Positions 1 through 64,000 of a stretch of 64,000 nucleotides of DNA are shown piece by piece. The position numbers and the translations under genes were made by a program. Source of the DNA: Bacteroidia bacterium (lineage in GTDB: Bacteria > Bacteroidota > Bacteroidia > M30B66); contig OZ257142.1 of NCBI GenBank assembly GCA_965279035.1, positions 3,008,001 through 3,072,000 on the forward strand, written 5' to 3'. A model generated the notes under the pieces. That model had not been told where the DNA came from. It ran no database searches and saw only the letters and a list, made by a program, of their open reading frames with translations. Position 1 is the first letter of the stretch. Every line of letters starts with the position of its first letter.

Positions 1-571
1 TGAAAGGGCCTTTCGGTTTCACTTTTCCGTGCTTTTTCACTTCGGCAAGAAACTCTTTATCCAAGCGATTATGGATAACACCTTGAATTGGTTTTTTAAA
101 TTGAAAACAACTTTTCAAATAATGTGAAACAAAAATCATTTCACGGGTGCAATGCTCCGAAATGAAACAAAGAAAACGGAATAATGAAGCGGGTTTTACA
201 CTTACTTCATGCATGTGCTGAATGGTATGAACACCCCGAATTTTCGCTGCTATTAATGCTCCAAATGGCAATAAGGTATTGACATGAACAGTATCATTCT
301 TTTTCAGTTTTACTAATAAAGACGTAAATAAATACACCTGAACATAGAGAAAATTCAAGAGTGTAATATATTTTTTCGGGCTCCAGGAATAGGGTAAATG
401 ATGATAGTGAACACCTTCAATATCCGACAGGAAGCCCTTGCTATTTGAAGTATACAGATGAACATCTTTTCCAGCTTCCACATAATCCAATAGTACCATT
501 GAAAATACAAGAGGACTTCCGCTGATGTCGTTTAATAAATGAATGCCGTATAGTTTTCCTGAATTTTTCAT
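1..571 (-). CDS. Glycosyltransferase family 4, N-terminal part (runs off window edge)
   Basis: Not in the ORF track. Manual translation from ATG at 571 gives MKNSGKLYGIHLLNDISGSPLVFSM...VHVNTLLPFGALIAAKIRGVHTIQHMHEVS..., open to position 1. ATGA overlap with the stop of the upstream GT; GT-B N-terminal pattern. Confidence 0.8.
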   Translation of the reverse strand, partial: MKNSGKLYGIHLLNDISGSPLVFSMVLLDYVEAGKDVHLYTSNSKGFLSDIEGVHYHHLPYSWSPKKYITLLNFLYVQVYLFTSLLVKLKKNDTVHVNTLLPFGALIAAKIRGVHTIQHMHEVSVKPASLFRFLCFISEHCTREMIFVSHYLKSCFQFKKPIQGVIHNRLDKEFLAEVKKHGKVKPKGPF

Positions 572-1890
572 TGTGAAATGGTATTTCCGGTTAAACTAAA
601 AAGGGTTTCATTTTGATCGGATGATGATTGGGCATTTTGAGTATTTCCAGCAACTTTACGATAGATAGCATACAGTTCGTCTGCCCGGTTTTCCCAAAGG
701 AAAGTGCTTAAAAATCGTTGCCGTGCTAATTGGCGTTCGTGCTGATAAAATGCTGAATCATGTTTCAATCGTAGGAGTTGATCTGCAAAGGCATTTTTCC
801 AATCAGCATTCGGATTATACTCTATTTTCAATGCTGAATCCGGATGAATAAATCGTCCTGGACCACAATTATCCCAACATAAAACTGGTACACCATAACT
901 CAATGCTTCTGCTACAACCATTCCTGCACCTTCGTGCGATGGGAAAAGAAAAACCGAAGTGGTTTGATAAATCTTTTTCAATTCATCCCTTGGAATCCAT
1001 TCGATAATTTCGAGTTGAGCAGAAATTCCAAGTGAGATTGCTAATGCTTTTAATTTGTGTTTTTCTGGTCCACTTCCAACGAGAATTAATTTAGCTTTAT
1101 GTTTTTCAGAATCTTTGAGTTGAATATAGAATTGATGAAATGCTTCTATCGTAATATCAAAACCTTTTAATCCAACAAAACGTCCAGCAGATAAAACAAT
1201 AAACTCATCTGTTTCAATCGGTTTATCAACTTCTTCGGATGCAACAGAAGGCAAAATGGAGTACTTATTTTTCAGTCCTAATTTATTCGCTGCTTCTTGA
1301 TGCATGCAGAAAATATGATCAGCCGAATTGCGTGTTATTTTTAAGAAAGGATCTAGGTACCAAAAAACATTTTTCAGAGTCCAAAGAAATCGATCCATAA
1401 TTAAATTCCGAGTCGAATAAAATGGACGAATAAATCCTTTAGGAATACGCGGATGATGTCCTACAGGTCCCCAAACAAAAGGCTTACGCCAAATCCAAAG
1501 AAAACTAGGAGTCCAATCGTTGTGGAAATTTAAATTATGAACCACATCCACTTGATTGCGCAATGATCGAAAATGAAGCGCTAATCCGAGTTGCCAGAAA
1601 TAATAATAAATGAGACTTAAAACGGGGCCTTTTTTCCAGAATAATAATTTCTTAGGCCAATCGTAATATCGGAATTCGATACGATCATAAAGTTCATTTA
1701 ATTCGGGATGTTCCTCTTGATATTTCTCAATTGCAGGACGATTGTTTTTCCGCGTGACAGCAATGACTTTGCAATTTTTTGCGATTTGCAAAACAAAATT
1801 CCAGCCCATACCATCTTCCGAACCTTTGAACGGATTGATGGCATAGGCAGAGGCAAACACAGTAATGTTCGGAGTAGAAGTGTTTATCAT
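568..1890 (-). CDS. Glycosyltransferase family 4
   Basis: N-terminal SAYAINPFKGSEDGMGWN, AGRFVGLKG and EX7E motif (FPSHEGAGMVVAEA), typical of GT4. Confidence 0.9.
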   Translation of the reverse strand: MINTSTPNITVFASAYAINPFKGSEDGMGWNFVLQIAKNCKVIAVTRKNNRPAIEKYQEEHPELNELYDRIEFRYYDWPKKLLFWKKGPVLSLIYYYFWQLGLALHFRSLRNQVDVVHNLNFHNDWTPSFLWIWRKPFVWGPVGHHPRIPKGFIRPFYSTRNLIMDRFLWTLKNVFWYLDPFLKITRNSADHIFCMHQEAANKLGLKNKYSILPSVASEEVDKPIETDEFIVLSAGRFVGLKGFDITIEAFHQFYIQLKDSEKHKAKLILVGSGPEKHKLKALAISLGISAQLEIIEWIPRDELKKIYQTTSVFLFPSHEGAGMVVAEALSYGVPVLCWDNCGPGRFIHPDSALKIEYNPNADWKNAFADQLLRLKHDSAFYQHERQLARQRFLSTFLWENRADELYAIYRKVAGNTQNAQSSSDQNETLFSLTGNTISQ

Positions 1891-2591
1891 GCAGCAGATT
1901 GTTGATCACGTTGTTTTAAAATCCGCGCAGGTACGCCGCCAATAACAGCATAGTCGGGAAAATGTCCGGTTACAACAGCTCCGGCAGCTATCACACAATG
2001 ATTTCCGATTGTTGCACCATCCAAGATGCTTACTTTAGAACCAATCCAACATCCCGAACCAATGACAATTCCTTTGCGCGTTACTCCTTGCAAACGGATA
2101 AGTTCTTCGGGATTTATAAATACATGGTTTTCGGGATGACAAGAAAAATATTGTCCAATGATACAGTCTGAACCAATCTTCAATCCTCCACCCCCACCTA
2201 AATAAGCAAACTCGCCCATTCCAACGCGATCGCCAATTTGAATTCCGATTCCAGGTTGATTAAGCGATGTTGATGCTACAATTTGACTATACGAACCAAT
2301 ACTTACGTTTTTACCAAGTTGAATACCTTGAGTACTTAAGGCTGAAAACAAAACATGGTCGCCAGCTTTAAGCAAACGACCATAGCGAAAGGAAGAAAAA
2401 TAACGAAAACGAACACCAGAACCGAGCATCATCATTTTAGGAGAACGCCCTCTGAGAAGGACTTTGAAACCTCTCAGTAATTGAAACACGGTTTGAATTC
2501 CAAAACTCCAAAGCATTTTGCCAGTTACGGCTTCATGCATGTTGAAGTCAGGATTTCGTACTTGAATGAGTCGAGTGTATAGGTGTTTCAT
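1887..2591 (-). CDS. Hexapeptide-repeat (LbH) polysaccharide O-acyltransferase
   Basis: Hexapeptide repeats (IGSDCIIG, IGSGCWIG, IGNHCVIAAGAVV, GGVPARIL). Start moved to the ATG at 2591 (MKHLYTR) to shorten the overlap with the upstream gene. Confidence 0.88.
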   Translation of the reverse strand: MKHLYTRLIQVRNPDFNMHEAVTGKMLWSFGIQTVFQLLRGFKVLLRGRSPKMMMLGSGVRFRYFSSFRYGRLLKAGDHVLFSALSTQGIQLGKNVSIGSYSQIVASTSLNQPGIGIQIGDRVGMGEFAYLGGGGGLKIGSDCIIGQYFSCHPENHVFINPEELIRLQGVTRKGIVIGSGCWIGSKVSILDGATIGNHCVIAAGAVVTGHFPDYAVIGGVPARILKQRDQQSAA

Positions 2592-5028
2592 TGCTTGTGT
2601 TACCCACCACATTACGCATGATGGATTCCACTGTTTCGCCAATTTCTACGTTTTCTATACATCGATACAGATGAGTATGATCTCCTTTTTGAAGACGAGC
2701 AAATAATTCGGTGTATTGTTTTGTGAGGCTGATAATAGTTTCTTTATCGAGCTCTTGTTTACGCTTTAAAATCACGTCTGGCGCAGCCCACAGGAAATAA
2801 TTAAATTCTGGTTTTTTAATAAATGGATAGAATTTTTCGGTGAATTTAGGATTTAATGCAATGTTACTTCTTCGACTATCATTGATAAAATCGAAGTAAT
2901 ATCGATCATAAAGCACAATGGTATTTTTTCTTACATAACGGAAATAAATAAACCACTGACCAAAAATATAATCGCAGAGGTAATAAGCAAAACGAATGAG
3001 TGATGAGATTTTACTTGAGTTTTGTCCTTGACGAGGTAAGGTAGAAACAGAGCGTTCTTCAGCTCCTTTTTTTCCATATTTCAAAGCACTGATAATAGGT
3101 AATATAGAAGGACGATGCCGAATAACAATAACGCGACGACGATGTTTCTTTTCGAGTTCTGTTTTAACAGCATCAATGATGGTTGATTTTCCAGCACCAT
3201 CAACTCCGCTGAATGTAATTAAGAATCCTTTTTCGCTGCGCATATTTTGAAGAATTTCGGTCCAATATCTGATTCTGTTTTTGATTTTAGAAAAACCTGA
3301 ATTTTCAGGACGATTTAAAACAGATTGAATAAGCTTCTTTTGCTCAATCTTATCAGGTTGATTGTGTGTCCAGATGAGATGTTTTTGAGGAATTAGAGCC
3401 CCATTGAGCGTGTAGAATAATAGCACATATTCCCTATTGGATTCTGGTGATGCATTGGAAATTCCATTGTGAGAAATGATTCTATTTTTAAGCACTTTCG
3501 AGGCATCCAAATATTCGATATGATTTCGTTTGAATTGAAATATGAAATCCAGATCGATTCTGCTACCATCCAATAAAATAACTTCCACCTGAAGCATTTT
3601 AATTAAATTCTTAATCACAACGTGTTTCACCCAAGAATGCTGTTTAAAAAAATCAATCATCTTTTGGGCATCAGCTCGGGTTGTGCACAAATCAATATCT
3701 GAATTTATTGGCGTATACGATAAATCGGGTAAATTGAATTTCAATAAGGCATATTCGAATGAAGAAATTTCCTTTTGAAAATCGATAAGGACAGATTTAC
3801 GAACTTCTTCATTTTGCACAGCAAGCAAATACTGAATGGATTGAGCCCAAGTTTCCAACAACCAGTTGACTTGCGTGTGCCATTTTTCTTGATTCGAATA
3901 TACATTCAGATAATAGGAACACACTCGATTGAGATAATGCATTTCGATGAGTGCCGGATGGATTTGATTGGATTTTAAAAACGAATCTACAGTAGGAATA
4001 GCAAGCATTTCCTGAATACGAGATCGGATTTGAGCAAAGGAAATTCGTTCAACTAAAATGGCTTGTTGATATACGTAATGAAAAAGATCTTCGAGAGGAA
4101 TTCCCTGTTCTTGATACATTTCCCAATCAAGAATCTGCAGTCGTTTGCCCAACATGCGGCAATTCCAAGGCGTGAAATCACCATGAACAGGAGCAGAATG
4201 AAACAAAGGATTGCTCAAACAAAATGATTGAAGTTTTGTAAAATCAACAATAAATTCAGGATTGAATTTTTTGGGATTTAAAGAAAATGTTTCAATCGTA
4301 GGTGATGTATTATTCAATCCACTCGAAACCCATTCAACAAAGCTCGAAACGTCCAATTGAGAAACTAAAGGTACTGATTTGGCAGATTCTCCTTTTAAAG
4401 AAGTTTGAGAAAAATTGGATGAATTATTTTTATTGATTGAAAAGGGATAATCAAAAAAACGTTCCGCCGAAGATGCTTTTAAATTGCTTAATGCTTTGTT
4501 CTCATTTCCGAGATTTTGTTTTGCAATTTCAGTGAAGGGGAATTTATCAAAAACAACATTTCCATTCTCATCGATTGTCCGCAAAATGGCTTTACGATTC
4601 GGTCCAACTGTACCAGTAAAAACTGCCCAAATTCGATTAGAAGGATCGCAATATTCAAAATCAGCTACTTGTATTATTCCTTGTTTAAAAAACCTGCCAA
4701 GTCCAAGTTTAAAGCTGAATTTTGCAGCTAAAACAAAGAGTTTACTTTTAAAATTTCCTTGATTATAAAAATGAATAAAATTAGGCTGAGAAGCATTTGC
4801 TGACCAAAGCCAACGGGTTGTTCCATCAGAATTATAAATACAATGAAAAGTGAGAATGGATTTGGAACTTGATTTTCGAATTAATCCAAAAGCTTTTAAT
4901 AATTCAATATCAAAATTTTTATCTTCTTTGAAAGAATTAATTGTTGTATCAAGTTTAACTTCAGAATGAAGTCTTTCATTTTCTGATGAAGCAGACATGT
5001 TAAATGAAAGAGATAGCGCCTTTTCCAT
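2548..5028 (-). CDS. Multidomain protein: APH/choline-kinase-like phosphotransferase + nucleotidyltransferase-like + thymidylate-kinase-like
   Basis: HGDFTPWN and ILDWE (Brenner/APH motifs, ~nt 4120-4185). SDIDL...IDLDF (Pol-beta-type Asp motif, ~nt 3545-3700). LITFSGVDGAGKST P-loop (~nt 3181-3220) and LYDRYYFD (TMPK DR motif). Confidence 0.75.
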   Translation of the reverse strand: MEKALSLSFNMSASSENERLHSEVKLDTTINSFKEDKNFDIELLKAFGLIRKSSSKSILTFHCIYNSDGTTRWLWSANASQPNFIHFYNQGNFKSKLFVLAAKFSFKLGLGRFFKQGIIQVADFEYCDPSNRIWAVFTGTVGPNRKAILRTIDENGNVVFDKFPFTEIAKQNLGNENKALSNLKASSAERFFDYPFSINKNNSSNFSQTSLKGESAKSVPLVSQLDVSSFVEWVSSGLNNTSPTIETFSLNPKKFNPEFIVDFTKLQSFCLSNPLFHSAPVHGDFTPWNCRMLGKRLQILDWEMYQEQGIPLEDLFHYVYQQAILVERISFAQIRSRIQEMLAIPTVDSFLKSNQIHPALIEMHYLNRVCSYYLNVYSNQEKWHTQVNWLLETWAQSIQYLLAVQNEEVRKSVLIDFQKEISSFEYALLKFNLPDLSYTPINSDIDLCTTRADAQKMIDFFKQHSWVKHVVIKNLIKMLQVEVILLDGSRIDLDFIFQFKRNHIEYLDASKVLKNRIISHNGISNASPESNREYVLLFYTLNGALIPQKHLIWTHNQPDKIEQKKLIQSVLNRPENSGFSKIKNRIRYWTEILQNMRSEKGFLITFSGVDGAGKSTIIDAVKTELEKKHRRRVIVIRHRPSILPIISALKYGKKGAEERSVSTLPRQGQNSSKISSLIRFAYYLCDYIFGQWFIYFRYVRKNTIVLYDRYYFDFINDSRRSNIALNPKFTEKFYPFIKKPEFNYFLWAAPDVILKRKQELDKETIISLTKQYTELFARLQKGDHTHLYRCIENVEIGETVESIMRNVVGNTSNETPIHSTHSSTKS

Positions 5029-6353
5029 CAGGTAGAACTAAGTTGAGATGATTGATCTGATTGAAGCCAGGCGTATTTCTTTTGTCGTATTTTCAATTTT
5101 ACACGTTCGCGAAGACTCAAGGTTTGAGGCAATTGCATGGTGATATAGAAAATTATTAATTGGTAAAATAAAATACCATAATTGGTTTCTCCAAAAATTC
5201 CAAACTCGGTAAAACTATTAATGAGAATTGGAATGAACATTCCTAAGATCATCAGTTTCTTATCGTTTACTTTCTCTGTAACAGTGGCTTTCAACGTAAA
5301 AAACAACTGAAATAAAACGATAGTAAATCCAATAAAACCTAAATTCATTAAAACTTGAATAAAGGTATTATGTGTCATTTGTCCGGCGTATGTGTGAACA
5401 CCTTGAAAATAGTCTTTATAGGCAATCCGCATAAAACCAAATCCGAGTAAAGGTTCTTTGGGCAAACCTTCTGTTATCAATGCTTGCCAAAAAGGTAAAC
5501 GACCAGTCATCGACATTACTTCATCTAAACCACCTGCATTTTCTTTTACAATCATTTTCTCCAATGCAAGCGGAATCGCCATAAAGGAAGAAGCATACAT
5601 GGCAATTTTTAATTTCACATTGGAGCTTTGTCGAATATGAAAAAATGCAATTAATAAAGCACCAATCGTACTTGATCGTGAACCAGTAAGAACCAATGCC
5701 CACAACAAAAGAAGCACTTTAATGATGGTCCATACTTTCCGATGATTTCGATATAAATTGAAAATTAGACAGGAAATTCCAACAGCGCAAAGCATTCCAA
5801 GTTCGTTTGGATTCATGAAAAATCCACCCAAACGCGCTTCTTCACCACCATGAGTAAGTCGGTAAAAATCATCTGGATTGATATACATGCCCACTAAGAA
5901 TATCAAAATCATCAGAAATACAGCATTACCTGCAACATGATATAATTTAATTCCACAATCGGGGAAATATCCATCGAGTAATATGAAACACTGAACAAAG
6001 AAGAAAGCGAAGATTAAACCTTCAAAATCCATGATCCACTGTAATGAGCTATAGCCCAAATTCGTAGACCAGAGAAAGGAAATTAATCCTAATGCTAAAT
6101 AGGCAGAATATAAAAACGGGCTTAATCCAAACTTCCAAGATATCTTGCTGGAAGCGCCATGAGCAACTATGTTGTTACGCACCCAAATGATTAACATGGT
6201 CATGCTAAATCGGGTGATGATTTTAATAATACGGGTGATATTGATGTTTTCGCTCCAAGTGAAAAATCCGGCGAGTTTAATAAACAAGATTATAAGCAGC
6301 AAGGTTTGCAGCCGTTTAAAAAATCTCAGTTTATCCTCTTCGGAACGTATCAT
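5028..6353 (-). CDS. wzy: Polysaccharide polymerase / O-antigen ligase family (Wzy_C)
   Basis: Many TM segments; RLGG.FMNPN, LTGSRS, TGR..FW, GFGF and THN motifs; lies within a wza-wzc-wzx operon. Confidence 0.8.
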   Translation of the reverse strand: MIRSEEDKLRFFKRLQTLLLIILFIKLAGFFTWSENINITRIIKIITRFSMTMLIIWVRNNIVAHGASSKISWKFGLSPFLYSAYLALGLISFLWSTNLGYSSLQWIMDFEGLIFAFFFVQCFILLDGYFPDCGIKLYHVAGNAVFLMILIFLVGMYINPDDFYRLTHGGEEARLGGFFMNPNELGMLCAVGISCLIFNLYRNHRKVWTIIKVLLLLWALVLTGSRSSTIGALLIAFFHIRQSSNVKLKIAMYASSFMAIPLALEKMIVKENAGGLDEVMSMTGRLPFWQALITEGLPKEPLLGFGFMRIAYKDYFQGVHTYAGQMTHNTFIQVLMNLGFIGFTIVLFQLFFTLKATVTEKVNDKKLMILGMFIPILINSFTEFGIFGETNYGILFYQLIIFYITMQLPQTLSLRERVKLKIRQKKYAWLQSDQSSQLSST

Positions 6354-7474
6354 ATACTCAAAGCACGTTGATAAATGGAATTAAAATCCTTGAGTATTTT
6401 TTTCCAGTTGAAGTTCGATTCAACCATAGCTCGAGAACGAATTTGAAGTTCTTGAGGAGCAGTATGAATGTACATTCTGTAGGAAGCAATGAGTCCTTCC
6501 AGCATTTCAATTTTGTTCGTATCCGAAATAACAATACCAGCTTTAGACTGACGGATTTCATCACCTAAATTAGTTGCTTCAGAAATTAAACACGGTATTC
6601 CCATAGAAGCTGCTTCGAGCACGGCTGTAGGCAGACCTTCATTACGACTTGGATGAACAAATAGATTCAATTGTGCAAGTAAACCATCCTTTTCGGCACC
6701 AAAGCGACTACCCCAAAACGTAATTTTTTCTTTAATCCCAAGTGTTTCTGCGCGTTGCTCAAGTGAGGTACGTTCGGGACCATCACCAATTATCCAAAGA
6801 TGGGCTGTAGGAACTTCATTCAGAAAGAGTGTAAAAGCGTCAAGTAAAACATCCAAACCTTTGGTATATACATCAACCCGTCCACAAAAACCAATGAGGT
6901 AATTGGAAGTCGCAGAATTTAAAATAGCTGCATGTTCGCCAAATAATTCAAATCCATAAGGAACACGTTGTATTTGAATGCCTTTTAATAAATGATTGAG
7001 TCCATCTGATTCGCTTTTACCTAATACGTGAACAATGGCAGCTTTTTGCAACATCGATTGTTCAAAGAGGCGAAAATAAATGGCTTTCGACATTCCACTT
7101 TTTCTCCAAGCGATGCGGTTGTAGCTTCCATGAGGAGTGAAAATAAATTTCTTACCATGCGCAGCTAAATAATTAGCGATTGAATAAAAAACGGGAATAA
7201 ATCCACCATGCAAATGAAAAACAACATCATCCGAAGTTTCCAAAATTGCAAGCTTCATGAATTCGGGAATAAAAAACGGAAATCTATACTTTTTAAAAAG
7301 TACAGTTTTAAAATTCCGTTCAGGATAATCGTGTTCAAGAGAATTGGAAATACCCCAAACCTGAACAGGGATGCCTGCTTTAGATTGTTCAGTAGCTAAA
7401 TTATAGACTACTTTATTCACCCCATTCATACGCTGAGGATTTACTTTTCCTAATGCGATATGGATAATTTCCAT
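6350..7474 (-). CDS. Glycosyltransferase family 4
   Basis: FCGRVDVYTKGLD and PSRNEGLPTAVLEA (EX7E). Confidence 0.92.
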   Translation of the reverse strand: MEIIHIALGKVNPQRMNGVNKVVYNLATEQSKAGIPVQVWGISNSLEHDYPERNFKTVLFKKYRFPFFIPEFMKLAILETSDDVVFHLHGGFIPVFYSIANYLAAHGKKFIFTPHGSYNRIAWRKSGMSKAIYFRLFEQSMLQKAAIVHVLGKSESDGLNHLLKGIQIQRVPYGFELFGEHAAILNSATSNYLIGFCGRVDVYTKGLDVLLDAFTLFLNEVPTAHLWIIGDGPERTSLEQRAETLGIKEKITFWGSRFGAEKDGLLAQLNLFVHPSRNEGLPTAVLEAASMGIPCLISEATNLGDEIRQSKAGIVISDTNKIEMLEGLIASYRMYIHTAPQELQIRSRAMVESNFNWKKILKDFNSIYQRALSI

Positions 7475-8685
7475 GCGAAATGTTTTTTACGGTAAAGGAA
7501 GATGATCCAGATACTTGTCATTAATATTTGACTGAGCATCATTCCAGCAATGATACCGGCCGATTGATAAGTCCGAATAAGAAAACTTGCAGAAATTAAA
7601 ATCAGAACTAATGCAGCAGCATGTGCAATAAAATAAACATGATTATATCCTGAAGCACGAATTAAAACTCGAATTGGGTATGCAATTAGAATGAGGAAAT
7701 ACAATAAAGCAATCCAAAGATGAAGAGGTTCTGTTATTTCTTGAGGACTAATTAATTTAGCTAAGAATGGGAAGAACAAAGCTAAAAGCACCAATAATCC
7801 AGCAACAGGTAATAAAAAAGCTGCAGAGATTCTTAAAACAAATGAAGCTTTATCACCTGAACGTCCATTCCATGCCGCCACTTTAGGAACTGCGTAATTT
7901 TCGTATGCTTGAAGGAAAATATTTAACAATCCAAATAAATACTGTGTTAAACGAAGCAGTCCGAGTGCAGATGCGCTTATCCATGCTCCAGCAGCCATCA
8001 ATAAATAGTTGGAACTACTCCATTGAACTACCGAAGTAATCACCATCCATCCTGCTGTGGAAGCTGTTTTCTTGATGTAATATCCTTTCATTCGTCTTCC
8101 CGATGATGTAGGTTTGAGGATGAAAAGGAAAAGTAATCCAGTTAAAGAGGATCCTCCTAAAATGAGAAGAGCTTGTGCAGGGTGAGTAGGAGATAAAATT
8201 AAAATTGCCCCTCCAAATAAAAGCACATTTAATCCATCAATTATTAAAAGATTTAATCCTGGATAAAGGATAATACAGAGTTTACGAAGCAAATCAGATA
8301 TAAGCCAAATAAAAGAGACTAAAAATAATATTCCAAAATGCAAAGAAGGATTGTAAATGATTTGAAATAAAAACTCAAATATGATTGATAATATTATTGC
8401 AGAAGGAAATGCTAAAAATAGAATGGTTCCGGTGTATTTTCTTCTGGAAGTTTCTCCTAGTTTACCAAGGAAAACTTGTGCAGGTTGAATAAATAATGCT
8501 TGTTGAAATGACATCAATAACATCATTCCCAAATAAACTAATGCATAAGTTCCGTATCCTTCGAGTTGTAATTTCCAAGCAAGTAAAAAATTACTAAGAA
8601 AACCGGCAGCACTAATGAGCGATTGATCAGCTATAAGAAGCAATCGTGCATCTAAATTCCTCAGCCATGTGTATAAATTTTTCAT
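7450..8685 (-). CDS. wzx: Wzx-like polysaccharide flippase
   Basis: Highly hydrophobic 411 aa with DQSLIS...YGTYAL N-terminus typical of the MOP/Wzx family; operon context. Confidence 0.7.
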   Translation of the reverse strand: MKNLYTWLRNLDARLLLIADQSLISAAGFLSNFLLAWKLQLEGYGTYALVYLGMMLLMSFQQALFIQPAQVFLGKLGETSRRKYTGTILFLAFPSAIILSIIFEFLFQIIYNPSLHFGILFLVSFIWLISDLLRKLCIILYPGLNLLIIDGLNVLLFGGAILILSPTHPAQALLILGGSSLTGLLFLFILKPTSSGRRMKGYYIKKTASTAGWMVITSVVQWSSSNYLLMAAGAWISASALGLLRLTQYLFGLLNIFLQAYENYAVPKVAAWNGRSGDKASFVLRISAAFLLPVAGLLVLLALFFPFLAKLISPQEITEPLHLWIALLYFLILIAYPIRVLIRASGYNHVYFIAHAAALVLILISASFLIRTYQSAGIIAGMMLSQILMTSIWIIFLYRKKHFAWKLSISH

Positions 8686-10853
8686 CCTACAGATGGCTTT
8701 AATTTATGTTCAAATCGCAGTATTCTCTTACCCAAATCAAGGATTTTATTCAAACTAATTAATTTGGGATAATAACTTGAGCGATTGAGAACAATCTCTA
8801 ATTTGAGTCCCTGTAAGGTTTCGCTAATCTCGTTTGCTTGATCAACTTCTGTAGCTTTTGAATTTAGTGAGTCGATAACCAAAATGGTGCTTGAACAAGC
8901 AGATAAAATCAAAAACGATCTTGCCTCATGATCGAGTGTTCCTGGATCACAAAGAACACAATCGTACTGATTCAATTCATCCGATTTCCAAGTTTGATCT
9001 TCGTTTAATAAATGATCAATGAAAGCAGCATCATACAATTTTTTTGAATTTGAGTAAATAGTATTTTCCTCTGCATAAATAACGAGGACTTTTTTACCCA
9101 TTATTTGAAGAGCTGTGGCAATTCGATCGGTTATGAATTCCTTTTGATTCCCTGTGCGAACAGCTGTTAAACAAAGTATTTTATCTTTTCCAAAATATTC
9201 GTTTAACCATAAAACGGATGCCCATTGAGAAAAGAATAATTGTTCACTCATTCTATTCTTGAAAAATGGTATTGATTTAATAAAAGGCAATAAAGTTCTT
9301 TTCTGAATAAATTCTTCATCACCAATTGGAAATCGAACTTTAAATAATATGATGGAAAGTAATGTTCCAAATAGAAATGTCAAAAATGCAGCTAAAGCTT
9401 TGAAAAGACTTGGACTTGGCGATGTAGGAGTTGTAGGAACTTCTCCAAAATCGATAATTCTATGAAAGGACATTTTTGCAGCACGCGCAATCTCAGCTTC
9501 CGTTTTTTTCTCATGAAGGAAACGAAAAATAGATTCATTCATTTGGTTGCTTCGTTCCAATCCACCTAATGTTCGTTCACGTGTTGGTAGACCTACAAAA
9601 GAAGCTTCTGCATCCGCAATTTCTTCTTCTAAACTGCTTAATTTTATTTGTGTATTTGTTTTAGTATTATTAATACTCTCTTTAATATATTCTATAAGAT
9701 CATGAATATTCTCATCGATAATTTTCACCTTTTCATGATCAGGAGTATATTTTATGAGCATTTCTTTTTTCTCTGCTCTATATGTTTTTATCTTCTTTAC
9801 TAATTCGGTAGAGAGCAGGTCGTTAAACGCTTCAAAGTTCGGAGCTAGTTCTAAAAAGCGATCATCACCTTGATGTATATAATGATTAAGTGTATCAATT
9901 GCTGCCAAATTCATTCGGATATTGACTTGTTGTTTTTTCAAATCAGAAATCTTCCGTAAATCGGTTTCTGTTTCCTGGCGGATATTGATGATATTCTTAG
10001 AATTTCGATAAAATTCAATATTATTTTCAGAGCTATCTAATTCGTGAGCATATTGCTTCAATTGCTTGTCTAGAAATGTAACTGTAGTATCAGCAGTTAA
10101 ATATTTCGTTTCTTCAAAATCGCGGATATAACAGCTTGCAACTAGATTTACAACATCGTGAGCTTTTTGAGGAACAGGCGATTTATAACTTAATCGAATA
10201 ACTGGAACGTCTTTATCCATCGCCAATACATCCAAATTACTTCGAATTTCGGACACTAAACGTGACTTAGATCTTAAAACAAAACGGTAATTATCATCGA
10301 CTTGCATGCTAGGGCGTTTCTTCAAAAGCTCCTCATTTTTTAGAATGAGAATTTCAGAATTACCAACAGTAAGAGATCGACCTAATTTGCATTTAAACTG
10401 CTTTTCACCAGGTGTTGTTAAACTGTAATCATTTCCATGAATAATTAATTGGAATGGTCGATCTAACAATGAAGAATCATTAATTACCGTGAAAATTTTC
10501 AAAGGTGATTGATCGTACAATTCAGTCGAATGAATATCACCTACACGATAAATAATATAGGATTCAGGAAGATTGGCAGCAACTTTTTCAAGAATTGAAT
10601 TCGATTTAATTAATTCGATTTCAGCCGAAATTTTATTTTCAGTGGCGAAGTAATCAATATCATCGTAAAGATGCGAACCCGTTGGTCCTTGCTGATTATC
10701 GGCTAATTTAATTCGAGCGGTACTTTCGTATACTGGTGTAACATAGGAAACATATTTACCTGCAAGCCAAATTCCCAAGAAAACTAAAACCAACGTGAAA
10801 GGAAGTCCTCTCAAGAATGGTCGTAATGTGGAATTCATTTCTTTCGAAAACAT
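8682..10853 (-). CDS. wzc: Wzc/GumC-like polysaccharide co-polymerase with degenerate BY-kinase domain
   Basis: N-terminal TM + PVYESTA, coiled-coil periplasmic region, PxxPxSP + second TM, then a cytoplasmic domain with altered Walker motifs. Confidence 0.85.
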   Translation of the reverse strand: MFSKEMNSTLRPFLRGLPFTLVLVFLGIWLAGKYVSYVTPVYESTARIKLADNQQGPTGSHLYDDIDYFATENKISAEIELIKSNSILEKVAANLPESYIIYRVGDIHSTELYDQSPLKIFTVINDSSLLDRPFQLIIHGNDYSLTTPGEKQFKCKLGRSLTVGNSEILILKNEELLKKRPSMQVDDNYRFVLRSKSRLVSEIRSNLDVLAMDKDVPVIRLSYKSPVPQKAHDVVNLVASCYIRDFEETKYLTADTTVTFLDKQLKQYAHELDSSENNIEFYRNSKNIINIRQETETDLRKISDLKKQQVNIRMNLAAIDTLNHYIHQGDDRFLELAPNFEAFNDLLSTELVKKIKTYRAEKKEMLIKYTPDHEKVKIIDENIHDLIEYIKESINNTKTNTQIKLSSLEEEIADAEASFVGLPTRERTLGGLERSNQMNESIFRFLHEKKTEAEIARAAKMSFHRIIDFGEVPTTPTSPSPSLFKALAAFLTFLFGTLLSIILFKVRFPIGDEEFIQKRTLLPFIKSIPFFKNRMSEQLFFSQWASVLWLNEYFGKDKILCLTAVRTGNQKEFITDRIATALQIMGKKVLVIYAEENTIYSNSKKLYDAAFIDHLLNEDQTWKSDELNQYDCVLCDPGTLDHEARSFLILSACSSTILVIDSLNSKATEVDQANEISETLQGLKLEIVLNRSSYYPKLISLNKILDLGKRILRFEHKLKPSVG

Positions 10854-10855
10854 GG

Positions 10856-11605
10856 CTATTTAAATAATTGTGTTAAAACAACAATGGTGGTTAAAACACT
10901 AGTAACAGTCATGATATTGGCCGAACGTTTATCCCAAACTTTTCCTTTACGCGATGGAACATAAATGATATCTCCCGGTTTTACCGAAAGTTTATTCAAA
11001 TAGGCTTGATCTGGATCAGTTAAATCGACAGTGAGGGCGCGCAACGTATCGTTAACTACACGTGCAATTTGAATATTCCGTTTATCCGCATAAAAATCGA
11101 AATCGCCCGCTCTAGCTAAGCACTCGGCGAGAGTGTTTTGTTCTTTCTCCAAATTCATAAATCCGGGATTTTTCATTTCTCCCAAAATTGAAATTTGACG
11201 ATTTAAAACACGTAATCGAATAACAGGATTTACGATTGATTTCGCATAAATTTTTGTCAAGGAATCTTCTGCTTGACTCACTGTCATTCCTGCAATGTGG
11301 ACTTGTCCAACACGTGGTAAAGCAGCATAACCATCAGGATCAATTAACACCCAACGACCATATACTTCGTTTGCATTGTAAATTCCATATACCGAACCCA
11401 AACTCAAATCATCATGTCCTTGAATACTCAAGTTGATTTTATCGTCGGATTTAAGAATGTGTTCGTTTGTTGATGCTTTGAAAAACGCAGAACTATCTGC
11501 TGATGATTTCACTTCCGGATAACGAAGATTTTGTGTCCTACATGATGGAAACATCATAAGAACAAACAAAAATAGTAGAATACTCAGGAAGGAAAGGTGT
11601 TTCAT
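10856..11605 (-). CDS. wza: Polysaccharide export lipoprotein (Wza/Poly_export + SLBB)
   Basis: Lipobox (FPSC); IDPDGYAALPRVGQVHIAGMT, ILGEMKNPG and PGDIIYVP motifs. Confidence 0.88.
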   Translation of the reverse strand: MKHLSFLSILLFLFVLMMFPSCRTQNLRYPEVKSSADSSAFFKASTNEHILKSDDKINLSIQGHDDLSLGSVYGIYNANEVYGRWVLIDPDGYAALPRVGQVHIAGMTVSQAEDSLTKIYAKSIVNPVIRLRVLNRQISILGEMKNPGFMNLEKEQNTLAECLARAGDFDFYADKRNIQIARVVNDTLRALTVDLTDPDQAYLNKLSVKPGDIIYVPSRKGKVWDKRSANIMTVTSVLTTIVVLTQLFK

Positions 11606-11607
11606 GC

Positions 11608-12060
11608 TTAAAACATTTTGGTAATAGAAGACAAAATGCCAGCAAAACTGCGCTTACGACGAAGTTGAATTTCTCTCAAGTAATTGTTCAAACGTGTAAT
11701 TACTTCTGTTAAATGATCAAGGTCATTATCGTCTTTTATGATATAGTCGAAAGCTCCGTATTTAAGAGCGTCCACAGCTGTTTTCATGTCTTTCTGAGCC
11801 GACAAATAAATCACAGGAATATCAGGATTCTGACGTTTAATTTTTTTCAATACTTCCAATCCATCAAAAGGCTGCATCGAATGGTCGATAATAACGGCAT
11901 CCGGTTCATCCATTAATTGATTTAAGAAATCCTGACTATCTTCAAATAAACGAACTTCTTTCACGCCAATATTGCGAATATGTCGCTCGTACATCGCAAG
12001 GCAATGAGGATCATCGTCGAGTAAAAAAATACTGTTCAGAATTTGCGTATTCGTTTTCAT
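11608..12060 (-). CDS. Receiver-only response regulator (NtrC-like REC, no output domain)
   Basis: LLDDD, IIDHSM (phospho-Asp), LSA and GAFDYIIK; 150 aa with only a short C-terminal helix. Confidence 0.88.
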   Translation of the reverse strand: MKTNTQILNSIFLLDDDPHCLAMYERHIRNIGVKEVRLFEDSQDFLNQLMDEPDAVIIDHSMQPFDGLEVLKKIKRQNPDIPVIYLSAQKDMKTAVDALKYGAFDYIIKDDNDLDHLTEVITRLNNYLREIQLRRKRSFAGILSSITKMF

Positions 12061-12179
12061 AAGATGGTATTTGTTGATGGTTGGTTAGATTTAAATCCAC
12101 TTGAAATAATAATGAACATAGTGAGATTCGGCTGTTGAGCTGTTGCTTTTAATTCGAATAAATCAACGAATGTGTCCAT
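12057..12179 (-). CDS. Possible 40-aa leader ORF translationally coupled to the response regulator
   Basis: Manual translation MDTFVDLFELKATAQQPNLTMFIIISSGFKSNQPSTNTIL*; its TGA overlaps the regulator ATG (ATGA). Confidence 0.3.
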   Translation of the reverse strand: MDTFVDLFELKATAQQPNLTMFIIISSGFKSNQPSTNTIL

Positions 12180-12365
12180 GATTAATTAGGGAATCTTGTT
12201 GAGTGTTTACGCCTAAGTAGTATGTGAGTTACTCGCTATGTAAGTTCAAAATAGAAACAAGGTTAAATTTGAACACCCTCTAATCTTCTGTAAAATAACT
12301 TTATTACAACTATCTGATATTCAAATTATAATAAGATAAAATAATTAGAATTTGTAGATATTAAA

Positions 12366-12437
12366 ATTTCCGTTTTTCGGAAATGCATGGTAAGTTTTAA
12401 CGTGATTGTGGGGAAATAAATTCCGTTTTCCGGAAAT
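12366..12437. promoter_or_regulatory. Two palindromic operator sites (TTCCG-N5-CGGAA) 53 bp apart, upstream of the polysaccharide operon
   Basis: ATTTCCGTTTTTCGGAAAT at 12366-12384 and AATTCCGTTTTCCGGAAAT at 12419-12437. Confidence 0.7.
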
Positions 12438-12499
12438 ACCCATCCATTATAAAAACTTTGAGGGTTGAGTGTTGCAGGCTTTCCTAATTTGAAGAACGT

Positions 12500-15400
12500 T
12501 TAAAAATTCTCATCTAAATACGTCTTCTCAGTCCCTGGTAAGGTTTTTAGAATTTCCCATCCACCATTTTTATTCTGCTTTTCAATTACATAAAATCCAA
12601 CTCCGTTTGGCCCCCAGCTTTGATATGGTGTCCAGAATAATTGATTATATACTTCATTATATGCTTCCACTTTTAATACAACATTATCACCCTCTACACC
12701 AGCGCCTGCTTCAACTTTACAAATGTTGCGTGCAAAAACCTGATATTGATATTTGGTTTCATTCACTTCCACTTGTTCATCCATGTAATAGGTTTGATCA
12801 ACCGGCAATTCTGCCAATAATACATACGGTTCTCCTTCAGCAGCGCGGTAAATTCCATATCCAGTAATTTTATCTAAAAGCGTATCAGGTGGTGCCCATT
12901 CCGTTAAAATCATCGAATTGTTTACCACTGTTGATCGTCCAATATTGACGTACTGGTTGATAAATGGATTTGATATTACTGCTGGCAAATCATAATCGGA
13001 TGAAGATTCTAAGTGGAGAATTCCATCCAGCTCTTGAGCTAAAACTTCATATTTGTATTGCACAGGACAAACCACCGAACTATCAACAAAATGGGTTGTT
13101 AAACCATCAACTGAACCTACGTTCAATAATGTACCAGTTCCAATTTCAGTTCTCAAAACGATATAGCTGTGTGGAAGTCGTCCTACATAAGGCGTCCAAT
13201 TCACATCAATGAGATTATTGAGTTGAGTGATTGCTTGTATATTGATCGTGCAGTGTTCTTGCAAGCTGTCGATATTTACTTTTCTACCACAGATATCAAC
13301 CGCTTCAACCTTATAACAATACACCGAATCCTGCGTGTTTACTTGGGTATCGTAAAAGCTTAATTGATGCGAATCATTGATAGTTGTAATTAATGAGTAG
13401 GTAGAAATACCGGAACTTCTTCGTAAAATGTTGTAATGAGAAAAATGTTCAGCAAAATTTTCAATCCATTCTATGATAATGGAATCAAGTCCTTCAACAG
13501 AAACGCGAAGTATTGGACTGATTGGTGGAGGAATGCTATCGAAAACTTCAACCGCCGATGGATAAGTGATCGAATCAGTACATCCATTTAAATTTTGAAC
13601 ATAAAGCGAAACATCATAAAATCCAGGATTTCCAAACGAATAGGTTGAATCGGGATTGGTAAATGTTGCTGTATCGTTAAAGACTAGTTCGTAGCTAGGA
13701 GAAAGCAAACTTGAACTGGTATTTTCAAATTCAACCAATAATGGTAAACAACCAGTGCCTTGCATGATAGATAAAGAAGCATCAGGAACGAGCAAAGCAT
13801 CCACCGAATCAACACGAAGTGTATCATAGCAACCCAATGAATTTTGAGTAACCAATTCGATATAATATTCACCCGCAGAGAAATAGGTATGTGAAGGAGT
13901 TGAATCGTTTAAGAATGCTGATCCATCGCCGAAATTCCAAGAATAATTTACTGCATCAGAAGTGAGATTATGAACGATTGGACTAAAAGGAGTACAACCA
14001 CTATCCGATTCTAGTGTGAATTGAGCATTTGGACGTTCGTATACTTGAAAAGGAATTGTGCTCGAATTGAAAGCAGAACAACCTACTGTATCGCGAGAGA
14101 ACAAGGTAATTACGTATGAACCCGGTTCGTCGTATAAGAATACCGGATTTTGATCAGTGCTCGACGTTCCTTCACCAAAGTTCCACTCCCACTCTACTGC
14201 ATTGAGCGATTGATCTTCAAACTGAAGTGGAACACCAACACATCCCGAGGCATTGGAAATTGTAAAGGAAGTTGCAGGTCCTAAAACTGTGATATAATCA
14301 GGACGAACAATGGTATCGGAACAACCAAATGCAGAAGTGACAATTAATTGAATAGAATAAATTCCTGGTGAATCGTAAAGTTTAACTGGATTTTGAAGCG
14401 AGGAACCACTATTGTCACCAAAATCCCAATCCCAAGAAACGGCAGTACCTGTACTATCATAAAATTCAACAATAGAAGGAGCACATGCAGCTGGTGAAGG
14501 TGAAACAAAATTGGCATGTATACTACTCACCCGAATAGGTGCAACCCAAGACGTATCCGAACAACCCGAAGGCGTAATTCCGACAACATAGGGACTGAAA
14601 AGTCCATCTTGTAAATAGGTATATGAAAATGCGGAGTCGGTAAAAATAGCTCCATCTCCGGTGTGCCATTCAAATTGTCCCTGCAAATTACTTTGTGCAA
14701 AAAACGAAACGGGCAATGGATTACATGAGCCAATATATGTTGCTGTTTGTTGAAGATGATAGATTAATACTCCCGGTTTAACAATCGAATCGGTACAACC
14801 AAAAGGAGTTGTAATGGTTAGTTTAACCGAATCGGCGGGTTCTTGAGAAAAGGTGATGAGCGGATTTTGTTCGGTAGATGTAATTCCGTTTCCAAAATCC
14901 CAAAACCAGGATTGAGCTTCTAAACTTGAATCGGAAAACTGAGCAATAGCAGGTAAACAGTTTTGATCTTGTGTAAAGCTAAAATCGGGATAGGCATTGT
15001 ACACGTGAATAGGATCGAAAAGAAGTGTGTCTTTACATGTTGTTATCCATGTTGTTGTAGCAATCATCATTAATCCACTGTATGTTCCAGTATCGGCATA
15101 CGCCAAATTCAATGTATCAGAATTGGTGAGGAAAGTAAGATTATCGTAATAATTCACATACGTTAAAGGAGCGGGAGAAATGATCTGTACTTCATGAGGA
15201 GCACAACCATCCCAATTCCCATTGATAATTACATCCAATTTGGGAGTTGCATAAACAATGTGTTGTGTGAGTGTATTATTATAAACACAACCATCCGAAG
15301 TCGTAATTTGAAGATGAATGGTATACGAACCTGTTGAATCATATTGATAAACTGGCTCAGCTAAATTCGAAGTTCCTCCATCACCAAACTGCCAGAAAAA

Positions 15401-18310
15401 CGATAATCCATTGGTGTTTGCCAATTGTTCAAAATGCACCGAATCGCGACAAACTGTTGTTGGATAGGAAACAAAAGGCATTGGTTTATTCATCAAAATA
15501 TTCTGATTCGAAATGGATGAACAACCCAAAGTATCGGTCACGATAACTCGAATATTAATTCCTGAATTCGTGAGCGGTGTTTGGTAATTTACTTGAACGC
15601 CATTGTATGGATTGCTAGTTCCAAAAACCCATTGAACTTGATCGAATAATGCAGCATTTGCTAAATCTGTAGCTATGAAAAACGTTGTACAATTATTACT
15701 AGTAGTTAGTAACATTTCGGCCGTATAACCGCCAATATTAATGCTTTGCGGATACGTTATTGTTTGAATTCCAAAAGGTGTATTTGCAGTATAGGAAACA
15801 TTATAAATACCCGGTGTTGTATACACTTTTAGTGGATTGGTATCCGTTGAAGTGGTTCCATCTCCAAAATTCCATTGAATTATTTGATGCGTTGGTGATT
15901 GACGGAAAAACGAAATTCCTGCAGGAGCACAAGAAATAAATGGTGTAGAAGGAATGGTGGTTGATGTTGGATTACTTCCACCACTTCCATTATTTCCTCC
16001 GTTTGGTAATGCAAAAGGATTACCTGTTACCGTGAGAGTACAACCATTAGCTATAACAGTTAATGTTGCAACGTAATTTCCAGCCGTTTGATATATATGA
16101 ATTGGGTTTGATTGTGTGGAAGTTGTTCCATCACCAAAATCCCAAAGCCAAGATGTAATTCCTCCTATTCCGGGAGTAAATGAAACCGGAGTTGGGAACG
16201 GATCAGCTGGATCGTATGAAGTTGAAAAAGAAGGATTGAATTCGGTAAATGTAACCGCATTAAATCCAACAAATGTTCGTTCGCAACCTGCAGCAGTGGT
16301 AATGGTTAAACCAACATGATAATTATTGGTTGTTGGATAATTATGTGTCGGATTGTGTTGTGTTGAAGTAGTACCATCACCAAAATCCCAAAGCCATGAA
16401 ACAGCATCCGAAATGGTATCAGAAAAATGAACCGTATGAGGTGGACATGGATCAACTATAACCTGGAATTCTGGAATAATTCCTTCAACCGTAATTTGCT
16501 GATAAATAGGATAAGATAATCCACAAATGCTTCCATCGCTCACTTGGAGTGAAACGGTATAATTTCCAGGTGATGTATATGTATGAGATGGTGCAGCTAA
16601 GTTCGAAGTAGTTCCATCACCAAAATCCCAAGCAAAAGAAGTGATATTGGGATCGTTAATTCCGAAAGACGTTGTAAATGGCGAGCAGCCTGAAATAGGC
16701 GGCGGTGTTGGATAATTTGCTAGTTGTGCCGTTACATTTACTCCTCCCGGAAAATCTAAAGTATCGGAACATCCTCCAGAACCATAAGCAATTAAACGTA
16801 CTTGATATTGTCCAAATGTGGTATAAATATGCGATGGCAATGAATCCGTTGAAGTTGTTCCATCACCAAAATCCCATAAATAGGAAATGGCATTGAGCGT
16901 CGTATTGGTAAACTGAACATTCAATGGAGGACAACCTGTGGTGTTGCTCATTGTTGCAAAAATCTCAGGAGCTGTAACAATTACATTCGAAACCGTAGTT
17001 GTTCTCCAGCAACCAAATTGATTGTAGGCTTTTAAGGTGATTGTATAAACTCCCGGTTGTGTATAGGAATAGATGGGAGTTGGATCGAAGGAATATCCTC
17101 CATCACCAAACGTCCAAAAATAATTAGTAGCACCAACTGAAGTATTGGTCAATTGCACCGCTAAGGGCGCACATCCAACTGTATTGGTTGCTGTAAATGC
17201 TGCAGTTGGTTTGGGATTCACATGAACAACTGCTGGTGCTGGTAAAGAATAGGTACAGCCGTTAGGCATAACCACAGTCAATGTAATGTCATAAGCTCCT
17301 GCTGGAAAATACGTAAGCGCAAACGTTGGCGTTGTTGCCGATTGTCCATCACTCGAATGCCACGAATACGAAGTAGCTCCCACAACCTGCGAACTCAATG
17401 TGGTTGCAAAAGGTAAACATCCACTTAAATTTCCAGAAATAATGGGTGTATTATCCGGAAAAACGGTTGCAACATTGGGAATAGTCACCGAATCGGCACA
17501 TCCAAAAGCATTGGTCATTTTCAATTCAACCGAAAAAACTCCTGAATTAGCAAATACATGATCTGGGTTGATATCACTACTAAAAAGTCCATCTCCAAAA
17601 TCCCATGTATACGTGTCATTTGTTACTGAGCCTGAAGTGAAATGAAAGTTTTGTTGAAGATCACAGGTGGAAGTGATATCGACCGAATAACTAGCATGTG
17701 GCGTTGCAATAACCTGTACGGGTTGTGGTAAATTTACTACCGTTTGACAACCATTCACGTTTGTTGCAAGCAAACTCACATTGTAAGTCCCTGTGTTATT
17801 GTAGGTTTTAATTGGATTTAGAAGTGAAGAAGTTGAACCATCACCAAAATCCCAGTTAAGGTTAGTTGCATCAGGAGAAACACAGGCAAATTGAAAACTG
17901 GTGAAATTATCGCAGCCATTGTAGGTGTTTACCGAAATGGCTAATTGAGGTCCCGGAGTAGCGGTAATGTAATTTGCAAGTGTTGTTGTATCACGAGAGC
18001 CATTAGCAGCAATGGCAATCAACCGAACAGTGTATGTTCCCGGTTGGATGTAAACATTCTGAGGATTAACAAGTGTGGAGAAATTTCCATTCCCAAAATC
18101 CCATTGATAAGAAACAGCATTGGTGGAAGTATTCGTAAAATTAACACTCAATGGAGCACAACCCGAAACGCTTGGTGTACTAAAACTAGCAATCGGAGTT
18201 TGTGCAGCTAGTCGAACCGAAATACACAGCAGCAGCATGAACAGGCGAATGCCTATTCTTCCCGGAAGCCCTTTAAGCGACTTCTTCATTTTCGGGTTGC
18301 TGTTTTTCAC
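12500..18310 (-). CDS. Large secreted PKD-repeat protein (~19 PKD + C-terminal Fn3-like domains), putative adhesin
   Basis: Signal peptide (..LAAQ), about 17 clear and 2 degenerate W[DN]FGDG-type PKD repeats, then Fn3-like repeats (WxP...YxIxR...YxD...YxY). Confidence 0.9.
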   Translation of the reverse strand: MKNSNPKMKKSLKGLPGRIGIRLFMLLLCISVRLAAQTPIASFSTPSVSGCAPLSVNFTNTSTNAVSYQWDFGNGNFSTLVNPQNVYIQPGTYTVRLIAIAANGSRDTTTLANYITATPGPQLAISVNTYNGCDNFTSFQFACVSPDATNLNWDFGDGSTSSLLNPIKTYNNTGTYNVSLLATNVNGCQTVVNLPQPVQVIATPHASYSVDITSTCDLQQNFHFTSGSVTNDTYTWDFGDGLFSSDINPDHVFANSGVFSVELKMTNAFGCADSVTIPNVATVFPDNTPIISGNLSGCLPFATTLSSQVVGATSYSWHSSDGQSATTPTFALTYFPAGAYDITLTVVMPNGCTYSLPAPAVVHVNPKPTAAFTATNTVGCAPLAVQLTNTSVGATNYFWTFGDGGYSFDPTPIYSYTQPGVYTITLKAYNQFGCWRTTTVSNVIVTAPEIFATMSNTTGCPPLNVQFTNTTLNAISYLWDFGDGTTSTDSLPSHIYTTFGQYQVRLIAYGSGGCSDTLDFPGGVNVTAQLANYPTPPPISGCSPFTTSFGINDPNITSFAWDFGDGTTSNLAAPSHTYTSPGNYTVSLQVSDGSICGLSYPIYQQITVEGIIPEFQVIVDPCPPHTVHFSDTISDAVSWLWDFGDGTTSTQHNPTHNYPTTNNYHVGLTITTAAGCERTFVGFNAVTFTEFNPSFSTSYDPADPFPTPVSFTPGIGGITSWLWDFGDGTTSTQSNPIHIYQTAGNYVATLTVIANGCTLTVTGNPFALPNGGNNGSGGSNPTSTTIPSTPFISCAPAGISFFRQSPTHQIIQWNFGDGTTSTDTNPLKVYTTPGIYNVSYTANTPFGIQTITYPQSINIGGYTAEMLLTTSNNCTTFFIATDLANAALFDQVQWVFGTSNPYNGVQVNYQTPLTNSGINIRVIVTDTLGCSSISNQNILMNKPMPFVSYPTTVCRDSVHFEQLANTNGLSFFWQFGDGGTSNLAEPVYQYDSTGSYTIHLQITTSDGCVYNNTLTQHIVYATPKLDVIINGNWDGCAPHEVQIISPAPLTYVNYYDNLTFLTNSDTLNLAYADTGTYSGLMMIATTTWITTCKDTLLFDPIHVYNAYPDFSFTQDQNCLPAIAQFSDSSLEAQSWFWDFGNGITSTEQNPLITFSQEPADSVKLTITTPFGCTDSIVKPGVLIYHLQQTATYIGSCNPLPVSFFAQSNLQGQFEWHTGDGAIFTDSAFSYTYLQDGLFSPYVVGITPSGCSDTSWVAPIRVSSIHANFVSPSPAACAPSIVEFYDSTGTAVSWDWDFGDNSGSSLQNPVKLYDSPGIYSIQLIVTSAFGCSDTIVRPDYITVLGPATSFTISNASGCVGVPLQFEDQSLNAVEWEWNFGEGTSSTDQNPVFLYDEPGSYVITLFSRDTVGCSAFNSSTIPFQVYERPNAQFTLESDSGCTPFSPIVHNLTSDAVNYSWNFGDGSAFLNDSTPSHTYFSAGEYYIELVTQNSLGCYDTLRVDSVDALLVPDASLSIMQGTGCLPLLVEFENTSSSLLSPSYELVFNDTATFTNPDSTYSFGNPGFYDVSLYVQNLNGCTDSITYPSAVEVFDSIPPPISPILRVSVEGLDSIIIEWIENFAEHFSHYNILRRSSGISTYSLITTINDSHQLSFYDTQVNTQDSVYCYKVEAVDICGRKVNIDSLQEHCTINIQAITQLNNLIDVNWTPYVGRLPHSYIVLRTEIGTGTLLNVGSVDGLTTHFVDSSVVCPVQYKYEVLAQELDGILHLESSSDYDLPAVISNPFINQYVNIGRSTVVNNSMILTEWAPPDTLLDKITGYGIYRAAEGEPYVLLAELPVDQTYYMDEQVEVNETKYQYQVFARNICKVEAGAGVEGDNVVLKVEAYNEVYNQLFWTPYQSWGPNGVGFYVIEKQNKNGGWEILKTLPGTEKTYLDENF

Positions 18311-18641
18311 GCGTGTATATATATTTTGAATAACACAATCTTATACACTAGAATGACAGACTTGTTTCTACATATTCTGAGTTTCCTTACGCTAATTTAC
18401 ACTATGAAAAAATAAATTAATCTATTTTAACATGCTGACATTGTTTACATTACAATAATATCAAACAAGTATTTTCACTAATTTATATTGAAACTAACAA
18501 GGCATTTTGAGAATATGAAAATTGAATTTGAAAATTCCTATTTCACCTGTAAACTGAATGATTCTCACAAAAAATTCATTGCTTTACAGAAAGGCAAAAT
18601 GTCTTCAAGAATCATCCATTTATTCAATATAGTTCGATGTT

Positions 18642-19820
18642 ATGAAAAATAGTATCCTTCTGTTTTTCCTAGTATTTATAGGAAGTTCAGTCCAATCACA
18701 AATTTATTCTGTAGGACATACCCAACAAATATTTACCGATCCTTCGCGTTCCAATCGAAGTATTCCTGCCGAAGTTTATTATCCATCAACTACTGATGGT
18801 GATAATGTCCCCATTGCTTCTGGACAATTTCCTGTCCTCATTTTCGGACATGGATTTTTAATGACATACGATGCATACAATGTGATATGGGATTGGATTG
18901 TTCCTGAAGGATTTATTATGGTATTTCCAACAACAGAAGGTTCTATTTCGCCATCACACACCGATTTTGCAAAAGACCTATCATTTTTAAATGGAGCGAT
19001 GAAATCGGAAGGATTAAACTCGAGTTCATTTTTCTACAATGCAATTGCAACCAAATCGGCCGTAATGGGACATTCAATGGGCGGTGGTAGTGCATTTTTA
19101 GCTGTTCAATATGATCCTACAATAACAGCATTAGCAACAGTAGCGGCAGCCGTTACAAATCCTTCTTCGGTAACAGCAGCTTCTTCTATTACAATTCCTT
19201 CATTAACTATTTCAGGTGCTAACGATTGTATTGCACCACCAGCTAATCATCAAATTCCGATGTATTATGCACTTGGTTCTAGTTGTAAATCGTTTGTGAG
19301 CATATTAGGAGCTAGTCATTGTCAATTTGCAGGAACGAGTTTTACGTGTTCATTAGGAGAAGCAACGTGTACGCCCGGTCCAGCCCTTGCACCTGCTCAA
19401 CAACAAGCAACTGCAAATTTCTATTTAACAACCTGGTTAAAATTTCAATTACAAGATGATTGTGCTTCAGGTCTTGATTTTCAAACAACGATTAGCACCG
19501 CCATTTCAATACAAGGACAACAAAACTGTTCTTTAACTTGTACTTCAACTGGTGAGAACATTCATTCAATACTATTTAAATTATCCATTCAACCGAATCC
19601 ATTTAATTCTGTATGCACAGTAAAATGTGAAAGAGAATTAAAAGATGCATCCTGTGTTATTTTAAACTCTCTAGGACAAGAAGTGAAATTGATTCAAGGA
19701 ATTCAAGGAAAAACCTTTGAATTTTCAAAAGCGGAGCTGAATTCAGGAATATATTTCATTCAAATTCAAGAGAACAATCAGGTTCTTGGAATTCAAAAAT
19801 TGATAATTGCGAATGATTAA
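18642..19820 (+). CDS. T9SS-secreted alpha/beta hydrolase (chlorophyllase/cutinase-like)
   Basis: Signal peptide, HGF oxyanion, GHSMGGG nucleophile elbow, GANDC (Asp), GASHC (His), and a type A CTD (IQPNPF...GIYFIQI...KLII). Confidence 0.85.
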   Translation: MKNSILLFFLVFIGSSVQSQIYSVGHTQQIFTDPSRSNRSIPAEVYYPSTTDGDNVPIASGQFPVLIFGHGFLMTYDAYNVIWDWIVPEGFIMVFPTTEGSISPSHTDFAKDLSFLNGAMKSEGLNSSSFFYNAIATKSAVMGHSMGGGSAFLAVQYDPTITALATVAAAVTNPSSVTAASSITIPSLTISGANDCIAPPANHQIPMYYALGSSCKSFVSILGASHCQFAGTSFTCSLGEATCTPGPALAPAQQQATANFYLTTWLKFQLQDDCASGLDFQTTISTAISIQGQQNCSLTCTSTGENIHSILFKLSIQPNPFNSVCTVKCERELKDASCVILNSLGQEVKLIQGIQGKTFEFSKAELNSGIYFIQIQENNQVLGIQKLIIAND

Positions 19821-19849
19821 ATTATTGAATGTGTGTTAACTTAGAAATT

Positions 19850-20812
19850 CTACTTCTTATTTTTTTTATTGATTTTTCTAAAATAGCGTTGTAATAAAAA
19901 AGTATGTTGCAATGCTTCTAAATCGGCATCGAGTTTCTTTGAACCACTGTCTAAATTGGCTAATGTTTGTTTGATGTGAGTTCCTGTTTCAGCATCATTC
20001 AACAACAAGCCCAAAGGAGCATTGGTCGAATTTGCAGATTCTTTTACACTGCTTACAAAAGCAGATGCTGAATCTATGATTTCATGAAATTGAATAGCAC
20101 TTAATTTAAGTGAATTAAATAGAATAGTATCGCTCACTAGTTCATTAGCAAGAGAACCTTTTTTATTTAAACCTTTGGAATAGGTAGTGATAGAACTTAA
20201 AAATTCGTTTGCCTTCTGAGATGCATGATTGAGCGAGGTTCCAGCTTCATTCAATTGATTATATAAATCATCCTCTTTTAATAATTTACCAATAGTCCCA
20301 TTTCCATTTGATAAATCACTACTCACCACCTTTAAATCATTTGTAATTGCTAAAATATTTTTATTGTTTTCTTGTAAGGTATTAATCATATCGTCTGAAG
20401 TAAATGTTTTTTCAACTCCAAGTTGATCTCCTTGTTCTACAGTAGGATGCAAAGCAGTTCCCCCATAGATTATTAATATTTTATTCCCAATTAATCCATC
20501 CGTACTGAGTTTAACATATGAATTTTTTCGAATAAATGGAACTGAATTAACATCCACTTTCAATTCAACTCGTACTTTATTGTTTTCAACAAATTCAAGT
20601 TTACTAACAGTGCCAACTTTTACTCCCGAAAACCAAATATTATTTCCTTCTTTCAAACCATTTACATCATCAAATAGAGCAATTAATGTGATTTTTTGTT
20701 TAAAGGTTTCATGTATATTACCAATAACTAAGATGCCAGCTATAAGAAATATCAATCCCAATAAAACAAATATTCCAACAATTACAGGACGCCTTTTTGA
20801 TTTATTTTCCAT
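19850..20812 (-). CDS. mlaD: MCE/MlaD family substrate-binding protein
   Basis: N-terminal TM; FDDVNGLKEGNNIWFSGVKVGTV and DGLIGNK MCE motifs. Confidence 0.88.
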   Translation of the reverse strand: MENKSKRRPVIVGIFVLLGLIFLIAGILVIGNIHETFKQKITLIALFDDVNGLKEGNNIWFSGVKVGTVSKLEFVENNKVRVELKVDVNSVPFIRKNSYVKLSTDGLIGNKILIIYGGTALHPTVEQGDQLGVEKTFTSDDMINTLQENNKNILAITNDLKVVSSDLSNGNGTIGKLLKEDDLYNQLNEAGTSLNHASQKANEFLSSITTYSKGLNKKGSLANELVSDTILFNSLKLSAIQFHEIIDSASAFVSSVKESANSTNAPLGLLLNDAETGTHIKQTLANLDSGSKKLDADLEALQHTFLLQRYFRKINKKNKK

Positions 20813-20814
20813 GA

Positions 20815-21585
20815 TTAATGTATAAAATTGTAGGAGTAAAACTTCTTTATTTCCTCATTCTCTGTAAGAAATACTTCATCAAATTTTCCAATTTTCTGAA
20901 AACTTCCATTGAGTAAAATAGCTACCCGATTGCCTGTTTCACGGGCACACGTTAAATCATGAGTAATGATTAATGACGTAGTCTTATATGTTTTTTGAAC
21001 TTGGTTGATGAGTTTATTTATTTCTGAAGATGTTATAGGATCCAAACCAGCTGTTGGCTCATCATACAACATAATTTCAGGTCTTAAAATTAATGTTCGA
21101 GCTATACCTATTCGCTTTCTTTGTCCACCCGATAAGTCGGAAGGCATTACATGTATCTTATCCATTAATCCAACGGCATTGAGCACTTCTTCCACTGCAA
21201 TTTTTATTTCTTGTTTACTCAATTCCTTTTTATTCATTTCTAAAGGAAAACGGATATTTTCCTCAACACTCATGCTGTCGTATAAAGCACTATTTTGAAA
21301 GGAAAATCCAACTCGTATTCTTAATTTATTGAGTTCTTTTTCAGAAATAGCATTCATATCTTGTCCGAGAACTTTTACATCACCACGATCGGATTTTATT
21401 AAGCCAACCAGAATTTTAATTAATACAGATTTTCCACTTCCTGATTTACCAAGAATTACAACATTTTCGCCTTTTCCAACGAGTAAATTAATTCCGTTTA
21501 AAACAGCTAAATCACCAAAGGATTTATATAAATCGTTTATTTCAATGATTGAATTTGAATTTGGTATTATAGGCTCGCTTTTCAT
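20815..21585 (-). CDS. mlaF: MlaF-type ABC ATPase
   Basis: GKSGSGKS, LSGGQRKR, LYDEPTAGLDP; start taken at the ATG 21585. Confidence 0.9.
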   Translation of the reverse strand: MKSEPIIPNSNSIIEINDLYKSFGDLAVLNGINLLVGKGENVVILGKSGSGKSVLIKILVGLIKSDRGDVKVLGQDMNAISEKELNKLRIRVGFSFQNSALYDSMSVEENIRFPLEMNKKELSKQEIKIAVEEVLNAVGLMDKIHVMPSDLSGGQRKRIGIARTLILRPEIMLYDEPTAGLDPITSSEINKLINQVQKTYKTTSLIITHDLTCARETGNRVAILLNGSFQKIGKFDEVFLTENEEIKKFYSYNFIH

Positions 21586-21587
21586 CT

Positions 21588-22382
21588 TTAATAATATCGA
21601 ATCCAATTAGAGACTTGAACAATGAGTATTTCTTCTATGAAAATCACAAAAATGGAAATTACTACTGCTTCATTCGCTGCTATTCCAACGCCTCGTGTTC
21701 CTTGACTAGCATTAAATCCTTTATAACATCCAATGGCTCCGATGGTAAATCCGTAGAAAATTGCTTTGACAACTGCAGTAAAAAAATCTAAAAAACTAAC
21801 ATTCGAAAATGCATTGTCGATATAAGCGAAAAAATTGGTTGACTCATTGGAATAGACATTGGTGAACGAACCAAATAATGCCACTATGGTGCAGTAAAAA
21901 GAAAGAATTGGAATAGTGATTAATGAGGCAGTAACACGAGTGGCAACTAGATATTTAAATGGATTTATAGCTGAAACTTCCATAGCATCTATTTGCTCCG
22001 TAACTTTCATGGAACCCAATTCAGCACCGATTCCAGAACCAACTTTCCCAGCACATATTATAGCCGTTACAAGTGGTCCTAATGCTTTAACAATGGCAAT
22101 TCCCATTAAAGAGGGCAACCAAGAAGTCGCACCTAAATCTTCTAATGGAGGTCGCGATTGTTTGGTGAAAACAATGCCAATAATAAATCCTGTGAGTGTA
22201 ATTAATGATAAGGACTTAACCCCAATTTCATAACATTGATTTACAATTTCCTTAAAGTGAAATGGAGGAATTAAAAGGTTCTTTAGTAATTGAATAAAAA
22301 AATGGAATGCTTTGTATAAACCTGTAAAATAGGCATCAAGCTCTTGGGATAGAAAGTATTTAGGAGAGCTTTTTTCTGGCAC
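21588..22382 (-). CDS. mlaE: MlaE-type ABC permease
   Basis: LGPLVTAII.AGKVGSGIGAELGSMKVTEQIDAMEV signature. Confidence 0.9.
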   Translation of the reverse strand: MPEKSSPKYFLSQELDAYFTGLYKAFHFFIQLLKNLLIPPFHFKEIVNQCYEIGVKSLSLITLTGFIIGIVFTKQSRPPLEDLGATSWLPSLMGIAIVKALGPLVTAIICAGKVGSGIGAELGSMKVTEQIDAMEVSAINPFKYLVATRVTASLITIPILSFYCTIVALFGSFTNVYSNESTNFFAYIDNAFSNVSFLDFFTAVVKAIFYGFTIGAIGCYKGFNASQGTRGVGIAANEAVVISIFVIFIEEILIVQVSNWIRYY

Positions 22383-22529
22383 AAAAAGGACATATTAAGT
22401 TAAATAAATCATCATTTCTAATAAACAAAAATGAAGATTTCCTTTCTGAGCAAATTATATATTTATGGAAATAATTTACATAATTCTTCTTATTTCAATT
22501 TATTAAAAGAAATAATGAAATAATTCTAA

Positions 22530-22886
22530 TTAGTTCCCCGAATAAATACAGCCCGAAGTGCAGGTTTCAGCAACTTCAACATCTGAAAGTTCTGGTAATG
22601 CAGGTTTCACTTTATTCCAAATCCAAATGGCCAACTGCTCACTTGTTGGATTTTCCAATCCATCAATATCATTCAAATAATTATGATCAAGCAAATCGAG
22701 AAAGGGCCTAAATGCCTTTTTCAAATCCCCAAAATCCATAATCCAACCAGTTACAGCATCGGGTTGCCCTTCTACCCAAAGTCTAATTTTATACGAATGT
22801 CCATGCAAGCGACGACACTTATGTCCTTCAGGAACTGCTGGTAAAAAATGTGCAGCTTCGAAATTGAAATCCTTGTAAATTTTCAT
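22530..22886 (-). CDS. queD: 6-carboxy-5,6,7,8-tetrahydropterin synthase
   Basis: [30 protein letters not shown] and ETCTSG motifs; TAATTTTG -7 box upstream (22922-22929, minus strand). Confidence 0.95.
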
Positions 22887-22968
22887 GGTAGAATTCGGTG
22901 AAACATCGAATAATTAGCGGTCAAAATTAGCGCATTTTGTGCATTAATACATGATCTAAATCACCAAT

Positions 22969-23769
22969 TTATTGAAGCTTAAAACTTATAGGTAAAGTGT
23001 ACATAACAGCCACAGGTTTGCCTTCTTGTCGCCCTGGAATCCATTTGGGCAAACTCGAAACAACACGAAGTGCTTCTGCATCAAGCAATGGATGAACACT
23101 TCGAATAATCGTACAATCGCTCACTAAACCATCACTCCCAACCTTAAACTTCACAAAAACTTTCCCTTCAATACTTTTCTTTCGACATTCTTTGGGATAG
23201 CGTACATTATTAGAAATATACTGATAAAGGGCTTGTTCTGTACCCGGAAATTGGGGCAATTCTTCAGCTGGAAAATACGTTGTATCTGCCCCACTCTTCG
23301 TATAACAAGTTCCTTTAATCATCTTGCCAGCATCGTATAGTTCTTTCCTACGCATTTTCCCATCAGGAGTATACCAAAAATGTGCACCAATGGCTAAATC
23401 ATTTCGATATTCTCCCTCAAAACTCACTTTTCCATTCGGATAAAAGATTCGTTCATTCCCATTGCGCATTCCATTTTTATAAAATATCTCTTGCACCTTT
23501 TCTCCTGTTTTTAAATACTGTGTATAAATTCCATCTTTAATTTCGCGTGGAATGATAGAACTTACTTGATATTCCGTTTTAATTGTTCCACTAATATCAA
23601 ATTCCCGAACAAGAAATCCTATCGCTTGTGGACTTGATATTTTATAGCTAGAAGCTTCAATCTGATTACAGGATTGTCCATCCTTATTGAAATAAAGTGT
23701 ATCACTCTGTGCCCAAATGGAAATGGAAATAGTGAATTGAAAAAGCAAAACAAAAACGAAACGCCTCAT
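22969..23769 (-). CDS. TonB family protein with N-terminal MORN-type repeats
   Basis: Signal peptide, MORN-like repeats (FYPNGKVSFEGEY) and a C-terminal TonB domain (PQFPG...YP...EGKVFVKF...LDAEALRVV...WIPG...PISF). Confidence 0.88.
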   Translation of the reverse strand: MRRFVFVLLFQFTISISIWAQSDTLYFNKDGQSCNQIEASSYKISSPQAIGFLVREFDISGTIKTEYQVSSIIPREIKDGIYTQYLKTGEKVQEIFYKNGMRNGNERIFYPNGKVSFEGEYRNDLAIGAHFWYTPDGKMRRKELYDAGKMIKGTCYTKSGADTTYFPAEELPQFPGTEQALYQYISNNVRYPKECRKKSIEGKVFVKFKVGSDGLVSDCTIIRSVHPLLDAEALRVVSSLPKWIPGRQEGKPVAVMYTLPISFKLQ

Positions 23770-23811
23770 GGATTTAAATAAAAGAAAGGCAAATTAACGA
23801 CATTCAATGAA

Positions 23812-24012
23812 TTAAAGTTTGTATTCAAACCATATAACTTCCTCAATTGCTAATTGAAATACGCGCGCAATATCACTCGCTAATTTCAAGGATGGATTGT
23901 AGCGATTGTTTTCTAAATGTACAATCGTTTCACGCCGTACCTGAACACGATTCGCCAATTCCTCTTGAGAAATACTTAATTCTTGACGTAATTGTTTTAT
24001 CCGGTTTTGCAT
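23812..24012 (-). CDS. XRE-family HTH transcriptional regulator
   Basis: MQNRIKQLR..SQEELANRVQVRRETIVHLENNRYNPSLKLA; start taken at the ATG 24012. Confidence 0.9.
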   Translation of the reverse strand: MQNRIKQLRQELSISQEELANRVQVRRETIVHLENNRYNPSLKLASDIARVFQLAIEEVIWFEYKL

Positions 24013-24028
24013 CACCGGACTGCTTTTT

Positions 24029-24364
24029 TCAACTTCCTTTTCGGTCATAAATGGTGTACGAAATCCCCACTGTTAAACACATAAACCAAGTTATTCCTTG
24101 AATTGCTAAAATTAGTTGATCGGTCGATGGTTTTTGAATAATAAAAAATGCCAAAATCACATTTGCAATAATCGCTGCAATAAAGCCATTTCGAGCGGCT
24201 TTATCACTATTTTGTTTCATTCGTTCGTCTTTGGTCACTTTACTAAAGGCGCCAAAAGCTAAAAACGATAAGAAAGTTAACCAAGAATTATCCCCGGTAA
24301 TAGGTGCTAAAACAGCTAATACAGCAAGGAGAGTGAACAGTTGAAGAGTTTTACGTAGTTGCAT
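24029..24364 (-). CDS. Small membrane protein (DUF3796/DUF2178-like) paired with the XRE regulator
   Basis: TM helices with a DER motif (KDERMKQNSDKAARNGF). Start at ATG 24364, because the longer ORF runs through the operator palindromes. Confidence 0.65.
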   Translation of the reverse strand: MQLRKTLQLFTLLAVLAVLAPITGDNSWLTFLSFLAFGAFSKVTKDERMKQNSDKAARNGFIAAIIANVILAFFIIQKPSTDQLILAIQGITWFMCLTVGISYTIYDRKGS

Positions 24365-24378
24365 AGTGTTAATTTTAT

Positions 24379-24416
24379 ATGTTACAAATATATAACATGT
24401 TAGATATATATAACAT
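24379..24416. promoter_or_regulatory. Tandem palindromic operators ATGTTA-N8-TAACAT
   Basis: Copies at 24379-24398 and 24397-24416 (18-bp period), ~15 bp upstream of the membrane-protein/XRE operon. Confidence 0.75.
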
Positions 24417-24434
24417 CTCAACTATTTTTTTTCA

Positions 24435-26219
24435 TCAACATTTCATGAACCTATAAGACTTCACCCGATTAGTATTCTTTAACCGAATAAAATAAATTCC
24501 CGATTGAAAATTTTGGATATCTAGAATTTCTTTTGCATTTATTGTTCCTTGCATCATGAGCTTTCCTGCAGCATCTTTAATTTCAAATTCTGTATAAATG
24601 CCCATCGTTTCAATGACTAATTTGTCATCAACTGGATTGGGATACAATTTAAATCCTAATTCATTTTCACTTGCAATTAAATCAGTTATAGTAATTTGAA
24701 TACTATTCGAATTTGCCGAAATACAACCCAATTCACTAACTATAACGTAATAAATTCCTGTGGCATTCACTGTTAGATCTTGAGCAGTTTCACTAATAAG
24801 AATCCCATCTTGATTATACCATTGATTTCCATTGATAGATGACGAATGCAGCGTATTTCCATTGAGAGTAATAGTGGGTGTTTCTGGTAGTGGATTCACT
24901 TGTACAAACAATGTCGATTCTCCTCCTTTTCCATAAACATTCACACCTCGTACAGTAATTTCCCCCGAAAATGCTGACAAATTAATATTCACCGTAATGG
25001 AATTGCTCGTACTTGTCCCAATAAATCCTGAAGGTAAAATCCATTCATACGAATTCGCTCCCGCAATGGACGCAACAGTATATGTGACGGAATTTTGTCC
25101 TCTACACGTGCTCAAACTCCCTATAATAGGACCGCTACACGCAGGAAGATGATTCAACAATACGCGATACAATAAAAATGTAACTCCATCCATTCCCGAT
25201 GGATCTGAATTCGTCAATCCACAAACAACAGCATTCATACAATCATCATAAATCATTTTACTTCGATAGCCCCAGGTTCTACCTCCATGTCCCCAATAGG
25301 TGTGATTTTGAGTTGTTTCACGGCTTAATCCAAGTCCATAATCGTATGTGGGCGATGGAGTTGCAACGAACGTAGTTAATTCACTAAGCGATTGTTGATT
25401 TAAAATCTGACCATTAAATAATGCAGCATACCACTGAGCCATTTCGCCCGATGTAGAATAAATTGCTCCAGCTGCACCGCCTGCCGTATTTAAACCCGTT
25501 GTTGACGTATCGTTATAATCAATCGTATTCCACCAACGATGCGCCACTGTTCCAACCCAAGGTTCTTGCACATCATAAAATGTGCTATCCATATTCAATG
25601 GAATTAAAATACTATCTCGAATTAATCTTGAAATATGAAATCCAGTAATATTTTCTGCAATCATTCCAGCAATTACATAATTTATATTCGAATAGCCCCA
25701 ACCTGTACCTGCTGCAAATTGTGGAGTTCCAACCCATCCCAATACTTCCTCCGGACTAAAAACGCGATCTGAATTATTATTAATTGTATCCATATACGGT
25801 GCAACAAATAATGGATCCGAAATTCCACTCGTATGATTTAATAATTGTCGAACCGTAATAGCAGAATTAATATTCGGATGCGCTGGCAACCATGTTCCTA
25901 TTGCAGCATCCAGATTAATTTGATTGTTTTCGGCAAGTTTCAACATCACCGTCGAAACAAATAATTTCGTATTACTCGCAATTCCAAATTCCATATCCGA
26001 ATTTATTGGAACACCCGTATGCGATAAACCAGAAACACCTTTCCACATGCCCTGTCCAGGCAAATACACACTAGCCGACATTCCCTTAATATTCGAAATC
26101 AACGATGTGTAATACGTTAATGTATCCTGCAACATGTTCGTTAATTCCGGCGATAGCGTTTGGCTTTGGCTTTTTTGAATGCATAATAAAACCAGAAAAC
26201 TTAATATAAATTTCCTCAT
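24435..26219 (-). CDS. T9SS-secreted serine hydrolase (beta-lactamase/D-Ala-D-Ala peptidase family) with Ig-like domains
   Basis: ASNTK (SxxK), LLNHTSG, YSN, GHGG; C-terminal LYPNP...GIYFIRL CTD. Confidence 0.88.
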   Translation of the reverse strand: MRKFILSFLVLLCIQKSQSQTLSPELTNMLQDTLTYYTSLISNIKGMSASVYLPGQGMWKGVSGLSHTGVPINSDMEFGIASNTKLFVSTVMLKLAENNQINLDAAIGTWLPAHPNINSAITVRQLLNHTSGISDPLFVAPYMDTINNNSDRVFSPEEVLGWVGTPQFAAGTGWGYSNINYVIAGMIAENITGFHISRLIRDSILIPLNMDSTFYDVQEPWVGTVAHRWWNTIDYNDTSTTGLNTAGGAAGAIYSTSGEMAQWYAALFNGQILNQQSLSELTTFVATPSPTYDYGLGLSRETTQNHTYWGHGGRTWGYRSKMIYDDCMNAVVCGLTNSDPSGMDGVTFLLYRVLLNHLPACSGPIIGSLSTCRGQNSVTYTVASIAGANSYEWILPSGFIGTSTSNSITVNINLSAFSGEITVRGVNVYGKGGESTLFVQVNPLPETPTITLNGNTLHSSSINGNQWYNQDGILISETAQDLTVNATGIYYVIVSELGCISANSNSIQITITDLIASENELGFKLYPNPVDDKLVIETMGIYTEFEIKDAAGKLMMQGTINAKEILDIQNFQSGIYFIRLKNTNRVKSYRFMKC

Positions 26220-26332
26220 CAGAAATAGTTTTTGAATTCATTAAATTTACCACTATTAAAGAAATTATTGGAATATATCTCAGAGAATATGAACATGTAT
26301 TTTAACAAGTTAGTATCATTTAATTCCCTTTT

Positions 26333-26392
26333 GGGCAAATAATAAAAGGACTTCCGCTAAGCTTCATCCCTTTTATTACCGCGCTTTCGCCC
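26333..26392. repeat. REP-like imperfect hairpin
   Basis: TAATAAAAGG (26340-26349) pairs with CCTTTTATTA (26369-26378); outer GGGCAAA/TTTCGCCC arms; GC-richer than its flanks. Confidence 0.5.
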
Positions 26393-26584
26393 ATGCATGG
26401 CATTTGGCTCTATCGCTTTTGCAAGAATACTCTCAAACTAAATAAACCTGTTGAATGGTAAAATTAAAACACAATTCAAAAATGTTAATCGCATATGCAA
26501 ATATTGAATGTTAGTGGAAGGCTCTAAAAATTAAATTATATTAAACTAAATTTAGGTTTAGAAACGTATCAGTGCGATGGCTAT

Positions 26585-26729
26585 GTCTGGGCGGCGAGGG
26601 TGTGTTTCGACTTTCATTAGAAAAATGAATTTCCGAGCAGAATGGTCGAAAAAAGGCCATGCGCGCAAGCAGCATCGTCCAGACTTGAACTTCTTTGGTT
26701 ACTTTCTTGTTTCAAGACAAGAAAGTAAC
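26585..26729. repeat. Structured REP/MITE-like or ncRNA-like element with a terminal perfect hairpin
   Basis: Perfect 13-bp stem GTTACTTTCTTGT/ACAAGAAAGTAAC (26698-26729), preceded by nested stems GTCTGGGCG/CGTCCAGAC, TTTCGAC/GTCGAAA and TTCATT/AATGAA. Confidence 0.6.
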
Positions 26730-27006
26730 ACGTCGTAGACAAACATGAATGATATATTAACAAGTTGCTTTAACAGCTTTATTTCATTGATTGATATGAA
26801 ATAATAAAATTGATAAATCAACCACACATAGGTTTAGATAATTAGAATTCAACAATTAGTTAAGAATTAAATTCCATTGAACCAATTAACTTCATTCAAA
26901 ATCCAACGTATATTGCAAGACCATTTGATTAAATCAATCAAAATCTACCTGACCAATTCATTCATTATTTCTCGGAAATAATAATGTATCCATTCTCTCC
27001 ATCTGC

Positions 27007-30000
27007 ATGCGTAAATTCCATTTACTTTTCTGCTTTTGCTTGTTGATTTTCCAATTCTACAATGGTTTTGCGCAAATTATCATCAACGAAGGTTCCAACA
27101 GAAACTACTCAACTATTGCCGACGAAAATGGCGATTTCCCCGATTGGATTGAATTATACAATGCTGGAAACGATACAGTCAATTTGTATAATTATGCCTT
27201 AAGCGACGCATTAGATCAACCTTCTCAATGGCTTTTTCCACCCATTAACCTTGCACCGGGAGAATTTAAAGTTGTATTCTGTAGTGGTAAAAACCGAAAA
27301 CCGATAAGTGGCTTTCAACATGTTGTTACAAGCAATGCATTCAATCCAGTTACTGGTTGGAATACCCACACTTTTACAGAACCTTTTTATTGGGATGGAA
27401 TTTCCAATATCCTCATCAATGTGTGTTCATTTTCATCTACTGGATATACTGTAAATTCTATTTTCAACCAAACTGAAACTACCTACAATTCTACCTTATA
27501 CAGCTTTCAAGATGGCAGCCCAGCTTCTTGTTCAGCTCAATATGGAACAGCTGCAACGCGTCGACCAAACATAAAATTGAACAATTCAATTATTGGTTCA
27601 GGAACATCGCAAAATGGCAACACCGATTATCCTGCTCCTTATGGAAATTGGTATTGGGGCGCTCGACATCAATTGTTAATTCCAGCCAACGAATTAAATG
27701 CGTCCGGTTTAACTGCCGGAAATATCAATAGTCTCTCCTTCGATATTGCATCAACAGAACCAAGTACGGTTTACGATTACATCGAACTCAACATGAAATT
27801 AGTTTCAGAAAACAATCTGACTACTGAATTTCAATCGATCGATCCCAATATGAACCAACACACCAATTTTAAAATTTCTTCCGATGGTGAAACAGTTTAC
27901 CTCTTTTCACCAGATCATTTGCCGATAAGTTCCTTAGAAGTTTCCGTCCAAAATCTTGATAATAGCACCGGATTATTTCCTGATGCTAGCAGCAATACTG
28001 TTCTGTTTGATATTGCAAGTCCAGCAGCATCCAACAATCAATCAAACATATTTAATTCTTATGCTTTAGCACCCGATTTAATTACTCCATCCGGTCTTTT
28101 TCAATCAACGTTAAACATATCTATAAGTGACTTAAATCCAGTTTCCGAACAAGCAATAATACGTTACACCACCGATGGAAGCGAGCCGAATGATTCATCA
28201 ACACTTTATACTTCATCTGGAATATTTATTTTCACTTCAAGCACCATTCGGGCACGTGCATTTATTGAAGGAAAATTACCAAGTAGCGTAAGTTCAGCAT
28301 CCTATTTATTAGGATTAAATCATGTAACTCCCATTATTTCAGTCATGACCAATTCCAGTAATTTATATGGAAATGCTGGTATTTTCGATCATTGGGATCA
28401 GGATTGGGAGCGCCCCGTGCATGTTGATTATTTCGATACAGATCATAGCCTTATATTTTCCCAAAACAGCGGAATGCAAATCGATGGTGGCTGGGGAGGA
28501 AGTCGATCCAATCCTCAACATTCATTTCGATTAGAATTAGATAATGGAGTTTTAGGCGAAGGATCGGTGAATTTTCCATTTATTCCCAATCGTCCTAATA
28601 GAACCAAATACAGTAATTTTTATTTACGCAATGGTAGTAATCAATACCTCGCATTGCCCTATAAAGATGCCTCACAGGTGATGATGATGGCTGGCGAAAC
28701 AAATAATTATTTCTCTGCTTGGCGCCCTGTCACCGTGTATATCAATGGAAATTATTTTGGTTTATATGAACTACGTGAAAAGTTCGATACCGAATATTTT
28801 AAAACACTCGAAGGTGCAACTTCTGCACAAACCGAAATACTAACAGCAAGTGCTTGGTATGGTTGGGGATTGCGTGCATTAACTGGATCTGTAGAAAATT
28901 TTTATTCGGTACATGCTCAATTCGATCAATTAGATCCCAATGATTCTAATTTCTGGAATAATGCCGATCAGTATTTCGACATGACCTATTACACCGATTA
29001 TATTATTGGAGAAAGTTGGATGGGAAATACCGATTGGCCAGCAAATAATATTAAAATATATCGTTCCGATGCAACCAATCAACGTTATCGGTTTTGTACG
29101 ATCGATTTAGAAATGTCGATGGGACCTTTTGCTTTTACCGATTGTACTATTGATCATATTGCTTATATGCTCGGTCAAGATCAAAATAATCCCTATATCA
29201 ACATCTTTTTAAAAGGTATACAGAACAAGCGTTTCCACGATTATTTCATCAACCGTTTCGCGGATAATATGAACACCACATATCGCATCGATCGTTTATT
29301 GGGAATTGAAAATAGCATGTTTAATTCTACAGTATTGGAAATGCCCAATGAATATGGACGCTGGGGCGATCCCAATGCTATTTCACAACAAATGACTTCC
29401 TTTTACGATAATCATTTATTTTTTCAAGATCAGCTTTCACAACGTACCGAAATTGTCCGGAATAATATTCAAAGCAATTTCGAATTACCCAGTCAGGTGG
29501 ATATGACTTTGGATGTATTTCCTGCAGGTTCAGGTAAAATAAAAATCAGCACCATTACACCTGATGAATATCCTTGGAATGGGGTGTATTTTAATGGTAT
29601 TCCAGTGAAAATTGAAGCCATTGCTAATACGGGTTATCATTTCTTGCATTGGGGAAATAATGCTTTATTAAATGATACATTGCAATCGGTATTTATAGAT
29701 ACACTCAATTTAAATAGTGTTTTATTCAAAGCCTATTTTGAAGAGAATTTTGATGTGAGTACTCAAGAACTTGCATCGTCAAATGGATGGAGCGTTTATC
29801 CCAATCCAGCGCATAATCAACTTTACCTCGCGCATCCTTCAGCTACAAATACGAATAGCTATCAAATTATCGACTTAGCTGGTCGTATTCAACAAAGCGG
29901 AACCATTGTTTCAGATTTGAGTAATTCAGTCATTGATTTGAGTGCATTAGCACCTTCAGCCTATATTATTCGCTTGTTTTCAAAGGAAAAAACAGATGCT

Positions 30001-30027
30001 CAAATCCGATTTATTAAGACACGTTAA
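27007..30027 (+). CDS. T9SS-secreted CotH-family kinase with lamin-tail and CHB_HEX_C/Fn3-associated domains
   Basis: IINE...DWIELYN (LTD), IRYTTDGSEP (CHB_HEX_C), VYINGNYFGLYELRE and GNTDWPANN (CotH), VYPNP...CTD. Confidence 0.88.
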   Translation: MRKFHLLFCFCLLIFQFYNGFAQIIINEGSNRNYSTIADENGDFPDWIELYNAGNDTVNLYNYALSDALDQPSQWLFPPINLAPGEFKVVFCSGKNRKPISGFQHVVTSNAFNPVTGWNTHTFTEPFYWDGISNILINVCSFSSTGYTVNSIFNQTETTYNSTLYSFQDGSPASCSAQYGTAATRRPNIKLNNSIIGSGTSQNGNTDYPAPYGNWYWGARHQLLIPANELNASGLTAGNINSLSFDIASTEPSTVYDYIELNMKLVSENNLTTEFQSIDPNMNQHTNFKISSDGETVYLFSPDHLPISSLEVSVQNLDNSTGLFPDASSNTVLFDIASPAASNNQSNIFNSYALAPDLITPSGLFQSTLNISISDLNPVSEQAIIRYTTDGSEPNDSSTLYTSSGIFIFTSSTIRARAFIEGKLPSSVSSASYLLGLNHVTPIISVMTNSSNLYGNAGIFDHWDQDWERPVHVDYFDTDHSLIFSQNSGMQIDGGWGGSRSNPQHSFRLELDNGVLGEGSVNFPFIPNRPNRTKYSNFYLRNGSNQYLALPYKDASQVMMMAGETNNYFSAWRPVTVYINGNYFGLYELREKFDTEYFKTLEGATSAQTEILTASAWYGWGLRALTGSVENFYSVHAQFDQLDPNDSNFWNNADQYFDMTYYTDYIIGESWMGNTDWPANNIKIYRSDATNQRYRFCTIDLEMSMGPFAFTDCTIDHIAYMLGQDQNNPYINIFLKGIQNKRFHDYFINRFADNMNTTYRIDRLLGIENSMFNSTVLEMPNEYGRWGDPNAISQQMTSFYDNHLFFQDQLSQRTEIVRNNIQSNFELPSQVDMTLDVFPAGSGKIKISTITPDEYPWNGVYFNGIPVKIEAIANTGYHFLHWGNNALLNDTLQSVFIDTLNLNSVLFKAYFEENFDVSTQELASSNGWSVYPNPAHNQLYLAHPSATNTNSYQIIDLAGRIQQSGTIVSDLSNSVIDLSALAPSAYIIRLFSKEKTDAQIRFIKTR

Positions 30028-30029
30028 AA

Positions 30030-31445
30030 TCAAAAAATAAGTACTAAAATCACCAATAAAATAAATGAAATAATATTGAGTACAATTCCGGCTCTCAACA
30101 TTTCGGATGGACGAATATGACCACTACTAAAAGCAATAGCATTCGGTGGTGTACTCATGGGAAACATAAAATCGCAGCTTGCCGAAATAGTTACTGGAAT
30201 AGCAAATACCAAAGGATCAATTCCACGAGTTTGAGCTAAAGCAGCAACAACGGGAACGAAAATCGTCACCATCGCTAAATTGCTCATAAATGCAGTGAGA
30301 ATCAAACCGATTCCACATAATAAAATGAGATAAGCATCCGCACTGAGGCCTTGTAATGAAGCCAAATGACTGGTAAGCATATCAAGTGCACCACATTTTT
30401 TAAAAGCCATAGCCAGCGATAAACCACCACCAAACATGAGCAAAATTCCCCAAGGTAAACGGCTTGTGTCATCCCAATGCAACATGGTTTCATCGTCATT
30501 TCCTTTGATAATAAATAAACTCACACCCGCTGCCATAGCTACCCAAACATCACTCAATGGATAAGTTGGATAAAAAGATTTGATAATTCCTTCGGAGAGC
30601 CATAACGTAACAGCACAACAGAAGACAATCAACATACGCTTTTCACTTTTACTAAAAGCTCCTAATTGTATTAATTCATGTTGAAAAAATGCATGTCCTT
30701 TTTCAAATTTCCCTAAATGCACCGGAAATATCCAATGGCTTAAAACATAATACGCTGATAGCAATAAAACCAATGAAAAAGGAGTTCCATAAAGCATCCA
30801 TTCGGCGAAGGAAATTTCTCGGTTAAAAGTCTCACTTAATATTCCAACAGCAGCTGCATTGGGCGGTGTTCCAATGAGAGTAGCCATTCCACCAATACTG
30901 GATGCATATGCTATTCCTAGAAAAAGATTGAGCTTAAAATTGCGAATGGAGCGACTATGTTCGGTTTCATCGGTGTGAAATAAATTTGCTACAGCCAACG
31001 CAATAGGAAACATCATTAATGTGGTTGCTGTATTCGAAATCCACATGCTGATGAACCACGAAGACAACATAAATCCGAGAATAATACGATTGGAATTTGT
31101 TCCTGTTATGAGCACTAAACTCAAGGAAAAACGTTTATGTAATTGGGATTTTTCGAGCGCCAATGCCATGAGAAATCCACCTAAAAAAAGAAACACGAAT
31201 TTATCTCCATAAGGTGCGCATGCGGCTTCCATGGTGGAAATTCCTAAAACGGGAAAAAGCAAAATGGGTAATAATGCTGTAACAGCCATTGGAACTGATT
31301 CAAGCAGCCACCAAGCAAGCATCCAGAGTAATATTCCCAACACCATTATAACTTGAATGGACCAATGAAAAGGATTGATCCATATGAGTAAAGATGTAAT
31401 CAAGGGTGGCAAAACGATCTTTAAGAAATGGGATGATTGTTTCAT
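30030..31445 (-). CDS. DASS/SLC13 sodium:dicarboxylate/sulfate symporter
   Basis: SMWISNTAT, IGGMATLIGTPPN, LPWGILLMFGGGLSL, STPPNAIAF. Confidence 0.92.
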   Translation of the reverse strand: MKQSSHFLKIVLPPLITSLLIWINPFHWSIQVIMVLGILLWMLAWWLLESVPMAVTALLPILLFPVLGISTMEAACAPYGDKFVFLFLGGFLMALALEKSQLHKRFSLSLVLITGTNSNRIILGFMLSSWFISMWISNTATTLMMFPIALAVANLFHTDETEHSRSIRNFKLNLFLGIAYASSIGGMATLIGTPPNAAAVGILSETFNREISFAEWMLYGTPFSLVLLLSAYYVLSHWIFPVHLGKFEKGHAFFQHELIQLGAFSKSEKRMLIVFCCAVTLWLSEGIIKSFYPTYPLSDVWVAMAAGVSLFIIKGNDDETMLHWDDTSRLPWGILLMFGGGLSLAMAFKKCGALDMLTSHLASLQGLSADAYLILLCGIGLILTAFMSNLAMVTIFVPVVAALAQTRGIDPLVFAIPVTISASCDFMFPMSTPPNAIAFSSGHIRPSEMLRAGIVLNIISFILLVILVLIF

Positions 31446-31524
31446 TAAATTCTAAAATGGTTGATTGGTAACTTCATGCAAATAATTAGTAATCGTAATA
31501 AATGTGGAATAAAAAACTTCTGAA

Positions 31525-31743
31525 TTAATGAGTTGATTTTGATTTACGAACAAACCCAAAATAAAAACTGAATAAGAAAAACACGAAATGTATACAACCA
31601 CGAATAAATAAAAATTCATGTGTCATTGTACTTCCCATAAAGGGTAAATCGATTTTTAAATAGGAGAAATACCAGCTAGCGCCCGCCGTAACGAAAAATG
31701 CACCTGATAAAAATTTAGCTATTTCCTTCCACTGTATTTTCAT
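31525..31743 (-). CDS. Small two-TM hypothetical membrane protein
   Basis: 72 aa with two hydrophobic segments; fills the gap co-oriented with its neighbours. Confidence 0.6.
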   Translation of the reverse strand: MKIQWKEIAKFLSGAFFVTAGASWYFSYLKIDLPFMGSTMTHEFLFIRGCIHFVFFLFSFYFGFVRKSKSTH

Positions 31744-31763
31744 CCTGAATCTCGTTTATTGAT

Positions 31764-32729
31764 TTAATGCCGATTATCACAATTGATATAAACGGGTGGT
31801 AGGTCTTTCTTCAAAAAGGTAATTTTATCACAGCCAAAAGACATATACTCAAAACCCATAATTACTGGTGGTTTCCCTTTGAATAATCTACCAACAAATT
31901 GATTTATCATCTTTTCATTTGTCATCAAATTTAAAGGCGCAGGCATGGTACTTTCAGAATCATAAAAACAATCATTTCGAACGAGTGTATTGGTTTTACT
32001 GTCGGTTACAATGAGTTGTCTTGCAGCTAAGTTATCATTTTCATTACTCAAAATATCTTGTGCAAAAATGGTATAACCAACTAAAGTAGCACGATATGTA
32101 GTTCCTCTTTTCACATTACGCAATACCCATCTATTGGTCGTATCAACCTCATAAGGAGGGAATTCTTTAGCTGGAACTTTTGTCCAAACAATGGGTTTCA
32201 TTTGTCCTTTTATGAAAGGATTTTTTTTACCAATGCATACCAATGGGAAAAAATAATTGGGACATAATTTTTTCCGAATTGCTGAAGGGATTTCAAATCC
32301 AATTTGATAATCATAGGCTTGATGTGGATATTCATCATCGGAACGATAATCATTCAATTTGGCTATTACTTTCAACGATTTAACAGAGAAAGAGGCACTC
32401 AAATGACTCTCGTAATTATAGATAAAAACACTATCAGTAGGAGTAATATGTGTCCCTTCTAAAAAGCGTTTACGATAAATCGAATCAAGATAAAAATGTT
32501 TTGATTGAACTGTATCCAACAATTCCATGGAAGGTATAGCAGCAGAATCGGGTGATTCGCTCGGGAAATACACATCCGACATCGAAATAAATCCAACCGT
32601 TTGCTTCGCTGTTTTTTCGTAGGGAATTAAATAAAAGACATTTAAATCTTGCGCAATAACATTGCTTTCTGATAAAAAGAAAACTAAAAATAAAAATAAA
32701 ACAAGCAGATTTCGATATTTTAAAAACAT
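31764..32729 (-). CDS. Secreted hypothetical protein
   Basis: Signal peptide; 321 aa; no recognised motif. Confidence 0.7.
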   Translation of the reverse strand: MFLKYRNLLVLFLFLVFFLSESNVIAQDLNVFYLIPYEKTAKQTVGFISMSDVYFPSESPDSAAIPSMELLDTVQSKHFYLDSIYRKRFLEGTHITPTDSVFIYNYESHLSASFSVKSLKVIAKLNDYRSDDEYPHQAYDYQIGFEIPSAIRKKLCPNYFFPLVCIGKKNPFIKGQMKPIVWTKVPAKEFPPYEVDTTNRWVLRNVKRGTTYRATLVGYTIFAQDILSNENDNLAARQLIVTDSKTNTLVRNDCFYDSESTMPAPLNLMTNEKMINQFVGRLFKGKPPVIMGFEYMSFGCDKITFLKKDLPPVYINCDNRH

Positions 32730-32765
32730 AGATTTGAATTGGATTCATTCAAAGGATTAAAATAA

Positions 32766-33713
32766 TTAATCCTTGTAATATAAAAAATAATAGGCTTCTA
32801 CATTGTCCAGATAAGCCCCATCAAAACCCGCATTCAGAATTTTCTTCATATAAGAATCATCATTCCCATAAATAATTTCTTGCCAATTTTTTTTCCAAAA
32901 TCTCACCCAAAACTCCCGATCATATCCTTCATATTTCCTCTTAATCAAAAGCGGATGAAGCATTCCCCAGCCTTTTTTCCAATAATATCGATCCTTTTCT
33001 GCTGCTCCAATATTAATATAGGAAATCACTAATCGACTTCCACCATTGGCTTTTGTTTTTAATTGACTGATATCTGTTGCTGACAATTCCTCATCATTAA
33101 AAAATAAATCAATTAAGATTACATCATAATTTGTAGATGAAATCGCAGATAAATATGCATCCTTCGATGTAAATTGAGTTTCATCGGGACCAATGAGATA
33201 CAAATAATTTTGCGCTTGAGATAGCTGTGTGATATTTAAATTATTCTCATTAGGAATCGTATCAGGAATCTGAACATAATCGTAGTTCTGACTCGTTCGA
33301 GTAAAGCAAATAAATGATTCAGCCGAATTTTTAGCATAAGCATCCGATATGAATGCATCATTGGTAACATATTCCGAAACCAATACTTTTTTACTTTGTT
33401 TCACTTGCTGAAGCATGGATAAACGATCAGTATCCAAAGCAGATTCACCATTATAAAATAATTCCTCTACTCCTACTCCATCAATTGCGTTCAAATAGTC
33501 CATATTCAGCCCATTTGCTGGATCTTGATCATTAAAAGCCAGCTCTATTCCATTCTGAGGTACAATAATGAAATCGGAATCAAATCCACGGGCATAGGTT
33601 GAAATTTGAATGACAAATTCCTGCATATTACCAAATGCCTTATCCGAATGCTTTTCCTTGGAACAAGAAAGAAAAATGAATAGAAAAAGAAATGATACAA
33701 AGCTGACTTTCAT
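32766..33713 (-). CDS. Endo-alpha-1,4-polygalactosaminidase-like (GH114/TM1410) lipoprotein
   Basis: Lipobox (FLSC); IVPQNG, IDGVGVEEL, ISYINIGAAE..RYYW and AGFDGAYLD motifs. Confidence 0.8.
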   Translation of the reverse strand: MKVSFVSFLFLFIFLSCSKEKHSDKAFGNMQEFVIQISTYARGFDSDFIIVPQNGIELAFNDQDPANGLNMDYLNAIDGVGVEELFYNGESALDTDRLSMLQQVKQSKKVLVSEYVTNDAFISDAYAKNSAESFICFTRTSQNYDYVQIPDTIPNENNLNITQLSQAQNYLYLIGPDETQFTSKDAYLSAISSTNYDVILIDLFFNDEELSATDISQLKTKANGGSRLVISYINIGAAEKDRYYWKKGWGMLHPLLIKRKYEGYDREFWVRFWKKNWQEIIYGNDDSYMKKILNAGFDGAYLDNVEAYYFLYYKD

Positions 33714-33773
33714 TCAAGCTATAATGGAAATACTAAGATATTAATCCGATTGAAATGAAGCGCTTTGCTAAAA

Positions 33774-35828
33774 TCAATAACGCAGCAAATCCTCCATGGC
33801 AGCTTTTACTTTTTCAATGTTGGGAATCATGGTAAATTCTAACACACTATTCAATGGAATTGCAGGTAAATTTTCTGAACCAATCACACGAACAGGTCCA
33901 TCGAGCGATTCGAAACATTGTTCTTGAATTAATCCGGAAAGACTGCGAGCAAAAGAATTACTCACCGATTCTTCGGTAACAATTAAGCATTTTTTTGTCT
34001 TACGAACGGAGTTGAAAATAGCATTTTCATCTAATGGATAAATCGTACGCAAATCAATGATTTCAACTTTATCTTTTATGCTTTTAGATGCATTCAATGC
34101 CCAATGCACACCCATTCCATAAGTAATAACGGAGATGGTTTCATGCGTTTTTTGTTCTTCAATTTCTTGTACAATGGCTGCTTTTCCTAAAGGCAAAATA
34201 TAATCTTCAGCTGGTTCTATAGAACGTGCTTCGTCAGTACCTTTTACTTTTGACCAATACAAACCTTTATGCTCCAAAATCACGACTGGATTTGGATCGT
34301 AATAAGCTGCTTTCATCAAACCCTTTAAATCGGCACCATTGCTTGGATAAACGATTTTAATTCCACGAATATTAGCTAAGACACTTTCTACTGATGAAGA
34401 GTGATACGGTCCTCCACTTCCATAAGCACCAATTGGAACACGTAAAATCATGCTAACGGGCCATTTACCATTGGTCAAATAACACGAACGTGCTACTTCA
34501 GTAAAAAGCTGATTCAAGCCTGGCCAGATATAATCCGCGAATTGAACTTCTACTATCGGTTTTAATCCAACAGCCGACATTCCTACCGTAGAACCAACGA
34601 TAAAGGCTTCCTGAATGGGTGTATTGAAAACGCGTTCATCACCAAATTTCTGTGCCAGTGTTGCAGCTTCGCGGAACACACCACCTAAGCGTGCGCCAAC
34701 ATCTTGTCCGTATAATAAGCATTCAGGATGCTTACGCATGAGTTCTTCAACCGCAAAAAGGGCACAATCCACCATGAGAATTTTATCATCTCGTTGTGGA
34801 GTTCTATTTCCGGTTTCTTCGATTATGGTTGTTGGAGCGAAATCGTGGGTAAATAAATCTTCAGGTCGAGGATCTTCCGCTAGGATTGCCCGATTGTAAT
34901 CCAATTGTACTTTTTCTTGTGCCGATTTTTCCAGAGCGTCAATTTCAGATTGAGCAAATCCAGCCTCGATGAGTTGTTTAATAAGCACTGGATAAGGATC
35001 TCGAGAACGAGCTTCATTTAGATCATCGCGATACCATTCCATGCGCACACCCGAAGTGTGGTGATTGAGCAATGGCACTTTTGCATGAACTAAAAAGGGA
35101 CGACGTTCGGTGCGAATCGTATGTATTACTTTCGATAAAGCCTCATAACATTCGCTAAAATTAGCTCCATCAATCGAAATGGCTTCTATTCCATTAAAAC
35201 CTTTGATATAATCGAATGCACTTTGAGCTCGGGTTTCTTTCGCATTGGCAGAAATATCCCAGCCATTGTCTTGCACCAAATACAATATAGGCAATTGCTT
35301 CAAAGCAGCCATTTGAAAGGCTTCTGCGACTTCTCCTTCGGTAACAGATGCATCACCTAAGGAACACACCACCAAGGGTAAATCGGTGATGGATGGATCG
35401 TTTAATGCGACATTTTCTTTGTACCAAAATCCCATGGCAGTTCCAGTAGCAGGAATGGCTTGCATACCAGTAGCAGAAGATTGATGAGGGATTTTAGGTT
35501 TATCAACATCACGCAAACTTGGGTGACAGTAATAAGTTCTCCCACCGGAAAATGGATCATCTCGTTTGGCCATCAATTGCAACATCAAATCATAAGGCTG
35601 CATACCAATACCAAGCAACATGGAATCATCACGGTAATAAGGAAATGCGTAATCTTGAGGCAATAACTGTAGGGCGGTGGCAAGTTGAATTGCTTCATGA
35701 CCTCGCGAGGTAGCATGTACATATTTCGAAACCACTTTGAAATTGGATTCATACAATTCCGTCATGGCTTTGGCTGATGCCATTAGATAAAAAGCCTTTT
35801 CGAGGATGTTCCTTGGAATACCTTGCAT
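33774..35828 (-). CDS. 2-oxoacid dehydrogenase E1, fused alpha/beta subunits
   Basis: TPP motif GDASVTEG...QDN, then GQDV, GGVFR, NTPIQE, VEVQFADY, GGPYHS. Confidence 0.92.
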   Translation of the reverse strand: MQGIPRNILEKAFYLMASAKAMTELYESNFKVVSKYVHATSRGHEAIQLATALQLLPQDYAFPYYRDDSMLLGIGMQPYDLMLQLMAKRDDPFSGGRTYYCHPSLRDVDKPKIPHQSSATGMQAIPATGTAMGFWYKENVALNDPSITDLPLVVCSLGDASVTEGEVAEAFQMAALKQLPILYLVQDNGWDISANAKETRAQSAFDYIKGFNGIEAISIDGANFSECYEALSKVIHTIRTERRPFLVHAKVPLLNHHTSGVRMEWYRDDLNEARSRDPYPVLIKQLIEAGFAQSEIDALEKSAQEKVQLDYNRAILAEDPRPEDLFTHDFAPTTIIEETGNRTPQRDDKILMVDCALFAVEELMRKHPECLLYGQDVGARLGGVFREAATLAQKFGDERVFNTPIQEAFIVGSTVGMSAVGLKPIVEVQFADYIWPGLNQLFTEVARSCYLTNGKWPVSMILRVPIGAYGSGGPYHSSSVESVLANIRGIKIVYPSNGADLKGLMKAAYYDPNPVVILEHKGLYWSKVKGTDEARSIEPAEDYILPLGKAAIVQEIEEQKTHETISVITYGMGVHWALNASKSIKDKVEIIDLRTIYPLDENAIFNSVRKTKKCLIVTEESVSNSFARSLSGLIQEQCFESLDGPVRVIGSENLPAIPLNSVLEFTMIPNIEKVKAAMEDLLRY

Positions 35829-35918
35829 AGAGGGCGCGAAGATAACAAATTCGTTATGATTGAATTCTGGAGATAGAAGGGCAAAATGTATTTTATACTA
35901 ATCTATTAAAATTCTTTT

Positions 35919-35936
35919 TGCTTAACACACTAAGCA
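35919..35936. promoter_or_regulatory. Palindromic operator TGCTTA-N6-TAAGCA (distal copy)
   Basis: TGCTTAACACACTAAGCA. Confidence 0.55.
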
Positions 35937-36127
35937 ATTTGAATAATTTAGTTATATAATATTGTTATTCAATTGTTTACATCATTCAATATTGATAGTC
36001 CTTATGAATTCATACAATTTTTACACCCTATTTTAGGTTTATAAATTTCCAAACTCAAGATCAATCTATCAAAAAAGACCTTCGCAACTATCTGTTTTTC
36101 TGTATATTGTATCAAATAATTGCAGTT

Positions 36128-36170
36128 TGCTTAATATATTAAGCATTTTATTCATATGTTGCTATCTTTG
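36128..36170 (+). promoter_or_regulatory. Perfect palindromic operator plus Bacteroidota -7 promoter box of the ATPase gene
   Basis: TGCTTAATATATTAAGCA (36128-36145, perfect 18-bp palindrome); TATCTTTG at 36163-36170; ATG at 36188. Confidence 0.7.
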
Positions 36171-36187
36171 GTGATTATAAATTCAAA

Positions 36188-37390
36188 ATGGCACAAATAG
36201 ATTCTCTTTTAGAACGAAATGCTCGAAAGCTAAATCAAACCGAATTGGTTCATATTCGTTATTTAATGGATGAAATCGACTGGAATCAGCGTCTTATAGG
36301 ATTAAAAGGCGCTAGAGGTGTAGGCAAAACCACTTTGTTGTTACAACGACTAAAATTGCTCAATCTTCCAGCAAATAAAGCGTTATATGTGAGTTGCGAC
36401 TCAATATGGTTTAGTCAGAATAGCTTAGTTGAGTTGGCAGAAACCTTTGCACGCGAAGGAGGATTATACTTGTTTATGGATGAAGTACATAAATACCCGA
36501 ATTGGGCTCAGGAACTCAAAAACGTGTATGATGATCTTCCTGAATTACATGTTGTTTTTACAGGTTCTTCATTACTCGAAATCCTTAATGCTCGAGCCGA
36601 TTTAAGTCGACGTGCGATTGTATATGATATGCAGGGATTATCATTAAGAGAGTTTATAAATTTCGAAACAGACCAAGCACTCCCAATTATAACAATCAAT
36701 AATTTACAAGAAAACCATGAGGAAAGGGCTAAAGAAGTGTGCGAAAAGCTACGCCCATTGGAGTATTTCCGAGATTATTTACAATATGGATATTATCCAT
36801 TTTACAGAGAATCCATCAATTTGTATCCATCCAAAGTGGAGGAAATTATCAGTATGATTCTCTATATAGAATTGCCATTGCTTCGAAAATTGGATGTATC
36901 GTACATTCCTAAAATGAAGCAATTACTTCATGTTATAGCCGAATCTGCTCCTTTTGTTCCGAATGTATCTAAGCTCAGTGAACGAATTGGTATTAATCGG
37001 AACACATTCATCTCCTACCTCTTTTACCTTAATGAAGCCGGATTAACTCGGAACCTTTATAAAGACATTAAAGGAGTATCTCGTTTGCAAAAACCCGATA
37101 AAATATACCTAGACAATCCCAATCTACACTTCATTTTAACTGGTCAAAAACCCAATATCGGTCATGTTCGCGAATGCTTTTTCCTCAATCAATTGCAATA
37201 TAATCACACAGTAGAATACATTCAAGATGGTGATTTTAGTGCTGATGGAAAATTCCATTTCGAACTTGGAGGGAAACAGAAAACCGGGAAACAACTAAAA
37301 GGGGCTAACGACTCTTGGATTGTTTCTGATAGTATAGAAATTGGAAGTGGATCTCGTATTCCACTTTGGATGTTTGGGTTTCTTTATTGA
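36188..37390 (+). CDS. AAA_14/DUF4143-type ATPase
   Basis: GARGVGKT, LFMDEVH, FTGSS, KIYLDNPNL and FELGG; a wHTH-like segment (NVSKLSERIGINRNTFISYL). Confidence 0.88.
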   Translation: MAQIDSLLERNARKLNQTELVHIRYLMDEIDWNQRLIGLKGARGVGKTTLLLQRLKLLNLPANKALYVSCDSIWFSQNSLVELAETFAREGGLYLFMDEVHKYPNWAQELKNVYDDLPELHVVFTGSSLLEILNARADLSRRAIVYDMQGLSLREFINFETDQALPIITINNLQENHEERAKEVCEKLRPLEYFRDYLQYGYYPFYRESINLYPSKVEEIISMILYIELPLLRKLDVSYIPKMKQLLHVIAESAPFVPNVSKLSERIGINRNTFISYLFYLNEAGLTRNLYKDIKGVSRLQKPDKIYLDNPNLHFILTGQKPNIGHVRECFFLNQLQYNHTVEYIQDGDFSADGKFHFELGGKQKTGKQLKGANDSWIVSDSIEIGSGSRIPLWMFGFLY

Positions 37391-38448
37391 ACAATCGACA
37401 CAGGAATTGTCCAACCAAATGGATCGGGTTCTTCCTGTGTTTTGATTTTATTCAATGTGTCGTTAATCATCGTAGCTACAGGATTTTCTGGCGGCAGTTT
37501 TATGAAGAGGTTTTTGTATCCAATTTCATCTATCATAGCAATTCCAACCGCAGTTCCAGTTCCAAATGCTTCTTCTAAAGCATCCGATTCACTTGCCTCA
37601 AGAATTTCCTTCATCGAAATTACTTTTTCATAAACTTCATAGCCTTTATAACGTAACAAATCAATCACACATCGTCGCGTTATTCCAGCTAATACAGAAC
37701 CATCTAAAGCAGGCGTAATAAAAACACCATTGATCTTAAAAAAGATATTCATCGTTCCTACTTCCATGATGTTTTCGAAATTCGTTGCATCAAGCCATAA
37801 GACTTGATCATAGCCATTGGCTTTAGCTATTTCCGTTGGACGAATTGCAGCTCCATAATTTCCAGCAGCTTTTGCCTCGCCTGTTCCACCATTAGCAGCT
37901 CGAATAAATTTCGTTTCAGCATATAAACGTATTCTCCGATTGAAATAAGGACCAGCAGGTGTTGCGAAAATGATGAACTTATAACTCGTTGCAGCACGCA
38001 TCCCTGTATAGGATTCGTCGGCAAACATAAATGGACGCAGGTATAATGCACTCCCTTCGGTTTTTGGAATCCAGTTATGTTCCAATGCAACCAATGCTTT
38101 CAATCCTTCAACAAAAAGCGTTTCAGGGAAATGTGGCATCGACATCCGATCAGCACTAAAATTCAATCGCTTTGCATTGTCGTAAGGCCGAAATAAAATA
38201 GGAGTATTATTCTTTCCCCAAGTTACTTTCATCCCTTCAAAAATAGCCTGCCCATAATGCAATGCCATTGCTGATGGATGCATTGGAATGGAAGCCATCG
38301 GTTCAATGCGTGGATTTTGCCAAACTCCTTCTCTGTAATCGCACACAAACATGTGATCGGTAAAACAAATTCCCATTGGAATATGATCGATATCGGTTTC
38401 TCCGATTTTCGAATGTGAGGTGCGTGTGATGGTGATTTCGTAACTCAT
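37384..38448 (-). CDS. ilvE: Branched-chain amino acid aminotransferase
   Basis: LHYGQAIFEGMK, LYLRPF, GEAKAAGNY (PLP Lys), EVGTMN, LAGITR, GTA. Confidence 0.92.
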   Translation of the reverse strand: MSYEITITRTSHSKIGETDIDHIPMGICFTDHMFVCDYREGVWQNPRIEPMASIPMHPSAMALHYGQAIFEGMKVTWGKNNTPILFRPYDNAKRLNFSADRMSMPHFPETLFVEGLKALVALEHNWIPKTEGSALYLRPFMFADESYTGMRAATSYKFIIFATPAGPYFNRRIRLYAETKFIRAANGGTGEAKAAGNYGAAIRPTEIAKANGYDQVLWLDATNFENIMEVGTMNIFFKINGVFITPALDGSVLAGITRRCVIDLLRYKGYEVYEKVISMKEILEASESDALEEAFGTGTAVGIAMIDEIGYKNLFIKLPPENPVATMINDTLNKIKTQEEPDPFGWTIPVSIVQ

Positions 38449-38462
38449 GATGGTTTGTTTGG

Positions 38463-39722
38463 CTAAATAGCCGTTTGAATATCAAATTGTTCTAAGTAAT
38501 CCCCTACCCGACGTAAAAATGAGCCTCCTAAATATCCGTCAACAGCACGGTGATCAAAGGAAAGCGATAAAAACATCATGCTTCGGATAGCTACTTCTTC
38601 TTTGCCTTGTGTTAGAATAACTTCAGCGCGTCTTTTTATAACCCCAAAGGCTAAAATGGCTACTTCGGGTTGATTGATGATGGGCGTTCCCATTAAACTT
38701 CCAAAAGTCCCCACATTGGAAATAGTAAATGTGCTGCCTTGCACATCGTCAGGGTGTAATTGATTATTCCGAGCATTGTCGGCTAATGCATTTACTTTCT
38801 CTGCTAGTTGAGACAAGTTTTTTCCAGCTGCATTTCGAACTACAGGAACAATTAGGTTTCCACTTGGTAAAGCTGTTGCCATACCAATGTGTATGTCTTT
38901 ATGCACAATGATCTTGTTTTCATCTACAGATGCATTGATCATTGGAAAATCAACAATAGCACGCGTTACAGCATCTACAAAAAGTGGAGTAAAGGTGAGT
39001 TTTTGTCCATATTTCTGTTGGAAATCATCCTTCACCCGATTTCGCCAATCACTCAGATTTGTCACATCAATTTCGATGTAGGCAGTTACATGTGGTGAAG
39101 TATGTTTTGAATACACCATGTGATCGGCAATCATCTTACGCATCCGATCCATTTCAATCACTTGATCATATCCTTCGACAAAGGAAATAACAGGCTTCGG
39201 ATAGGTTGAAATCGTTGTTTGGGATGAATGACGTTTGGAAGGTTCAAGTCGATTTTTTAGGTAGGTAAAAAGATCGCTTTTTTGAATTCTTCCTTGATGA
39301 CCAGAGCCTATAACATGTTGCAATTCCTCTAGTGTAATTCCCTCTTTTATTACAATACTTCGTAATAGAGGAGAAAGGAAACCTAGTGGCTGAATATTAC
39401 CAGCTTGGGCTCTAGGCTTCTCGGTTTGATAAGTTAATTCAGGTGATGTAGTTTCTTCTATTTCTTGAACGATAGCCGAATCGTCAGCTTCTATTATTGC
39501 TAGAATAGATCCAACAGGAACTACATCTCCTTGTTTAAAATAGATTTCTTGAATAATTCCTGCAAATGGAACAGAAACATCACTATCCACTTTATCAGTT
39601 CCTACTTCGAGTAAAATTTCTTCAGCAGCAATGAAATCACCTTCATTTTTCAGCCATTTCAAGATGGTTGCTTCGGTGATACTTTCGCCCATTCGGGGCA
39701 ATTTAAATTCGATTTTAGGCAT
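38463..39722 (-). CDS. 2-oxoacid dehydrogenase E2 (dihydrolipoamide acyltransferase)
   Basis: Lipoyl TDKV, E3-binding GSGHQGRI, catalytic DHRAVDG; start taken at the ATG 39722. Confidence 0.92.
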   Translation of the reverse strand: MPKIEFKLPRMGESITEATILKWLKNEGDFIAAEEILLEVGTDKVDSDVSVPFAGIIQEIYFKQGDVVPVGSILAIIEADDSAIVQEIEETTSPELTYQTEKPRAQAGNIQPLGFLSPLLRSIVIKEGITLEELQHVIGSGHQGRIQKSDLFTYLKNRLEPSKRHSSQTTISTYPKPVISFVEGYDQVIEMDRMRKMIADHMVYSKHTSPHVTAYIEIDVTNLSDWRNRVKDDFQQKYGQKLTFTPLFVDAVTRAIVDFPMINASVDENKIIVHKDIHIGMATALPSGNLIVPVVRNAAGKNLSQLAEKVNALADNARNNQLHPDDVQGSTFTISNVGTFGSLMGTPIINQPEVAILAFGVIKRRAEVILTQGKEEVAIRSMMFLSLSFDHRAVDGYLGGSFLRRVGDYLEQFDIQTAI

Positions 39723-39726
39723 TGGG

Positions 39727-40323
39727 TTATTTTTTCTTGAATTCACCTAAAGTTGGATAAACAGCTTGCTGGATAGGACGATTCTTAGGTATTTCACGCA
39801 ATGGTTCAACTTCCTTTAAAGTATCAAAACATTCCTTGGGTAATTGTTGATACAAGGCAGTTCCACGCGTTTTCCAATCAATCATTTCATCACTAACATC
39901 TTTGATTATTTGAGCAGGATTTCCAATTAACATCTTGCGAGAAGGAATCTTCATACCTGCCTTTACAAATGATAATGCTCCCACGATACATTCATCACCT
40001 AAATCCACATCATCCATAATGACAGCATTCATTCCCACTAAGCAATTAGCACCAATATTAGCTCCGTGAATAATTGCACCATGACCAATATGTGCCCCTT
40101 TTTTTAGGGTGATATCCTTTCCTGGAAACATGTGAATGGTGCAGTTTTCCTGAACATTACAACCATCTTCTATGATGATTCCGCCCCAATCGCCACGTAT
40201 AGCAGCACCAGGACCAACATACACGTCTTTTCCAATAATCACATTCCCCGAAACAGCTGCTTGTGGATGAATGAAACTACTTTCATGAATGACTGGTATG
40301 AAACCATTAAACTCGTATACCAT
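39727..40323 (-). CDS. paaY: PaaY/CaiE-like gamma-carbonic-anhydrase-fold protein
   Basis: YEFNGFIPVIHESSFIHPQA, RGDWG, QENCTIH, HIGHGAIIHG, WKTRGTALYQQL. Confidence 0.78.
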   Translation of the reverse strand: MVYEFNGFIPVIHESSFIHPQAAVSGNVIIGKDVYVGPGAAIRGDWGGIIIEDGCNVQENCTIHMFPGKDITLKKGAHIGHGAIIHGANIGANCLVGMNAVIMDDVDLGDECIVGALSFVKAGMKIPSRKMLIGNPAQIIKDVSDEMIDWKTRGTALYQQLPKECFDTLKEVEPLREIPKNRPIQQAVYPTLGEFKKK

Positions 40324-40332
40324 AGAAGGAAT

Positions 40333-41085
40333 TTATTTGAACTTCTGAAGGGTTGTTTTGGTGAAGTCAGATAACACGAGACGCCCACTAATGGTAGCGC
40401 GATCGGCCAAAAGTTGATCCCAATCATCCGTACCACGCCAGAAAATCTGCTTCATTTCCTTCATTGCCTCTGGATTATAAGAACATAAGTGTTTAGCAAA
40501 AGCTTCAATGACAGAATCCATTTCTTCAATGCTTTCGAAGACTTGAGCATACAATCCTTTTTGCATTGCCCATGTTGCATCGTAGAATGTATTAGCATCA
40601 ATGGCAATTTGCGACATAGCAGAAACACCCATCTTACGCTCAATGGCAGGACTAACCACAAAAGGACCAATGCCTACGTTGAGTTCGCTTAGTTTGATTG
40701 AAGCATACTTTGTAGCAAAACAATAATCAGTTGAAGCAGCTAAACCAACTCCACCACCAACTGTTTTGCCTTGCACGCGACCTAAAATAAATTTCGGGCA
40801 TTTACGCATGGCGTTAATCACGTTAGCAAATCCAGAAAAGAAGATTTTACCTGTTTCTGCATCGTTTATAGTGATGAGTTCTTTAAAACTCGCTCCAGCA
40901 CAAAACGTACGATCTCCTCCACTTTTAAGGATAATCACTTTTACTTCATCTAGTTTACCGACTTGCGTAATCGTATCAGCTAGTTGAGCTAGGATGGTTC
41001 CAGGAAGCGAGTTTTGATCGGGGTGAAAAAAGGTGATGCTTGCAATTCCTTCAGCAAGCGTGTGCTGAACATAGGCTTCGTTCAT
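40333..41085 (-). CDS. Enoyl-CoA hydratase/isomerase (crotonase) family, methylglutaconyl-CoA hydratase-like
   Basis: FCAGA, GKTVGGGVGLAA, SELNVGI; start at ATG 41085 downstream of a TATTTTTG -7 box. Confidence 0.88.
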   Translation of the reverse strand: MNEAYVQHTLAEGIASITFFHPDQNSLPGTILAQLADTITQVGKLDEVKVIILKSGGDRTFCAGASFKELITINDAETGKIFFSGFANVINAMRKCPKFILGRVQGKTVGGGVGLAASTDYCFATKYASIKLSELNVGIGPFVVSPAIERKMGVSAMSQIAIDANTFYDATWAMQKGLYAQVFESIEEMDSVIEAFAKHLCSYNPEAMKEMKQIFWRGTDDWDQLLADRATISGRLVLSDFTKTTLQKFK

Positions 41086-41318
41086 AGAAGTTAGGCATTG
41101 GGTACGATACAAAAATAACAAATTAGATGTTTTAGTAAACGCGTTTTTTGCCAAATATTATTTCGCCCAAATTGCCCAACAAGGCAAATTTCGAATGCAG
41201 TAAAATATTTTTCAATACTTTATTTGGCAATCAATTGTCGTTATATGTTAGTCCCTAAACTATATATGGATAACGAACTGATTCCTTTTTAGTTAAAAAA
41301 TTTTTGTGTCCAATTAGA

Positions 41319-41864
41319 TTAATGATTCCAATCTGCTTTCGATATTCTAAAAATTTGAACTGGTAATCCTCTGAATAAAGTTTTCTTTTCGAGTTTCATC
41401 CCATTTTTCACAGCCACTTTAGCTGAACATACATTATCCATATGAATGGTAGATATTAAGGATTCAGCTAAATTATTTTCAAAAGCAAAATCTCGACACT
41501 TTTTTGCAGCTTCAATGGCATACCCTTGATTTCGATGATTGGGCATTAAAGAATAGCCTACTTCTACCTCTTGAATTTCATCTATTGTTTGAATTAAAAG
41601 CCCGCATTGACCGACAAACTGATTATTTTGTTTTAAAATGAGTGCATTCATTCCTCCTAGATTATTCTCATAGCGATTATAAACACGATCAAACCAGATT
41701 TGACATTTTTCTTGAGGAGAAAGCTCTTGATTAATTCCAATATATTTCAATGATTCATAATCGGAACAAAATTCCATCCATTCAGGAAAATAGGAATCAT
41801 CTACTTTACGATAAGATAATCGTTCTGATTCCTCACCAAAAAGCAATAAATTAGCATGTTTCAT
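41319..41864 (-). CDS. GNAT (RimJ/RimL-type) acetyltransferase
   Basis: EVGYSL..HRNQGYAIEAA, N..SAKVAVKNGM. Confidence 0.88.
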   Translation of the reverse strand: MKHANLLLFGEESERLSYRKVDDSYFPEWMEFCSDYESLKYIGINQELSPQEKCQIWFDRVYNRYENNLGGMNALILKQNNQFVGQCGLLIQTIDEIQEVEVGYSLMPNHRNQGYAIEAAKKCRDFAFENNLAESLISTIHMDNVCSAKVAVKNGMKLEKKTLFRGLPVQIFRISKADWNH

Positions 41865-41963
41865 AAATTTTGAAATCTCTATTCTAATTCAAAAAATAAT
41901 TCTCGAAAAAATATCTAATATATTTAAACCAAAATTTTCTAATGAAAATAGCCTAGAAAATAA

Positions 41964-42560
41964 TTACATTTTATCAGGTGAGATTGGCTGTGGAACGATG
42001 TTTTTGACAGGTTTAATGCTCATGAAATATTGGAACATAGCATGCAAATCAGCATCAGAAAGGTTGATATAATTCATCCAAGGCATTGGAGGTAAAAGCA
42101 TTCTTCCACCATCCATTCCTTTGTATTTACCTTCTTTCAATGCCTTTCTAAATTGCTCCTCTGTCCAATTACCAATACCTGTTTCGTCGGGAGTTAAATT
42201 CGCAGCAAAAGAAACACCCCAAGGACCTGCAGCACCAGTCAAATCGGGATATAACATGGCAAAACCTTCCTTAATTAATTTACTATCAAAGGTAACAATT
42301 GGACGATCTGCAGGATATCCCGAAAGCAACAGTTCTGGTATAAGTTCAGGTCCCTTCTCGCCCATTCGTTTAGGAGAATGACAATCATTACAACCCATTA
42401 TACCTACTAAATATTCTCCTCGTTTAATAACATCTTCAGGTTTAACAGCAATACTATCATGATCGCCTTTCTTGACCTGTTCTGTATTCGTACAAGAAGA
42501 ACTGGTTAAAATTAAATAAAAGCAAAAAATGATTCCGGCTAGAATAGTTATTTTTTTCAT
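41964..42560 (-). CDS. c-type cytochrome lipoprotein
   Basis: Lipobox (SSSC), RGEYLV..GCNDCH, ANLTPD.TGIG.W, PPMPW. Confidence 0.88.
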   Translation of the reverse strand: MKKITILAGIIFCFYLILTSSSCTNTEQVKKGDHDSIAVKPEDVIKRGEYLVGIMGCNDCHSPKRMGEKGPELIPELLLSGYPADRPIVTFDSKLIKEGFAMLYPDLTGAAGPWGVSFAANLTPDETGIGNWTEEQFRKALKEGKYKGMDGGRMLLPPMPWMNYINLSDADLHAMFQYFMSIKPVKNIVPQPISPDKM

Positions 42561-42634
42561 GGGTTGGGGAAAATTTGAATATTAAAAACTAAAATACTCA
42601 AGGATTTCAAATCGCCAAAATGTTTTTATAAATA

Positions 42635-42991
42635 CTATATACTTTGTCCAAATGTTAGTAGATTATGATCTGGATCAAGAATAGAAAATTCCAATTGTCC
42701 CCAAGGTTTTAATTCCAATGGACCATTAGGATGTATTTGTACATCATTATCCATAAAAGATTGATATAATTGTTCAATCGCATTTGTACAAATATAGATT
42801 TGTCCATAATTGGAATAAACATCCAAGTCCTTAAATGCAAAAAAGTGAATTTGAATAGCATCCTTTTGAAGCATTAAATAGCCATCAAAATCAGTACTTC
42901 CAACTAGATCAAAGCCCAATTTATGAAGATAAAATGCGCGAGTTATTTCTTTATCCCGCATGGGGAGTTTGGGATTTACGGAAATTAACAT
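42635..42991 (-). CDS. VOC/bleomycin-resistance family protein
   Basis: PKLPMRD...FY...LGF, KPWGQLEFSILDPDHNLLTFG. Confidence 0.88.
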   Translation of the reverse strand: MLISVNPKLPMRDKEITRAFYLHKLGFDLVGSTDFDGYLMLQKDAIQIHFFAFKDLDVYSNYGQIYICTNAIEQLYQSFMDNDVQIHPNGPLELKPWGQLEFSILDPDHNLLTFGQSI

Positions 42992-43032
42992 AAGAATTAA
43001 TCTAATTAAAAATGAATGTACACATGATGAAA

Positions 43033-43536
43033 TTAATTATAAATATAAGGTTCATTTTCTTCAATCAATTTTCGAATATTGTCAATCACTTGTTTCATAT
43101 ATTTTTTCCAAAATAAATGAGTAAATATCCATGAGAATGGGGATAATAGTATTGAATTAGAATACAAAGTATAGGTGTAATCAATTTGAATTTTATTCGA
43201 TTCTAATTCAGTTGTTTCCCATTCGCCAACAAATTTATAAAAACCCAACATCCACGCTTGAAATTGACTGACTTCAATCATCCAATATTTATTCTCCACT
43301 CGTTTAATCACTGTATCAACAGAAGCAAATCCACCTTTCTGTGTAAGCGATTTAGCAACATATACTTTTTTACTAAATCCCGGCTTTCCCCAATTTCCAT
43401 CATCTGTACAATGGGTTACTCTGGGCATAAGTCCATATCCGGTATGCACTTTCGAAACATTGCACAGCATAGGAGTTTTGAATGCACTTTCGAGAGAGCA
43501 ATGGTAAATGGTTCTGATGGAGACGCTATAAATCAT
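43033..43536 (-). CDS. Hypothetical protein, possibly SRPBCC fold
   Basis: 167 aa; beta-rich with a C-terminal helix pattern resembling START/SRPBCC. Confidence 0.6.
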   Translation of the reverse strand: MIYSVSIRTIYHCSLESAFKTPMLCNVSKVHTGYGLMPRVTHCTDDGNWGKPGFSKKVYVAKSLTQKGGFASVDTVIKRVENKYWMIEVSQFQAWMLGFYKFVGEWETTELESNKIQIDYTYTLYSNSILLSPFSWIFTHLFWKKYMKQVIDNIRKLIEENEPYIYN

Positions 43537-43685
43537 CGTTCATTATAAATCAGACTCTAAACAACAAAAAAATAGAATTAAATACAATAGAGTGTGTATT
43601 AAAATAAAAGGAATTAGCAGCAATTATAAAACACTGAAAAAAGAAATAGTTGATTCATCTTATACTTCTAAATATTCATTAATAA

Positions 43686-45785
43686 TTAGTGAATAATAAG
43701 TTTACGAATAATTAATTCCTCTTTTTCCGCTTGGATTAGAAGTGAATAAATTCCCGATGATAATGAACCTTTCGACAATTGATAGTGTTGCCCATGAATT
43801 ATATCAGTAAAAACTTCTTTACCTAGAGCATCAATAACAACAATATGAGTATTTATTTGCTTGTACCCAAAATACAGATGTGTTTCGGATTGCATTGGAT
43901 TAGGAAAAATATTTAATTCATTGTAAACCTTAGGAACTTTACTTGTGGAAACACTTATCAAGTTAAATACTTCAGATTGAGAAGAACAGCCAAAATCATC
44001 ATAAATTGTAACTTGATATTCACCATTATAAATTGGAAAATATATATTCGTTATTGCAGATTCAATTGAAATAGAATTTATTGTCCAATTATATCCATAA
44101 CCAGGATTAGTTACTAAAGCACCATCCAAAAAGTTTATGGTTGGAACAGGTGGAATTGAGTGAAAAAAGACTGTAAATGTGTCTGAATAAACCGTCCCAC
44201 AAACATTCGAAGATTGTATAAAATAATCACCATTATTTACGGTTGTGATGGAATAGGTTGAATCACCAGTACTCCATACTCCATCAAAATTTCCCGATAA
44301 TTCAGCAACTTCTCCAATACAATAAGGATAATTGAATCCTTCATCAATTGTTGAAACATAAGGCAAGTCAATCATCTTAAGTTGTACACCATGAATGGGA
44401 GTTGTTATCCCGCAGGAATTGGTTAGTATACAGGTATAATAAGCCTCATCAAAATATTGAAATGATTCAAAATGCAAATTACTATCGGTTTGTTCAGGCA
44501 TTAATACACCATTTCTTAGCCATTGATATTGGTAAGTATTTGGACTACTAATTAGATAATTGAAATTTGTATAATTACAAACTTCAATGGTATCTGATTC
44601 AAAGTATGTATATGCCGGTTTTCTACATATTTCAATCATACCTTGTAATGTAGAGCCACTACTCACACCTATGGCAGTTAAAGTTGGAAGATCATTATTT
44701 AAATAGTCATATTCAAAAGGACCTAAACTAGCACACCAACCATACATTCGACCATTACTGGCTAGTAATAAATCTCCGGTTGGAATGCTTCCAGTGAAAG
44801 ATTGATCTGCTTGCTGTCCGAAATTATGCACTAAGCGCAATTGATTCAATGTAATATCATACTCAAATATGCTCCCATAATGATTACCTACAGCATCAGT
44901 ACCGTGTGAAGCAGTACCATATATTTTATTGTTTGTGCCCCATTTCAAACTAATAATATTTCCAATACTATCGGGGATATTGACTAGATGAGTAACTGCA
45001 TTTGTTTGAGGATTAAATCGAAAAATACTTCCACCACTTGAACTTGAATTTCCAACTTGATAGCTTAATCCGCCATACATATTTCCATCGCTTGCAATGA
45101 TAAGATTTCCAACCGGCACACAACCTTCAGTAGCACAGAAAAAATTATGTAAGTATGTTAATGTATGAGTTGTTAAATTGAATTTAAAAATACGTCCACC
45201 ATATCCAACATTTCCATTTCCACCTCCTAATGCTGTTAATCCATAAATACAACCATTGTATTCGCCTGAAATGCCTATCGGAGTTTCATTGTATGGAATA
45301 AAATTCCATTGATAAATACTATCTGTCACGAAATTATATTCATACAAATATCCATCGGATCCAGAACTAGTCCAATATAAACTACCATTACTGGCTTGGT
45401 ACAAAGCAGATCGACAGGTATATGGCATGTTTTTAACCACATGAAAAGAATCAATTACCGGATCAAATTCAAATAAAACACCCTGTGGTGATAAGCCTGT
45501 TTGAGGAGAATATCCACCATACATTGTGGTACCGTATAATTTACCATTTGTAGCTTGGATAAGCGGAGCATATGGATTTGCTCCTAATGTACCAGCACTA
45601 TCAAACTCATAAAGCACTTGAAAATTACCTCCCAATGAATCTAATTTAAAGATTCTTCCTCCAAAATAATTAGGACCTTGAGAATTAATTCCATAGGGTA
45701 AAGCTCCATAATACTCATGTTGAGCAACTATATTATTGAAAAATAAAACAAGAAAAACTCCAATCAGGGTAAATTTAAATTTCAT
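43686..45785 (-). CDS. T9SS-secreted beta-propeller repeat protein (choice-of-anchor/GloVer-type) with Ig domains
   Basis: Repeats GxxP.gxLiqasnGxLYG...GxIF[EK]; Ig domain (YQWLRNG...YTC); IFPNP...GIY CTD. Confidence 0.82.
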   Translation of the reverse strand: MKFKFTLIGVFLVLFFNNIVAQHEYYGALPYGINSQGPNYFGGRIFKLDSLGGNFQVLYEFDSAGTLGANPYAPLIQATNGKLYGTTMYGGYSPQTGLSPQGVLFEFDPVIDSFHVVKNMPYTCRSALYQASNGSLYWTSSGSDGYLYEYNFVTDSIYQWNFIPYNETPIGISGEYNGCIYGLTALGGGNGNVGYGGRIFKFNLTTHTLTYLHNFFCATEGCVPVGNLIIASDGNMYGGLSYQVGNSSSSGGSIFRFNPQTNAVTHLVNIPDSIGNIISLKWGTNNKIYGTASHGTDAVGNHYGSIFEYDITLNQLRLVHNFGQQADQSFTGSIPTGDLLLASNGRMYGWCASLGPFEYDYLNNDLPTLTAIGVSSGSTLQGMIEICRKPAYTYFESDTIEVCNYTNFNYLISSPNTYQYQWLRNGVLMPEQTDSNLHFESFQYFDEAYYTCILTNSCGITTPIHGVQLKMIDLPYVSTIDEGFNYPYCIGEVAELSGNFDGVWSTGDSTYSITTVNNGDYFIQSSNVCGTVYSDTFTVFFHSIPPVPTINFLDGALVTNPGYGYNWTINSISIESAITNIYFPIYNGEYQVTIYDDFGCSSQSEVFNLISVSTSKVPKVYNELNIFPNPMQSETHLYFGYKQINTHIVVIDALGKEVFTDIIHGQHYQLSKGSLSSGIYSLLIQAEKEELIIRKLIIH

Positions 45786-46012
45786 ATTTTTAAAAATATA
45801 AATGAAAAGACTTAAATTAACTTAGTAATAATAATGAAATAATTAATACAATCGATAATACATAATTTTCCAAGAAGAAATTGAACTCTAATTTTCCAAA
45901 ATAAATATCAAAGAAACATACTTCATAAAGCAGTCCGTGAATTTGGAAAACTCACTAGCTAAATTTGATGGTAATTGTAAAATTCATCTTCTCCTATGTT
46001 AATATTAAGCTG

Positions 46013-47851
46013 TTATTTCAATGGCATCTCAAAAATAATACGTGTACCAGATAATGGAGTTGATTGTATATGAACTGATCCATTTAGTTTTTGAGCACGT
46101 TGTGCCATGTTTACTAATCCATTACCTCCTAGTTTACTCCCTTTAGATTGTTCTATCCCAATGCCATTGTCTGCAATTTCTACTAGTAGTTTGGAGTTAT
46201 TGGAATATAAATGAATATTAACTTGAGAAGCTTTTGCATACTTAGCAATATTAATAATGGCTTCTTTCGCAATGAGGTAAATATCTTTTCGAAATTCCAT
46301 AGGAATTGGCAGACCTTCGATATTTCCTTCTATAACCATATTCAAAACTACATTTTGTTCTTCCAAAGTATCTGCAGCAAACAAACGAATACGTTTAACG
46401 ATATCACCTAATTTATCATTATCGGGACGAATACTCCATACAATATCACTCATACTTTCGAGCATTGTTTGGGAATTGGAACTAATTTTATCTAATAATT
46501 CTTCTTCATCCCCACGATTGCGTTTAGCTATCTGACTCATCATCGAAATACTTGAAAGAGTAGCCCCTACTTCATCGTGCAAGTTAGCTGCAATGGTATT
46601 TCTAACTTGATAAAGTTTACGAAGTTGCTTTATTCTAACTAAGTAAAAAACCAACATAGCAATACCTATGACAAGTCCTATAGATGCTAAAAATGCATAA
46701 AGTTGATTACGCGTATTTGTTTTATTCAAGCTTGCTTCTTGGTGTGCGATAATTAAATCCTTTTCTCTTTCAGCTATTTGTCGAGATTTCATATCTAATT
46801 CATGTTGAACAGATAGATTAGCTATAGCATCTTCGTTATTTTGATTGAATATTGAATCTTTAAATAATTCATGTTGCTTATAACTTTCTAATGCATCATT
46901 ATATAATCCAAGTCCAGCCTGTGCCTCAGAAAGAAAGGCATATGAACTTTCCCGTATATCCCAGTCACCCAATTGCGTTGCAACTTGAATTGATAAATGA
47001 GCATAATGAATTGCTTTTTTATAATAATTATTCCTTTCTGTAATATTACATGACATTCCCAATTCCTTTGGAGGATTGGCCATTTTTATATATAAATCTG
47101 CCAAATTTCCTGAAGTCAACATTATTCCAAATTGATTATCAAGTTTTTTCATGGCCGACAGACCATTCAGCATATAGTTTTCTGCTTTATCAAACTGGTA
47201 CAAATTCATGAAGGAGTTCCCCATATTGATTTTGACAATCTCTTGACCAAGTTTATTTCCATATTTAATATGTGCATTTAAAGCTATTTTATAATAAAAT
47301 AATGCACTATCATATTTAGCTATATCATCGTAAACGATTCCAATTCCAGCTATATGATTGCCGATATCTTCTTTGCGTTTGTCCAATTCATTAATTGCCC
47401 ATGCTTTCTTATAATAATAAATGGCTTTATCAATTTTTTTTTCCTTTCTATATACCATTGCCACACTATTCATATCATAGGCAGCATCTAATTTGTCTAA
47501 ATTCTCATCAATTCGAAGTGCTATAAAGAAATGCTTCAAAGCCTCTGGAAATTGTGAAGTATTAAAGTAACAATGACCTACCAATCGATTAATATAGGCT
47601 ACTTGGTCTTTCCAATTATTCCTGACTGCAATTGCCATTGCCTTTTGAGAATAATTTAAACAAGAAATTGGATTTGAATCTAATTCTTCAAGAATTATAT
47701 TCCTAAATATTGAAAGGCGTATTGAATCATTCTTTTCTGTATTTGAACGCTGAATTAATGAATCAAGATAACTCAACTTCACTCCATTTTGTGAAATGGC
47801 TTTAAAGGAGAAAATAAAAGATAACAAAATAATTGAGAAAGCTTTAAACAT
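46013..47851 (-). CDS. TPR-containing sensor histidine kinase (HisKA_3)
   Basis: Periplasmic TPRs, TM, IAANLHDEVGATLS, KEAIINIAKYA, IADNGIG, GNGLVNM. Confidence 0.92.
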   Translation of the reverse strand: MFKAFSIILLSFIFSFKAISQNGVKLSYLDSLIQRSNTEKNDSIRLSIFRNIILEELDSNPISCLNYSQKAMAIAVRNNWKDQVAYINRLVGHCYFNTSQFPEALKHFFIALRIDENLDKLDAAYDMNSVAMVYRKEKKIDKAIYYYKKAWAINELDKRKEDIGNHIAGIGIVYDDIAKYDSALFYYKIALNAHIKYGNKLGQEIVKINMGNSFMNLYQFDKAENYMLNGLSAMKKLDNQFGIMLTSGNLADLYIKMANPPKELGMSCNITERNNYYKKAIHYAHLSIQVATQLGDWDIRESSYAFLSEAQAGLGLYNDALESYKQHELFKDSIFNQNNEDAIANLSVQHELDMKSRQIAEREKDLIIAHQEASLNKTNTRNQLYAFLASIGLVIGIAMLVFYLVRIKQLRKLYQVRNTIAANLHDEVGATLSSISMMSQIAKRNRGDEEELLDKISSNSQTMLESMSDIVWSIRPDNDKLGDIVKRIRLFAADTLEEQNVVLNMVIEGNIEGLPIPMEFRKDIYLIAKEAIINIAKYAKASQVNIHLYSNNSKLLVEIADNGIGIEQSKGSKLGGNGLVNMAQRAQKLNGSVHIQSTPLSGTRIIFEMPLK

Positions 47852-47859
47852 GATATTTA

Positions 47860-47894
47860 AAATAAAAATCAGCCGTAAAATGTACGGCTGATTT
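47860..47894 (-). terminator. Rho-independent terminator between the T9SS cargo gene and the kinase
   Basis: Stem AAATCAGCCGTA/TACGGCTGATTT (47866-47894), followed on the minus strand by a T-rich tail. Confidence 0.7.
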
Positions 47895-47968
47895 AATACA
47901 CAAACAAATGAGGAAAATCATACCTGCACTTTTTAACTACAATATAGTAAATACAGGCTTCTCAACTA

Positions 47969-48970
47969 CTATTTCTTCACAATCTTGTAGTTAATGCGTG
48001 ATTTTGAAATCTCATCCGTAAGTGTAAGAAGATAAATTCCGCTTTCTAATCCACTGCAATTAATTTGATTCGAGCCTGAGGTTAAATTCCCTGAAATACC
48101 TGTTTCTTTTCCTTGGATTTGAATTAAACGATATTTGTAATTCCCATTTGGTATGGAAGTTATATTAACCCAGCCACTGGTAATAGTAGGATAAACTCTT
48201 ACATCAGCTGAATTTAATCTTGCAAATGAAGCAGTATTTGTTGGTGTAAAACGATAAACCTGTCCATTGGAAGGAAATGCATCAATCGTTTCGAAACCGG
48301 GTTGCAGATCTCCAAGGTTGGCGCTATCTAGTTGAGGGTTTGTTGCATCACCAACTAGGTAGTAATAGCGACCAGTTCCTGTACTTGGATCAAGATTCTT
48401 AATATAAGAAATGAATGGTTGAGAACCGTTGAAAAAGTATTCTTGTGGATAAGTAACTTGTGAGCCTCCATAATGCATCTCAATAATATCCGAGGTTTCG
48501 TATAACCACATTTGCAAATTAAGGGAATCATTCACTGTTCCAGAATCCACTGCTTCTTTCAAGAATCCAGTATTGAAATATTCCAATTTAAAAATACGAC
48601 TTGGACTTGTTCCGTCAATACGATAACGTATTGGAGAAATACTAGAACCTGTTAAATTTCCTTTATCCATTAACCAAGCATCCATAGGTGAAAATCCTTC
48701 TAAATGTATCGTACTTGTAGTGTCAGAAGATGGTGTTAATCCAGTTCCCCAGAATATCGAATAAGTGTCAAAGGTGAGCCCATTTAAGTGATATATAAAT
48801 GGGAGTTCCACAATGAAACTGGTTGTTAGCCATGGAGCTTCTGTGTTAACTTGTGTTGCTCCACTTGTTAATGGCTCATACGTTTGATTTGTTGAACTTA
48901 GTTCATAATGGAACTGTGCCGAAGATGTCAAGCTCAGTCCGAGGGCGAAGAGAAGTAGTTGTTTTTTCAT
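47969..48970 (-). CDS. T9SS type A CTD secreted protein of unknown function
   Basis: Signal peptide from ATG 48970 (MKKQLLLFALGLSLTSSAQ); C-terminal VYPT...GIYLL...YKIVKK. Confidence 0.82.
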   Translation of the reverse strand: MKKQLLLFALGLSLTSSAQFHYELSSTNQTYEPLTSGATQVNTEAPWLTTSFIVELPFIYHLNGLTFDTYSIFWGTGLTPSSDTTSTIHLEGFSPMDAWLMDKGNLTGSSISPIRYRIDGTSPSRIFKLEYFNTGFLKEAVDSGTVNDSLNLQMWLYETSDIIEMHYGGSQVTYPQEYFFNGSQPFISYIKNLDPSTGTGRYYYLVGDATNPQLDSANLGDLQPGFETIDAFPSNGQVYRFTPTNTASFARLNSADVRVYPTITSGWVNITSIPNGNYKYRLIQIQGKETGISGNLTSGSNQINCSGLESGIYLLTLTDEISKSRINYKIVKK

Positions 48971-49004
48971 GCTACAAAGGACATTCATATAGCCTTTTAG
49001 CACA

Positions 49005-49022
49005 ATCACATCATGATGTGAT
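49005..49022. promoter_or_regulatory. Perfect 18-bp palindrome, probable NarL/LuxR-type regulator site
   Basis: ATCACATCATGATGTGAT, 35-52 bp upstream of the secreted-protein ATG. Confidence 0.7.
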
Positions 49023-49061
49023 ATTTAATACTTGATGAAACTGTTTAGTGACAAATAAATA

Positions 49062-49697
49062 TTAAAGACCTTTCTCAATTGCTTTACGGACAGCTTCCAC
49101 ATTCGAATTCACTTGTAGTTTAGCGTATATGTTCTTTATATGAGAACGGACAGTGTCTAATGAAATGAAACAATGTGAAGCGATCATTTTATAACTAAAG
49201 CCAACAACTAAAAAATGAAGTATTTCTTTTTCTCGTTCACTTAAATTATAATCAATATTGCTATTCTTTTTTTTCTGAAACATAGCCAAAGCCTTACGAG
49301 CAATAACTGGAGTCATATAAGAACCGCCTTCAAAAATTTCTTTTAATGTTGAAGTCAATTTATCGTTAGGTGTTTTCTTTAAAATATATCCTCTAGCTCC
49401 TTCACAAATTGCATTGTAAATTTTATCATCATCTTCAAATACTGTGTACATAACAACATTAGTATCTGGTTTAATTGTAAGTGCTTGCTTTAATGCTTCA
49501 ATTCCATTGATTCCTGGCATATCTATATCCATTAAGATCATGTCAGGATTGGATTCTTTCATATGTGATTGAATATCGCTAGCCTGATCAAATATTCCAC
49601 AGATGTGAAAATCATTTTCTAATGAAAACAAAAGCTTTAAACTAGATCGCATTTGCTCATTGTCTTCAAAAATAGAGAGTTGTATTGGATAATTCAT
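49062..49697 (-). CDS. NarL/LuxR family response regulator
   Basis: FEDN, LMDIDMPGING, GYILK; LSEREKEIL..G.SYK.IA...ISLDTVRSHIKNIY.KL. Confidence 0.95.
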   Translation of the reverse strand: MNYPIQLSIFEDNEQMRSSLKLLFSLENDFHICGIFDQASDIQSHMKESNPDMILMDIDMPGINGIEALKQALTIKPDTNVVMYTVFEDDDKIYNAICEGARGYILKKTPNDKLTSTLKEIFEGGSYMTPVIARKALAMFQKKKNSNIDYNLSEREKEILHFLVVGFSYKMIASHCFISLDTVRSHIKNIYAKLQVNSNVEAVRKAIEKGL

Positions 49698-49851
49698 TTG
49701 AATTGAGAAGCCTATAAAAATAGGTTTTAGATATGAGAATTCATAGTTATTTTCAATATATAATTGGAGAAATTAATGTATAACTCTATAAATAATTGAG
49801 GAAGAAAAAGGGTATAATCGATTTTAATGAATAAAAAATGTTTTAATTGAA

Positions 49852-51015
49852 TTATTTAACCCAATTATTTTGAAACAAATCAATTATTTCAAATGGTAAT
49901 GAATTCCAGATGATTTCTTTCGGGTATAATGCGTTACATAAAAGCACAATTCCAAATTTATTTTTGGGTGAAATGATTAAAGAAGCCGAATATCCCGGAT
50001 CATTGCCATCGTGAAATACATAGTCGCCATATTTTTTAGAATTCACAATCCACCAACCAATACCAATGGAAGTAGTATATCCAGGAATAACTTTATGTGT
50101 AGTCCACATATTCATTAATGTAGATTGTTTGATAATTCCCGATTGGTTTAAATTAGAATCATATAAAGAAATCATATGAATCATCCATTTACATAAATCA
50201 GAAGAACAAGAATTCAGATTACCGCAAGGTTTGTCCTGTGGAATATCGGGATAATAATGAGAAGCTTTTACTTTATGAGTTATAAAATTACGTTTATGAG
50301 GAACACTTCTTCTATCTTTAGGTATAGATTGATAAAAGAAACTGCTCTGATTCATCCCAATAGGTTTTAAGATAGATTCAGTAATGTAGGTGGAAAATGG
50401 TTGATGAGTAACTCGCTCAATCACTAATCCCAAAATATTATAAGCTGTATTGCTATATGTTTTTTCACTTAATTGAACCCCTGGTTTATAGCTTAATTTC
50501 TTATGTTTTAATTTATGAGCAAATTCTGATAATGCAATACTATCATTTGATGGATGAATAAAATGTGAATTATAAATATTGGGCAAACCAGATGTATGTG
50601 TAAGCATTTGCTCAATCGTAATATCTAAAAAGCCTTTCCCTTTCATCTTAAATTCAGGAACATAATCGACTAGTTTTTTATGAATATCAATTTTTCCATC
50701 TTCAACAAGTTGCATGATGGCTGTAGCTGTAAATAATTTAGAAATTGAACAAGTCAAGAAATTTGTTAAACTGTCAACTGGAGCATACTTCCCAACTTCT
50801 TTAGAACCGTAGCCTTTCAAATAAATAATTTTATTATCTTTTACTAAACCAATGGAAAGCCCTGGTATTTTATATTTCGAAATACATTTTAAAACAACAG
50901 AATCAATTTCATGAGATAAATAAGGTGTTACTTGTTGAGAATTCAAGTAGTTAGATGATGATAAAATAAGTATTAAGATGATAATACATCTATTAAATAC
51001 AATGAATACTCTCAT
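49852..51015 (-). CDS. Serine hydrolase, beta-lactamase (AmpC-like) family
   Basis: CSISK (SxxK), LTHTSG, YSN, FHDG. Confidence 0.88.
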   Translation of the reverse strand: MRVFIVFNRCIIILILILSSSNYLNSQQVTPYLSHEIDSVVLKCISKYKIPGLSIGLVKDNKIIYLKGYGSKEVGKYAPVDSLTNFLTCSISKLFTATAIMQLVEDGKIDIHKKLVDYVPEFKMKGKGFLDITIEQMLTHTSGLPNIYNSHFIHPSNDSIALSEFAHKLKHKKLSYKPGVQLSEKTYSNTAYNILGLVIERVTHQPFSTYITESILKPIGMNQSSFFYQSIPKDRRSVPHKRNFITHKVKASHYYPDIPQDKPCGNLNSCSSDLCKWMIHMISLYDSNLNQSGIIKQSTLMNMWTTHKVIPGYTTSIGIGWWIVNSKKYGDYVFHDGNDPGYSASLIISPKNKFGIVLLCNALYPKEIIWNSLPFEIIDLFQNNWVK

Positions 51016-51155
51016 ACATTCTTAGTTGGATTAAATTTTCCAAATTTCAATTTGGATGAAAAAAAGAACTTTGGGGTTCTTTAAATTATTTGAAACAAAC
51101 TAGTTAAAAAGTTAATTTATAAACTCTTAAATAGATTGCTCTATTGAACATCCAA

Positions 51156-51803
51156 CTACTTATGATACTTATGAGAACCATCGCAATTAGGCATCCGTTT
51201 AGAAAAACCACAAATACAATCATTGATTCCTTTTCCTTGCATAATGCGATCGATATACTTGTCTATTCGAGATAATCGAGTAGCTGATTGTTTAGATCCA
51301 GTAAAAAAAAGGTTGTAGGCACGTTGACGACCTGGCGTTAAAGCTTCAAATGCTTTTTTAAATGCAGCATCAGCATCCATTTTAAGTAATAATTCTTCGG
51401 GAAACTCAAGTTCTGTATTGGATTTCAGCTCAACCTTTAACCCAATCTTATCTACTTCTAATGCTTCATAGATATACGTTTTTATTATGGGTTCTAAACG
51501 CAGAATTTCTTCAATGTTCTTAAATTTAAATAAGCGAACTGATTGAGAATTCTCACCTGGTTTTTGTAAAAGATGCTCAGTATCTGCTAATAACACACCT
51601 TTGAAAAAAGAAAAAGCACAATAATCTTTAAATTCCCCAAGTATAATAATGTTATTTCCATGAAATGTATAGCATGGATTTCGCCATTTGAAGTCTTCTT
51701 CTAAACCACAATCAAGAATAATTCTTCTAAATTGTAATAACTCATTCGGCCATCTATGAGCTTTACTTAAAAATTCTTCAACCTTAGGATGAAATGGATG
51801 CAT
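51156..51803 (-). CDS. YdeI/OmpD-associated (DUF1801) protein with C-terminal CDGSH iron-sulfur motif
   Basis: KWRNPCY, FFKG.LL, FEALTPGRQR.Y, KQSATR; C-terminal CICGFSKRMPNCDGSH. Confidence 0.88.
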   Translation of the reverse strand: MHPFHPKVEEFLSKAHRWPNELLQFRRIILDCGLEEDFKWRNPCYTFHGNNIIILGEFKDYCAFSFFKGVLLADTEHLLQKPGENSQSVRLFKFKNIEEILRLEPIIKTYIYEALEVDKIGLKVELKSNTELEFPEELLLKMDADAAFKKAFEALTPGRQRAYNLFFTGSKQSATRLSRIDKYIDRIMQGKGINDCICGFSKRMPNCDGSHKYHK

Positions 51804-52029
51804 AAAAATAGACGTGATTGTTTATTAATACATGTTTTAGAATTTCAAATATAATAACTAAGCCGCTGTTTGTTTAATAATTTTACATGATTTTTTGTAT
51901 TAATCTATGCCTTAAGGTTAATTCGTCTCTAGTTAATTAATCATTCATGATTGTTAAAGCCATATCCATTTTAGTCTTAAAATAGGCTTCAACTTACACA
52001 AAAGATAATAAAAATAGTTTTAGTTTGGA

Positions 52030-52293
52030 TTATATTCTCAGTGTTAAAGCTGATGCTACTTTTGACCATGAATTAGTTCCCAAAGCTCTACGATTGATAA
52101 AAATTGAGGCAGATGTATTAATAAGTAAATCATGGAAAAATAGTCGAATCGCATTCATCCCATCTTCTATTTCTGATGTGATTAAGCAAACGCGACGACT
52201 ATTGTTTGTGTAGTTAAAGCTGAAATTTTGTCCAAAAAAAAGGGAATATGAAAACAGCAATAATATAGTTAAAAAGGCAGGCTTAAAGTTCAT
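52030..52293 (-). pseudogene. Truncated N-terminal fragment of a secreted protein
   Basis: Signal peptide and the start of a Fn3-like segment (INRRALGTNSWSKVASAL), then an abrupt stop into AT-rich non-coding DNA. Confidence 0.45.
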
Positions 52294-52427
52294 CAGTTGG
52301 TCATTTGTATCCTTACTTTGGAAAAATGCATATGACGTTTTTCCATTTCAAACATACTCCTAAGCTGCACCACACGCAAGTTGAAATAGAAAAATCTAGA
52401 GTAATTAATCAAAAAGGTAAAAACAAC

Positions 52428-52778
52428 CTATTTCCGTAAAATTTTATCCATTGATTTTCCTTTAGCTAATTCATCAATTAATTTATCCATGTAACGAATC
52501 TTACGCATAAGAGGATCTTCTATTTCTTCGACTCGATAGCCACATATCATTCCTGTAATGAGGCTCACATTGGGATGTAATTGCGGAGCCTTTGCAAAGA
52601 AAGTGGTGAAATCTGTTTTGTCATCTAATAGCTGTTGTAAGCTGGATGTATTGTAACCAGTCAACCAAAATATAATCTCATCCACTTCCGCCTTCGTTCG
52701 ACCTTTCCGCTCAACTTTAGCAATATAAAGTGGATAAACCTGAGCAAAAGGCATAGTGAAAATGCGGTGTGTGGACAT
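52428..52778 (-). CDS. DUF2200 family protein
   Basis: [24 protein letters not shown], [16 protein letters not shown]..[14 protein letters not shown]. Confidence 0.9.
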
Positions 52779-52870
52779 GATTAAATTGTCAAATTTAAAC
52801 TACTAATTTATTGGAATTTAAATAAAGAAGTACAATTTAACTTTATGATCAATTCATCCAATATATGGTA

Positions 52871-53773
52871 TCAATCAGGAATAATTGAAATGCCTGCTAG
52901 ATTAGCCTTTCCAATTTTCAAGAATTCGTATGTTATTCGATCTGTTTGACAATCGATGAACTGTATGCGTTTGAGATTCTTATTGTTTTTGAAGAAGGTG
53001 TTAGTTAAAATTGAATCCTGAAAAATAACACGATAAAATGCACAATTTTCAAAAATACAATCATACACTTTTCCCGTAAACTTAATTTCATTTAACTGAA
53101 TACCTATAAATGAAGTTTGATTCCAAATGGCTTGGGTCAATTCATTTTTAGTGAAATTGAGCATTTTAAATTCAGATTCTGTAAAATCGGCATGAGTAAA
53201 ATCGCAATTACCAATGTTGTTCTTTGTGAAGGTTGATTTGAGAAAAGAACAGTTTCTAAAACTATTATTGTTCAAATTCGAACTCTCAATTTGGCAATTA
53301 TTGATGATAGAATCGGTGAAGTCGCAACTTTCAATATTATTACTTTTAAGTTGAAGTTCCGACAAATCGGCCCCAACAAATTTGCAACACTTCATATTGG
53401 AATGACTGAATTTATCTTGAATATTCTTAAGTCCAGAGAAATCAGCATCGTCCCAATTTCCTTGCGACATGTTCCAAGTTTGCTTCTTAATTGTTGAAGC
53501 AGTTGGTGTCTTGTTTACTTTACTCTCTAGTACTTGATCAGGATTAGTTTCCGTGCTTAATGAGGGAAAGGAATCTGAAAAATAATTTAAATCAACTCCC
53601 AGAATTTCAGCTAAGTGATTTAAGGTGGTAATATCGGGTAAGGATTCACCGCGTTCCCATTTTCCAACGGCTTGAGCACTGATCGATATTTGCAAAGCTA
53701 AATCAGCTTGAGATAGATTTAAACGTTTACGTGCTTGCGTAATTTTTGAACCGATTGATTTTGAGTTGAGCAT
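52871..53773 (-). CDS. XRE HTH + pentapeptide-repeat protein
   Basis: SQADLA....SAQAVGKWERGESLPD followed by A[D/N]F/L pentapeptide repeats; start at ATG 53773 below a TACCTTTG -7 box (53799-53806). Confidence 0.88.
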   Translation of the reverse strand: MLNSKSIGSKITQARKRLNLSQADLALQISISAQAVGKWERGESLPDITTLNHLAEILGVDLNYFSDSFPSLSTETNPDQVLESKVNKTPTASTIKKQTWNMSQGNWDDADFSGLKNIQDKFSHSNMKCCKFVGADLSELQLKSNNIESCDFTDSIINNCQIESSNLNNNSFRNCSFLKSTFTKNNIGNCDFTHADFTESEFKMLNFTKNELTQAIWNQTSFIGIQLNEIKFTGKVYDCIFENCAFYRVIFQDSILTNTFFKNNKNLKRIQFIDCQTDRITYEFLKIGKANLAGISIIPD

Positions 53774-53841
53774 ATTGATTGATGTTTTGGTGATGAGACA
53801 AAGGTATTTTGACAAATCAACCTGACACAAAATTAATAGCT

Positions 53842-53892
53842 ACATTTAGTTGTATAAGCTATACAACTAGTTGTTTTTCGACAACTAGTTGT
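53842..53892. promoter_or_regulatory. Three ACAACTAGTTGT-type palindromic operators
   Basis: ACATTTAGTTGT (53842-53853), ACAACTAGTTGT (53863-53874), ACAACTAGTTGT (53881-53892). Confidence 0.75.
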
Positions 53893-53940
53893 TGTTTAAA
53901 GCTTCAAATATAGTTATATGATGCTGAACACTAGTTTAAA

Positions 53941-54339
53941 TCAAAGTCCATTTATTAAATCAATTAATTTGTCTATTGTAATTGGTTTTATGATGTAGTC
54001 CGATACCTCACTAATAGATTTAGCTCTCATCACATCATCTGGAGAAATAGATGATGAGCAAATAACAATTGTGATTTTTTTCCCAATCTTAGGATAAAGC
54101 TTTGTAAATTCCTCTAAGAATTGCCAGCCATCCATAATAGGCATACTTAAATCAAGTAAAATTATTTCAGGCAATGCACTTAAATTGTCCTTATTCTCCC
54201 AAAGGAATTCAAGTGCATCTAAACCATTTCCAAAGACTTTAATTAAGTCTACCAAATTCGTTTTCTCAATTACTTTTTTTGTTAAAAAAACGAAAACATC
54301 GTCATCATCAACAAGTGTAAAGTTTTTAACTCGGTTCAT
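53941..54339 (-). CDS. Single-domain response regulator (CheY-like)
   Basis: LVDDD, ILLDLSMPIMDGWQFL, SSS, YIIKP; start taken at the ATG 54339. Confidence 0.9.
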   Translation of the reverse strand: MNRVKNFTLVDDDDVFVFLTKKVIEKTNLVDLIKVFGNGLDALEFLWENKDNLSALPEIILLDLSMPIMDGWQFLEEFTKLYPKIGKKITIVICSSSISPDDVMRAKSISEVSDYIIKPITIDKLIDLINGL

Positions 54340-55822
54340 ATTCAAGAGATTTAAATTCAATAAAAAAGGTACATCCTTTATCAGGTTGGCTCACTGCCCA
54401 TATTTTTCCATTCATCGCTTCAACTTGTGTTTTTGTCATAAATAAGCCAAATCCCTTAGCATCAGGATGTTTATGAAATGTCTTACGTATCTTAAAAATA
54501 TTATCCTTATGTCGCACTAAATCAATCCCTAAACCATTATCGGAAATGCTCATTTGAACGATTCCATCTTGTGTTTTCTTTATTTGAATTTGAATTTCCG
54601 GTTTTCTAAATGGTGATTTATATTTCAATGAATTGCTAATTAAATTAGTTAAGATACTTTCCATGTATTTATGAGGGAAGTATATGATGGGTGCTTTATT
54701 TATTTTAATATCAATATTTGCTTCATATTCAACAATTTGAGTTTTAAAACCTATTAATACCCTGTCAATACATTTTTTCAATTCAATTTTATCGGATTTA
54801 ATATTAGTGTCTTGCTTAATTTGAATTGATTCAACCAATTCATTAAACACTTCTAATAAATGATTAACAACAGGCTTAATTTTCAATAGTACTTCCATGC
54901 GTTCCACTTCATCATTGCTTTGTTCAACATAATCGACTAGCATTGAAATGTTGATTAAAGGAGCTCTTAAATTATGTGAAACTATATTACAGAAATCTAT
55001 TAATTGGTTGTTTTTATAAGTCAATTTCTGAGATTGCTCAATGACTTTTGCATTATTCAATCGTATCAGATCTTCTCCTTCTTTTCGTTCTGTGATATCA
55101 GATCTAATAGCAACATATTGATAAGGTTTATTTGATTGATTTAAAAATGGAACAATGGTAGTGTCTACCCAATAAAAGGTACCGTCTTTTGCTTTGTTCT
55201 TCAGTTCACCTTTCCATACTTCACCATGAGCTATTGTAGTCCAAATGTTTTTAATAAATTCTTTTGAATGATAACCAGAATTAATAATACGATGATCTTG
55301 TCCAATTAATTCTTCAGAACTGTATTTAGATATTCTACAAAAATTTTCATTTACATGAGTAATTATTCCCTTTTGATTCGTTATTGCAACAATAGCTGAT
55401 TCATCAAGAGCATATTTATAATCGGAAATTTCTTGCAAAATTTTAATCAATTCCTCTTCATTTATCTTTCTATTCGTAATATCAGATCGAATGGCAACAT
55501 ATTTATATGGTTTATTCTCCGCATTTAGAAAAGGGACTATTGTGGTATCAACCCAATATATAGAACCATCCTTAGCTCTATTTTTCAATTCTCCTTTCCA
55601 TACTTTACCACTTGCAATAGTCCTCCATAATTCACGAATAAACTCCTTCGAATGATAACCAGAATTAATTATTCGATGATCTTGTCCTATAAGCTCTTTG
55701 GATGTGTATTTTGAAATTTTACAGAAATTATCATTTACATAAATGATTGTTCCCTTTTGATCTGTAATCGCAACAATAGACGATTCATCAAGTGCATGTT
55801 TATAATCAGCAATGTTATCCAT
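54326..55822 (-). CDS. Cytoplasmic PAS-PAS sensor histidine kinase
   Basis: Two closely similar PAS/PAC units, VSHNLRAPL, NLISNSLKY, ISDNGLG, GFGLF; no TM. Confidence 0.92.
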   Translation of the reverse strand: MDNIADYKHALDESSIVAITDQKGTIIYVNDNFCKISKYTSKELIGQDHRIINSGYHSKEFIRELWRTIASGKVWKGELKNRAKDGSIYWVDTTIVPFLNAENKPYKYVAIRSDITNRKINEEELIKILQEISDYKYALDESAIVAITNQKGIITHVNENFCRISKYSSEELIGQDHRIINSGYHSKEFIKNIWTTIAHGEVWKGELKNKAKDGTFYWVDTTIVPFLNQSNKPYQYVAIRSDITERKEGEDLIRLNNAKVIEQSQKLTYKNNQLIDFCNIVSHNLRAPLINISMLVDYVEQSNDEVERMEVLLKIKPVVNHLLEVFNELVESIQIKQDTNIKSDKIELKKCIDRVLIGFKTQIVEYEANIDIKINKAPIIYFPHKYMESILTNLISNSLKYKSPFRKPEIQIQIKKTQDGIVQMSISDNGLGIDLVRHKDNIFKIRKTFHKHPDAKGFGLFMTKTQVEAMNGKIWAVSQPDKGCTFFIEFKSLEYEPS

Positions 55823-55938
55823 TTATATTAGCCTTAGTTAATTTAATCTTTACTATATAATTCCGAACAATAACAACCCCTTACTTAAATTAGGACTAAA
55901 ATGCCCAAACATCATTAACTACACTTGTATATAAAAAT

Positions 55939-57333
55939 CAGTACTGTCCGGTTAAAGTTTAAATCAGAAAAAAGGAGCGACCATTTCGATCACTCCTTTT
56001 GTGATTATTTTTGAGTTACGACACACCAAAATAATCATGAGTAAAAGTAAATATTTTACCGGACAGCCGATTTACAGTCAACTCCTTTCTTATCTGCCTC
56101 AGACGAAAGTAAAGGACATAGCTGATGAGCATAACGCTGATAGGTATTATAAGAACTTCAGGACTTATACGCACCTAGTAACGATGCTTTACGCAATCTT
56201 TAATCGGTGTACAGGTATCCGAGAAGTGACCTCAGGCCTACTTGCCTGGGAAGGCAGGATACAGCATTTAGGAATCAACTACTTTCCCAGAAGGAGCACG
56301 ATTTCAGATGCAAATACCAGTCGACCAGCCGATGTCTTTGAAGATATTTACTACTGGCTTTATGACCGATACAAGCATTTTTTACCGGACAGCCGAAGTA
56401 AAATCGCATCCCGGCTTTATATTGTTGACTCGACAACGATTCAGTTGTTTCAGGAAGTTTTGAAAAATGCCGGTCGTAATCCCGCCGATGGTAAGCGCAA
56501 AGGCGGTATTAAGGTGCATACTTTAATGAGGAGTGATCAAGACGTGCCTTGCTTGATAAGGTTCTCTGCTGGAGCTGGAGCCGACAGCCCATTTCTGCAG
56601 AACATACACCTGCAACGTGGGTCCATTGTGGTGTTTGATCGTGGTTATAATGATTACAAGCAATACAACCGTTTCTCGGAAGAAAATGTCACATGGGTGA
56701 CCCGATTACGAAACAACACCGTGATCAAAGTCCTGCGGGAAAAGAAAATTTCAGACAAGGAAAAGCAGAACGGAATTTTGCTCGACCAGATTATAGAAAT
56801 GGGCCACACCAAGCACAATAACAATACACGAGTGAAGGCACGTCTTATAAAATATGAGGACAAAAAATCGAAGAGGATATTTGAATTCATAACCAATAAC
56901 AATCAATTCAAACCCTCCTCAATCGCACTGTTTTATAAAAATCGTTGGCAGATCGAATCGCTATTTAAGCGTATCAAACAGAACTATCCGATGCAAAGCT
57001 TCCTTGGAGAGAGCGAAAATGCGATCAAAATCCAAATCTGGTGTGCCCTGATCGCTGACCTTGTCTTAAAAATTGTCAAAGCAAGAGCTGGTAAAAACTG
57101 GTCGTTTTCAAATCTTGCAGCCATGGTCAGGCTACATTTGATGACCTATATCAACCTTTTTGAATTCCTCATCAATCCTGAAAAATCGCTAATTAGAAAT
57201 CAAATTAAATCCTTTCAACTGCCATTGTTCCCTCCATAGGGGGCTTTATTTTAAATAAATACCATCAACACCCGCATTTACTGCAACTACAGAAGGTAAA
57301 TCATGCAATCTCAATTTTAACCGGACAGTACTG
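55939..57333 (+). mobile_element. IS4-family insertion sequence, 1,395 bp
   Basis: Perfect 18-bp terminal IRs CAGTACTGTCCGGTTAAA / TTTAACCGGACAGTACTG; 9-bp target duplication TATAAAAAT (55930-55938 and 57334-57342); GC higher than the flanks. Confidence 0.95.
56037..57239 (+). CDS. IS4-family transposase (DUF4372 + DDE_Tnp_1)
   Basis: IVDSTTI, VFDRGY, YKNRWQIESLFK (YREK-like); ATG at 56037. Confidence 0.93.
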   Translation: MSKSKYFTGQPIYSQLLSYLPQTKVKDIADEHNADRYYKNFRTYTHLVTMLYAIFNRCTGIREVTSGLLAWEGRIQHLGINYFPRRSTISDANTSRPADVFEDIYYWLYDRYKHFLPDSRSKIASRLYIVDSTTIQLFQEVLKNAGRNPADGKRKGGIKVHTLMRSDQDVPCLIRFSAGAGADSPFLQNIHLQRGSIVVFDRGYNDYKQYNRFSEENVTWVTRLRNNTVIKVLREKKISDKEKQNGILLDQIIEMGHTKHNNNTRVKARLIKYEDKKSKRIFEFITNNNQFKPSSIALFYKNRWQIESLFKRIKQNYPMQSFLGESENAIKIQIWCALIADLVLKIVKARAGKNWSFSNLAAMVRLHLMTYINLFEFLINPEKSLIRNQIKSFQLPLFPP

Positions 57334-57632
57334 TATAAAAATATAGATAAAAATTTAATCATCAGATTAAAATTCTTTAATGTCATTGTAAACCCATCAT
57401 GTAAAGCATAAAAAAATCAAGTACTAATAAGAACAGTTCAATCCATTTTAACCGTAAAATCAACTAAATTGAGTTGAATTTCAATTGTATGTGTGAAATA
57501 ATCTCATGAAATATATTTATAAAATAGTTGAATGAATGTAATCAGTTTAGAATCGATTCAATCAAAATTGTTTCAAAAAAACTTCCTACTCCAATTGCCT
57601 TTCATAAAATTAATTTTTTGAATTAAATATCG

Positions 57633-57752
57633 TTGTTTGGGAGATAAGATAAAGGCATTTCACCAATCAACCTAACATAAAAACAACAGCTATATATAGA
57701 TGTATAAGCTATCTATTTGGTTGTTTTTGACAACCCGCTATTGTTTTATAGC
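57633..57752. repeat. Decayed copy of the promoter/operator region at ~53782-53902
   Basis: Colinear similarity by eye; shared blocks include AATCAACCT, TGTATAAGCTAT, GTTGTTTTT, GACAAC. Confidence 0.7.
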
Positions 57753-57842
57753 CATGTATATATATCAAACGAAGAATAGATTATATATGCCATCATAATT
57801 ATATTCTGAATTCATCACGAATAATAAAACGTGCTATTAATC

Positions 57843-58280
57843 TTATACACTTAAAAAGCGCTCCAAGCGATTAAAATTTTCTTCATTTTTAGGAATAACA
57901 AAAGGCTTCATTTTTTCACATTCATCAAGACTTGGAAAATACATGCAAAAGGTCATTCGAGTTTCCATTTCTGAAATCGCTTTAAACAGGATATCCATAT
58001 CAAATAAAGGTTGACTATTCCTTGACCAACTCACCTTTTTCATTGGTTCAACATGAGTAAAAACAGATGAATTTTCATAGTTCCCTTTTTCGGGACCGTG
58101 CATGGTTAGTAGCCATTTCCCACCCGGTTGCAAATCGAATTTGTGAATTGTATTTGTAAAGCCTTGAGGTCCCCACCAAGTAGCTAATTGAATGGGATCT
58201 TCAAAAGCCTTGTAAACACGAGCTATACTTTCTGAAAATATACGTGAACTAATGATGACTTTTTCGGATCCTTGATTCAT
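57843..58280 (-). CDS. SRPBCC/AHSA1 domain protein
   Basis: WWGPQGFTNT...DLQPGGKW...MHGP, NEENFNRLE. Confidence 0.88.
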   Translation of the reverse strand: MNQGSEKVIISSRIFSESIARVYKAFEDPIQLATWWGPQGFTNTIHKFDLQPGGKWLLTMHGPEKGNYENSSVFTHVEPMKKVSWSRNSQPLFDMDILFKAISEMETRMTFCMYFPSLDECEKMKPFVIPKNEENFNRLERFLSV

Positions 58281-58443
58281 AAATAATGGATTGAATGATT
58301 AAATAAACGAAATAATTCTAAAAATTAAAATCAAGTTTTCTATTAAACTAGATTAATCAATCTATCAATTTTCGATAAATTAACTTATTCCACTTAGCTT
58401 CAATACTTCAAATTATGTTAATTGATAAAATAGAAATTTTCAA

Positions 58444-59004
58444 TCAAATATTCTGAATTGAAATTCGTCTTTTCACTTTCAAAGCTTTAAAATGTGATGG
58501 TGTTAAGCCAGTTACTTTCTTAAACTGAGCTGATAAATGCGCAACACTGCTATAATGTAGCTTATAAGAAATCTCTGTTAAAGTATCTTCACCAAAGATT
58601 ATTAACTCTTTGATTCGTTCAATTTTTAAAGCAATAATAAATTGCTCTATCGTAGTAGCTTCTACCTCTGAAAAGAAATTAGCTAAATAAGGATAACTCA
58701 TTTCCAACTCTTCACTCAATAAAACTGAAAAGTTCATATTGGGTTTATCATCCGATTTATAGACATAATCAACCATCACTTTGCGAATCCGTTCGATTAA
58801 AATACCTTGCTTTTTCTCTAAAAGCTCCAATCCAACTTTCTTTATTTTATTATTTAACAGAATCTTATCTTCATCTGTCACATCTTTTTTTGTTTCAATT
58901 TCTCCCAATTCAACTCTTATTGGGGAAATATGAAGTTCATTCAAAGCTTCACGAACAAATGCTTTGCAGCTTTCACAAGCCATGTTTTTGACAAATATTT
59001 TCAT
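58444..59004 (-). CDS. AraC family regulator with N-terminal HMA-like CxxC
   Basis: MKIFVKNMACESC; LHYSSVAHLSAQFKKVTGLTPSHFK. Confidence 0.9.
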   Translation of the reverse strand: MKIFVKNMACESCKAFVREALNELHISPIRVELGEIETKKDVTDEDKILLNNKIKKVGLELLEKKQGILIERIRKVMVDYVYKSDDKPNMNFSVLLSEELEMSYPYLANFFSEVEATTIEQFIIALKIERIKELIIFGEDTLTEISYKLHYSSVAHLSAQFKKVTGLTPSHFKALKVKRRISIQNI

Positions 59005-59201
59005 TAAATTAATTTAGATTTAAAAAAAAAAAAGCAAATCTTTAACTAAGAATTATTACTTTTAAATTATTCTGTGAAAGGTAAGCTTATAAAGTGTTCT
59101 AATTACGTCTTTTTTCAAATGTGAAAAATAGAATTAATTTAAAGATTTTATTTTCGTGTATAAGTCTCATGCATTGATTGATAGAATATAATCAACCAGA
59201 A

Positions 59202-60128
59202 TTACTCAATAGGAATACATAAATCCACTTCAAATTTACCAGATGGTTCGCTATTAAATGAACTATGATAAATTTCAAACGGATTGCGATCTGCCTTTTT
59301 ATAACCTTGTTCACTCATCCAAATAAATACGCTGTTCCATGATTGTTCAAACTCTTGTGATGCAATATGAAAACGAGCAACAATACATCTACCCTTTTCC
59401 AAATTACTTTTGCTCATTTCAGCTTCGGTTTTTAATTCAGTTGGTGATATTACACCAATACTCATGCGCACTTTATGGGCATCGGTAATTTTAAAACTAT
59501 CATGAAAAACACGACAAATATGTGTATCACTTTTGCTCAAAATTCCCTTTGGATTTGCCCATTTAAGCACACGTTTAAATGTTGATTCGATGTTACTAAC
59601 GCCGATATGTGTTGTGTAGGCAAAAAACATGTTAGGCATTTCTTTAATCTCCATTGTTGCATTCATTTTCAGCCAGGTTTTAAGTTGTTCGATTGTACAA
59701 AGATATTCCTGGGTGATAAAGTCCTGTTGATGCATCTTGCTAATCTCTTTACCAATCTTGCTAAAATTATTCAGGTTGGATTTTCGAAAAGCGGATGGAC
59801 TTTGATTATAGATTTTCCTAAATGTGCGAGAATAGGTAGAATCGTTTTTAAACCCATACTTCTCAGCTATTTGAGCAATACTGTATTCATTGTTATGAAT
59901 GAGCATTAAGGCTGTCCGTTCGATGCGTTTACGGGTAATGTAGGTATTCAACGTTTCATTGGTAATAGCTTTAAACAGACGATGCAGGTGAAAAGGAGAA
60001 TAAAAAGCTATAGCAGAAACCTTTTCTAAGGTTAGATCAGCTTCCAAATGCTCATCGATATAAGATAAAACCTTATAGATGCGTTTGATGTATTCTTCTT
60101 GCATAGAACCACTAAATGGAAGGTTCAA
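59202..60128 (-). CDS. AraC family regulator with C-terminal GyrI-like effector domain
   Basis: SPFHLHRLFK, YSRTFRK.Y..SPS.FR; C-terminal PFEIYH...VDLCIPI. Confidence 0.9.
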   Translation of the reverse strand: MNLPFSGSMQEEYIKRIYKVLSYIDEHLEADLTLEKVSAIAFYSPFHLHRLFKAITNETLNTYITRKRIERTALMLIHNNEYSIAQIAEKYGFKNDSTYSRTFRKIYNQSPSAFRKSNLNNFSKIGKEISKMHQQDFITQEYLCTIEQLKTWLKMNATMEIKEMPNMFFAYTTHIGVSNIESTFKRVLKWANPKGILSKSDTHICRVFHDSFKITDAHKVRMSIGVISPTELKTEAEMSKSNLEKGRCIVARFHIASQEFEQSWNSVFIWMSEQGYKKADRNPFEIYHSSFNSEPSGKFEVDLCIPIE

Positions 60129-60217
60129 ATAAAGAAAAAGAATAGTTAAAAATGAATATGATGCGAATAAATAATAATTCGACTATTCAGAAGTTAATCA
60201 GGAAAGCTGGTTTAATA

Positions 60218-61585
60218 TTACGCAGTTTCCGGTTTCACTAATAATGAACCTTCTGCCAAAGCTAGTTCCAGGTAATTTTTCTCAAGTACTTCAACTTGTT
60301 CGCGGTGTTTATTGGTTTTGATAACCTTCAAAATAACAGACGCAACAATAACCAAACAGGCAAAAACTAAAAAGAGCATTTTCCAATTACTAAATGGGCG
60401 AATGAATCCAAACAATGCAGCTCCGGCCGATAAACCTGTATTGAAAACAGTCATGCATAAAGTAAATTGAATGGCCGAAATACGCTTCCAGCATAAATGC
60501 ATAGCCAAAGCTAAAACACCAATATTTATTAACGTGAGTAGGGAACAAAAGATGGCAATAAAAGCAATAATTATTTGATCGTTTTTCCAAAGGTACTCAG
60601 CAAATACCATGGAAATACTAAGCAGTGCTATGAGAACGAATCCGCCTTGAATTAAGCGAATAATACCAAATCGCTGAATAACAATAACGCCGATTAACAT
60701 GCCCAAAATACCACCAACTAAATTAGATAATGAAAAAACTTTGGAATAATAAATATTCGTCCAACCGAGTTCTTTAATGGTAAAAATAGGTAGCAAAGTC
60801 CGCATATAATGCAAAGCTGCCATGGTAATAAAAACGGTTACAACAAGTAAAAGGGTATTTCGGAGTACTAAAACTTGTTTAAACGATTTAAATAATTTAC
60901 CCCATGAATCAACTATTAAAAGAGCAGCATCAGGAGACGTCACTCCTTTAGTCCAGGGTAGTAGCTTCTCCCCTCTTCTTTCACGCAGAAATAGGGGAAC
61001 AAATAGAATTATCACAATTGAAATAGACATGCTTAAAACAGCAGTAGAAAAACCCTGTTCGTTGATTAACCAGCTTCCTAAGAATAATGAGATTGATGTT
61101 CCAATTGTTTTAGAGCCCCACATGAGGCTATTGGCTTTTCCTTGTTGCTCGAGAGGCACAATGTCGATTACTAAGCTATCGGTGGCAATATCTTGAAATA
61201 GGATAAAAACATGAACACATAATGCCAGTGTGGTGATGAGCGCTAGGTTTTCCAAAGGGTTGGGAACGAAGGACAAAGCAATTAAACTACAGAGAATTCC
61301 AAATTGTCCCATAATTAACCAGGGCCTTCTGCGCCCCATGGGTAAATAGGTATAACGCTCCATCATGGGAGCTAATAGTATTTTAAGACTAAAAGGGATT
61401 AGAACTATTGCACTATAACCTGCAATTTCGGTTGCACTTTTACCATTCATGGCCAACCAAGCTGGTATGGCAAAAATGGTTATCCCTTCTGGAATTCCTT
61501 GGGAGAAATATAAGACGATAAATGTAAAATAGCGTAATACTGGATTTTCGGATAATACTAATTCACGTGTGTTTGATAATGCCAT
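60218..61585 (-). CDS. MFS transporter, AmpG/RhtX-like
   Basis: LYFSQGIP, PFSLK, GRRRPW, QDIATD; 12 TM. Confidence 0.85.
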   Translation of the reverse strand: MALSNTRELVLSENPVLRYFTFIVLYFSQGIPEGITIFAIPAWLAMNGKSATEIAGYSAIVLIPFSLKILLAPMMERYTYLPMGRRRPWLIMGQFGILCSLIALSFVPNPLENLALITTLALCVHVFILFQDIATDSLVIDIVPLEQQGKANSLMWGSKTIGTSISLFLGSWLINEQGFSTAVLSMSISIVIILFVPLFLRERRGEKLLPWTKGVTSPDAALLIVDSWGKLFKSFKQVLVLRNTLLLVVTVFITMAALHYMRTLLPIFTIKELGWTNIYYSKVFSLSNLVGGILGMLIGVIVIQRFGIIRLIQGGFVLIALLSISMVFAEYLWKNDQIIIAFIAIFCSLLTLINIGVLALAMHLCWKRISAIQFTLCMTVFNTGLSAGAALFGFIRPFSNWKMLFLVFACLVIVASVILKVIKTNKHREQVEVLEKNYLELALAEGSLLVKPETA

Positions 61586-61653
61586 ATTGTTTTTTTTATT
61601 AAAACTTAAATACCAGATTCAATCAATTCCTAATTAATATTATACAATTCCAG

Positions 61654-62775
61654 TTATTCTGAAAATTTCACAACAGATTTCCCATCATAGCGAAATAAAC
61701 TCATTCCCATAGAACTAAACCAGATAGTTGAGTCTTTATCTTCCATCATAAAATAAACTTCTTTATTGAATACTTTGGAAAATGGAGCGCTCGATACTGG
61801 ATTTCCTTTAAAATTAGAATGCCACAATCCGCCTAATGTATCGCCTTTGTCTTTTCCATAACCAGAAGCCACCCACAATTTCCCCGATTTATCTTCTATA
61901 ATGGCATTTAAAGAACCTTCTATTAATTCATTCGGTTGAAGATAATCGTTGAAAGTGTTTCCATTGTATGACCAGACACCATAATGGCGTGTAGCTAATA
62001 ATAAATTTCCGTTTTTACTTTTAACGATGTGGCGAAACCAGCCCTCGCCTTGCGGACGAAAACGAGTGAGTGCTTTTCCATCGTATTTAATGAGTCCTTC
62101 ATATCCAGGGAGCATGCCGGAAGCAAACCACATGTTTCCATCAGAATCCTCGACCATATCGGAGATTAATTTGAGGTGCAAACTGTCTCTATTTTCGACT
62201 TGCTTATTGGCTAAAAAAAGGGTGAAATTAAAACCATCGTAACAGTATACCCCATCACCTCCTCCAAACCACATTAATCCGTTTTTATCTTGCAGAATGC
62301 TCCAGATGGTACTTTTGGGGCACCAATCGGAATAATACATATTATCGGTGACAGGACGAATCAGATCACTTATCGGAATGCGTTTAATGGTTTCCCCATC
62401 GAGGCAACAAATACCCTCGGTTGTACCAATCCAAATTCGTCCCACTCGATCTTCATAAATGGACCAAACGTAATTGCTACTGAGTCCTTCTTTGGTGGTG
62501 AATTGGATAAATTCCTTACCATCGAAACGATAGAGGCCTTCTCCATTGGAACCGAACCAAAGAATACCTGATTTGTCTTGAATGCCACAGGTGAAGTTGG
62601 TGTAAATACCAACGCTTTGCGTACGTGTTACTAAGGGCTTTCTGCTTAATTGTGAAAATGCAACCGTTTTTTTATCAGAAGGAATGGGAGATGGAGTTTG
62701 TCCGTTGCAGGCGTTGAGGGAGAGAAGCACCCAAAAGAAACAAATGAATAAATTGGGTTGGGTGTTTTTGAGCAT
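61654..62775 (-). CDS. Stand-alone two-component-regulator propeller (Reg_prop) lipoprotein
   Basis: Lipobox (LNAC); repeats I.[EQ]Dk.G.lWfG...G...yDG. Confidence 0.85.
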   Translation of the reverse strand: MLKNTQPNLFICFFWVLLSLNACNGQTPSPIPSDKKTVAFSQLSRKPLVTRTQSVGIYTNFTCGIQDKSGILWFGSNGEGLYRFDGKEFIQFTTKEGLSSNYVWSIYEDRVGRIWIGTTEGICCLDGETIKRIPISDLIRPVTDNMYYSDWCPKSTIWSILQDKNGLMWFGGGDGVYCYDGFNFTLFLANKQVENRDSLHLKLISDMVEDSDGNMWFASGMLPGYEGLIKYDGKALTRFRPQGEGWFRHIVKSKNGNLLLATRHYGVWSYNGNTFNDYLQPNELIEGSLNAIIEDKSGKLWVASGYGKDKGDTLGGLWHSNFKGNPVSSAPFSKVFNKEVYFMMEDKDSTIWFSSMGMSLFRYDGKSVVKFSE

Positions 62776-62895
62776 GGAGTACTATTGAAAAGGGAAAGTA
62801 GTGAAATAGTGCTCGGTTGACAAATAATGAGAAATCAATATAAAGTCAGCCCGGTTTATAAAACAAAATATTTTACATGGATTTAACTACACTAA

Positions 62896-62976
62896 TTACA
62901 ACACCCTAACAAACTCCCCTACTACACGCATGTTTTCAGCAGATTCTTTGGTGATGAGGATATCTTGGTAGGATGG
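62896..62976 (-). pseudogene. Remnant C-terminus of an S24/LexA-like (DUF3427-type) protein
   Basis: Manual translation PSYQDILITKESAENMRVVGEFVRVL*, with an in-frame TAG just upstream (62983-62985). Confidence 0.55.
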
Positions 62977-63067
62977 AAAACACTATACAATTCAAAATCA
63001 AAGATGTTAATATCATCTCAAATAGAGAATATTTTAAAGATATATGTACAATATTAGAATTAGATTT

Positions 63068-64000
63068 TTAGGTTAATTCAAATCCGGATTTTAATAATGT
63101 TTTCAAATGTTTTTCAGCAATAGATTTATGGAAATCATTTAATGGTTTGAGTTCATATGCCAAATCTGCTATGTATGTTCTTTCACCATGAGTTAATATT
63201 TTCATTCTAGAATCCCATTCTACCATTTGTCTTAAAACATTCAAGTTTACTTTAGGAACCGCTATTGAAGAACTTTCTTTAGTTTTTGTTGTTTCTTTGT
63301 TAAAATAGTTTGATGCCAAATGAATGTCCTTAACAGATGGGGCAATACCTTTTGAAAGTTCAACTGCAATCTTATTAAATACAGAAGCAAACATATTAGT
63401 ACTTTCAGAAGCCTTCTGCTCAATTGACTTAAATAAGTCAAGAAGTCCTATTCCGTTTTCAATAGCTTGGTTGTATTTCAATATTATAAACTTTAATGTG
63501 CTTTCAATTTGATAATTGTATGGGGTATCTATTTGGTCAAAAATCTCAGGATTATTTTTTCGAATTTCGTTCAACAGAGTGTTTTCAAATTGCAATAGGT
63601 CTTCACTTAAATCTTCTAACTTTAATAGTGAAGAAATAATACTATCCACTTTTTTCGTTTGGAATTGAGAAAGTGTATCATATTTCTTTTTTATCTGATT
63701 GTAAAACTCTCCGCCTTTAGAAAGAATTTCAATGTTCATTTGTATTCTTTCAAAATCAACCTCCGTTTTATCTCTTTTCAATTTATCTTTAACTGAAACT
63801 GAATATTTGTTAAGTATTTGCTGAGAAATTTTTGAAGACATGAATTTCTCAATCTCATGTGAGACTGAAATATTATCCCACAATTTTTTATTCTTTGAAT
63901 ATTCTCCAAAATCATCGCTTTCCGAGTATTTTTTAATCAAATCATTCATTAACGCCATCAACTCTGTAAAAAATGTAATCAGGTCGTCATCTAGTTTTTC
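63068..64000 (-). CDS. C-terminal part of a large protein, probably AIPR family (5' end beyond window)
   Basis: Frame open to the window edge (EKLDDDLITFFTELMALMNDLIKKYS..FGEYSKNKKLW), resembling AIPR C-terminal regions as recalled. The diagnostic AIPR core is not visible. Confidence 0.5.
   Translation of the reverse strand, partial: EKLDDDLITFFTELMALMNDLIKKYSESDDFGEYSKNKKLWDNISVSHEIEKFMSSKISQQILNKYSVSVKDKLKRDKTEVDFERIQMNIEILSKGGEFYNQIKKKYDTLSQFQTKKVDSIISSLLKLEDLSEDLLQFENTLLNEIRKNNPEIFDQIDTPYNYQIESTLKFIILKYNQAIENGIGLLDLFKSIEQKASESTNMFASVFNKIAVELSKGIAPSVKDIHLASNYFNKETTKTKESSSIAVPKVNLNVLRQMVEWDSRMKILTHGERTYIADLAYELKPLNDFHKSIAEKHLKTLLKSGFELT

Follow-up and report, generated by a model that had tools for sequence, protein, structure and literature searches.

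The window, i.e., the whole stretch of 64,000 nucleotides of Bacteroidia DNA analysed here, opens within an operon whose genes follow the order response regulator, Wza, Wzc-like, Wzx, GT4, Wzy, fusion, acetyltransferase, GT4, GT4, rhamnosyltransferase-like and WecA-like (Table 1). The prediction of a Wzy polysaccharide operon as the setting of the fusion gene is borne out by the Pfam matches of its neighbours; the window's own Wzx-like protein had no Pfam match.

Table 1. Operon genes in the window, with the domains and motifs of the fusion protein.
Feature	Residues	Positions	Strand	Basis
Stand-alone receiver-domain response regulator, operon's first gene		11608..12060	(-)	Pfam Response_reg, synteny
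Wza-like outer-membrane export protein		10856..11605	(-)	Pfam Poly_export, SLBB_2
Wzc-like co-polymerase, degenerate C-terminal ATPase domain		8682..10853	(-)	Pfam Wzz, GNVR
Wzx-like flippase, multi-pass membrane protein		7450..8685	(-)	KD19 max 2.63; Chryseobacterium orthologue matches Polysacc_synt_3
GT4 glycosyltransferase (GT4a)		6350..7474	(-)	Pfam, synteny
Wzy-type polymerase, translationally coupled (TGATG)		5028..6353	(-)	Pfam Wzy_C E 1.1e-14
Three-domain fusion gene, 826 aa		2548..5028	(-)	ORF and full-length homologues of 770-910 aa
N domain, choline-kinase/APH-like kinase	34-405	3814..4929	(-)	Structure comparison, Foldseek, conservation
HGDFTPWN	282-289	4162-4185	(-)
DWE	301-303	4120-4128	(-)
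Middle domain, minimal pol-beta-type nucleotidyltransferase fold	410-598	3235..3801	(-)	Domain model, structure comparison, hhalign
SDIDL	443-447	3688-3702	(-)
DLD	492-494	3547-3555	(-)
C domain, thymidylate-kinase-like P-loop kinase	599-812	2593..3234	(-)	Structure comparison, Pfam, conservation
GVDGAGKST	608-616	3181-3207	(-)
DRY	708-710	2899-2907	(-)
Hexapeptide O-acetyltransferase (WbbJ/WcaF-like)		1887..2591	(-)	Pfam Hexapep; NCBIfam WbbJ 73.9 bits, below cut-off
GT4 glycosyltransferase (GT4b)		568..1890	(-)	Pfam Glycos_transf_1
GT4 glycosyltransferase (GT4c), cut by window edge		2..571	(-)	Pfam Glyco_transf_4 below cut-off; synteny

The fusion ORF of the original prediction was recovered unchanged, together with its six motifs, all of which were located where expected and are invariant in an alignment of 46 sequences with 30-58% identity. 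The predicted overlaps with both neighbouring genes also exist, the fusion ATG having one base in common with the wzy stop, but the overlap with the acyltransferase comprises 44 nt rather than 95 nt. The longer value holds only for the longest acyltransferase ORF (TTG start at 2642), while an alignment with 14 orthologues places the real start at the ATG at 2591, and the 44-nt overlap falls in the disordered, unconserved tail of the fusion. The AF2 model of the complete protein (pLDDT 87.6, pTM 0.80) is disordered at residues 1-33 and 811-826, and no transmembrane segment was found in the fusion protein (maximum KD19 1.33; 0 windows above 1.6). The fusion, as modelled, is a soluble cytoplasmic protein with three modules, all with intact-looking active sites, and the catalytic residues are retained in 66-76 of 67-76 relatives.

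Structural comparison of the N domain (residues 43-406) with VIA-align matched the choline kinase of P. falciparum (6yxs; Z 14.7, rmsd 4.1, 274 aligned), LicA (4r77; Z 14.3), APH(4)-Ia (Z 14.0) and NahK (4ocj; Z 12.6), with kinases of the APH/ChoK type making up ~30 of the best 50 rows listed. LicA was also a Foldseek match (E 3.3e-6), so that both structural methods agree with the APH/choline-kinase fold predicted for this part of the protein. The bilobal kinase fold (Z 14.0-14.7), the HxDxxxxN catalytic loop, the DxE metal site, the beta3 Lys and the alphaC Glu are all shared with LicA and the APH superfamily, and conservation among relatives is high (K162 67/67, E176 66/68, D284 69/69, N289 69/69, D301 68/68, E303 68/68). 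On the other hand, the N domain is only ~10-12% identical to these kinases, is attached to two further enzymes, and has an additional conserved N-terminal hairpin motif (NPDGSxRWxWP). No Pfam kinase model matched the fusion's own protein at E<=0.01; among family members, PF01636 (Pfam APH) matched 26/46 and PF01633 1/46. Based on fold and motifs, the N domain belongs to the APH/choline-kinase superfamily but lies outside every curated family.

The middle domain, modelled alone with a pLDDT of 96.5, matched the putative nucleotidyltransferase 4ok0 of H. pylori in VIA-align (Z 10.1, rmsd 4.4, 141 aligned), followed by TM1012 (2ewr; Z 8.2), ANT(2'') (4xje; Z 7.9), MenT1 (Z 7.9) and LnuA (Z 6.9). 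All eight Foldseek matches at E<=1e-3 were nucleotidyltransferases, in line with the Pol-beta nucleotidyltransferase that had been proposed. Comparison with 13 PF14907 domains using hhalign gave an alignment in which the DxD and the third acid coincide (Prob 91.9, E 7e-7), and Prob 73 when repeated with a second alignment, compared to 0.2 and 0.5 for the controls; the PF14907 HMM itself matched 5/62 family members (best E 0.013). The middle domain thus appears to be remote kin of PF14907 (NTP_transf_5, 'uncharacterised nucleotidyltransferase'). It shares its fold with PF14907 and the minimal nucleotidyltransferases JHP933, TM1012, ANT(2''), LnuA and MenT (Z 10.1-6.9), and its carboxylate triad (D444 74/75, D446 74/75, D494 74/74 among relatives) aligns to the DxD and [ED]LH of PF14907. 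Likewise, K430, conserved in 72/74 and located 14 residues ahead of the DxD, is comparable to the Lys of the PF14907 KG that precedes the DxD strand. In contrast to these enzymes, the hG[GS] motif ahead of the DxD strand is absent from the middle domain, which is always joined to a P-loop kinase; no stand-alone middle domain was found among the homologues searched.

The C domain matched the thymidylate kinase (TMK) of T. thermophilus (5x7j; Z 18.8, rmsd 2.9, 180 aligned) and 2plr of S. tokodaii (Z 17.5) in VIA-align. Together with Foldseek and Pfam, this supports the predicted thymidylate-kinase fold, and both the middle and C domains thus show the expected nucleotidyltransferase and NMP-kinase folds. 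The C domain shares with TMKs the fold, the P-loop GxDGxGKST, the DRY motif and basic residues of the lid region, and conservation among relatives is nearly complete (K614 75/76, D708 75/75, R709 75/75, R639 76/76). Thymidylate_kin (PF02223) matched 46/46 family members at E<=0.01, yet the C domain of the fusion falls under both curated cut-offs (26.1 bits versus 27 for PF02223; 26.7 bits versus 83.25 for TIGR00041, whose match spans the P-loop only). Furthermore, a long, highly conserved insert (RHRPSLLPILSAWKYGK...LPRQGxN...LLRFxYYYxDY) occupies the place where TMKs bind dTMP, the C domain is never free-standing within the fusion family, and 4/5 carrier genomes encode a separate TMK-like frame (208-388 aa) that matches across the whole model. 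No APS kinase was present among the best 50 structural rows, and Pfam APS_kinase matched 1/46 members; since the C domain resembles dTMP kinase and not APS kinase, nothing points specifically to 3'-phosphorylation of the PAPS type. A weak match to one sequence, E. coli YghT, was obtained with hhalign (Prob 80, E 1.4e-5, 135 columns). The P-loop GxDG[ST]GKST occurs in YghR, YghS and YghT, and YghT also contains the LPxxG, LLRF, DRY and RK elements, although the three E. coli proteins are single-domain (230-252 aa) and have neither a nucleotidyltransferase nor an APH-like part. No functional study of YghR, YghS or YghT was seen in literature titles and abstracts.

The fusion is no isolated case but represents a large uncharacterised family that is already present in databases under the names 'thymidylate kinase', 'phosphotransferase' and 'hypothetical'. 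Its homologues in the representative library number 3826 at E<=1e-3, 1454 at E<=1e-10 and 346 clusters at E<=1e-30 (876 matches at E<=1e-3 among 8000 scored candidates), a recurrence far beyond chance. The original prediction that this three-domain layout lacks a characterised example stands: neither a characterised enzyme with the kinase, nucleotidyltransferase and TMK-like layout in the full-text literature nor a paper on the fusion family was found, and three well-known folds are thus combined as in no studied enzyme. The family is almost wholly confined to Bacteroidota and includes 59 fused ORFs, split forms and forms without the first kinase. In the 10 split loci, the break occurs at a single point (residue about 405-410) between adjacent genes, several of them with 4-nt overlaps, while four loci encode the half formed by the middle and C domains alone. 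All four of these genomes encode an N-type kinase elsewhere, in two cases beside genes of the Wzx/Wzy operon (after Wzy and before Wza, respectively). Hence, the nucleotidyltransferase and the P-loop kinase are always joined, whereas the first kinase may be a separate gene. These split and kinase-less natural variants offer ready constructs for a step-by-step dissection of the protein.

Fused and split homologues lie in the same polysaccharide locus, as expected for a glycan-linked enzyme. Wzy lies directly upstream of the fusion in 40/68 loci, the next gene downstream encodes the acetyltransferase in 54/76 and GT4b in 17/76 loci, and GT4b is located at most three genes downstream in 67/76. 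The fusion was present in 8/201 sampled Bacteroidota genomes, and GT4b (E<=1e-84) was detected in exactly the same eight, adjoining the fusion, while Wzy was found in five of the 201, all of them fusion carriers. The neighbour counts and the co-occurrence with GT4b and Wzy support that the fusion is dedicated to the pathway of this operon. The operon was not seen without the fusion in the 201-genome sample, as would be expected of a core step rather than of a decoration that can be dispensed with. The fusion is thus constantly associated with a single conserved Wzx/Wzy exopolysaccharide operon of Bacteroidota, which ranks with the best-conserved polysaccharide operons known from environmental members of this phylum: Wzy, usually very variable, is 41-68% identical across the sampled genomes.

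Based on the folds and active sites of the three domains, we tentatively propose a route of kinase, nucleotidyl transfer and second kinase that would supply the repeat unit with an activated, phosphate-bearing donor or substituent, a reading that we consider possible rather than established. The three modules would work successively on a single small, hydroxylated precursor or on a repeat-unit hydroxyl while the unit is linked to undecaprenyl diphosphate. The N domain would phosphorylate the hydroxyl at the expense of ATP, the middle domain would join a nucleotide to this phosphate or cap it, and the C domain, with relatives that use a phosphate or nucleotide as phosphoryl acceptor, would add another phosphate. 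GT4b, with the acetyltransferase, could then build the resulting donor or substituent into the repeat unit ahead of flipping and polymerization. Further support comes from the domain order, which agrees with the proposed order of reactions, and from the modularity of the family (split forms, forms with the middle and C domains only, no lone middle domain). The route is weakened by the lack of a recognized phospho-substituent transferase, since Pfam detected no LicD, CDP-alcohol phosphotransferase, TagF-like or sulfotransferase-like protein among the operon genes scanned. To our knowledge, the known alcohol-phosphate and sugar-1-phosphate nucleotidyltransferases also have folds other than pol-beta. 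The dissimilarity of the C domain to APS kinase, the constant presence of the fusion in the sampled operons and the distant kinship with YghT likewise count against the route. Solving the reaction would probably uncover an activated donor or glycan modification that is new, would provide a function for PF14907-like nucleotidyltransferases, and might explain the unannotated YghR, YghS and YghT of E. coli.

Chemical precedents also support the proposed donor or substituent route. The enzymes Cj1415-Cj1418 of the O-methyl-phosphoramidate pathway of C. jejuni have folds that differ from those of the fusion and are likened to it by reaction order alone. On paper, the Cj1418 kinase, the Cj1416 nucleotidyltransferase and the second kinase Cj1415 similarly lead to a donor for a surface polysaccharide, glutamine, ATP and CTP being converted to CDP-phosphoramidate 3'-phosphate for a capsule substituent (PMC11800397), although these are separate proteins and their hydrolase step has no counterpart in the fusion. 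In the pair PsmK and PsmN, a kinase and an enzyme of the 'uncharacterised nucleotidyltransferase' family act successively on the same hydroxyl, and PsmN, modelled on ANT(2''), requires its DxD, the mutant being dead (PMC6993621). ANT(2'') also ranks among the best structural matches to the fusion's middle domain, while the lasso-peptide substrate and the HPr-kinase-like PsmK set that system apart. In a family of phosphonate gene clusters, a thymidylate kinase and a PF14907 enzyme flank PEP mutase (10.1101/2021.04.07.438883).

Two known systems were also compared. The LicA-LicC-LicD phosphocholine pathway was rejected as a model, the middle domain being pol-beta-type and the scanned operon genes having no LicD or NTP_transferase match. 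WbdD of E. coli O9a likewise brings a kinase domain to an O-polysaccharide system, but one of the pathways that depend on an ABC transporter, and its kinase is combined with a methyltransferase and a coiled-coil ruler. The chain capping of the WbdD type that had been suggested for the fusion is a poor fit, as Wzx, Wzy, Wzc-like and Wza proteins are encoded in its operon and no methyltransferase domain was found by Pfam in the fusion (46 members scanned). The recycling of released NMP that had also been suggested found no support in these results.

A bolder form of the proposed route, which we regard as rather unlikely, is a three-step factory for a new activated donor, or a pyrophosphate- or nucleotide-linked substituent, that would define a conserved but chemically undescribed Bacteroidota exopolysaccharide, with the half formed by nucleotidyltransferase and second kinase, distant kin of YghR/S/T, being a widespread unrecognized step of Wzx/Wzy assembly.

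Sugar salvage would be an alternative use of the same three folds, with the N domain as an anomeric sugar kinase (NahK/AmgK-like), the middle domain converting the sugar 1-phosphate to an NDP-sugar, and the C domain supplying or regenerating the nucleotide, so that the operon glycosyltransferases would have a dedicated NDP-sugar. The core operon encodes five glycosyltransferases and no sugar-nucleotide synthesis gene was found in it, the N-acetylhexosamine 1-kinase NahK is among the N-domain matches, and the Cps2T-like rhamnosyltransferase (182 bits, below cut-off) suggests the use of a dTDP-sugar, which would make a link to a thymidylate-kinase-like domain plausible. However, choline and antibiotic kinases outscore NahK, and the enzymes closest in structure to the middle domain nucleotidylate hydroxyls of antibiotics or tRNA. 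We also know of no sugar-1-phosphate nucleotidyltransferase with a pol-beta fold, and dTMP kinase yields dTDP and not the dTTP that such an enzyme requires, leaving this explanation improbable.

The inseparability of the middle and C domains could instead reflect a generic, as yet unrecognized step that consumes ATP or NTP, takes place on the lipid carrier or a lipid-linked intermediate and is coupled to Wzx flipping; these two domains would perform it, and the N-terminal kinase would be an add-on in this operon. Conservation within the fusion is highest in the C domain, which is basic (net charge +13), and the fusion accompanies every sampled copy of the operon. YghT, distantly related to the C domain, hints at a more generic role, all three ygh genes adjoining that of the flippase-like YghQ. 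Nevertheless, we give this step a low probability: the similarity to YghT is weak, the tightest neighbours of the fusion are the acetyltransferase and GT4b and not the flippase, the protein has no membrane segment, and most Wzx/Wzy systems are known to function without such a protein.

A regulatory enzyme that phosphorylates or nucleotidylates one of the assembly proteins, or makes a signal nucleotide, and so replaces the tyrosine-kinase cycle of the degenerate Wzc-like protein would agree with the canonical Walker A being present in 1/40 Wzc-like orthologues (absent from 39/40), the lack of a Wzb-type phosphatase detectable by Pfam in the operon, the operon's own two-component and sigma-54 regulators, weak matches to RIO1 (4/46) and TCAD9 (7/46) kinase models in the family, and alarmone synthetases and CD-NTases among the lower middle-domain matches (Z 5-6.4), but is very unlikely, as we know of no protein kinase with the thymidylate-kinase fold and the best structural matches of the fusion are small-molecule kinases and small-molecule or tRNA nucleotidyltransferases.

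Judged from its reading frame and its relatives, the fusion gene is real and conserved. The single ORF of 826 codons claimed in the original prediction was found, together with all six motifs named for it (residues 282-289, 301-303, 443-447, 492-494, 608-616 and 708-710). A word-indexed search, in which 8000 candidates were scored, returned 876 proteins at E ≤ 1e-3, the best 120 of which are nearly all 770-890 aa long with a query coverage of at least 90%, and an exhaustive search of representatives at 50% identity gave 3826, 1454 and 346 matches at E ≤ 1e-3, 1e-10 and 1e-30, respectively. The relatives are called 'thymidylate kinase', 'phosphotransferase', 'nucleoside/nucleotide kinase family protein' or 'hypothetical' in the databases, and the named carriers are Bacteroidota (e.g., Spirosoma, Fibrella, Pedobacter, Chryseobacterium, Flavobacterium and Chitinophagaceae). 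The catalytic-looking residues are all invariant in an alignment of 46 sequences (30-58% identity). Conservation was also counted in proteins from 80 genomic loci, kept from a survey with a single genome for each species, in which 115 of 598 pattern matches were confirmed as relatives: K162 (67/67), E176 (66/68), D284 and N289 (69/69 each), D301 and E303 (68/68 each) in the N-terminal domain (N), D444 and D446 (74/75 each) and D494 (74/74) in the middle domain (M), and K614 (75/76), D708 and R709 (75/75 each) in the C-terminal domain (C).

The gene had also been described as overlapping both of its neighbors. The overlap with the Wzy polymerase gene held, as the fusion ATG and the Wzy stop have one base in common (TGATG), while the long overlap with the acyltransferase is an artefact of taking the longest ORF. 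An alignment of 14 orthologues places the real start of this acetyltransferase at ATG 2591, which leaves an overlap of 44 nt, where the tail of the fusion is disordered and not conserved; the longest ORF begins 51 nt further upstream, at a TTG.

The full-length AF2 model of the fusion (pLDDT 87.6, pTM 0.80) is disordered at residues 1-33 and 811-826 only. Structural searches against representatives recovered the folds proposed for the two kinase domains, i.e., a choline-kinase/APH fold for residues 43-406 (6yxs, Z 14.7; LicA 4r77, Z 14.3; APH(4)-Ia, Z 14.0; NahK, Z 12.6) and a thymidylate-kinase fold for residues 600-812 (5x7j, Z 18.8, rmsd 2.9 over 180 residues; 2plr, Z 17.5), and Foldseek agreed. 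Because the first two structural searches left the middle domain uncovered, residues 408-600 were folded separately with 62 sequences (pLDDT 96.5). The best matches were all minimal nucleotidyltransferases, as had been predicted, headed by the H. pylori JHP933-type protein 4ok0 (Z 10.1, rmsd 4.4 over 141 residues) and followed by TM1012 (Z 8.2), ANT(2'') and MenT1 (both Z 7.9), MenT4 (Z 7.6) and LnuA (Z 6.9); the eight Foldseek matches at E ≤ 1e-3 were MenT1 and TUT7. Only 5/62 members touched the Pfam model PF14907 through the middle domain (best E 0.013). When the domain was compared, profile to profile, with 13 PF14907 domains from Bacteroidota genomes, the probability was 91.9% (E 7e-7), the DxD strand being in register along with the third acidic residue, vs 0.2% and 0.5% for two unrelated control alignments. 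In an independent full-length profile of the fusion, the middle region was the only part found by PF14907 (Prob 73). A protein atlas returned unnamed clusters, the nearest named ones being PF14907 (0.83) and PF10706 (0.82), which are leads only. Plant SAG101, the sole match of the middle-domain profile among sequences of solved structures (E 0.014), is implausible as a relative.

None of the Pfam kinase models was matched by the window fusion, which scored 26.1 bits vs a cut-off of 27 for Thymidylate_kin and 26.7 vs 83 bits for the dTMP-kinase equivalog; across the family, Thymidylate_kin matched 46/46 members and APH 26/46. A chance fusion of the housekeeping dTMP kinase was rejected, since the fusion is conserved and operon-bound and, in four of five carrier genomes, another frame of 208-388 aa has a TMK-like match across the whole model. 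In the Bacteroidota genomes searched, the candidates for the housekeeping dTMP kinase scored no more than 25-43 bits against TIGR00041, which has a cut-off of 83, and Bacteroides thetaiotaomicron is absent from the listed control genomes with a match to one or the other TMK model.

The fusion has no hydrophobic segment, so the protein is cytoplasmic, and by gene order it goes with the half of a Wzx/Wzy operon that encodes glycosyltransferases and the acetyltransferase. The proposed association of homologues with wzx/wzy loci was borne out by our own ORF calling and phmmer annotation with the window proteins: the loci share one order, namely [hybrid histidine kinase] - receiver protein - Wza - Wzc-like - Wzx-like - GT4 - Wzy - fusion - hexapeptide acetyltransferase - GT4 - GT4 - DUF1972 glycosyltransferase - WecA-like transferase - [sigma-54 activator]. 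The window holds the part from the receiver gene to the second downstream GT4, cut by the window edge. The immediate upstream neighbor of the fusion is Wzy in 40/68 loci, and the immediate downstream one is the acetyltransferase in 54/76 and the next GT4 (GT4b) in 17/76. NCBIfam matches, all below cut-off, liken the DUF1972 enzyme to the beta-1,4-rhamnosyltransferase Cps2T, the last transferase to WecA and the acetyltransferase to WbbJ/WcaF. The Wzc-like co-polymerase has a degenerate C-terminal ATPase domain, in which TGNQKE replaces Walker A, and a Wzb-type phosphatase was not detected by Pfam among the operon genes. Neither sugar-nucleotide genes nor a recognised phospho-substituent transferase occurred among the operon genes scanned. 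A sigma-54 promoter consensus had no match upstream of the operon and 15 in the window (25.8 expected), promoter- and terminator-like sites were no more frequent than in shuffles, and no Rfam family was matched within the window.

Features of the window operon and of the loci compared with it
Feature	Sequence	Coordinates	Strand
GT4c glycosyltransferase	window	2-571	-
GT4b glycosyltransferase	window	568-1890	-
Acetyltransferase (longest ORF)	window	1887-2642	-
Three-domain fusion	window	2548-5028	-
Wzy polymerase, directly upstream of fusion	window	5028-6353	-
GT4a glycosyltransferase	window	6350-7474	-
Wzc-like co-polymerase	window	8682-10853	-
Receiver gene	window	11608-12060	
1936-aa protein	window	12500-18310	-
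Decayed N-M relic, 634 aa	L103	8239-10143	
Decayed N-M relic, 598 aa	L104	7854-9650	
Large secreted protein	L015	3225-9749	
Large secreted protein	L034	5143-9768	
Large secreted protein	L042	4979-9136	
Large secreted protein	L012	2000-3766	
yghQ, yghR, yghS, yghT	E. coli K-12 NC_000913.3 (L110)	3131341-3134823	

The sample of 201 Bacteroidota genomes was drawn evenly from the phylum and includes the genome on which it was centred. The fusion was present in eight of them, exactly the same eight had GT4b at E ≤ 1e-84, adjoining the fusion (one ninth genome had a weaker match, 5e-48), and Wzy occurred in five, all fusion carriers, at 41-68% identity. The fusion is therefore patchy across the phylum, but inside the operon its behavior is that of a core gene rather than of an optional extra. 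The Wzy is unusually conserved for its kind, which suggests that a single repeat-unit structure is conserved across families.

The three domains form two units. The N-M-C architecture was found in 59 ORFs, while 10 loci, mostly of Saprospiraceae, have adjacent N and M-C genes with one break point (query residue ~405-410); their junctions are 4-nt overlaps in some and 80-240-nt spacers in others, so the splits are not a sequencing artefact. M-C proteins of ~434 aa are abundant in metagenomes (668 matches at E ≤ 1e-3 among 1948 candidates). M-C stood alone in four loci with upstream DNA present, and all four genomes have a stand-alone N homologue elsewhere (frames of 273-491 aa, 25-36% identity to a split-form kinase), one directly after GT4-Wzy and one before Wza. 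No free-standing middle-domain homologue of 100-391 aa was found, nor any relative of N, M or C within the 1.5 kb flanks of 15 PF14907 loci. Two sampled genomes contain decayed N-M relics that have lost catalytic residues but keep their place, with the receiver gene on one side and GT4b on the other. Their P-loop kinase is degenerate or lost, and residues of the other domains are replaced: L104 reads HGA..AN and NWEN and has no DxD, and in L103 ExD stands for DxD. In one Methylococcaceae bin (L080), a C-type gene precedes an N-type gene, in reverse order, among GT4 genes, and the N-terminal part of an ORF there gave Prob 12 against the middle-domain profile.

By its anatomy, the fusion looks like two different ATP-dependent phosphotransferases and one nucleotidyltransferase, all three apparently active. 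Given this domain anatomy, the tie to an operon without sugar-nucleotide genes, and a C domain that keeps the elements by which NMP kinases hold the phosphate acceptor and whose acceptor-binding region contains a long insert of extreme conservation, we tentatively favor, at somewhat less than an even chance, a sequential route. Phosphorylation by the first kinase would be followed by nucleotidyl transfer or capping and then by the second kinase, giving an activated, phosphate-bearing donor or substituent of the repeat unit. Against this route, the C domain resembles TMK rather than APS kinase, a transferase for the product was not evident in the operon genes scanned, and, to our knowledge, the known alcohol-phosphate and sugar-phosphate nucleotidyltransferases do not have a pol-beta fold. 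Three systems may serve as precedents for such chemistry. Campylobacter Cj1415-Cj1418 convert glutamine, ATP and CTP to CDP-phosphoramidate 3'-phosphate (PMC11800397). In lasso peptides, the kinase PsmK (poly)phosphorylates a serine, and PsmN, of an 'uncharacterised nucleotidyltransferase' family and modelled on ANT(2''), is needed to put a hexose onto the phosphate (PMC6993621; review PMC9266682), its DxD mutant being dead (PMC6993621). In a phosphonate gene-cluster family, a thymidylate kinase and a PF14907 enzyme flank PEP mutase (10.1101/2021.04.07.438883).

Also against the favored route, the core-gene behavior of the fusion and a link between M-C and flippase-like genes point to a step of a more generic nature; as an explanation in its own right, a generic step on the lipid carrier or coupled to the flippase is regarded as unlikely. 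The link runs through E. coli YghT, which is remotely like the C domain (hhalign Prob 80, E 1.4e-5) and whose gene lies beside yghQ. In E. coli K-12, the flippase-like yghQ is followed by the paralogous thymidylate-kinase-like P-loop genes yghR, yghS and yghT, for which no functional study was evident from titles and abstracts. Salvage of a sugar to an NDP-sugar by the fusion is improbable to the same degree. A regulatory role, in which the fusion replaces the degenerate Wzc kinase, draws on the presence of a canonical Walker A (GxxxxGK[ST], last 260 residues) in just 1/40 Wzc-like orthologues and appears the most doubtful.

Neither the folds nor the type of operon is new; the architecture of three domains, the constant pairing of M with C and the part played in the operon are undescribed, and full-text literature searches on the fusion family, the operon and PF14907 did not find a functional study. 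The fusion family is a clear, testable gap in polysaccharide biochemistry and, on present evidence, no new principle.

Two of the loci, L042 and L080, belong to bins with the label Gammaproteobacteria; in L042 the genes are in the Bacteroidota order and include one for a protein with a type-IX sorting domain, which suggests mis-binning or transfer. In several loci, a very large secreted protein is encoded immediately upstream of the fusion, following Wzy if the flank is long enough to show it. The protein contains FG-GAP/ASPIC-UnbV repeats as well as DUF7619, and a sorting domain for type-IX secretion was present in three of the four that were scanned. In the window, the 1936-aa protein encoded just upstream of the operon shows, by eye, repeated PKD-like units.
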